DNA of 64,000 nucleotides from Basidiobolus meristosporus CBS 931.73 (GCA_002104905.1 MCFE01000414.1:1-64000); one strand, 5' to 3'; positions 1 to 64,000 are shown, counted from the stretch's first letter. Notes: generated from the sequence alone by a model not told the origin. Numbers and translations: made by a program.

Positions 1-466
1 TTCTAGAGAGTACTGACCAAATTCCTTGTCAGGATTTACTTAGAATATTTTCACCAAAAAACCAGGTACAGTGGAGCAAGATAGTAACATACATTTATAT
101 GACATGTTACAAGCCACAGTAGCTAGATTCAGAGTGCCATGGGTATTGAGTACAGGATAGATATCTTCAGTTCTTCTGTGCTCTTACACATCCTGCACAG
201 CATTAATACCAAAAAAAGGTCCAAAAATGCATTTTCTCTACAACAATGGGTGAGACACAAGGGCTGCCATTCATGCAGATGACATGCTATGCTCCACACT
301 CTATGGCCAAGTATAAGCCCATTTGGCATCTCTGGTGCACTATGGCTTCATTTGGCACTCATGGCTCAACATGGCTCTATCCAATGGAACAAGTCTATAA
401 AGTGAGAACCACACAATTAACGTGTTCTCCCAAATCACTTCTGATATCCCCCAGACTTTTTCAACA
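1..466 (+). repeat. Copia LTR fragments (1-68 and 398-466) interrupted by a non-autonomous repeat (69-397)
   Basis: 1-68 and 398-466 are reverse complements of parts of the 33511-33919 LTR. 69-397 aligns with ~34333-34659 and shares TGGCAC-rich motifs with a short insert at ~36630-36770. Confidence 0.75.
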
Positions 467-2749
467 TGTATGGTCTTATATCAGCATTGTGATGGCATTT
501 TGCCGACTACACTGAAAAATAGAGTCAAAAACATGACTGTGTTTGAGCAGTCTTTTGACAGTAATTGTATGGTATTATTATGGTCTTAATGTGCTCTATA
601 TCTATTTAAGCATACCTAGCTGGTTAATACATCAATTGCCTTATATGGCAAAAAATTTGACAGTGTTCTGATGGCCTCATAGAAAACCTCTGTGGGTATA
701 GTAACTGTGATAAATAGATATATTACAGCAGTGTAGAAGCTTGGCTAGGCAGGACTAGGAAATGACTTGAGTGTGGATTAACAAGGCAAAGCTGTTTGTT
801 CACAATCTGTGTTTAGCAGATTGAGGAATACATATGGGGGGATTGGACTCTACGTTTCTTTTGGCCATATGGATACCAAGTGATATTAGCTGAAATTGAT
901 GGGGTTCTGAGATGAGGCACAGTAAGTATGCCAAGATAGAAATATACTTCAGAACAGACCAGTATATCAACTGGGAGTATAATGGGGTCAGCTGATCATG
1001 TTACAAACTCCTGTGACATGCATTTACCACACATGGTCTGGAAATACATAAATTTCAATGGGAAGCTTCCATAAGGGAACATTGTGTAACATTAATTTGG
1101 AGCTTTCAGGAAGTAGCTAGAGTGCTATAGAACCTTCTTGTAGGAACTAATATTTTGTATCAAACTTAATTTAGCCTGATTGTTGGAGACCAAGATGTCT
1201 TCAATTGCAGTGACCAAGAAAACCCACCTGAATATTGCAAGAACATGTTGCACAGACTGGCACATGAAGTGCTAGACCTTGCAGTGACTGCTGAAGACCA
1301 GGATGTATGGGAAGTAGTGAATGAACAGTGGCATATAGCTGTAATGTTCCTGTTAAATTCAAGGATAAAGAGCATTACAGCAGAAATACATATTGAATGG
1401 TGCATTTTAATGGAGTTAGCTGTTAAGTGCAGGGTTGGGCTTAGTGTTGGTGGAGTATGCAGGGACTTACATTGGTCACAGTAATTGGCAAATGAGGAGC
1501 AACAGAAGTTTCTATGGAAATAAATCAATCTGTACATATTAAAAGTAAGAGCAATGGCTGATTTAGAAAGTAAGGAGTGTGAAAAGTGGCAATAGCCAAT
1601 CCATGTACACAAATGTAGGAGGTAATTGAATATGAGGGACCACAAATTGAGAGAATTGGCAGAACACCAATCAAAAACCTCTTTTGTATTCTTGTGGGGA
1701 AACTTTTTGACTTGGCATTTGTAAGTTCTTGCATGCATTATTTTTCAGTGGTCTTTGCACAGTGTCCTGACTGGATTGATACCTCTTGGTCATGGGACTT
1801 TGATTTTGTGATAGTCATTTTATGGGGGTAGGCAACTATTTCTCATAGATCCTTATATATCTTATATTGTCACAAATCAACATCCAAAATTTGCCTTGGC
1901 TCTAAAGGATAGCGTTCCCATGAGCCTTCACATACCTAAGCTCACAATAGTCAGTTTCTTTGTGGCATTTTTTGCCCTCTGCACTCCTGCAACACTGCCT
2001 GGCTTGTATTTCATATTGATATCACCTGCAAACACTCAATTTGAGCTGAGTTGTGTAACTTAGGCCCACAAGAAGTTGCTTTTTTTGCTGTTGGTTAATT
2101 GTCTGTTCTTTAATGTGCCTTGACCTTCTGTACACATATCCCAGTGAGTTTCATCAGTTTCTGTGGTGTTGACATTCTCTGGCAAAATGATCTTGCATTA
2201 TAGCTTGCATGTACAGTGAGCTCTAAGTTGCAATGTTAATTTTGCTCATTATTGCACAATGTTAAGCAGTTGAGCTTAGTAAAAACAAACTTTGGCACCT
2301 GAATAGTTCATGAGCAGACTGTTACAAAAATATTGCACATCAAATTCTAGAAAATTCTTGGTCAAAACATTCACTAATACAGTCACAAGTAGTTATTGAT
2401 TGGTTCTCTGCCAGTACTCTCACTCTCTGATCCTGGACACTCTACCACCTCCTATGTATGTGTCTATTGATATGCTAAGGCCCCTTTTCTATACTCCTTG
2501 CCTCCTGAAGAAACATATGCTCTTACATTTCATGCATTCATATTGGTATATTTCTGTCAAATCATCAGTTTTAACTAGATTGCCTATTTTACTGGCCATT
2601 AAAAGTTCCTCTATCAAACACTAACATTAAGCCCAATTACACACTCACAAAGTAACTCAATTAAAGTACACCACTGAGTGTGCATTTTGATCAAAACACC
2701 CTTTTCCATGACTTTGGCAGGAACCTTACAGCTCTACTATGACCAATAG

Positions 2750-5250
2750 CTTGCATTTTCTAGTTCAATCAGTTCTCTGTGAAGTCAAATAGTTTTATGC
2801 TTAGCCTTTCAGTATTTCAGCATTAACTTTGAAATCAGTAGTATTAGTCAGCAGATGAATCAGCAGATCCTTATAGCCAGATATAGATACATCAAGTGAG
2901 ATCCAATTGGGTGATGATGATGCAATTAAGTGAGTCATCAGCAACAATCTACATTAGGAGATAGAAAAGTTAGTAATTAATCAGGCAAAAATGTATATAA
3001 AGAGCTGCTGGAACCTCAATTAAGATCAGTTCAAGTTTTAGTTAGAACAATACTACCTAAACTCCCTAATCCTGTACAACTTTTATATCAAGGTATTAAT
3101 GCTAAGCCCCTTCATGAACAACAACCATTCAACTACTATTATTATATCTGGACAAGTTTCATTTTTCCAAAACACCTCTGAGATTCCAACATCTTTACCA
3201 TTAGAGAACTTCCTATGGAATAGATGTGTGGTGAAATAGCAAGGTGGGTTAAGCTGCAGATGTTACAAGTCTTCATATAAGAGTTATAGCAGAATATGGT
3301 TTTTGGATAGTTTTTTGTTCACTAAAACTTGAAATGATTGTTGATGAGGCTCCAGCAACTCCTTAGTATGGTAGTACCTGCAACATGACTTGTATTCCTA
3401 TCTCCCCACACATCCACTTCATGGGAAACTCCTAAAAGGTGAAGCAAGGCCCAATATTCTCCACACACTGTACAAGATAAAGTAGAGAATGGATACAGTG
3501 GCAGCAAAGATCCTCACATTCAGCTTTATGTTTGAAGTATAGCCACTCAAATTCTGCCACAAATCCCTTGCACACCAGCTGTAGATGCGTCAAGTTGGCA
3601 TTGGTGATCTGCGTCTGTATAAATCCTCCTATAATGTCCACATATGACTCCCAATACTTCCAATGTATTCTTGGTAGGAATGGCTTCTGAACACCACTTG
3701 AATAAACACATATCCAGTTTATACAGTCTCTGCATTTGCATTGTTGCATATGTGTATGAATATTGATTGGAGCCAGTTAGAAATACTTAGGGTAGCAGAT
3801 ACTCTTTAATATCTTACCAATTCTTTCAAATTTCTCTGGTATTTCAAAGGGCTCATTTTTCTTGAAATTCACCAGATATAACTTAGTCATAAATATAGGG
3901 ATATTATTGAAAAGCAAATGCATTGCTCCTAGTGAAAGCTTTTGCTCCAACCAATACCCTCTGTCTTAAGTGTTTCCAGTTTCCAATTAGTTCCATATTC
4001 TGGCCAATGGCTTATAGGTTGCCAACTTTGCTGCAATAGCATGCTGACTTCTTTACATTCTCTCTGTAGGAAGATGATGTTTTTAATGCTGGTGCTTGGG
4101 TAATAAGAATGCGTGCAAGTTATGGAGTGAATCCCCTGGATCTCACACATTCAACAGCAATACCATCCATTGTGCCCAGAAAAAATTGCTCTCTTGCTGA
4201 TGGCTGGGGTATTTCTGATGCTGAAAATAATATGTGCATTTACATGACAGCCATTTACCATTATCCTGCTGGAAAGCATGCAAAACCCATCCAGCAATGG
4301 ATACAGGTAACTATCCAGGTTGGATGGTGATTTAGGCTCAGATACCAGTAAGACTACCATCAGATTATTGCTCTGATACTGTAAGATGTGTGGCAGATTT
4401 GGATTGATCAGAATCAGTGGCCAGCAGGATTTGCTGGTAGAGTACTTGTTTAATGAGAATCCATCAAGTGCTAAGGCAAAGGCATCGTCAGAGAAACCTT
4501 CAAAGTAACCCTTGCTTCTTAGCTGTTTGTAATGTTTGCCATTTAATATATTGTATATTTTTGTGCTTGACTGATGCTGAGTGCAGTACTGTATAGCCTT
4601 TCAATGTTTGTTGGACTGCACTAGCTTCCTCAGATGGGGTATTACAAGAATATATCCAGAGTGTGAATAATGCTTTCCCTCAATGGTGGTGGATTCTGAC
4701 AACTTGAGCACATTGCAATGGTAGCATTTTCAAATGTGAATGCTATGCAACTGTGAACACATGCTCAAATCAGGACAGTCTCTGGATCATATGCTGCTAG
4801 CTGCATGAAGGTTGTCCACTTGTACTATGTACATGGTATGTTGCATCCTGGAATATTTTGGCAAGAAGTAGCAATAAATCCTTAAAGCCCCCATTACCAA
4901 TAATGGTGGAAATGCACCACTTCTCTAGCCACAGCATTACATAATTCACCAGTAGATGAATTACTGGACTCACTTGGCTCCATATAGTATCCTTGGCCCC
5001 TGTTTCTATGTGTGTTGTCTCATTGCATATTGGGACTTGACTGGGCTCATACATGGTACTATTGTTAGGGGAGATAGGCTCACAATCCATCAGTGAACCT
5101 TCTTTGTGAGAGCTATCACTCTGTGAGCCATATTCAGAAGGCTGAGGTGAGCCTAAAGGCATCACAAACTCACCTGACTCAGTTTGTGTAAAGTAACAAG
5201 GATGGCCAAGTGCTAACATAAAAGTATCAACTGGCTGGCAAGATAATGTT
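2750..5250 (-). mobile_element. Decayed CACTA/EnSpm transposase (Transposase_21/Tnp2 type) pseudogene
   Basis: Minus-strand fragments: *ACVHSCIAFTFENATIAMCSSCQNP (YDxCxxxC motif, ~4660-4790); IYNILNGKHYKQLRSKGYF..FALALDGFSL..SCWPLILINPNLP..VSEPKSPSNLDSYLYPLLD..FSGHNGWYCC*MC (4130-4560); FVAEFEWLY..CIHSLLYL..IGP (3430-3600). Many stops and frameshifts. Confidence 0.85.
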
Positions 5251-5646
5251 GGTACAGTAGTGACTGATGCATGGTCAAATATGACTTGTGTGGCAAAACA
5301 CTGGCCTTGATCCTTGTAATACTTCCTATGCTGTCTATATGCTTCATAGCAGAGAGGCTTGCTACAATAGCCACATGGTCTTTTTTCTCTTCTCTTACAG
5401 CATTGAGTACAGTAATCTTGTCAATGGGGTAAACAATTTGACTTTCAACATTGTAGTGCTATTATATCACTTTTGGTCAATACTCATGTGAATTTAAAGT
5501 AGTCTTGTATTTGAGACATTGCACCTACATGAATGTATGATTCAATGATGACCCACCATAGTAAGCATTATAGATAAAGTTGTGGAACCACATACATACC
5601 TATATGTAACAGTATTTTCCCTTTGGTTTAACTCACTTCCATATAT

Positions 5647-8600
5647 ATGCTGCTAAAAGATAAAGCAAAGTTGTCAGGTTCCCAACCAAACCCTACTACT
5701 GATGGCAACAGAAGAACAGTTGGACAACAGCTTGCTTTGACATTTAGTGCAACAAGCAGGGTTACATCCAAAAAAGGCCATGTTTACAGTTTGCCCACTG
5801 AAGGTAATAATGCAGACTCCTCAGGCTCTTGGTCAAGTAGGCAATTGAGAACCTTGGTGGAGCCACCAGCAGACTGTTATGCTCAGGCAGATGAGAATTT
5901 AGCAAACACAGTACCCTCAATTGAAGACCAGCAAGTGGCCATCATAATATCACCACCACCAGTGTTTGCAAGTATGTTATCAGTTTATACCAAAGCATTA
6001 ATGAAGCAATTAGGTGCAGTGGATGATAGGGTAGATTCAATGGCCCAGAGAAGTCAGGAAATAGTCCAGAAACAGAATGAGCAGATCAAATGTGTAAAGC
6101 AATCAACATCCCTAGTAGAGAAAGCATTATCTTTGCTGCAAAGAAGGAACTCAAGTAGGGTAATGTCATAGCCAAGAATTGAGCCATTTCCCAATATAAC
6201 AGCAGAGGAACACCATACAGTTTTTGAAGCACACCAAGAGTGCCCAAAGCTGAAGCCACAGAAAAACCTATCACAGCATGGGAGGGAGACAATGTGGTGT
6301 TTATACCAAAGCCTAAAAGTCAAAAGACATTGAAGATCTGTGAAGCAACTGAATGCATTAACAAAGAGTAGGCTAATATTCAAGAGGCTGTCAGAAGTCC
6401 AGCACATCATCACCTTAAGGCTGGTAAACCATAGGACCATCAGGACTCAAGGCCAAGAAGAATGCACTTGACTTGTTCCATGGGCATTATGTGGGTTATT
6501 ACTGACTGTACTTGGTGAGTGGGAGAGCTAGTAGGTCAAGTCAGTACCACTTGGTTCAGAATAGCTTCCAATAGAAGGTAGCAAGGTGACAAAGATTTGT
6601 GCTTATTTCTGTCCAAATCTTCCTGTCCTCTCCCTTGGTCAAATTGGATAAATATATATATATCACTTGGGGGGCTTAGATAATAGACAATGTGTTATAA
6701 AATAGGGGTGTGAACACCTTCCTGTTATGGTAAGTGTACTAACTATGTAAGAGCAGGGATAGGAAGGAGGACACACGGGGGAAAATATTAGGGAGGATAC
6801 TGGGGGACTTTGGGCAGGACTCTGGGGAGAACTCTTGGGCAAAGAGTGGGCACTACACTTAGTACTCACATATCCCAGGGGTTAAGAGGGAGCTTTGTCC
6901 TCAAAGTTCTTTGACTAACTGGCTTCTTGAGGGTTGATTTTGTTTACAGAGCATGGGGATTCACCATAGTACCATTGCTGGTTGTCACTTGTGAGGGGGT
7001 TGCAGGCAAGTACCTGATATCATTTGGTGGCAGAGTAGGGTGCAGCTTGCATTGCTTGAGGGTGTTTTCCACAGAGCCCTATCCCAGACTCAAACAGGTA
7101 AATGAATTCTGAGCCAGCATTGGTATACTAAGAAAGTATCTTAAGCATTGCAGAAACTATCAAAGGCAGAAGAGCAAGGGTCCATGGCTAGAAACCAGCA
7201 GCTTCCTCAAGAGCCTGTGACAAGCAGGGCTGAAAGCTCCAGACTAGTGTCAAAGAGATGTCAGGTAGCTGGAAGAGCACCAATTAGGGACAAGCAGGCA
7301 GAAAAGGATACACCAGCACAACATTTAGCAAGTAATAAGCATAGTACCACTCAACAGGCACTCACTCAAAGTAGCAGTGAAGGACCAGGCAGTGATAAAA
7401 ACAGCGGCTTTACAGGAGCCTGTCACATCTATGTTTGAGAGCTCAAAACAAGCAGAAAAGAAACATCAGGTTGCCAGAATACTGGCAGCAAGGGACAAGC
7501 AAGCTGGAACAGATGCATCAGAGCAGAATTTATCAAGGAGAAACTGTAGTTCAATACAAGAAGCACTCAGACAAAGTAGCAGTGAAAGACCTGGCAGTAA
7601 TAAAGGAAAAGGTAAGGGAAAAATGTCTACTCAAGCCTGGGACAAGGAGGCATGCAAAAAAAATTGCCATTCTTGCCAATTAACACTGCTAGCCTAGAAC
7701 AGACTGAATCCCATCATAGCCAAGAAGAATTACCAATAAGAAAGCAGCTGTTTTCACCAGAGTTGGAAGCACAGTCAGTTGAGCTACACTCCAGCAAGGT
7801 AGATGCGTTTGCAGAAAAAGGTAATTTGTCTACCACAGCCTCCCCATCCTCTATTGTTGACAGAGTGGAGATCCCACTGACACACAAGGCTACAATGTCA
7901 AGAGCTTGAAAGACTATCACAATGCCTTCAGTGGAATTTTGCAATATTAATAGGCACACCAAGAGGTTGTAGCACTTCTTCAAGGGCAGTGCTCAAGAAA
8001 ATGCACTTGAATATTGCAAGGATTTATTGCAAAGACTGGCAGATGAGGTGCTAGACCTTGCAGTGCCAGCTGAAGAGCAGGATGCATGGGAACCAGTGAA
8101 AGAACAGTGGCGTAAAGCCATTGGGTTTCTGTCAAAGTCATGGAACCAGAGCACTAGAGCAGAAATACTTATTGAGTGGTGGATTTTAACAGAATTACTT
8201 GTTGAGTGTGGGGTTGAGCTTAATGTTAGTGTAGGGTAAAGGGACTTGTATAGGTTAATACAATTGGCAATTGAAGTACAACAGAAGTTTCAATGGAAAT
8301 AAATCAACTTGTACGCATGAACAGTAAGAGAAACGGTTGAGTCAAGAAGCAAGGAGTGTGAAAAAGAGGCAATAGCCAATCAATGCACACAAACATAGGA
8401 GGTGATAGAGTGTCTGGTATCAGAAAGTGAGCAAATTGGCAGGGAACCAATCAAATGCCACTTATACAATGCTGTGATGAAATATTTGACTAAGTTTTTG
8501 TGAAATCTGGGTGCAATTATTTTTCAACAGTCACTGGATGATGTCCTGACAAAATCAGTACCTCTTAGTCACAGGACTTGAACTTTGTGGTGGCCTTTTG

Positions 8601-8700
8601 ATGGGATCATTATAATAATTTTTCATAGCAATGGTTACAGTACTTTTTTGATCATAACTCCTGAAATACTGCTTCAAATGAGCTCAAATTTGAATCATAA
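5647..8700 (+). pseudogene. Decayed accessory ORF of the CACTA-like element, divergent from the transposase; repeated in the window
   Basis: A long plus-strand frame is recoverable if TAA/TAG/TGA are read as CAA/CAG/CGA (e.g. EYCKDLLQRLADEVLDLAV..WEPVKEQWRKAI). Paralogous pieces occur at ~1166-1900 (+), ~2330-2760 (-), ~8840-9170 (+), ~10100-10300 (+) and ~35930-37260 (+). Assignment to the CACTA element is inferred from adjacency in both copies. Confidence 0.6.
6490..7073 (-). mobile_element. 584-bp insertion with TGTGG...CCACA termini (probable solo LTR or non-autonomous element)
   Basis: Interrupts the accessory ORF; absent from the paralog near 37030 (gagcactatcc). Flanks gggcatta / gagcccta resemble a degenerate duplication of gagcacta. 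A TATATATA tract lies inside. Confidence 0.6.
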
Positions 8701-9199
8701 GTGGGCTACTGAGTGTGCTACCAACATACTATTTTTGAGAGGATTACTTTTATGGTCTTGAGGATTGGTTCTTCAAGTTTTGAAATTCTTGATCTTTCAC
8801 TTGTTCAATAAAATAGCAAAATGTAAAATAAAGAAATAAGTGCAATATTGGTTTTGAGATATTGTAGTATGCAATACTTTCCATTACTGCAGAAGTAATG
8901 ATTGTGAAAAGGGTCAATGGCCAATCAATGTAAACAAACATTGCAAGTGATTGAGTGTCCAGGATCAGAAAGTGAAAAAAGTTGGCAGAGAACCAAATAC
9001 AAGCCACTACATATTGTTGTGATGAGAAACTTTGACCAGGTGGTTTGTGAAAGCCAAGGTGCCTTTTTTAATGGTCTTTGCATGGTGTCCTCATGACATC
9101 AATACCTGTTAATCACAGGACTGAGTTCTGTGATGGCCTTTCATAGGATCATCACCATTGTTTTTCACAAAGAATGAAAATAAGCTATAAGCCTGATCT

Positions 9200-9950
9200 A
9201 AAATTGATGCCACCAGTGGATAGATGTGATGGCTTCTTACATTCAACCTTGAAGTCAGATATATCCCTATGAAGTTGGATGTAGTAGCTGATGCACTCTC
9301 CAGGGAGCAATCACAGATCTATAAAAATCTGATTGCTACCTTGATGGGGAGACTAATGCACAGACATTACAGATTTTCATAAAGAGCTAAAGAGTAAGAT
9401 CTGGACCCTGACTTAACAATACCTAGGGACACTCAAGAAACCTAGCTGTAAAGAGCTTCAAGGATTCCAATTGAGAAAAAAGTTATGCCTGTAATACATG
9501 AGGGAAATCTGTCTATGCAAGCAGGTGAAGCTTGGACATCTACCAAGAGGAATGGTCACCACTTTGCAGGAACAGCTGACAGTTATTACAAGTGTCTTCC
9601 AAAGAGAGCCAGCAGTGTATACAGAGTGAGAGTCACCTACAACACCTCAGCCCAGAGATATTGCTGTGAAAAACTGTTGTATGACACTCAACACTTTGGT
9701 GGTTATGTGTATCCTGATGGGAGAGATCCTTCCAGCATTATGAAGTGCCACAACATCTTAACTATTTAGTGTGGGCTAAGTTGGCAACACCCTTGTGATC
9801 AGAATATCACAATTATGCTTCATTAGGAATGTTGGAAAGTTTGCAGAGGACTAGTAGGAAAGCCTGGCAGGAATTGAAGAACTGACACAGCATAAATCAA
9901 GAAAAAGCAGTACAGTATATGAAGCACCAGGTCAAATTTACCTTAAGAGT
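9200..9950 (+). mobile_element. Ty3/gypsy pol remnant (RNase H end and integrase fragments)
   Basis: HQWIDVMASY/FNLEVRYIPMKLDVVADALSR at ~9215-9310 matches the gypsy RNase H 'RW....Y.PG..N.VADALSR' motif. The downstream sequence is too degraded to frame. Confidence 0.65.
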
Positions 9951-12431
9951 TTTGGCAATGGCTAAGATGGAGGGAAAGAAAACAAAGCTTGGCCAAGCCA
10001 AAGATGGAAAACCACAAGACCAAAGCTACAGTTGTTACCAATTGACTCAGTTGGGTAAGTACTGACTAAATTACACAACAACTAAGCAGAGCTATCAACT
10101 AGGGAGCACTAGCTTTTACAATAGCTTGAGGTGCAGCCAGCTGAACAACATTCCAGTGAAGTGTATAAACTTGCAGAGAGAGGCACACCTTCTACCAAAG
10201 AATCCACATCCTCCATCATAGACAGGGTGTGTGACCCCCTAGTGAGCAAAGCAGTAAGGATACAATAACTAATATCTATCTTGTTGCCTACATAGAATTC
10301 TGGGTACATATATTTATTGCAGTGACAGACAGACAAGGTGCAAGACCTTGTAACACCAGCACAAGTAGTGTTGAGGAACCAATGCATAAGCAATAGTCTA
10401 GCTTATATACCCTAAGCAAAGGACTAAGTATATTCCTGCAAAACACCACCAAAATATCTGTTGAATTCACAGCTTCTCAAAGCTGCCAACTCCCTATGTA
10501 TTAGCCACTAGATGTTGGGCTGACAAGTAGGCATATCTCTCAGGAGGACACTGGGGCAATCTGCATTCATACCAGAGCTGGTCTTTAGCCTCTCTTTACT
10601 TCCTCCAAAACATGCCATTGAAAATTCAAAGGAAAGACACCAGCCAAGAACTCAATGATTTAAGTTTGAAATCTTTCATAGGGATGCTACTGGTTTTGTC
10701 TTCATGATTCAACAATGTAGCATGCTCTATATCCAGTTACTTCCATTAATTTGGAGATAATTAATGAAACATAAATGGTGGGTGCAAATGTAGGCTGGCC
10801 TATAGAATAATACAGCTGCAACACATTAAAAGCATTGTATAACTATGCAGAGTTTATAAGTTAGAAAAGCAGAATCACCCAAATGAGCTCAACTTTCAGT
10901 GGGTGACTCTATGACTTTGTTTTGATGGAAGGAAAAGGCTTTAGTGTAGACTGTCAAGGCAAAGCTGCTGATGCATGACCTGTATTTATCAGACTCAGAG
11001 ATGAAATGGGGTTATGGGAGTATGTACATACACTTCCGCAACACTGGCCCAAAGCCATACTGAATGGGTAATAAAAGTGCTTTGGAGATGCCAAACAGTA
11101 GCTGTTTGTCATGAAGACAAAAGTATCCATTGGAGTCTGCTGGAATCTATCATTGTGTGGAACAGGTTTCTAGAAGAAATCCCCCAGTAATATACCATGA
11201 GGCTTGAGCTTGGCACAGATATTGAGGGCTATCATGACACAATAATGGTTAATCCTGCAAGGAGAAAACTCAAAGGTAATGATGTAGCTGATCTGAATTA
11301 AAACAATTATGTATGGTCCAAATGCTGCCTTACTTCTTCAGCAATCCAAGCTGTACAGTGTCCAGCAGGAAATCATTTCTATATTCATAGATGACATTGC
11401 AAATTGGTCTCATATTTTAGATACAAGCCTCTATGAGTGAATCTGCTGCCTATGTATACATCACACTTACCACCAATCCTGCCCCTTAACATCTACAGAC
11501 TAGATGTAAATCAAGGAAAGCTTACTCAACTATCCCAAGAGAAGGTGTGGCAAAGGAAAGTGATGCTGCCTAGGGACACCTGGAACACCCATTGTTGAGT
11601 AAGAAGCTGTATGAGAGTCTTTGGACCCACTACAGGTGTGGGGCCTTCACTTTAACCACTAATTGGATCCAGAATCCTGTGAGATCCATGTTGGAGCACT
11701 TACAACATCACATCAACAAGATTCCACAGATCGGATATATCAGGGACTGCTGTGAAGCCAGAGGAAGCACATCTCCACATGTATAGCAAGCAACATTGGC
11801 GAATTCTGTATAGGCCAGCTTGATGGTGTACAGCGGAGATGGGATACCTTGAGACCTTGCCTACCAATAAACCTATCCAGCCGTTAGACAAGTGGAGCCT
11901 TGGGATGGCAATATAGTGGGACCCACCAGTGCTGGTGACAAACGAGTGCAATCGAGGTAATTGAAACCTACCACTGTACTCACGAATACGTAGGCTGACC
12001 TGATCCAGCAAATCTCCACCCCCCTCTGCTGGTGGCATATCTTGGAACCAATCACCAGGCCGCACAACATCCATGCTCAGAGCCAAGATTCAAATGGGAA
12101 TGTTTTGACCGGTCACACCATCTATGAGTGTCCAGGTCTTAAATCCATCTCCCCCCTCCCTCAACACCACCGGTGGTGAGTTCTGCCGGGGCACCAAGAC
12201 CGCGCGGTACTACTATATCGAATGGTCAGGTCATCATCAGCGGGAAACGATTGGGTGGCATGCTGTATGTGGAACAGTGGAATTTATTTGTGTGTTGTAA
12301 TGAAGATGGTCGGATGGTGTGAGTCTGGGATTGAGTCTGGGGCTGGGTCTGGATCGGGGACGATGATATCGCATTCCGTATGGAAGGAATGTACACTGCT
12401 ATGGGCACAGCAAGGAAACTGCGAGGGGAAT

Positions 12432-15400
12432 TCATGATGTGCCTGGGTTGCTACCACCTACGGTCTGCTGGCAAAGATGATTGTAGTGGACGGAGTGGGC
12501 CAGGTTATTATGCTGGGTGCGACATTTGTCCCCGTACCAGCAGTCAGGACGGGAGGTTAGCTCGGTTGGGAGCTTCTGGGCATTCAAACGTAGGTATTCA
12601 GACACCACCATGGACAGGAGTTTAGTGCCACAGCCGCTGCACACCTTGCTGTCATACGAGAGTGGCATGGATGGGGACCATGATCTCTCGTATGCATTGG
12701 TCTCGATGACCAAATCCTTTACCCGCTCATGGAAGAGGTTGTTCATGGAAATTCCGTTGTAACGGAGGAAGGAGTTGGCCACACACTGTTCAAAGCTATT
12801 GAACCCAGCGAGGTGATCATTGCCGAACTTCAGTTCGCTCAAGTGCTTGATCTCGGAACCCTCCTTGTTGCACAGCGAGCAGTAGTTGTGGTCCTTCACC
12901 AGCACGATGTATTTGAGTCGGATTTGATCCACGTTGTATACGATGTACTCGTTATGGTTAAGGGAAAATTCGATCTTCCGCTTCTTGGAATCAAGCTTCG
13001 CCGCCCGTTCAATTACCGGTCCCTGAGGGATGATAAGCCCATCATTATCATGCAACGCTTTTCTGAAGTCGGGCCCGTAGCGGCCCAGCCCCTTGGTACT
13101 TAGGAAACCGTCCGGTGCTGACTCCATGTACTTGGCCTCAGTCGCCTCGAACATATCCCCTAATGCTACCTCACATAAAAGCAAACAGCTGTAGCCTCTT
13201 GTCGCATTGCTGTCATTGATGGAGTAGCCCACGGACTTATCGAACATGTCGGCAAAGTAAACGCCCTTTCCGAACATGTAGCCGGTGCATGGGGCCTCCA
13301 CGGGGGCCACGCGCAACCCTTGAGACAGAATTCCCAGGTAGTTGGAGAATCTCGAGCCATGCCATAGTAACATTCGGTTGCTGTTTTGACTAAATGGCTT
13401 GAACCGCTCCCGTTGACCAACTTTATCTAAACTCCATACGTTCATGAGCTCATAGTTCTCCGTACGTCCCGACTGGTGTAGATAGTTGTTGATCCGCAAA
13501 AACTCCTCGCTACCCTTACCAACCTCTGCCCAATTACATCCAAGCGCACTGTAGCAATAATCCAACGGGCTCCGAATCTCCGCTCTATACTGGGCGGCAA
13601 GGATGATATTTGCCCCGCCATTGAGATACCTCAAGTTTTCCAGGCGCCTTGTCTCCTCCTGCAGTATTTCCTTGGTGGTGATCGACTGAATCCCCCGGAG
13701 CTTCTCGTTCCTGTATGGGATTTTCCGGAAGTAGTGATTACTCATGGTGGCTAATCGCTCCCTCATATCCTTAACCACTCTATAGTCATAGTCCAAGCTA
13801 TTTTGAGCTGCTGTAAGTTCATTTACTGCCTCGCGGATGTTGCATAGTGTCTGGTAGCCCTCCTCGATGACGCTTCTATCCAGGTATCCTAGAGGAATGT
13901 CTGTATCTTTATCCAGCATTACCTGCTTCATGCTGGTCACATCACAGAATAACTAAAGTCCAAGAGATGAGCTGAAGAGTTCTGGTTTCCATTACATCTG
14001 AGTCGAGCATACCTTGAGAGTCGCTTGCAGTGACAAAGGTAACTTACTGGGGGAGCACTTCTTGAAGTCAATAGGCTTGAGAGGCACTTGACGGTTGTGC
14101 ACATTCCGAGTCACCACAAAGCGATCATCCTTCTCCACAAACTCCTCGATTGAACGGTTTTCCCAATTATTGCCGGTTTTGGACTTGAAGATCTTCTTGA
14201 ACTCATTCTCCGCTTCCTCTTTGCTCTGGAATGGTGTCCGTTGATGCATTCCCTATTAAACCTCCCCCCATCAGATACTGGATCACTTACATCAGGTGCA
14301 TTCATACCACCTACCTCTTCACCGATTTGGCCCCACCTGGTCCACACAAAGTAGATGTCTTGGATAGTGTTGTGAATGAGCTGCATCTTGTAGAACATGT
14401 TTATCCCGTGATAACCACGTCGAACGTCGGTCTTGTTTAGCAGAATATCATAGGGCTCATCGTTGGCATCGATTAAGACCTTTCCGACTTGCGCAAGTTG
14501 CGACTGAGGCTCGATCTCCACCTTTTTGTCCCAATCGTCCGGCAGCACCCCTCCGTTCAAGAGTTTAGCTTCCTCCTCCTTCTTCTTGAGATCCTCGAGC
14601 TCCAACTTCCTTTTCTGCAGATCCGCGTCCCCATGAACGTCCACGGGAAGCAGTTCGTGTACAGGGTCCACATCCATATCCTCAGTGTCGTGGCTCGAAC
14701 TCTGGCGTTGCGTCTCTGAGGTTTGGGTAAGATAGGGACTAAGCACGTCGTAAAGCTTGCTAGATTTCTGGGATGCAACATAGTCCGCCGGGCTTTTTCC
14801 GTAAATATCCTTTTGATTGATCAAGGATTCCAGTGCCTCAGGACTCAGATACTGTTGAAGCATCTTGAATGCCTCCACGTTATCATAAGTGGCGCTCTTA
14901 TACGGGGATACAATCACATGCAAAATTGATCGGTGTTCGTCATCAGTCTCCGTAAGATCCATCGTGGTCACACCGTTTGGATGCTCGAAGAGTATCTTGA
15001 GGGCTTCGACACTATTCAGCATAACTGCGTGGACCAATGCATTGACGGGCTTGTCCGACAGTAGATTTTCCTCATTGATGCAACTCTTGATGTTGGGATC
15101 AGCGTTCAAATTTAGCAGCTATTTGCAACCAAGGTTAGGTTTTGGGTGAGCTTAGGTAAAAACTAAGGATGCTACGCGGACTTACTCCGGTTACAAGCTC
15201 TGGATTGTTTCTGATTGCATATTCAAGTGGAGTTTGGCCAGTGATGGGGTCAATCAAGTTTACATTTGGATGCTGTCGCTCAAGCAGCTTTCGATGCTCC
15301 CGGAACAACATGTTCTGCTTGAATAGGCATCTGTAGTAAATTGTGGCTCCTGTTTTAGCGTCCACATCATCTACAGAAGCGTTGTGCCGCAGCAGTGGTA

Positions 15401-18400
15401 CAGCAGCAGCTGTATACGTCTTCATAGCGAAGAGTAGAGCCGATTCTCCTGTAATAGGATGCTTAACATCACACCGGACCCCGGCCCTTAATAGTACCTA
15501 AGTTATAGACAAATGTCAGGCTTGTAGATACTCTAGAAACAGTCTGGAGTCCGTCGCTCACCTCCACTATTTCCAGCTCTTGTTGGATCAACGCCAAAAT
15601 CAAAGGATGCGTCACCAATGTCTTTTTCTTTTTCTTGTCCAAGAAAGTGTAGGGGGCTGGCTGATTGATATCCCCACCTGCATCTATGATGACCTAGGAT
15701 ACAAGAGTTCTATGAGTCTAAATCTGCACAAGCGGAACACGTGCGACCCATACTCACCCTCAAAAAGTTTCGACGCCGGTCGATCGCGGTACCATCTTGG
15801 AAAATACTTCTCATGACAGCATTCTGCTCCATCTTATCAACCTCTGTGCTAGCTAGAGCGCCGTAATTCAGCAATAACTTTATACGCAAGTTCAGAATTA
15901 TTGCTAACACAACTTGGTGAACTAAAAATTCGTTACCTGAAGAAGCGCCATGTTTCGATGACCGGTGGCCATTGATATGATTGATTCGTGCTTCGACATA
16001 TCATACATATCCGGCTTCCCACCTTTCGCCAACAGCAGCTGCAAGCCGATCAGCATTAACCCATACAACAAAGCCGCATGACCACTTACCTTAGCTATCT
16101 CCATGTTATTGTCTTTGACTGCATACCATATAGCAGTCTTTCCTTCGCCATCAACTGCATCAAGGTTGGCATTCTTCTCAAGGAAGAATTTGGTGAGGAT
16201 CACATGTTTGTTGATGGCTGCAAAATGTAAAGGCGTCTGGGAGTTTATATCGGTATGATTAATGTCGATGTCATGCTTCTCAACCAGTTGAAAGATTTCT
16301 TCCGCATACTCTTCCCAGTCGCTAGTTCGGAAAAGAGTTGGCCACGGAGATGGTGGTATCTTTGGGAAACAGAAGGGACTTACTTGCTGAGGGTACGGAA
16401 ATTAGCGAGCACGTGATACATGTTCCGGTTGTCTTCATTGATTTCAGTAAATTGTGCAGGCTGAGCCTTCGAAAGCAACATAGAAGCCAAATGGAATTGT
16501 CCTAGAAGAGTATTCAGCACTGGTGTCTCATCTTCCGGAATCACTCAGCTTACCTGCAGATAATGTGTCGCTAATTGCTGCCAAGAGGTTGATTCCGCAG
16601 TCCATAATCTGGTACGCGAGAGGCATGAATGATCTATGCATGGAATAGTAGAAGGTGGAGGTTTTGGAATTGGCTACTTGTGGCAAACGCATTTCTCCCA
16701 CACTACGAACACCACTATTTGCCAGCATTATACAATGCTCTACATGCCCGTAGATCAATCCAATTTGGAATGGCGTCAGTCCATCGAGGTCTACTACCTC
16801 AGTATCCACCTTCCGCTTCAAAAGGGTAGTTGAGCAAGTGAATGCGCCCAGTCTAGCGGAATAGTGCATCGGAGCTCTTCCAAATGAATCCTGGATGTCC
16901 AATCTCAATTCGTTTTGCTCAAGGAAGTACCTCAGAATGTCAATTGGGTCGTCTTTAGTGTGCTTGAGGTCTTCCTCGGTTTCCCAAATTTGACATTTAT
17001 ATATCCCGTTAAAGAGGGATGAATCTTCATTGTGCAGTTTCGATGGCTCTTTGGGGTCATCAGGTAGTTTCTGCTGTAGACCCTCCGATAGCCATGTCTC
17101 AAGGGAGTCACTCTCCAATTCGAACTTTCGGACTTTTGAGAGCACTATCTCGCGTTCGCGCTCTTGCTCTTCGATGGATATCCGCGCTTTATCCATTTTC
17201 CGCTTGATTGGGATTGTAAGCTTCATAAACGGAATCTGGTGAGACTTCACGAAAACTAAATGTAAAGGAGTTCGGCCCTGGTAATCTTGGGCATTAATAT
17301 CAGCACCATACTGTAGGAGCAAGCTCTCTATCCTAAAGGATTTGTTGGCTTGTTGACGAGAGTGGTCACAAGTATAATGCAACGGGGTCTGATTGTACTG
17401 ATCGGTTACTCTAGGTGAAGCACCTGCTTCTAGCAAAACCTTTACAATCTTGTAATTCCGGACATTAGAGGCGTGATGTAATATCGATAGCCCTAGATTA
17501 TCTACACATTGAACATTAGCCCCAGTCTGAAGAAGAAGGTGCACCAGATCTGGGTTGTTCTGTTTCACAGCCTCTATCAAAGGCGTGGAATACGTAGGAC
17601 TGGAGCGCGTTTGGCTGTGAACATTTGGATCAGCACCACATTTGATTAATAATCGAGCTATTTCCAAATTATTGTTGATGCACGCCATGTACAAAGCTGT
17701 TTTCTCACTCTTGTTCATGTTGTTGATTCGCAGCAAGTCGCCAGTGGTTCTCGATTCCCCAGCTAATTTGGAAGCAACATCGGCACCATCGATTAGGAAT
17801 TTAACCATCCGGGTCTGGTTGAGGTGACTGGCTGAAATCAGTAGTGTATCGCGCACATCATTGATGGTAGAGAAGTTAATGGAAATTTCCCCGGGATTCT
17901 TGCCCAGTATCTTTCCCAGAAGCTTTTCTTGTTGGCTATTAATGATCTGCATTAGAACAGACGTGTTTTTACTGTCGACAACATTCAGATCGGATGCTGC
18001 ATCCAGCAGTATCTATATTGTAGATAGAGATTAAAATCTGACTGGGCCAGCGCTCCAAGTCTTACAAACCTCTGAAGCACGAGTTCGATTTTGGCTGATT
18101 GTCATCATTAAGGCAGACTCCTTACACTTGAAGGTGGTAACACTAAGGGCAGAGCTGATCTTCGATGGCTCCCAGTTTTCCCGCATATATGATAGTAAAA
18201 TCTTCAAGGCAGCAGTCTCGGATTGAACGGCGGCAATCATGATGGCTGTCTCGCCAGCACTATTCTGAAGGGAAGGATCGGCTCCACTATCGGCTAGCAC
18301 ACGGACGGACTCTTGCCATAAATCCTTTTCGGATTGGTAGCTGATCTTCAGGACCTTCTTGACTTCGTCGGTGAGTAGACTCTCGGGGAGACTCTCTTCG

Positions 18401-21400
18401 TCCAGGTATGAAGCAAGCATCAGTGGTGTTTGGCAATGGTTGTGTCTCTGTATATGGAGGTTAGGATTGCATCCATTTTGCAACAAGAACCTCAAAGGCT
18501 CCGAATCTTGCAGATTTGCTGCAAAATGTAGCAATCCCCATCCAGTTCTGTTAGGCTCCATTTCTAGAGTGGCCTTGGGATGCTTGAGATGGAAATCTTC
18601 AGGTAGTTGGAGCTGGCAATCCATATCGGGCTTCATGGTATTGATGAACTGCTGAGCTTCCTTGATCCAGAAGTCCCATCGATAGGTCACTGATTCCTCT
18701 CTCACCTTTGGGGTAGAGGATTTGGAGGCTTGTTTATATTCATAACTGTTGATATATTGCTTCAGCTTCTTGACCTTCTCCTTGAGTTTCTCGTACTGCG
18801 CATTGATGGCATGCACAAAAGACAACAGCAAGGGGGTGTATCCATTTTTGTCTACCTTATTCGCCAAACACTTCATACGATCATCATTCATTAGCACTTT
18901 CCCAATCTCCTGGATAGTGTTCCTTTCAGCGATAATACAGTCATTCCATTCCTGGGGTTCAGGATCCAGCTCATACGACTGAGACTCTGCTATTGCTCTC
19001 AAATAATAATGCAGAGGGGTTAGCCCGTTTCCGTACGATATATCCCAATAATTGGCACCATTGGTTATCAAGAACTTGATCATGTTCTTTCTATCCTTCT
19101 CCAAAGCTAACTGCAGCGGAGTTTGTCCAGCGTTGTTCTTCACCTCCATTGGTGCCCCCTTCTCTAATAGCATCTGGGCAATCTGAGTTTGCAATTTGGC
19201 CACCTCTCCATCAGCGAAACGCGCCTCTGCATCGCATGAACCTTCCGTGGGATACTTTCCGACGATGGCATTGATGTTTGACCCAACTAGTATGTGCAGT
19301 GGAGTATCGCCGTTGATGTCTTTGTAAGAAACGTCGCAGTTGCTGTTTCCTAAAAGGGCGGAGATCTTCCTAAGAAGGCGCTCCGATTCGTATGCCCTAT
19401 TATCCTTATTAACCCAACGATTGGACGTGTCCTTACCTCTACCTCTAGGGACCAACTTGGATCCAGCATTTTCATCAACGAAAAACAAGTTGCAGCAGGT
19501 GTGAAGAATGGTTCTCCCACTGGTATTCGGGATGTTGATATTGATCTGCGGATTGTTGATGAAGTAGTCGACAATCCGCATGTGACCCTTTCTATCCGCA
19601 ATGGACAGGGGTGATGTCTTCCAACTGTTCACAGCATTGGGATCGGCACCCCCCACTTCAACCAACAATTTGGTCAAGGAGAACCATCCATATGCAGCTG
19701 CATAGTGAAGCGGATTGTTTCCGGAGGTGTCTCCAGCATTTACATCCACCCCACAAACTTGAAGAAGATACGCGGCTATTTCGTAGTGGCCATTCTTACA
19801 AGCAAGATGGATGGGCTTTCTCTTGAACTTGTCATCTTTTTCTGGATCAGCACGTCCGTTTTCCACCAAAACTTTCACTGCCTCCAGATGGCCCATCTTT
19901 ACTGCATGGAACAATGGGGTGGCTTTGGTTTCTTTGTCCAACAGGTCTACGCTAGCACCACACTCAAGCAGTGCGGCGATAGTCTTTGGATGGCCGTAAT
20001 GGGCAGCAAAGTGAAGGGCGGTCCAGCCTTGGCTCAGTGGAGTAGTGTCGACCACCCCATCACCTAACGCCTCTAGCAACAGCGGTATTATATGGCTCTT
20101 CCCATATTTAGCGCACAACAATAATGGGGTCATCCGGTAATTGTCCATCTTCGTGAGATTAAAACTCTTCTCAATCAAAAATTTCAATGGCTCCACGCCC
20201 TCACAAACAACCGCAAAATGAGCAATGGTCCGGCCCATGCTATCTTCTGTGTTCATTTCTGCAGTAGTCAAAGCATTGCACAGCTCTCGCAAATACCTGT
20301 CATCTGGATTTAATGCGGCCAGCTGCAAGGGATTGATGGAATTATTTCTGGATGCCATTTTAAGAATTTGGTTTCGGCGGTAACTGGTCAGAGGTTGGCC
20401 ATCCTTAGCGCTCAGTACCTCCCTGTGCAGGTGATTAAACCCATAGTCTTCACCTAGCTCACTAACCAAAATGAAGGAAACCTCTCTATTACCGGCGGCT
20501 GCTGCTTCGTAGAGACCGGAGTTTTTCAAGAAAAAGTCGGCTTGCGAGTCGGTAACAAGTAAAAGCTTGGCCATCTCGGTAGTCAAACTTGAATTGCGAA
20601 TGGTATGCACCAAAGACTCAATTTCCTCAACGTCCCAGTGTGCCCTCCGTTTATTGTGTACTTCGAAAGGATCGAAATCTATGCTCTGGTAAAACGCATT
20701 GTCTCCCTCTCGATTTCCGCGTGCCTCCTTTACCATACCAACTGCAAATCCCAACGTATATCTGGAGAGATAATTTGCACCATTATAGCCCAACCCGTCA
20801 GAGCCCGAATTGGGGATACTCGGGGCTATTCTAGATTTAGTTGCCAGAAGCAGGTTACGAACGATCCGGAATTGGTTTCTTTCCAATGCTATACGCAACG
20901 CTGAGTCGTGCGTGACGTCGGGTCTACGGCCATGTCTATAGTCAGTGATGTTTTTTGTGTCATTGTAGACCTCATCAAATAGCGGTATGTTTGTCAACAA
21001 GGGATCGACGGTTCGTGAATCCTTGTCGTCATCATCAAGATCATCCGCAGCAGTGCATGAATTTGAAATTTGGTTATCTTCAGTCGAGTGGTCCATATCA
21101 GAAGTACCCGTGGACAGATCAGGTTCGGCGAAGAAGGCAGCGCGATTGAACTCACGAGAAGCGCATACCATACAACATGATATATCTGGATGGTTAGGCT
21201 CGTCAACATTGAAATCAAACCCACTCCATGGGGGGACTTCAATTTTCAGTCGATTCCTGATGCGTTCGTTGACCTCTTGCTCGTGCTGCATCCTGAGCAA
21301 TTCGGACTTCTTTGGAGCCTTTACCTTGGGGGACTTCGGAGTCTTTGGAGTCTTCGGGGATTCAGACTTGACTTCACTGCTCTTACGCTTTCGTGGAGTA

Positions 21401-22029
21401 CTGACTATTTCCTGTGATCCCTCGAGAGGCGCGCTGAGCCTATCTTCCGTTTTGTCCGCCATCTTGCGTTTGTTTCTGGACCTCTTCGTGGTGGGTGAAC
21501 AAACCTCCCAATCGGGGTCCGTAGACCGTTCCTTATGATGGGATCGGCGCTTTTTTTGGGCACCGGGTTGGAGCTCCTCCTTCCAGTTGCTAATCAAACT
21601 TTGATCCAAGATGTTCTCCTCCGGCTCCCAAGAATCGTCATCCGAGTCATAGCCGGTCCACTTCACCCGGTAGTATGTGACTCCCTGGTTCTCGGTTAGA
21701 GTCCACACTATTGGACGGCCACGTGCCAAAAATACTTCTTACCTCCTCCACCTTGGAATCTACAATTGCCTCAGCAACGTAAATATCGTCGTCCTCGTCG
21801 CTGCTGAGACAGTTCGTAGCCCCGTCGTTTTCATGAAAACGGCCGGTATCTGTAAAGAAACAGGTGTTGAGTTGAAGAGGGGACACAAGGCAGGAACGAA
21901 GCCAGGCTAACCATCGGCATCCTCCAGATAACCACTTGTGGTTTTGATCAGGGCGGGGGTGGTGATGGCGAGTTTTTTGTTCTGGCTCCGTAAAGGATAG
22001 GATTTGGTTGTGGTGATGTCGATGCTCAT
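12432..22029 (-). CDS. Giant multidomain poly(ADP-ribose) polymerase: chromodomain + >20 ankyrin repeats + WGR + PARP regulatory + PARP catalytic + CHFR-type Cys-rich/PBZ zinc finger (~2,959 aa, 13 exons)
   Basis: Manual splicing gives one continuous frame. Exons: 22029-21912, 21849-21743, 21684-18070, 18012-16554, 16501-16384, 16321-16090, 16038-15937, 15877-15758, 15693-15562, 15497-15186, 15118-14315, 14252-14013, 13952-12432 (8,880 nt); all introns are GT..AG, 51-67 nt. Motifs: chromodomain YVAEAIVDSKVEE|GVTYYRVKWTGYDSDDDSWEPEENI; ankyrins such as GWTALHFAAHYGH, GNNPLHYAAAYGW, QTPLHFAAINKH; WGR FYKMQLI...VWTRWGQIGEE|GMHQRTPF...EFKKIFKSKTGNNW; catalytic LLWHGSRFSN...GYMFGKGVYFAD...CEVALG...NEYIVY; C-terminal RPDCWYGDKCRTQHNNLAHSVHYNHLC. 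Exon 1 and the start codon are the least certain part. Confidence 0.93.
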
Positions 22030-22065
22030 GATCCTGTTGGAAACAAATCAGAGAGCCACCAACTC

Positions 22066-22074
22066 TTTTATATA
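22066..22074 (-). promoter_or_regulatory. Possible TATA box of the giant PARP gene
   Basis: TATATAAAA on the minus strand ~37 nt upstream of the proposed ATG at 22029. An acceptor-like ccaacag just before the ATG could instead indicate a 5' UTR intron. Confidence 0.35.
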
Positions 22075-23932
22075 GGTTGCAATACCGCTAGAAATCAACC
22101 GCAGGTCGAGCAACTGCCAAATTGCGGCAGGCTGAGGAAATAATACAGTCGATGTGGCTCAACTCTGATTAAGGGTGGTATTTATCAAATTGGGCCACGA
22201 TGGTGACTGCTCCCAAATAGGTAGTCTCAGCCTAATTAATATGGACGTGGAAGCCATTAAGAAGCACCCAAGAAGTAGTACATCGCTGATATGCAGCAAT
22301 CACATTTGAGCTGGTTCCAAGCGTGCACCATGCCTGATATTCACGACAGATTGAAATATCGAATACCGGGTCTGCCCAATTTGGACGCAATTAGGTAGCA
22401 TCAAGATTAATCAAGTAGTCACCAAGTTGTACGTTCATGTGCACGGTATTTAGGTGAGCGAATCAGGCATCTACCCTATTCAATACACTCCAATTTCCCC
22501 ACCGAGCAGTTAATCTGGAAGCGAATTAAAATCGGGGTTGAAGCGAGTGACACCGTAGGAATTGATGGTAAATCCATCCTATTGACCGACAGTGGTGAAA
22601 CAATTAGTATCCAAGGTGGCACCAACGACTGCAATGGCCAGTGTACACGTTGGTGAAGTTTGAGGGTAGTGAGTCCTTATGTTCCATTGACCCTGTAGAG
22701 ATATTATTGTACAAGCAAGTGCAGATAGCATCCCAGGATAGTTTAATAACCCTCCATCGACCAGCAACGCTATTTATTAACTCACATTCTAAACCTCAAT
22801 CAGGCATTTAGTGGGATGTGACTCCATGGTTTGGTGAGCATACATGCATACATACACAGATACATACTGATTTGAGTCCTCCGACACCATTCCTTTGCGT
22901 GATTTTCACACTTAAGAAACTCCAATAAAGGGAAGTGCACCTCTCTTGCATCACACAAGCGGCCATCTCCAGAGGAGAACCTGGAAGAGAGAGCTTACAA
23001 CAAGCAGCTCCATAAATTGATGGAGCCTCTCCAGGCAGGTGGCCTGTGCTCTCCTGTGGACCGCTATATGTATGTATGCATAAGGCCAATCATTGCATGA
23101 TGCAGGGCTGCACTTATTGCTACATATGGGCATTGGAGGAATATTTGTGCTCTAAGGTTAGAGTGGATCTCACAACCATAGACTGCGGCCAGGTGGTGGA
23201 CACATAGCTGGACAGTGTGGTCAGAGTATATTGGCACAATGGACCAAGTTGTGGTAATTATATACCATTCAAATCTATACAGGTAGGGCCTTGCTTGCAG
23301 GCATGCCAACCCATATGCTGTAGGACCTGAGTTGCTTTGATAGAATCCTCAGGATCAAGTAATTGTTGGGTAAGTCATGATTACCAAACCGTGGGCCGTC
23401 TCACAGAATGATTTTGGGGGGTGGGAACTGCCTCTATAGTGTGTAATTTGGATCCTCGTGAAACACCTTACACAGCATCTGAGGTGGTAAGCATCAGGCT
23501 GACTAGGTATAGCAATACTTCAGTAGATGTATCATCCCCAGTCGATGTTTCAAAAGGGATCCGTAGGCTGAATCGAGTAGCCAGTAGTTTAGCATTTCCA
23601 AACCCCTTGTCCATCGCTGTACGATTGTATACAGGTAGAAACCAGTTTAGGGATGGTGCAAGCGAGCACGATAGATAGGCGGTGGTTCGACTCGCAGAAA
23701 CTAGGGCCACCTTCGCTTTGGTATCCAGAAAATCAGTCAACAGCGCTGTATAGCTAGTGTCAGTACCTGGCTCTCAGAGAAGATTAGAGACGGATGTTAA
23801 TAGGTATATAGAATTAAGCATCACGCGATTCGAATTGACAAATGCTTAATTTATTGAAATATGTACCATAATAAAACTATTTGAAATCTAACAATTGGGT
23901 ATTTACTACAAGGTTCAGCGAATCTTCGGCAT

Positions 23933-24620
23933 TCAACAGAAAGTGCGGCAAAATGGGGCGAAGCGATAGCCTGTCGAATTCAACACACTGGAAGAGTTGC
24001 ACTTATCAAGAGCGGGCTCATCCGATATGTGGGCCATGCTGAAGTGCTTCAAGAGGGTGGATTTCTTGCGGAAACTGTATACGCGACCGGATTCGAATTA
24101 GATGCAGAACATTGATAAGATCTTCGCAAAAAGACATTACCTCTTGCTGCAGCTAGAGAAGTGGCACTGGTATGGACGGTCTCCTGCGTGGATTCGCCGA
24201 TGGCGGCTGAGCGAGCTGCTGTCACTAAACGATTTTAAGCAGCCCTCCCATGAGCACTGGAACGGTCGCTCGCCAGAATGGGTGCGCATGTGGATGGTCA
24301 GCGAGGATTTCTGATGGCAAGGTAGCTCAGTCATTGTACGATGGATTGATGCAGGCCTGTAGCGCACCTACCTGTATAAAACTTTGACCGCAACCAGACT
24401 CGGTACAAATGAACGGCCTGAAAAACAAAGAAAGCTCAGGATCAGCTGCTGGAAAACGGAACTGCCCTGCTTGACGGCATTACCTCTCGTTTGTGTGAAT
24501 TCTGTGATGTCTTAGCAGATCCGCCCTTCTCTTGAAGGCCTTCTTGCAGCCAACCCAGAGGCACGAGTACACCCGTTCCTCCGCTGCTTGTACAGGGTTG
24601 ATCAAATCCAGAATATCCAT
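23933..24620 (-). CDS. Small C2H2 zinc-finger transcription factor (4 fingers, 4 exons, ~170 aa)
   Basis: Spliced frame: MDILDLINP...[29 protein letters not shown]|[15 protein letters not shown]|[56 protein letters not shown]|[16 protein letters not shown]...stop at 23933. Canonical (T/S)GERP-type linkers. Start codon uncertain. Confidence 0.85.
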
Positions 24621-27600
24621 GTGTGGGGTCGATAGACTTTGTTGGTGGTGTAGAGAGAATGTCAGAGGAAGGTAGACTCTCGGGACCAAAATGATCGCAG
24701 AGTTGCTAGTAAATGTGTGATGAATGCCGGCACCGATAGCGATGACATGCTTATAAATCGTGCTCGAACCATCTGTATTCATCCATCCACTCCCTAAAGA
24801 ATCAAATGTCTACTTGGGTGCCACTAGTATCACCTATCCATGATGTGCCTATGGTCAATACCCCTTTTTCCGTCTTGATTGTGGTTTCAATCAGGACCGG
24901 CCTCCCTAACAGTTGATATTGGATCCCCAGATGCACGATCCGCTTTGTTTGCTGGAAACCTGATGGCGTATCATGCAAACAGAGATCCATTCCTGATGTA
25001 GATAAGCCATACAGCCAATCAGCCGCCTCGGAGGCCCCTTTGCTGTCAATCCATTGAGTTGCCCAGCATTGCTTGAGACACGATCCAAACTCTCCAAGGT
25101 TGCTGATGAAGCTAGGCGGTCTGATCTCAGGCCTTCCGAGACAGCTTGGAGCAGTAAATGGCAGAGTTTCACAGCAGAATACTCCGCCATGTGCTCGCCA
25201 ACCAGTCAAACGCCATGGGACCTCTGATTCTTGTCCGGATGAGGATTACCATGGTCCCTGCACAAGGATTCCACTGCAATATGTCCTTTGACCGTACTAT
25301 GATTGATTTAGCAGGTGCCTAGCCAAATAAAGCTACATCGAAATCCGGAGGCTCACATCAAGTGCACGCACCATTTCCATGCTACGAGCCCACCGAATAA
25401 CCACCTCACTCACTCCATTTGCCAACTGGGGACAGTGGCGGGTCAATGAAATGCTCCAAGCCTTCACTCATTGATTATAGCTAATGTCTCTGACCCCAAG
25501 ACTGGACCAACTACTTCACGGATGGTCAATTACCATCAAACAGCCGAGTCTCCTGAATGATTCCGAAGCAAGTTGGCCAACGCCCTCACATTGGGACTGT
25601 ATCCAGTAAAGGCAGTCCAAGATCTTCATGTACGGTATCGGCGATGCTCAGCCCAAATCTAGAACAAACTTACCGATGTTTGTGATGATCAGAGAGTAAC
25701 ATTGATGAAACCGGCTGTGACGGGGGTGTAAAAGGACCTGAGAAGAATGGCTGAAGCCAATGTGCCACTCCTAACGGATTTTTTATGCATGCGTGCTTGT
25801 GGAATGGAGCGAGCCTAGTCCAGGAGCCGGTTGCTACGTAGAGTCCGAGTACGCACAGCTCTACTACAATCAACCCGCATGACAACCCAGCCTCAGACCC
25901 TCGACAACATAGAACGAACCAGACATATCCAACCTGAGCCATAAGAAAGTCGGTATCAATTACCGTTGCTGACCACCCTGGTGCCCCGAGGTGGTGAGGG
26001 GATGGATTACTCTTGGGGCTGGTGCTGCCGACAAAGAGCCAAGCCGATGTGGTCGGGCCACGGCAATCATTGTCACGTGTCTGCATCAGTTTTGAGTGCA
26101 GGCCAGCTAATTTGGAGCACCTGTAACATCGGGATGGTCCTCTGATGGACACCGTAAATGTGATATAATAGCACATAGGCTGGCTGTAATTCGCGTTGGA
26201 TCTGGTGGCCACATATATTAGTGTGTCCTGAGCGTCTCTCACTCCGGCCTAGCCGAAACTTCGCTTGAGCCATTACTGGTTCCTACAACACAGGAGATGT
26301 ACCGCCTATAGCTATGTACAAGGTTTGAACTGGGCACACCATTGACCGCAATCAAGACGGGACAGCCGGAATCCAGAGACAGCAATACACTGGGCTTTGC
26401 GACCATTGAATCTGGAGCACGGACGGATTTCCTGAAGAATCAGCTGGGTGCTTTACAAGCATACCCACATATCAGACATTCAAGCTTCAAACCAGGTGCT
26501 TGCATATGGATGGCATCATCGAAATGAGCACTGCTCATCGGACATGGGCACATGGAGGATGAATCCTGATCTTCACCCATTGCTACATGAGGAGAGGATT
26601 CAGCTGGGTAGCACCTGTACTACTAGACGACATTCTGCTTGGCGATTCTATTACGCATATCGATGCAACGGATGGCCACATCCGCATATCCTTGGCTAGT
26701 ATTCTTTGCTGCTTAGTAATCGTCCGGCTAGAGGCGATTGATTCGACGTATTTGACAGACCGATATTTTACTCCCCAATTTCCAATGGAGCATGTGCGCG
26801 ACAACTTCATTTTTAACCCAACTTGAAATATTCCACTCCCAGCAACATGGTATGGAGGTAAGAATAGCCGGAACCAGCCATGAGTGATAGGAGTACTTGC
26901 TTGAATTCAACGGATCCAAATATGCTAAAGTCTTGAGCGTTTTCCGAGCCATTCATGGTCAACACATCAAGAAGCAAGTTCCATTAAACCCTTTGGGAGA
27001 ACCCATTACATGAAAGGCCAACTATATATATATATATATGCTTTAAACACATCCATCCAATCCCTGCAGGTTGACCGAAATTCCTCTTCCACCTCGTACT
27101 TGGCATGCAGCTTAGATGGATAATTAAAGCATGCCTGCGGAACTTGTCTATCGCCCAACCAAGAAGCGCGAGCATAAAGGTTATCAGCTGCTCAAAAGCA
27201 CCGAGACAAGCTTCCATGAACTATCGTTGAGTTGAGAAGAATGGTTTGCAAGTTTTTGAGTAGCATTGCGATTCGCTGAAGGGCTGGCTAAGCTTGGAAA
27301 GATATTGCACAGCACAAATCGGCCAATGCTTATTCAAGCACATAATGCAATAAATGTTGGTTTATTGGCAGTTGAGTAGGGGCGTGAAAGTTTTCTGAAA
27401 TTGTTAAGAGTGTGTTTTCGCTTGGTTTCTTAAGCAGAGGCGTTTTTTGTACTTGGTAATGCTACACAAATAATTTGTGGAAGGCCATGTCCGAAACGTG
27501 GTTAGATATATATATACGATTAGCTAGCTCGGCACCGGAATTACTCAAATTACATCGGTTGTACTTAGCCAATCACTGGAATCTTGACTATTCTACTGAG

Positions 27601-29188
27601 ATTTAGTTCGCATTACGGATTCTGTACACTATAGAATTAGGGAAAATTGCCAAGGACTCAATTCATGTCCAGAAGACCCCAAACTTGACACTGTTTCCTG
27701 ATGCTATTCTCAAGAAGGTTTATTACCACATCACCGTAGCTCCACGCAAAGTACGAATATTCATTTCTACTCCAGAAATCAGTTGGTGAAGGCCGCACTT
27801 TCACCTAAAAAGTTCAAATCGTATCCCAGAGGAAATCGTACTGTAGAGCTCACATAAATCAGGCGTAGCAGGGGTTTCTTTCCATCTCTGGATCCCGTTC
27901 TCTTACTCACATACGCTAAGCCAAGCCAGGCTCTACTGCCGATAAGGGAAGCACAGGATTGAGTGCCATGTTCCTGCATGTCTTTTGTACAATTGTAGAG
28001 TAGTGTGGCCCAAGTTTTTTCTGACCGCCAAACTACACTTCGGTATTTCTTATTCCTACGTAAAGGATATTCACCCTAGAATATCTAAAGATGGCCACTT
28101 ATATTGTTCTGCAGATATGGAGACGCTTGCCATCATCAAGGTTGAAAATGGCAAGTCCTAGGTGACAACAAAATACAAGGAGGTATGCCACTTTCAATAC
28201 TAAGCCTTAAATCCGGCAAACATTAGGTATGGTCGGTATTAATTTACTCTAAATAGATTCGCACTTCTCGAAATCAGTTTCAAAGATATCGTCGTAGCTT
28301 TATTACGTATTTCTCAGAATTGCGGCAAGTGACAGCATGTTAACGTCAAATACCGACCACAAGTTAAGAAAGTTACGTTTTTGATATTTCCGTGGTAGAA
28401 AGTAGAGTATCGGTATGGTACGGTATTCCAAGAATTGTGGCGGAAAAGTGCGATCCAGTTGATCGCCCAATAAGAGTTTTTAAATCATGGAGGTATATTT
28501 ATTAATCCGGATGCTGATCTAACTCTAGTCCATAAATAATTCCAATACAAATAAACTAGCCTTTTACAGTTGTAGACTCCCACCGCCTCCTGGTGTAGTC
28601 GATGTATCTATATATTCATCAGATTACTCCATGTATTGATCAACAAAACAATATCATTCCGTAGCCACCTCGATTTTTGATGCTGTTTACTGAGGTGGAT
28701 ATGAGCCATTACAATGGTTTACAATCTTTGGGTTGTAAAGGCCCATAAACCAGGGAAAATATACTGGCATTGCGCTGAGGCACAATCCTAATTTTGTTGA
28801 GACACACACTAAGCCAAAAGGTTCAGTAAACTTTAATTTTATTTTCCTGATCAAGTTGAATTAGTAAGTGCCAAGAGACTGGACTAATTGAAATCTGTTG
28901 GGGTGTTCATAGAAGCATAAGATAAATGAGAAATTGTATAATTGATCAGCTGATGTCTTGGCAACTGCTGAGTGGTTGGATAGATCTCAGATGACTAATC
29001 ACTTGGAAAGGTTTAGCAGATCAGCTGAGAACAAATTGACCACATCAAAATTGATCAGGTGTGACAGCTAAAAATAGATCCTGAGAAGTGATAAAATAAA
29101 CCATCACTGGGATTAGTTATGTTTGGGTTAGGAAAAATCAGTTAAGGTATTAGACTTTCTAACAGAGTAAAATAGGCTAAGTTTTAAA

Positions 29189-32100
29189 TATTGATGCACA
29201 ACACTTGGAGATATTGAAAGTGGTTGGGAGAACAAGTAGATTATGTGGTTTTCACTTAATGATTTATTGAATGTAAAAGTAGTATTTATACTTTTACATG
29301 TTCTTGACATTGAAGAAATGTAGAATAGGCCTAAGAAGGCCCCAAGAACATGTATGCAAAGTTTGGGGCTCTTTGGACAACTTTGAAAATTTTCATGCTC
29401 TGGGTACCTGGTTTTTGGTGATAATTTTCTAAGTAAATCCCAGTAAGGAATTTGGTCAGTATTCTCTAGGATATGAAGGTAATGATCTAAGTGACTAAGT
29501 TAGGTGAATATTTAGGTGGAAATACAAATTTTATAACACTCCCACTCAGCTAAATGTTCATACTGACTAGTCCTAATTTTGACCTAAGATATTCACACTT
29601 GTCTCTAGCTAATGGTTTGGTAAATATGTCTGCAATCATTTCATCTGTAGGACAGTAAACCAAGCTAACTAAGTTATTCTCTATAGCTTCACATAGAAAA
29701 TGATGACTAATATCTCTGCGCTTAGTTCTAGCACAAAAAGTTGGATTTCTACCTAATTGTATACATTGTTGATTATCATAAATAACATGCTCTGCATTTT
29801 TTGACATAAGCCTAAATCTTTGAGCAGCTTCCTGAGCTATATTACCTCTTTGGTAGCTTCACAGGCTACTATGTACTCTGCCTCTGTGGTAGAAAGTTCT
29901 ACAGTTGGTTGCTTTCTTGAATTCTATGAAATTGCTCCTTTACAGTAAAGAAAGGTGTACCCTGTGGTGGATATCCTGTCTTCTAAGTTTTGTCCCCAAT
30001 CACCATCAGAGTATCCCCCAAGATCTTGTTCTGAATCTTTATAGGTGTACCTTTAGCAGATATCAGCAGCTTCTTTAGGTATCTAATAATCTGCTTAACT
30101 GCTGCAATATGATCAGATCCATAGTTCTGATTATGCAGGCTGACAACTCCCACTGAATATGAGATATCTGGATGTGTTCCAAGCATGCTATAGGTCAGAC
30201 CACCAATCATAGATTGGTAAGGAAAGTCAGGGCTTACAGATGGCACCAAGTTCACTTGATTTGGATGAGTTTTACCAAGTTAAGGTTTGTCTTCATTGGT
30301 GTAGCTGCCAATTTACAGTCTTGCATTTGGTACTTCATTAGTACATCTTGAATATACTTGTATTGGCTTAGGGCAATAATCTGGGTACTTCTGTCTATGG
30401 AGAGCTTTATCCCTTAGTAGTAACTGAGCTCTCATAGATTGGACTTCTTGAACTCTTTAGATAGGCTGGATTTAGTCTCTCTGAATGTTTCTAGATTCTT
30501 AGTGGCTATAATAAGACCATCCACATATATAGCTAATAGAACTGGATATGCTTTATCTGGCTTATAGTATATTCTATAGCAAGCATTACTTCTTTTGAAG
30601 CTCATATATTCTATATAAGAATATATCTTGCAATTCCAGGCTCTTGATAGTTGTTTGAGTGCATATGTAGATTTTTTAAACTTGCAGACCAAATGGGGGT
30701 TATCTTGGTGAGCAAACCCATCAGGTTGGCTCCTACACAGGTCCACAGCAAGTTCTCCATTCAAAAATGCAGCTTTTAAATTCATTTGGTGTATTAAAAC
30801 CTGTATTTGGCTGTAAAAGCCAATATTAATCTGAAGAAATTAAACTTGGCTACCAGTGCAAAGGTCTCAGAACAGTCAAGTCCCTTTGTTTGACAGTATT
30901 CTTTGGCTACAAGTCTTGCTTTGTATCTTTAAATTGTACAATCAGCCATGTATTTTGTCTTGAAGACCCATCTGCATCCATTTGATATCTGGTAGATTGG
31001 TAATTTGACTAAGTCCCAAGTTTGATCATCCATCAGGGCCTGATACTCCTCAATCTTTGCAGATCTCCAAGATTTTGTTTGAAGGCTATTTAGGACCTCT
31101 TTTACAGTCTGGGACTCATCAATATGGACTGAATAGGCATAGGCTGAGTTTGTACCCTCATTGATATAGTAATATGGGCTATTTCTGGTTTGGTTGGGTC
31201 TCCTGGCTTGTAATACTGCAATGATCACTTCTGGGATATTCCTGGACACTGATTCAGGCTGAATCCTGGTTGTAGAGTTCTCTAGAGTAAAGAATTATCA
31301 TTGTTTTGCTCCAACTCAACCTTGACAATTGGTCAACACAAGAACAAAATTTTGTCGTCATCTGATGTCATTTTTTGTGAAAATTTTGAATTTTAATCAA
31401 GCAACATATACCTGGACTTATTCAGCTTCTTTGCTTTAGTATTGTAGAGTCTGTATGCTCTACTCCCATTGCAGTAGCCCAAAAGTATGCATTTTACACT
31501 TTTTGGCTCAGATTTCATGTGATTCCTGGGCAGTTTCTTGGAATATGCTGGAAGCCCAGATATTTTTGGATGTTCTGCTCTTGGTCTCTGTCTATACCAT
31601 GCTTCAAATGGAGTAGAATCACAAATTATTCTGCTATAACTCCCATTTTCAAGGTATAAAGCTGTGGCAGCTGAATCTGCCCAAAAATCATAGGATACTT
31701 GTTGATCATGAATCATAGATCATACCATATCAATTATTGATCTGTTTGCACATTCTGCTACTCCATTCTGCTGGGGGGAGTATGGTTGAGTAGTGTCTTG
31801 CTTTATCCCATGAATTTTGCAGTAGTGGATGAAGAGTTTTGAGATATGTTCTCCACCATTGACAGAGCATATTATCTTGATTTTTCTTCACCAGTTTCTC
31901 CCTCCACCATAGCTTTAAGCTCCCTGAGCTTGGAAAGAGCTTCTTTGTTTCTTTCAATGAAGTAGACCCACATGTATCTTGTATGATCATCAATAAAAGT
32001 GATCAAATACCTCATCCCACCCAAAGATACATCTTGCATTGGTTCACACCAATTGGAATAAATTAGATCTATTTCTCCTTAGTTTTGATTAATCCAGAGC

Positions 32101-33919
32101 TCTTGAATGGTTGTCTGGCTTGTTCCCATATATGCAGGCTTCACAGTGCTCCAATTTAGCTGGGGATTGTTCTTTGCTCTGGAAATTAGCTGATATTTGA
32201 TCCTTTGGCTCAAATAATCAAAATTGGTGTGTTTAATTATCCTTTGCCAAGGTATTGGTGCTTCTTCATTTAAGCTACTTTTATTGGCTTCCAGATATTA
32301 TGAGATATAAGTCAATTTATATAGATTTTGATCTCTGATCCCCAAAGAAATATAGGCACCATTTTGTCAGTGATCCTGCATCTAGAATTGTCAAAGCTGA
32401 AACTGAGTTCTTCTGCAGTGGCTTTGCTCACAGATAGTAGGTACTTGGCTATTTCTAGTACATAGAGTACTTCTTTGAAGGTAGGTTTGTAGCTTCCTTA
32501 ACTGCTTCTAAGGCTTAATTGGATAGTTTGTTCTCCCACTGCATCAAGCGTTCAGTCATCACTCATGAAAACCTTCTTAATTAGAATTTCTTGATATTGG
32601 ATAAAAAGTTCTTTTTGGCATGTAAAGTGTTGAGATGCTCCAGAGTCAATGTATCACTTCTGAGAGTCCATGTTTGAGATCCTATTTACCACAGATATGA
32701 ATAGTGTATCTTCTGTTGTTGCAGCATTTCCATATTCAGGCTTCTTTTACTGATTATCTCTCTTTTTGAAGTACCAGTCTAATGTGTGTCCTTTTCTTTT
32801 GCAGTAGTTGCAAAAAGGTTACTGTTGCCTTTAAAGGGTCTTGAGTACCTTATCTGCTGGTATCATTGCCTATTAAAGCATTTTTGTCTTCATTCTTATT
32901 GGCGCTTTTCTTAATTTTTCATCCAGGAGCCTTCCCTATACTTAATTTAAGGTCAAATCTTCAGTTTGGGACTCTAGGGCTGATGTAAGGCACAGAACCC
33001 TGTCTGTCAGACTATTCAGGATGGTAACTATCAAATCCTCACTAGTAGTTGATATGCCCCCAGATTTCATCTCATCCACCAGCAGGGTAATTCTGCTAGT
33101 TAGCTTTTTCATTTCTTCTCCTGGCTGCATCTTTGTGGTAAAAGATTTTTGTCTAAGATATATTTTCTTAGCAGCTGAGCATGACTGGTAAGTGTATTTT
33201 AATGCCTTCCTGACATTGCTTGCTATTTTGCTCTTGAGCATTGAATTAGCAATTTGTCTTTAGCATTAAGGCAAATGCAGTAAAAGGCACTTTGTTCTTT
33301 CTTCTGGTACCTTAAGGCTTCCTTTCCCATGTTTTTAGGAGGGCATTTTTCTCCCATGACAATATCCCAAAGGCCTCTTCCCCTAGCAGCATCATCATCT
33401 TCACCTTCCACACTTAGTAGTTAGGTCCATGCAACTTTTCAGCAGAGGGAAAAATTCTAGTAATAGCAATAGTAGTCATTACAGAGAGTGACAGCTTAGG
33501 GCTCATAACCTGTTGAAAGAGTCTTGGAGATATTGGAAGTGATTGAGAGGACAAGTAGATAATGTGGTTTTTGTTATAAGAGTCATGGAGATATTGGAAG
33601 TGATTGGGAGAACAAGTAGAATATGTGGTTTTCACTTAATGATTTATTGAATGTAAAAGTGGTATTTATACTTTTACCTGGTCTTGGCATTACAAACATG
33701 TAGAATAGGTTAAGGAAGGTCCCAAGAGCATGTGTGCAAAGCTTGGGGCTGTTTGGACAACTTTGAGAATTTTCATGTTCTGGGTACCTGGTATTTTGGT
33801 GAAAATATTCTAAGTAAATCCCAACAAAGAATTTGGTCAGTATTCTCTAGGATTTGATGGTGATGATCTAAGTGACTAAGTTAGGTGAGTATTTAGGTGG
33901 AAATACAAACTTTTACAAC
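29189..33919 (-). mobile_element. Full-length but decayed Ty1/copia LTR retrotransposon
   Basis: LTRs at ~33511-33919 and ~29189-29538. PBS GGTTATGAGCCC at 33499-33510; PPT GAGTGGGAG at 29539-29547. Internal order: gag (UBN2-like LIVTILNSL), CNYCKRKGH knuckle, protease IDSGASQHF, integrase (FWADSAATALYL..TPFEAWY..SVKCILLGY), RT (WDLVKLP..CRWVFKTK; LKAAFLNGEL; LAIYVDGLII), RNase H (ARTKRRDISHHF..YCPTDEMIADIFTKPL). Multiple frameshifts. Confidence 0.92.
33499..33510 (-). other. Copia primer-binding site
   Basis: GGTTATGAGCCC immediately inside the 5' LTR (..CAACA|GGTTATGAG); the typical copia internal-tRNA(iMet)-fragment PBS. Confidence 0.8.
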
Positions 33920-34212
33920 AGTTTTCACTTGATATTTTATTGAATGTGAAAGTAGTATTTATTCTTTTACATAGTCATGGCATAATAAACACATAGAATA
34001 GGTTGAGGAAGGTCCCAAGAACATGTGTACAGAGTTTGGGGCTGTTTGGACAACTTTGAGAACTTTCATGTTCTGGGTACCTGGTATTTTGGTGATATAT
34101 TCTAAGTAAATCCCAACAAGGAATTTGGTCAGTATTCTCTAGGATTTGAAGTTAATGATCTAAGTGACTAAGCTAGGTGAATGTTTAGGTGGAATAACAA
34201 GTTTTTACAACA
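33920..34212 (-). repeat. Partial tandem copy of the copia LTR
   Basis: Directly abuts the 5' LTR; aligns with its distal ~290 bp and ends in ttttacaaca. Confidence 0.85.
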
Positions 34213-34659
34213 CTTGTAACATATCACAAAATTCTATGGCACTATCTTGGTCTACTGACACTATCAGGCACTATACTAAAATATTAGCCCTAAAGTAAAA
34301 CCTATACAAAGCACTTATAGTGATAGATTGTACCAGTGGACCAAGAGAGTGCTATACATTTTTGTGACATGTTACCAGCCACAGGAGCTAGATTCAGAGT
34401 GCCATGGGTATTGAGTACCAGATGCATGTCTTCAGTCCTTCTGTGCTCTTACAGATCCTGCATAACATTAATCCCAAAAAAAGGTCAAAAATGGATTTTC
34501 TCCACCACAATAGGTGAAGCGGAGGAGCTGCTTTGCATGAACATGAAGAGCTACGTTTCACACTCTGTGGCCAAAATTAGGTCTGTTATGCCTCTCTGGC
34601 ACACAATGGCACTATTTGGCACTCATGGCTCAATGTGGCACTATCCAACAGAACAAGTC

Positions 34660-34942
34660 TAATGATTTATTGAATGTAAAAGTAATACTTATATTTAACA
34701 TGGTCTTGGCATAATAAACACATAGAATATGTTAAAGAAGGTCCCAAGAGCTTGTGTGCAAAGTTTATGGCTGTTTGAATAGCTTTGAGGATTTTCATGT
34801 TCTGGGTACCTGATATTTTGGTGAAAATATTCTAAGTAAATCCTGACAAGGATTTTGGATAGTATTCTCTAGGATTTGAAGATCATGATCTAAGTGACTA
34901 AGGTAGGTGAATACCTTGGTGGAATTACAAATTTTTACAACA
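34660..34942 (-). repeat. Partial copia LTR copy
   Basis: taatgatttattgaatgtaaaag ... ggtggaattacaaatttttacaaca aligns to the 33511-33919 LTR. Confidence 0.85.
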
Positions 34943-34944
34943 AT

Positions 34945-37260
34945 TCTACCAGTATCAAGCTGGCTAATGCTCAAAGCAGAGATAGACATCTAACCCATCC
35001 ATGAGCATTCTTCTTTGAAGCTATCACTGTACAGGCCATGCTCAGAGGTCTGAGGTCAGCCAGAATGCATCAAGGACTCAGCCAACTTAGTTTGTCCAGG
35101 GTGGCATATGCAGAGAGGAATTGTAGTATAAGTGTAAAGTAGCCAGCAAGATATTGTGGGCACTGTTGCAGTGGATGATATATAAACATGACTTATGTGG
35201 CAAAGCACTGGCTATAGTATTTGTAATACTCTCTATGCAGTATACATGCTTCATGGCTGAGAAGCTTGTTACAATAACCACACGGTTCTTTTTCTCTTTG
35301 CTTTAGGTGTCTAATCAAAGTGGTCTTGCCCATGGGGTAAACGGCTTGATATTCAGCAATGCAATGCTATTGCATCACATTTTTGTCAATATTTATCAGA
35401 GTATAAGGTTATCATGATCACATGACACCCCTGGTCTCCATTGTTCAAGCTCAATCAAGTTGGTTAAGAAATCCTAGTTCCTTCTAGAAAGTTCTACTAT
35501 CTTCTAGCAGCATCTGGAAAGCTCCAAGTCAACATTGCACAATGGAAGCTCCCCTTTGGAACTTATGTAGCGCAACACCATATATGGTAATTACATGTCA
35601 CATGACCTAGTCACATGATTAGATAACCCCTGGCATATCCCCATGTGATATTCTAGTCTGTTCTTTATTATACTTCAGTCTCAGCACACTTACTGTGCCT
35701 CACCCCAGAACCACATCAGTATTAGCCAATATCTCTTGGCATCCATGTTGCCAAAAAGTATATATAGTTCTATCCCCCCTTATGTATTCCTCAGTCTGAT
35801 AAACACAGATCTTGAATAAACAGCCTTGCCTTGGAAATTTGCCTTGCCTTGTTGATCCACACCCAAGTTCTTTCTTGGTCCTACCTTGCCTAGCTCTACT
35901 CTCCTGCCTTGTGTCTATTCATAACAAAGGTAGTCTTGTATATTAGACATCACACCTACATGAATGTAAGATTTAACAACTACCCACCATAGTTAGTATT
36001 ATCAATAAAGTTGCGGTACTGTATACACATGTATACTTACTACCTTGGCTTGACTCACTTCCCATTATATGCCACCAAAAAGTAAAGTAAAGTCCTTGGG
36101 CTCCCAACCAAAGCCCATTGCAGACAGTGACAGAAGAACACTTGGACAATAGCTTGCTTTGACATTCAGTGCAACAAGCAGATTCACATCAAAATTGTTG
36201 ACAGCATTCTGTCCCAAGAAACTAATGCCAACTCCTCAGGCTTTCAGCTAAGTAAGCAATTGAGAATATTTGTGGAGCCTCAAGCAGATTGTGATGCTCA
36301 GGCACAAGAGTACATAGAAAATGCAGTACCTTTGGTGAAAGACCACCAATTAGCTGTCATAATATCACCATTACTGGTACTTGAAAGTCTGTTTTCAACT
36401 CATACTAAAGCATTAATGGGGCAATTGGATGCAATGGCTAGTAGGATAGATGCAATGGCCCAAAGAAATCAGGAAACAGTCGAAGGACTGGATGAGCAGA
36501 TAATGCTTATAGAGGAATCAACACTGACAGTAGAAAATGCAGTATCTTTGCTGAAAAGATGGAACTCAAGTAGCCCAATAATACAGACTAGGATTGGGTC
36601 ATTAACAAATGCAACAGCACAGGAACACTATACAGAGTGCCAGATGGTGCCATAGAGTGCCAATTTGGGATCAAAATTGACATGCATATGACCCTAAAAT
36701 ATCAAATTAATAACAAGATATACAGCACTCTCTGGCACTATGATCAATGGCACAATGGAACAAGTCTATTATATGAGGCACAACAACAGTACCCAAGGAT
36801 AAAGCTCACAGAATAACCTGTCTCAGTGTGTGAGGGAAAGATTGTTACTTATGTACCAAACCCTAAAACTCAAAAGACATTGCAGATCTGTGAAGCTGCC
36901 AGGTGCAATGATGATGAGTGGGCTAATTTCCAGAAGCCCATAAGAAGTCTGGCATGCAATTATCTAAAGGTCAGCATACCTTGGGACCATCAGGAACTAA
37001 AGGCCAAGCAGAGTGCACTTGACCTGTTCTATGAGCACTATCCTGGTTTTAAACAAGCTAATGGATTTTGGGCCAGCAATGGTATACCAAGAAGATATCT
37101 CAACAATTGTAGTAACTATCAAAGGCTGAAGAATAAGGAAGTCATGGCTAAAAGCCAGCAGCTTCCTCAAGTGCCTGTTACAAGCTGAGCAGAGGGTTCT
37201 AAACAAGTGGCAAGGAAACATCATGGAGTTGACAGAGTGCTGGCAAAGGAGAGGCAGGCA
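34945..37260 (+). mobile_element. Second partial copy of the CACTA-like element (transposase 5' end, divergent promoter region, accessory ORF)
   Basis: ~35000-35400 aligns with ~5095-5495 and ~35930-37260 with ~5495-7350. It encodes QICEAARCNDDEWANFQKPIRSLACNYL..FYEHYPGFKQANGFWASNGIPRRYLNN. Confidence 0.75.
35410..35926 (+). mobile_element. Solo LTR (517 bp) with 5-bp target-site duplication AAGGT
   Basis: AAGGT at 35405-35409 and 35927-35931. Ends tatcatga / tcataaca are each one G>A change from TGTCATGA / TCATGACA. It contains TATATATA and AATAAA. The empty site is visible in the paralog at ~5496-5505 (aaagtagtc). Confidence 0.85.
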
Positions 37261-37274
37261 GAAACAGACATACC

Positions 37275-37867
37275 GGTGCAGTATTTAATCAGGGGTGTAT
37301 ACAATTAGGTAAAATTCCAACTTTTCATGCTAGAACTAAGCATGGAGATATCATATGTCATTTCATATGGGAAGCTATAAAGAATAACTTAGCTAACCTA
37401 GTTCACTGTCCTACACATGGAATGATTGCAGACAAACTCACAAAACAATTAGCTAAAGACCAGGTTTAATATCTTAGATCACAATCAGAACTAGTTGTGG
37501 GGAATATCAAGTTGAGTGGGAGTATTATACATTTATAATTTACACCTGAGTATTCACTTAACTTGTTTAAATCATAGTTGCAAAATCTCAGTGAATTCTG
37601 ACCAAAATCCATGTTGGGATTTACTTGGAATACTTTCATCAAAATATGAGGTACTCAGAACATGTAATTTCTTGAAGTTGCCCAAGCACCCCCAAGCTTT
37701 GCACACATGTTCTTGGGACCTTCCTAAACATATTTGACATGTCTGTTTTGCTCAAGAGCATGTAAAAATGCAAGTACTACTTTTACATTCAATAAATTGT
37801 TAAGCAAAAACCACATAATCTACTGGTTCTCCTGATCACTTCCAGTATCTCCAGAACTCTTACAACA
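37275..37867 (+). mobile_element. 5'-truncated copia fragment: RNase H end + PPT + 3' LTR
   Basis: FHARTKHGDIICHFIWEAI..HCPTHGMIADKLTK, then GAGTGGGAG (37514-37522), then an LTR at 37523-37867 that is the reverse complement of the other LTR copies. A further diverged LTR-like piece in the opposite orientation follows at ~37880-38100. Confidence 0.85.
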
Positions 37868-38775
37868 GAATGTGGGTTGGAATATCCCAAGAATGTGTGT
37901 GCCAAGTTTGGGGCTCCTTGAGCAACCTATTGATTTTTCATCTCCACAGTGCCTGATACTTTGGTGCAATATTCTTGAAGTATTCTACCCAGATTCCCGG
38001 TTGGAGTTTACTAAGATATGTAGGCAATGATCCCAGTGACTAAGGGAGCATTTAGATGTAATCACAAAATTTCCAACCAAATACACCACAAAACCTCAAG
38101 CGTGCTCTACGTAGCTAGGGAAGCATACTATGTTCCATGTTGTACAAGGGTTAAACTATCTAACCGAAGCAAACACCATCCAACTTGGTAAAAGCAATGA
38201 TCAGTATGTGCAGGGAAAGGTCTCAGAAACCTTGGTGCAAGTTTGGAAATGTTGGGGGTTCCCGAGACTTGCATGATCCAAGGAGTTGGTAGCCACCCTA
38301 CCAAGCATCTCCTAAGAGAATGGTGGGGATTTTGGTGGTTAGCCAAGTAGAAGTTTGTGTCACATGAATCATGGACGTGGTGTCTTGAATGACCTGAACA
38401 ACTATTTAGGTGCCACACAGGTGATTCGCAACCCACCTAGTTGACAATCCAGGAGAATAAAAAGGATCTCTTCTCTCTACCAGTGCATGCATTGCTATAT
38501 TCCGGAGAGCCCATGGGATGGTTCGACCCTCTCTGGCTGAGGTGCTGAGCAGTTGACCGTCATGGTCAACATAATCCCCAGGCTGGTCACGTGCACGCGT
38601 GACATGACCGCTTAAAGTGATAGGCTGTTTGAATGGAAAGTTCGCTTATGTAGGAGTTTATTGTATGTACAGAATGGCTGCAGCCAGATCCACCGCGGTG
38701 TTGGGCGCTACCCAACCTGGCTGCAGACAGTCTTGAAGCATAAAGAGAACACAAACTGGAAGTTTCATGCGAAAG

Positions 38776-40196
<1,421 letters not shown>

Positions 40197-40455
40197 TGTT
40201 GCGGCCAGGTTAGAATATTTAGACTCGATAATTCGATTGAATATGTGGTGATGCAAGTCCAAGTTAGAAAGCCAGCCAAGGCAAATTGGAATACTTATCG
40301 ATTGAATGATTTGAGGTGGTGATTTGACGTCATGAATGAATGCAAAGTCATTTTGGATTTCACATGACCACCACTGCCTTCAACAGGCTCCATCAATTAA
40401 ACAGATCCCATATGCTCTCGATTCCTATATAACCAACCACAGCACATCAGGAACC

Positions 40456-41113
40456 GTATCCTTGTGCATTGGTATACCCACACCTGTGAAGTTTCAACTG
40501 AGGTTGGGTTATTGCTGATTGAAAACTACTACCAATACCCCACTTTCACGACTTGAAGAAGTCGGGAAAGTAATTTTTGTAGTGGCCTTCTTGAAGGCCA
40601 TATTTCTTATAAACAAACTCAAAATACATGAATACTATTGCGTTGATATCCGAGTCTGCGCTGTCTCGTAACATCGAAGGTTGCTTGCTGTGGGTGAACA
40701 AGTCCGACTTGTAATGATCACCAATCAAGGGCCTCGATACGTATGAATGAATAGTTCATGCTAGTAATGCTGCAAATCGAAATCAAATTGCCACTAAATA
40801 TATAGTTTGAAGGCCTAACTTGCCCTACAGCTATTAGCCTTAATGGTGTTGGTGGCCTTTTGAGCACATGGAGTGTCGGTTGATATGCTATATGTAATAT
40901 ATCGACAGAATGCTTACTTTTAACAATTACCAAATTTGTTTGATTTCAGTGTTTGTAATGAAGAAATATGGCCTTCAAGAAGGCCACTACAAAAATTACT
41001 TTCCCGACTTCTTCAAGTCGTGAAAGTGGGGTATTGGTAGTAGTTTTCAATCAGCAATAACCCAACCTCAGTTGAAACTTCACAGGTGTGGGTATACCAA
41101 TGCACAAGGATAC
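40456..41113. repeat. Perfect 153-bp inverted repeat with a 352-bp spacer
   Basis: 40456-40608 is the exact reverse complement of 40961-41113 (compared base by base). Each arm contains the mini-palindromes CGACTT-gaag-AAGTCG and TGGCCTTC-tt-GAAGGCCA. No flanking TSD was found. Confidence 0.97.
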
Positions 41114-41367
41114 CTATCCACCAAGCCAAGCCCGTCGGATATATACCTACGATGGGTGATTTGGGATGGTCGAGATTTGTCCGGGGCAACTGAAATTTGC
41201 CGTGGGTATGGCAGTGGATGCTTGGATGCTTGGGTGCGTTGAATACCCAAGAATTTATTCCAAAAACGTCCCTTGATTTCGATTCCTGGATTACAGTATA
41301 TGGTTGGTGTTTGAAGGGTTGAGGAGAAGGGAGGGATAGCTTGGCAGGGGCGAGGTTACATGGGCGC

Positions 41368-51525
<10,158 letters not shown>

Positions 51526-51910
51526 TCTTCAGTGTTGGTCGAATGAGTGCATGGATAGAAATTAAACAAGTTCTCGTGTCGAGTTTCATGTTTATTTGTT
51601 TTCTTGAGCTCAGTATTTTGCTCATGATTTACAATGGTAACAGTCACATCCAGTGACTGGCTGCGGTAAACTGGGATCAATTTTACTCTAGTGTACGATC
51701 GGTGAATGTATGCTTAGAGCTTGAGGCAGTACTTCTGGTTCTTGGTCCATCGTGAGGTAAACCCGATGACTAGCTCAAATAATTGTAGCCACCAAACTTG
51801 CATTTCTGCACATAGAAGAATTCAAAATGATATGACTGTTTACTGTTTTTTGTACAAAGTTTCTATTTTAGCTGAATATGTTGAATAGGATAAATCCGCC
51901 AACCGTTACT

Positions 51911-54227
51911 CTATTCTAAATATTGCATCAACTCTGAAATACGCTTTCGTTCAAAGAGAGCAGGATCCTCAGGATTTTCGGAGTCGCCGTCCCCGAGGTT
52001 GGTGAGGTAATCTTGGAGTGTGTCTTTGACGACTTGGAGACTATAGCTCTTACGGCTTAGAAGCATAACGACGCGCTTCTTCAGCTAAAAGTAAATGCCA
52101 TGAGTTGGATGAATTGGAATAGATGGAAACATGCTATGCCATAAATGGATAATACTCACAACTTCGTCTTGTTTGCACAGATACCCGATGGAAATGGCAG
52201 TCATTTGGAGAGTGAATAGGCCAGCATCCAATCTTTTGAGGTAAAATTGGGTTTCATCTTCACTGGTGATTTCTTCCTCTTCGGCCAAAAGCTCTTGCTT
52301 TGAGCGTTCAATCTCCTCATTAGCCAACTTAGCCTTCGCTATGTAGGCTTCAAATAGCTCCACCAATCTATCCACTTTCTCAAAGTCATTCTCGTTGAAT
52401 TTGTTGAAGAGGCGAAGTCGATCCACGCCGTCAGGAAGATATCTCAGCAAAGAAACAATAATGCACATTACGTGTTCTTAGAAAAGGTTAGTGCTTATAC
52501 TTCGTTGTATGCGTATTCGCTACAAGATACCTTCTTCTTCTTTGTCGGAGAAGTTTTTGTATGCTTTCTTCAGCTTCTTAACTCCCTGGTAGTATGCTCC
52601 TAATTAGTAATCAGGCTGGTCTGTACAGGTGTAGGAAAGGCACTTGCCTTTTTCATGAAGACGGAGAAGAGAGTTTTGAGGCCCAATATATCAACAAATC
52701 GCTTACAATTATTGGCACCGGCGGCTGTGGCAGTGGCGTAGTTCAATACCTTGAGAGCTCTCATTCTGGACATCACCTTTTCCCTGAGAAAGGATGAAAC
52801 GGTTACTGAAAATTCTTTTCTATTTTGGTAGGACAAGCTTACTTCAACATAATGAGCATTAGCTCATTTCCTTCACACTCCAAGAAGATTGGTTTGCTTT
52901 CGGGCTCCTGGAGACAGGAACTGAGCGCATCAAATACGTTCTCCATAAATTCTATCTCATCGGCATCCTTTGGGTCTTTGCGTTTATAGGACTAAAATAT
53001 GTTCAGTCCGGTGCTGGCAGGTGGAAGCAAACAAACTACACCTACGTTGAGAACCCGGAGCATCTTATCGATTCCATCCAATTCGTTAGCCTTAAGGCGA
53101 TTCACTCTGCTGTCTTGGAATAAAATGGCTAAGATTTCACTGCAATATTGCTTGTTAGAGTCCATAGACTTGACATTGATCCGGTTTAACAGCCAGGAAA
53201 GAACCGGCGTAGTAGAAACAATAATCTCGGCGATCTCGGGCTCAATAGATATGAGGTTTTCAACCACAGCTAACGTCTGGAAGACACCATTTCTATCCTC
53301 ATTCAACGATTCGTCTAGGCGGTTTAGGTTTTGAATCAAAATATCTAAACCCTGGTTGTCGACCTGAAGAGAAATTGTTAGCTGCCGATGCTTTCCGAGC
53401 AACGACAAAAATGTGGGACTCACCAAAGCCTGAACAAGCAACTTCATCGATTCCTCTGCTTCCTCATTAGTTCCGTCGTCATCTTCTTCGGTCAATGCAT
53501 TAAGTAACTCAACAGCAGATATAGCAATATCTGTATTTTCATGGCTCAGTAATGACAATATAGAGGCAACTGCGTTCAGCTCTATCAAGTTTGTATACAT
53601 CTCGGGCGCTTCACTAATAACCGCGAAATGCTTGATTTCTTCGTCTAGTTCTGCTTCGGAGTCTAAAAATCTGAAAGGAACGAAGGTAAGCATCAATCAT
53701 TCTGCACTAAGATCTAGACGATGGAAAAATACTAACTTCTCCGGGCTATCAGGAAATTTCATCCGCATTTCTTGGTTTTTATTGATAGCTTTTTCTAACT
53801 TTAATACCATCTTCTTGACGCCATTAACGTCAAAAGTTTCAGCCTAAACAGAAGTCAGTATACAGCGTTTTATGAAACATGATCTAGTATTCTACCTCAA
53901 GTTCATCACCCGCGTCAACAAATTCGAAGATGTTACGTTGTTCGTCAGTCAATCCGTCACCAAAAAAGCGACCTTCTGAATCGCCATCTAGCTCCTCGCT
54001 CTCTTGAGGTTCCTGCGCTAAGATTGAGCTCTCACCCTCCTCTTCTTCGCGAAATTTTTTTAGCATTTCGAGGGAAGGAGCAGCGGGCAATTTCCGCTTG
54101 TTTCTACCACTAGGAATGGCAGGTGCCTGAAAAAGTCGACGAGGTAGGAAATTTTAATGATGCATTCTTAGATCGGGTAGTGATCAATACCGATGTGGGG
54201 TACCTTGAATAAGCTGTTAATATCCAT
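51911..54227 (-). CDS. CTNNBL1: Beta-catenin-like protein 1 (Prp19/CDC5L complex armadillo protein), multi-exon
   Basis: MDINSLFK|APAIPSGRNKRKLP; EGRFFGDGLTDEQ; FLDSEAELDEEIKHF; SLLSHENTDIAISAVELL; KQYCSEILAILFQ; FVDILGLKTLFSVFM; EKVDRLVELF; FYLKRLDAGLFTLQ; stop at 51911. Confidence 0.93.
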
Positions 54228-54705
54228 CTCTGGGAAACTTGAATTGCTAGAACCACAGTGAAGAGTTGAAAGCAGACAGCAGTGCAAAAGAGGCGCGTAA
54301 TGGTAGGTGTGCACTTATTTTTCCAAACTAATGTTGATCTCCACACAAATCCAATTTGGAAATGCGTGATCATGGCAAGATCTGCATAACAGTGCGATTA
54401 ATTCATCTTGCCAATGTAAAGTTTTGTTCACAAACTACCACTGCAACAAGCCACATACTCTTGGTAGTCCGATCCAGTCAAGCGAGCCCATACTGGAGAA
54501 TTTTAATGGTTATTATAAACATACGTAGAAGTTGCGATAAGAATCTATCCGAAGATAACTTGAAATAGACATAGAGATAGACTAGGTGATATTCACAGGG
54601 GCCATAGTGATGGAGTTGCAATTGGAGAGGTTGAGCCAAAAATCGTTACATTGAAGGCAAAATTAAGGAAAACTAGACAGAGAATTGCAAGATTACGGCT
54701 CCATT

Positions 54706-57700
54706 CTAATACTCACCATGATCGCCTGTCACGTTCAACATCGTTTCCTCCATCGAGTCCAGAGGTGGCGAAATAACTCCATTTCGGGCAGTCCGCTCAG
54801 CACGGGATCGGATCACCTTCCCGTTGTTGGCAGTGACGCTTTGATAAGCCTCCAAATCTCGCTCTAAACGCATGACTTTGATTTTGAATTGATCGCGGGC
54901 CTTCAGTAAGGACAAGTTCTCCTTTTTCAAGACGATGTTCTCTTCTTTGAGCTGAGTGATGTGCTTGATCTTCTGCTTGGAGTTGTTGTGGCCTAACAAC
55001 TTGGCATTTTGCCCACTGAGTTTGGCCAATTCATCAAAGGCCATGGAATGCTTCTGTGCAAGGAACTGGGATTGAAGTTGCATCTGTTCCTCGATTTCCA
55101 TGCGGGCGTTTTCCGCAGCGTTTGCTTTACATCTTAATCTGTCCACCTCTAGCATGAGCTTCTCCACCTCCGCTTCGGCATTGTTGGCGATCTGGGCTAG
55201 TCGTTTACGCTCAGATAGCCACGAAGACATATCTTGCTCGATGCGACGGGTCAAACTTTCGATCTCCCTTTCTTTACGAGTGAGCTCACGTTCTGTTTGT
55301 TCCAGTTGCTGTTCTAGTATCTGGGTGGTGGCTTTGACATGGGCTTGGGATTGCTCGTTCATCTGAGCCATCTTGGTTTCCAGCTCTTGGATACGTCGCG
55401 CCTGAGCTTCGCTGGTGGCAAGGATAGCTGCTTTCTCCTTCTCTGCTCCCTCGGTTAACTGTCGGCGCTCTTCCTCAAACTCTTCACTCATTTTTGCCAA
55501 CAGAGACATAGCAAGGCTTGCTTCAAGTTGGTCTTTGAGCTGTGTTATCATTGAAACCTGCGCACTGAAGTGTGAGAGGTTCTGATAGATGTCTCTTTGA
55601 ATCTGAGCATCGTGGTGTGAGGAATTAAGGTCTTGGCGTAAGAGAGAGAGTTCACTACCAAGAGAACTGACTTCATTTTGTAAGTGCAGCACTTCCTCAA
55701 ATCCATCAGCATCAGATTCAGTAGTTCGAAGGGGCATACTCTCGAGCATGTCATTTAGATCGTTGGCTTGTTGGACGTGTGCCTCTAGCTCCTCTTTTAG
55801 TCCATCTATCTCATTTTCTAAAACTTGGATCTGTAGCTCCTGCTCAGTGGCTTTTGCAGCTAATTCTTGGATTCTAGTCGTTTTCTGTAGCTCCATTTCT
55901 GTTCTCTGGGAATATTGGTCCTTGAGATCCAGGAGAAGGAGTTGAATATGTGAATCACGCGCCTCGACCTCGCACTTTGTAGAAACCTGGGCTTCCACAA
56001 GTTCCACACTGGCTTGTTGAAGCTTCGAGTTTAGTTGTGCGATTTCATTCATTGTCGACTCTTTGTAGAGCTGAAACTCCTGTCTGGCACTATCGATGCA
56101 ACTTTGAAGAAGAGTCACTGCATTTTCATGGGATTCTTTCCCTCGTACGAGTTTAATGTTAATGGAATCAATAGCTTCGTTCAACTGCGCGACTTCGTTT
56201 TCCTTAGAGCTATGATGCGCATCACGCTCTCTGGTGACGAGGCTTATCTTGGCATTGATCTCGTCAACTCTGGAGGCGCTGGTCTCACGCTGCTGCTCAA
56301 GCTCACTGTTCACCTGATGCAGCTTGCTCTTCAATCCGCTCAGCTCTTCCGATTTCGATTGGCGATACTGCTCGAACTCCTGGCTGATTTCTTGGATGCT
56401 TGAGCCCAGATTCGCAGCTTGATCAGCGCTGGAAATACGGAATGCCTGGAGGTCATGGTTGGCCTCTAATATCGTATGCTGAAACAAGCTGAGTTCTTTT
56501 TGGATGGAGACTGTGCTGGCCTGCTTTTCCTCAAGCTTCTCGCAAAGTTCCTCGATGGAGGATTGGAATGTTTCAGATTCTTCCACATGCTTGTCTTCCG
56601 CTTTCTGCAACTCACCCTTGATTGACTGAATCTCTTGATTCTTGGCTTCCATCTGATCATTGAACTCCGCGGCTTTCTGCTCAATGATATTCTGGGTAGC
56701 AGTCAGCTGGGACTCAAGATCATGGACGGATCCTTCCAGTTCCTTGCGCTGCTCGGCAAATGACTCGGTAGCCTTGGCAAGCTCTCTGTTCGCGTCATCG
56801 ATAGTGGTTTGAAGGTCTGATACAGTAGACTGCAGATTGTCAATTTCTCGATCGTGCATGGTCCGTATCGATTCAAGCTTTTGTGTATGCTCCAAGAAAA
56901 GTGCTTCTCTTTCCGAGGCACTCTGTTCTTGGAACTTGGCGTGTGTCTGGGCCCCTTCGTCAACCTTGGCTTCCAACTGGTCAATAGTGGCTGCTTGCTG
57001 GGTTGTTTTCTTCTCAAAATCATCCAGCTGCTGGCTATGTACTTCCTGAAGATGGGCAATCTCTTCCTGATGTTGATGGGTAAGTGTGTTTTTCTCTTGT
57101 GCCCAGCTTTCTCCGTCTTGACGGCGCCCATCGATCTCCGTCTGCAACTTCTGCTCCAAACTGCTGATGATTTCTGCTTGAGCAGAACGCTCTTCGCGCA
57201 TTTGCTGCTGTAGGTTGGCGATTTCCAAGTCAAGCTGCTTTTTTATGGCCTCGAGCTCACTGATACGCTTCTCGAGGGCTTCCTTCTCTTCCGCCCACGA
57301 AAGCCGTTGCTGGGTCAAGTCCGACTCCGTCGATTCAAGCCTTTCAGTCAACGACTTGACTTGCACATCCTTCTGAGACAAATCCTGGGCATACTGAGCA
57401 CTCTGGCTGTCACGTTCAGAAGATAAGCGTTTTAGTGTGACAGTGAGATTCTCGATTTCGTTGAGAAGATCCGATTTCTTCGTCTCTGCTTGTGACCGAA
57501 CCTCGATCAGTTTGTCTTCTAAAGACTTCACTTGAACTTCAAACTCGGAGTTCTGTTTGCTTCTGCTGGCGTCCAACTCGTTGTAAAGCCTTTGCGACTC
57601 GGACAAACTTTGATTCAAAGTCTCAATTTGTCCTTCATAGGAAGATCGCCTCACTTCAAACTCCTCCTCCAGGCCAACCTTGTCTTGAGCTAGCTGATCC

Positions 57701-59294
57701 TTTAGCCCTTGTAGCTCTTTATGCGCAAGTTCAAGAGTAGCGAGCCGCTCAGAAAGCTCGGAGGTCTCGTTTGATAACGATTTCTGCTCGCTCTCCCAGG
57801 CAGTTTTTTCTTTGATGAACTCCTCTCGAGTTTTCTCTAGATTTTGCTCGAGACATTGAACTGCATGACCATGCTCCGTCCGGAGCTTTTCCATTTCATC
57901 AGCTCCTCGAAGTATCTCCTGACGACTGGCTTCCAGTTCTTGGCCCAGTTTAGAGACCTCTTCGGTATGCACTCCTTGGAGCTTAGCCAAGGCCTCCTTC
58001 TCCTGGAGTAGTTCCTGCTGGATTGTATCTAGCCGTTGCTGAAGGCCAGCAATTTCCTGGGCGTGTTCGGATTTCAATAGCTCGATAAGCTTTTGCGTCT
58101 CCCGCTTCTCAGTTTCCAAGGCATCGACTAGCTCATTCCGTTGCTGAAGCTCGGCTTTCATTGATTGGAGTTCCTCATTCACTGCACTCAGCTTCTGTTG
58201 AACCTTTTCCAACTCTTTACTGTGCACCTGAGCCAACTGGTCTCTCTGATTTACTAAGGAATCCATCTCTATTTTATTTTGATCACACACTTTTGCCATT
58301 TCAGCTTGAACCCTTCTCAACTCTGAGCCTTGCTGGTCCAGTTCAGCTTTCATTGAGGCGATAGTGGTCTTCAAGGCGGACTGTTCCGTGACGATCTTTT
58401 CCTTGGATTGCTCGGCTTTGTCGGCGACCCCGCGAAGCTTGACGTTCTGCTTCTCCAGCTCCTCGATTCGCTTCTGAAGTTGGATAGTTTTGGGGCCTTT
58501 GTCCATCAACGATTGGGCAGATCTTTCGGTTTTTTCAAGCTGCGCGAGCAGATTAGTTGGATGCGTATTAAGGCAACGGCCGGGGAAGCAGGATCGCACT
58601 TACATTTAACTTCAGGTGATTTTTTTGGATGGTCAATTGCTGGATCTCATTCTCCTTGGTTGCCACCTGGCTAGCGATGCTGTTCTTCTCCTTTACCGCG
58701 TGTTGGTATTGTAACTCCAGCTTGCGAGACTTCTCCTCCAGCTGTTCAATTTCCTTCTCGTGCATCAGGCTTTGCTTCTCGTACTTCTCCTTCCATCTCT
58801 CAACCTATGTTGATGGTGTCCAGTGAATATGGGGCCCCCTAGGACCGATGGTCCGAAATTTGATGACTCACCTCTCTCTTGTATTTCATCTCATCGATGG
58901 ATCTTCCGGGGTGCTGGGATAAAGAGGAGCTCGATCTGGAAGGAGGCTTGCGAGCGCTGTCAGGGGTATAGGAATCGTAGTATTCGCCCAGGCCATAGTC
59001 CTCTGGTGAAGTTTGGTTTGAAGGGGAGCAAATTAGAGCTGGGGTCGAAAATAAGCCAAAGTTCAGCACCACTCGATTTAGTACCTTTCTCTCCTTCACT
59101 GAACCGCTTGGACTTGTGTAGGAAGCCGTACTTTTTGTACCTGTCACCAGTGGAGGCGTTTATGTTGTATTCACCGGGGCCTGGGGTATCGCTAACTGGA
59201 GCCCAGAGGTTAGTGGCTGAGATGGCCTGAGCAGCCAACGGCTAGAGGGGCAGGAGTTACCTTTGTCATTAAATCGTTTAGAGGTCGAGAACAT
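54706..59294 (-). CDS. HMMR/RHAMM-like long coiled-coil spindle protein (~1,400 aa, 5 exons)
   Basis: N-terminus spliced as MFSTSKRFNDK|VSDTPGPGEYNI..GFLHKSKRF, resembling the HMMR N-terminal KRFND..P.PG.Y..F.KS.RF motif. ~1,250 aa of heptad coiled coil follow. The C-terminus carries the HMMR_C/KIF15-type motif AKLLGHNNSKQKIKHITQLKEENIVLKKE. Confidence 0.8.
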
Positions 59295-60823
59295 GGTTAA
59301 AGGGCACGGAGATTATATTCAAGAGGGTATAAGGGTGGGCCGGTTCCGCTTCAGGTGGTGTACTTCTTTGGGTGGGCCTTTGTTTTCTCAGCTAGCAACA
59401 CTGAAGTGGTTGGGGATATGAAAGTGGAAGAAACGAGACGACGAGAATAGAAGGGAGTCGGGTGGGGGGGGGGAGAAATAGTGATAAGATAGGTATAGAG
59501 GAGAGGTGCGCTCTTGGCTACGGAGCTACTTCAAAGGGGATAAAGGGAGATGGGATAAGGTTGTTTGAAGATAAGCAGTGGAAATTTTGTCCAATTATAC
59601 ACATTATAATGCTTCTAGCTGGGTAACTCTAAACACTAATCAACATGGTAAGAATGTGGGTTACGATCCAGCAATCCCAGAGCCAATTGATTCGGAGCCT
59701 CGATATGTATGAGAGACGTGGGATACGGGATTGAATTATTGTAGAGGAACTGAACCTATGAAAGCAATCCCATGTCAGGTCCGATGGATTCAATGGGGTT
59801 TTATGGTTGATCCGGATCACTCCCCCATGCCTGCTAATGTTGCTTGCAGATTCATGGAGTAATGGCGCCTCAGGGCCCGAGGACTCCCCCACCTGCATCC
59901 GCCCGGAGCACCAGCGAGGTTCGGGAATCAATCAAGACTACTTTGGTGAGCAAGCACACAGATCCTGAGGTTCAGCTCTCCGTAGCCGCTCCCGACAAGC
60001 CGGGACCTGCATTGCCAGGGTTAGCGTCTCCAAGACCACACCCAACACTGCTGTATGGCTGGTGGCATGGTTTAATTACAATGCATAATCATCTGATGCA
60101 CGCATTACATTCTGGATGTAGGGAGGGCACCGATTGGTGTGGGTGTAACGTCACATGCATAGTGCATCCATTCCAACCTCGATGCGAAGCCAAGGGTGGC
60201 TTATCCTAAAAATAAACAAATCATGCTGCTCTGACACCATACGATCCGATGATCCGATCCCACCCGTGGAGTCCCTCACCAACCAACCCCTGGGAACGGG
60301 TGAAGCCGCGGGGTGCTAGCGTTGAGGCTCAGATGGCAGTCTTCGCTACATGAGTAGACGCATGGGCCATATGGCGCACGCGGCCGCGGTGTGAAGCTCG
60401 CCAACCATAACCTCGGCTCGTTGTCGTGGCTGCTCAGGAGCTGGGTAGGCTTTATTTGTGGATTGCGAAGGGTTGTAGGGGGTTGGGACATGCCCGAATC
60501 CATGGCGTCAGGAGTGGTGGCGGGGTTAGATTGATATGGGTGGAGCGAGGCAGGTTGAGGCATTGGAAATAGAAGGGCACATTCTGGGGCTACTGCGGGT
60601 TTAATGTACAGGTCATTGCGGGAGAAGTGCACCGCCAAAGATGAGAGGATGGAGTGGAACGTGTGAGCAAGCCAGCCATGAAAGCAGAAGTGGTATGGGG
60701 TCGCCGGGATCGAAAGAGGCGAGGGAAAATTAGAGATACAGATCACAAGCATAGGGGTGGCCGATCCGGTGGTAGATGGTGCGAGGAGATGCTGCGGCTG
60801 ACTGGCCCCAGACGATGGTCTGC

Positions 60824-62964
<2,141 letters not shown>

Positions 62965-64000
62965 ACCTAGAGTGCTATAATGGGAACCGAAGGAGGCGTA
63001 TATACATAGGGTTGTATGCTTTCAATGCTCTGGGTGGAGTGGCTGCGAAGAGGATGGGCTTCACGTTTGGACGCTCACCCAGAAAATCCCGGAGGGAAAA
63101 GAGAGAATCCGAAGCGCGCAGCAGGAAAGTGAAAGTGACCGAGCAAAGGTTCGCCGGGAGTGCTGTAGAATACGTTGCTTCAAAAAAGAGTCGGAAGAAA
63201 TGCCAGGACCACCAAGCCACTTGCGAAGAGAATGCGCCGTAAATAAAACGAAAAATCAAGCCCCGTCTAGCGACAGGCGGTTCAATATACTCGCAAAATT
63301 GGTGGCAGCAATCAGTGGAGCCCAGTCGAATGGTTCCAGAATCATCATTAATATATAGAAATGAAGTTTCTTGCACCACTCCTAATCAATTCAAGATCCA
63401 CATTAATTGGGATTTCCTTTTGCATCCAACTCCATATATGACCAACTTCTCACAGCATTCTACAATGTGTAATGATGTTGCACCAGGCATTCCTACACCA
63501 ACGTCCATGATCTGGGTAGCCAGCAGCCCATCCATAGAACAGAGGCCCAGCGGCATCACGTAGAGCTGCATTCAGCGGCGGCGCTGGCGAACTGCCATGC
63601 TGCCCATACCTCGAGTGTTGGAGTGCTCCAGTTGCGAAAGAGATGTTTAATATAAAGATATATGCCTATCTACTGTGATACTAGAAGAGGGCGGGGATTT
63701 TGGGGGATTCCAATGGGTTGGAACCACGATCGTGTAATGTGTCAACAATGCTGCACGTACTGCCTGCGAGGGTGCAATGGTTTGGGGTAATCATAGGGAG
63801 AGGAAGTAGATGAGAAACTAAGATCAAGGGGAAACAGCGGACGGGTGCTTTCAAAATGGTAACGGATCAAAACGAGAGGCATACGCGACGAGTCATTTCA
63901 GGTTGGCGGCAAAGCTGGTCTGCCTGGAGTATAAAACAACGGAGCGGGCGTGAAGGAGGCATGGCGAGGAGGCGCTTCCTAAATCTGCACCATCAACGCC

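Follow-up and report, generated by a model that had tools for sequence, protein, structure and literature searches.

The locus and its gene model

The window, i.e., the whole stretch of 64,000 nucleotides of Basidiobolus meristosporus CBS 931.73 DNA that was analysed (MCFE01000414.1:1-64000), contains on its minus strand one large predicted gene (22029-12432) with 11 exons and a product of about 2,850-2,900 residues. The parts of this product are, in order, a chromodomain, a linker of about 400 residues, long ankyrin arrays, a WGR domain, PARP regulatory and catalytic domains, a CHFR-type cysteine-rich domain, and a PBZ finger (Table 1). A TATA-like element (tataaaag) lies approx. 40 nt upstream of the likely start codon, and the stop codon is at 12432-12434. 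Short canonical introns can connect the stop-free minus-strand segments between 21.7 and 12.4 kb, with phases that are consistent across the 11 exons, and the junction peptides conform to the pattern of ankyrin repeats, to the WGR motif, and to the regulatory domain of PARP1. From these phases and peptides, the chromodomain is predicted to be spliced to the ankyrin-PARP exons; the least certain junction is the intron at 16.4-16.5 kb. The earlier note had placed a chromodomain, ankyrin repeats, and a PARP in one polypeptide, and a single phase-consistent gene model with an intact H-Y-E triad bears out this arrangement as a prediction.

The chromodomain itself is split by a 58-nt GT-AG intron. 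Exon 1 ends in phase 1 (G), and the AT opening exon 2 completes the codon. The 107-nt exon 2 (hereafter exon A) ends with the residues ..SSDEDDDIYVAEAIVDSKVEE, and its last stretch, DIYVAEAIVDSKVEE (21787-21743, DIY from 21787), is the first strand of the chromodomain and bears the first cage aromatic. The second intron, with the boundaries GTAAGA...tCTAACcgagaaccAG, is followed from 21684 by the start of exon 3 (exon B), GVTYYRVKWTGYDSDDDSWEPEENILDQSLISNWKEE, which opens a frame of 1,217 codons. Removal of this intron is required because the frame of exon A closes at 21647, whereas the 1,217-codon frame does not begin until 21738. Among 32 frame-compatible GT-AG pairs, the sole donor that starts with the GTAAG consensus is that at 21742; use of the alternative acceptor at 21691 would merely add two residues to a loop. 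The join between exons A and B is thus a prediction that follows from the logic of frames and splice signals. As a result of this organisation, the first strand of the chromodomain occupies a small separate exon of the type that gene models can miss.

Degraded remnants of transposable elements (TEs) are present on both sides of the gene, each approx. 8 kb away: a Transposase_21 (tnp2) remnant and a copia-type reverse transcriptase (RT) remnant. Gag and SH3-like pieces occur elsewhere in the scanned flanks, and the TE-bearing flanks are AT-richer. The earlier description of the gene as lying between two mutated TE blocks is therefore correct with regard to the remnants themselves, but they are not adjacent to the gene, since a C2H2 zinc-finger gene, approx. 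2 kb upstream of the PARP gene start, intervenes between the promoter and the copia remnant. The proximity to TEs is real but loose. Further along the window, the minus strand also bears exons of a checkpoint kinase of the ATR/Mec1 type, one exon that is catenin-beta-like (CTNNBL), and a coiled-coil open reading frame of 1,297 codons.

Table 1. Features of the window, with the predicted gene given from its 5' end; positions are counted from the first nucleotide of the window
Feature	Position	Strand	Remarks
Exon 1	21912-22029	-	Likely start codon ATG at 22029
Intron 1	21850-21911	-	62 nt, GTTAGC...TTTACAG
Exon 2 (exon A)	21743-21849	-	107 nt; SSDEDDD acidic run, then first chromodomain strand
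Intron 2	21685-21742	-	58 nt, phase 0, GTAAGA...CTAAC...CAG; CTAAC is the branch box
Remaining chromodomain (start of exon 3)	21574-21684	-	Cage W and Y, loop SDDDSWEPE, C-terminal helix
Linker	20350-21573	-	About 400 residues; first third K-, S-, and P-rich
First ankyrin arrays (rest of exon 3)	18066-20349	-	Ank_2, E 1.9e-69
Exons 4-8, further ankyrin arrays	15186-17996	-	Junction peptides match the ankyrin pattern
Proposed introns around exons 4-8	18065-17997, 16553-16383, 16089-15878, 15757-15694, 15561-15498	-	
Exon 9: last ankyrin repeat, linker, N-terminal half of WGR	14315-15118	-	WGR profile positions 1-43; preceding intron 15185-15119
Exon 10: C-terminal half of WGR	14013-14252	-	WGR profile positions 43-76; preceding intron 14314-14253
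Start of exon 11: PARP regulatory (helical) domain	13551-13952	-	PARP_reg, 8e-14; preceding intron 14012-13953
PARP catalytic domain	12894-13511	-	PF00644, E 2.1e-58
CHFR-type cysteine-rich domain and PBZ finger	12435-12818	-	PBZ at about 12551-12477
Transposase_21 (tnp2) remnant	4154-4600	-	E 1.8e-11
C2H2 zinc-finger coding pieces	24137-24782	-	
Copia-type RT remnant	30435-30839	-	E 5.9e-26
ATR/Mec1-type kinase exons	44473-47139	-	UME, M-HEAT_ATR, and FAT domains
CTNNBL exon	52992-53696	-	
Coiled-coil open reading frame	54706-58599	-	End HMMR_C-like

The chromodomain and its relationship to MPP8

Exon B alone matches the Pfam Chromo family (PF00385; curated cut-off, 25.1 bits) with an E value of 1.1e-9 and 38.5 bits, over positions 17-52 of the 53-position profile. 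Exon A alone is too short a piece and gave no significant profile match; against a local profile derived from library chromodomains, it covers positions 2-17, flush with the exon end, and its Y (DIYVAE) falls on the cage Y of the profile in a weak alignment (5.3 bits for a 16-residue piece). Within KWTGY, the cage W and Y line up with the solved CDYL, MPP8, CBX2, and Polycomb (Pc) chains, and the cage acid is present as the D located four residues past the Y of KWTGY. The third cage residue is thus Y, as in HP1, MPP8, and CDYL, whereas it is W in Pc and CBX2. Three aromatics and the acid having been found, the earlier observation of three intact cage positions holds, and the domain is confirmed, as far as sequence can do so, as a genuine, cage-intact canonical chromodomain of the HP1/Pc/CDY/MPP8 class.

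The earlier note also proposed that this domain closely resembles that of human MPP8, and the MPP8 segment that it quoted is correct, as the solved MPP8 chains read KVLYKVRWKGYTSDDDTWEPE. The resemblance was analysed by segment-wise scores against solved chains, in which the first 24 residues (two strands and the acidic loop) were compared with the whole 43-residue piece (Table 2). The acidic loop of the domain, GYDSDDDSWEPE, is of the CDY/MPP8 type: CDYL, MPP8, and CDY1 score 29-31 bits over this half, while HP1, Chp1, Clr4, CBX2, and Pc score 22-24 bits, and the identities amount to 15/23 for CDYL (GYDSEDDTWEPE in the loop) and 13/21 for MPP8. Over the whole of exon B, however, CDYL, CBX2, Pc, and MPP8 lie within approx. 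2 bits of each other (33.8-31.6). The ranking flattens because the helix part, ENILD..LI, matches Pc and CBX2 (18/35 identities with Pc) and not MPP8; the alignments with MPP8 (residues 2-27) and CDYL end at residue 27, after WEPE.

Table 2. Scores (bits) of the chromodomain piece against solved chromodomain chains
Chain	First 24 residues	Whole piece
CDYL	31.4 and 30.8	33.8
MPP8	29.7	31.6
CDY1	28.9	31.4
HP1beta	24.3	28.3
Chp1	23.6	31.4
Clr4	23.6	29.8
CBX2	23.6	33.3
Polycomb	21.9	33.1

What remains of the close resemblance to MPP8 is therefore the acidic loop SDDD(T/S)WEPE, since CDYL stands above MPP8 in both comparisons; MPP8 is also not the nearest family, as CBX2 and Pc likewise outscore it over the whole exon. 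In terms of sequence likeness, the domain is a mosaic within the canonical HP1/Pc/CDY/MPP8 class, with no likeness that is specific to MPP8. CDYL and CDY are the top-scoring solved relatives of exon B and, like the gene described here, fuse a chromodomain to an enzyme-like fold, but in the CDY proteins this is a crotonase-fold domain accompanied by neither ankyrins nor PARP. Pc and CBX2 have the start of the helix (SWEPEENILD..L) in common with the domain but lack the acidic SDDD loop. The loop that MPP8 has in common with the domain characterises the CDY/MPP8 kind, i.e., a motif of one chromodomain subtype, and is thus uninformative with regard to a HUSH origin.

Ankyrin arrays and the PARP module

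No Pfam family was found in the scanned linker (20400-21555). The ankyrin arrays that follow match Ank_2 twice with high significance (E 1.4e-37 for the second match), and the top solved matches of this region are ankyrin-1, designed ankyrin proteins (DARPins), NOMPC, latrotoxins, and tankyrase-1; the best 60 of its 406 solved matches include no MPP8 chain.

The C-terminal part of the predicted product is of the PARP1 type. The H-Y-E triad aligns with PARP1 (LLWHGSR, GKGVYFAD, and NEYIVY), the catalytic domain matches PARP1 fragments with an E value of 1e-50, and, given these conserved residues, the module is likely to be active. At the very end, the CHFR-type domain scores below the Pfam cut-off (zf-CRD, 3.1e-4) and matches CHFR (2xoc) with an E value of 3.9e-11, while the PBZ finger is exactly at the cut-off (zf-CCHH, 9.7e-5). 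The product thus has WGR, regulatory, and catalytic domains, the H-Y-E triad, and ankyrins on the N-terminal side, which are the features of PARP1-clade proteins with ankyrins ('Clade 1-ank'). Judged by these domains, the gene encodes an ankyrin-bearing PARP1-clade enzyme of the chromo-tagged type reported in Mucoromycota.

The closest PARP relative found is a WGR-PARP-CRD protein (P0156) of Jimgerdemannia flammicorona (Mucoromycota), with 44% identity over 98% of the query; a search of the PARP piece against a collection of bacterial and archaeal contigs gave no match. The gene for P0156 (L001, 75-2508) begins 75 bases from a contig end, and the model behind its annotated product of 677 residues has probably lost the N-terminal part of a far larger protein.

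Relatives already reported

The chromo-ankyrin-WGR-PARP architecture has already been reported. A survey of 534 fungi (bioRxiv 10.64898/2026.07.25.740670, July 2026) described ankyrin-WGR-PARP proteins of 2,648-2,995 residues, a range that includes the length predicted here, with 4-6 ankyrin arrays in four Mucoromycota, two of which carry a CHROMO domain. As in the B. meristosporus product, tandem ankyrin arrays precede a PARP1-clade WGR-PARP module in these proteins. The likeness is drawn from their description, and the term PBZ is absent from the preprint text on them, whereas the product described here has a CHFR-type domain and a PBZ finger. In the same survey, ankyrin-WGR-PARP proteins are confined to Mucoromycetes and Umbelopsidomycetes, and only plain WGR-PARP proteins were recorded in Zoopagomycota (4/4) (bioRxiv 10.64898/2026.07.25.740670). 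The chromo-tagged ankyrin-PARP family therefore appears to extend past Mucoromycota, into Zoopagomycota. Gene models frequently overlook N-terminal chromodomain exons, as happened with Clr4 (PMC9963178), and a missed small exon for the first strand may be the reason why CHROMO was found in only two of the four species of the preprint.

Outside fungi, clade 1 PARPs with ankyrins are known from Dictyostelium (ADPRT3) and C. elegans (PME-5), in which, as here, N-terminal ankyrins are placed on a PARP1-clade catalytic module; the available part of the 2014 survey that describes them (PMC4245714) reports no chromodomain for either protein, whereas one is present in the B. meristosporus product. The same part of that survey states that PBZ was not found in fungi (PMC4245714).

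Possible function

It is reasonable to propose, with a probability of roughly 60%, that the chromodomain tethers an ankyrin-bearing PARP1-clade enzyme to methylated chromatin, probably H3K9me, and that the protein has no kinship with MPP8 or HUSH. In such a mechanism, the chromodomain would dock the enzyme on a methylated lysine, most probably H3K9me2/3, which is preferred because it is the main repressive mark described in early-diverging fungi; indeed, this role is documented for H3K9me in Mucoromycota, and most fungal lineages have retained Clr4 (PMC9963178). Once switched on, whether by breaks or by chromatin, the WGR-regulatory-catalytic module would make poly(ADP-ribose) at this site, as PARP1/2 do, while the ankyrin arrays might retain partners or substrates and the PBZ finger might bind the polymer produced. 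Should such tethering of a PARP1-type enzyme by the chromodomain occur, heterochromatin marks would be linked directly to ADP-ribosylation in one protein. Moreover, relatives of this protein are reported in Mucoromycota, a group in which gene knock-outs are feasible.

It is unlikely that the target is something other than H3K9me, such as H3K27me3 (as for Pc/CBX and CDYL), a methylated non-histone peptide resembling H3K9, or the enzyme itself, which the chromodomain would then regulate in cis. H3K27me is also read by CDYL-type and Pc-type domains, and non-histone H3K9-like peptides are read by that of MPP8. The C-terminal half of the domain, with its ENILD..LI helix, is best matched by Pc and CBX2, but the third cage residue, being Y as in HP1, MPP8, and CDYL and not W, argues against this alternative. 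Promiscuity is known for CDYL-type domains and for that of MPP8 (PMC7618375), and KMT6 is kept in some early-diverging fungal phyla (PMC9963178).

Another possibility, to which we likewise assign a rather small chance, is that the product is a tankyrase-like enzyme of telomeres or subtelomeres, the ankyrins of which recruit telomeric partners while heterochromatin of the subtelomeres is read by its chromodomain. The solved structures matched by the ankyrin region include tankyrase-1, tankyrases 1 and 2 similarly combine ankyrin arrays with a poly(ADP-ribose) polymerase domain, and the authors of the preprint, in their discussion, suggest for the Mucoromycota proteins that telomere maintenance may be connected with heterochromatin (bioRxiv 10.64898/2026.07.25.740670). 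However, tankyrases have a SAM domain and lack WGR and the regulatory domain, whereas Pfam found no SAM domain in the exons of the gene, in which WGR and PARP_reg are present. The catalytic module belongs to the PARP1 clade and membership in clade 4 (tankyrases) was consequently rejected; nothing in the sequence ties the gene to telomeres. It should be noted that a tankyrase-like role overlaps with the tethering of the enzyme to H3K9me and does not exclude it.

The tethering proposal can be taken further: in early-diverging fungi, a single chain that reads H3K9me, writes poly(ADP-ribose), and reads the polymer through its PBZ finger could be required to keep transposons, or chromosome ends capped by retroelements, silent or stable. 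The protein would then resemble HUSH or RITS in function but not by descent, but we consider this extension distinctly unlikely.

Proposed kinship with HUSH

The earlier note suggested that the gene could encode a convergent or ancestral HUSH-like effector; on this view, one chain would do the work of MPP8 plus TASOR, reading H3K9me3 on transposons and silencing them. Several features invite such a comparison. Human MPP8 also has an N-terminal canonical chromodomain with a cage of three aromatics and one acid, the loop SDDD(T/S)WEPE, and a long linker followed by ankyrin repeats, so that the order of chromodomain, linker, and ankyrins resembles the outline of MPP8; in addition, the same chain contains a PARP fold, and degraded TEs flank the gene. 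Nonetheless, this explanation is very improbable. MPP8 has five ankyrin repeats, a TASOR-binding PINIT-like domain, and no enzyme, whereas the predicted product has dozens of repeats and a PARP1-type enzyme. Its ankyrins are generic or tankyrase-like and pass directly into WGR-PARP, and Pfam detected neither PINIT nor SPOC nor DUF3715 in any exon, although MPP8's PINIT-like domain lacks detectable sequence likeness even to the PINIT of Siz/PIAS (PMC7618375). With CDYL scoring higher and PINIT unmatched, an MPP8 orthologue or HUSH subunit was rejected as a candidate.

A comparison with TASOR leads to the same result. The PARP fold of TASOR has lost almost all NAD-contacting residues and is a pseudo-PARP without an NAD site (PMC7532188). 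The module described here, on the other hand, has H, Y, and E aligned with PARP1 and PF00644 alongside PARP_reg and WGR, with no DUF3715 or SPOC, and a TASOR-type pseudo-PARP was rejected as well. HUSH activity requires the C-terminal domain of MPP8 (ankyrin and PINIT-like), while the chromodomain is auxiliary, its deletion merely delaying silencing (PMC7618375). In one review, moreover, HUSH is presented as a vertebrate system (PMC7619638). Because the resemblance of the chromodomain to MPP8 is no greater than that to CDYL or Pc, it provides no evidence for a HUSH-like transposon silencer, and the predicted gene product is probably unrelated to MPP8 and to every HUSH subunit.

Capture of the chromodomain from a chromovirus (Ty3/gypsy integrase), as a relic without reader function, has next to no probability despite the TEs near the gene and a CHROMO-integrase-RT PARP fusion in one Fusarium species (bioRxiv 10.64898/2026.07.25.740670), since the cage is intact, the best matches are cellular domains of the HP1/Pc/CDY/MPP8 class, Pfam found no integrase (rve) or RT (RVT) family within the gene, the flanking remnants are copia-type and Transposase_21, i.e., types without a chromodomain, and none of 20 library matches scanned with Pfam had an integrase or RT (one had a retroviral protease domain only); a chromoviral integrase chromodomain was thus rejected.

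Relatives of the chromodomain in sequence libraries

Searches that began from the long exon returned little. In a word-indexed search, the chromodomain within the 1,217-residue exon yielded three candidates, none significant, a blank of little weight given that neither MPP8 nor CDYL has an exact 5-residue word in common with it; with the whole exon, the search gave generic ankyrin proteins only, its length band excluding relatives of approx. 2,900 residues. Atlas look-alike searches returned nothing beyond generic chromo and generic ankyrin clusters.

Exon B, when compared with a representative library of 1.84 billion proteins, had 620 matches at E<=1e-3. The best 150 of these, ranked by summed score, are mostly proteins with 2-7 chromodomains, and ankyrin or PARP domains were found in none of the 20 matches scanned with Pfam. 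The strict loop motif occurs in 7 of 159 chromodomains drawn from the nearest library proteins. Among the matches listed, the best one with a single chromodomain (P0149, 44.7 bits) comes from a metagenome contig, on which no ankyrin gene was found beside it. The domain of P0149 (L002, 2619-2792) starts at the same point of the chromodomain as exon B (GVIQYRVKW), which may point to an intron at the corresponding position in an unrelated gene of an uncultured eukaryote.
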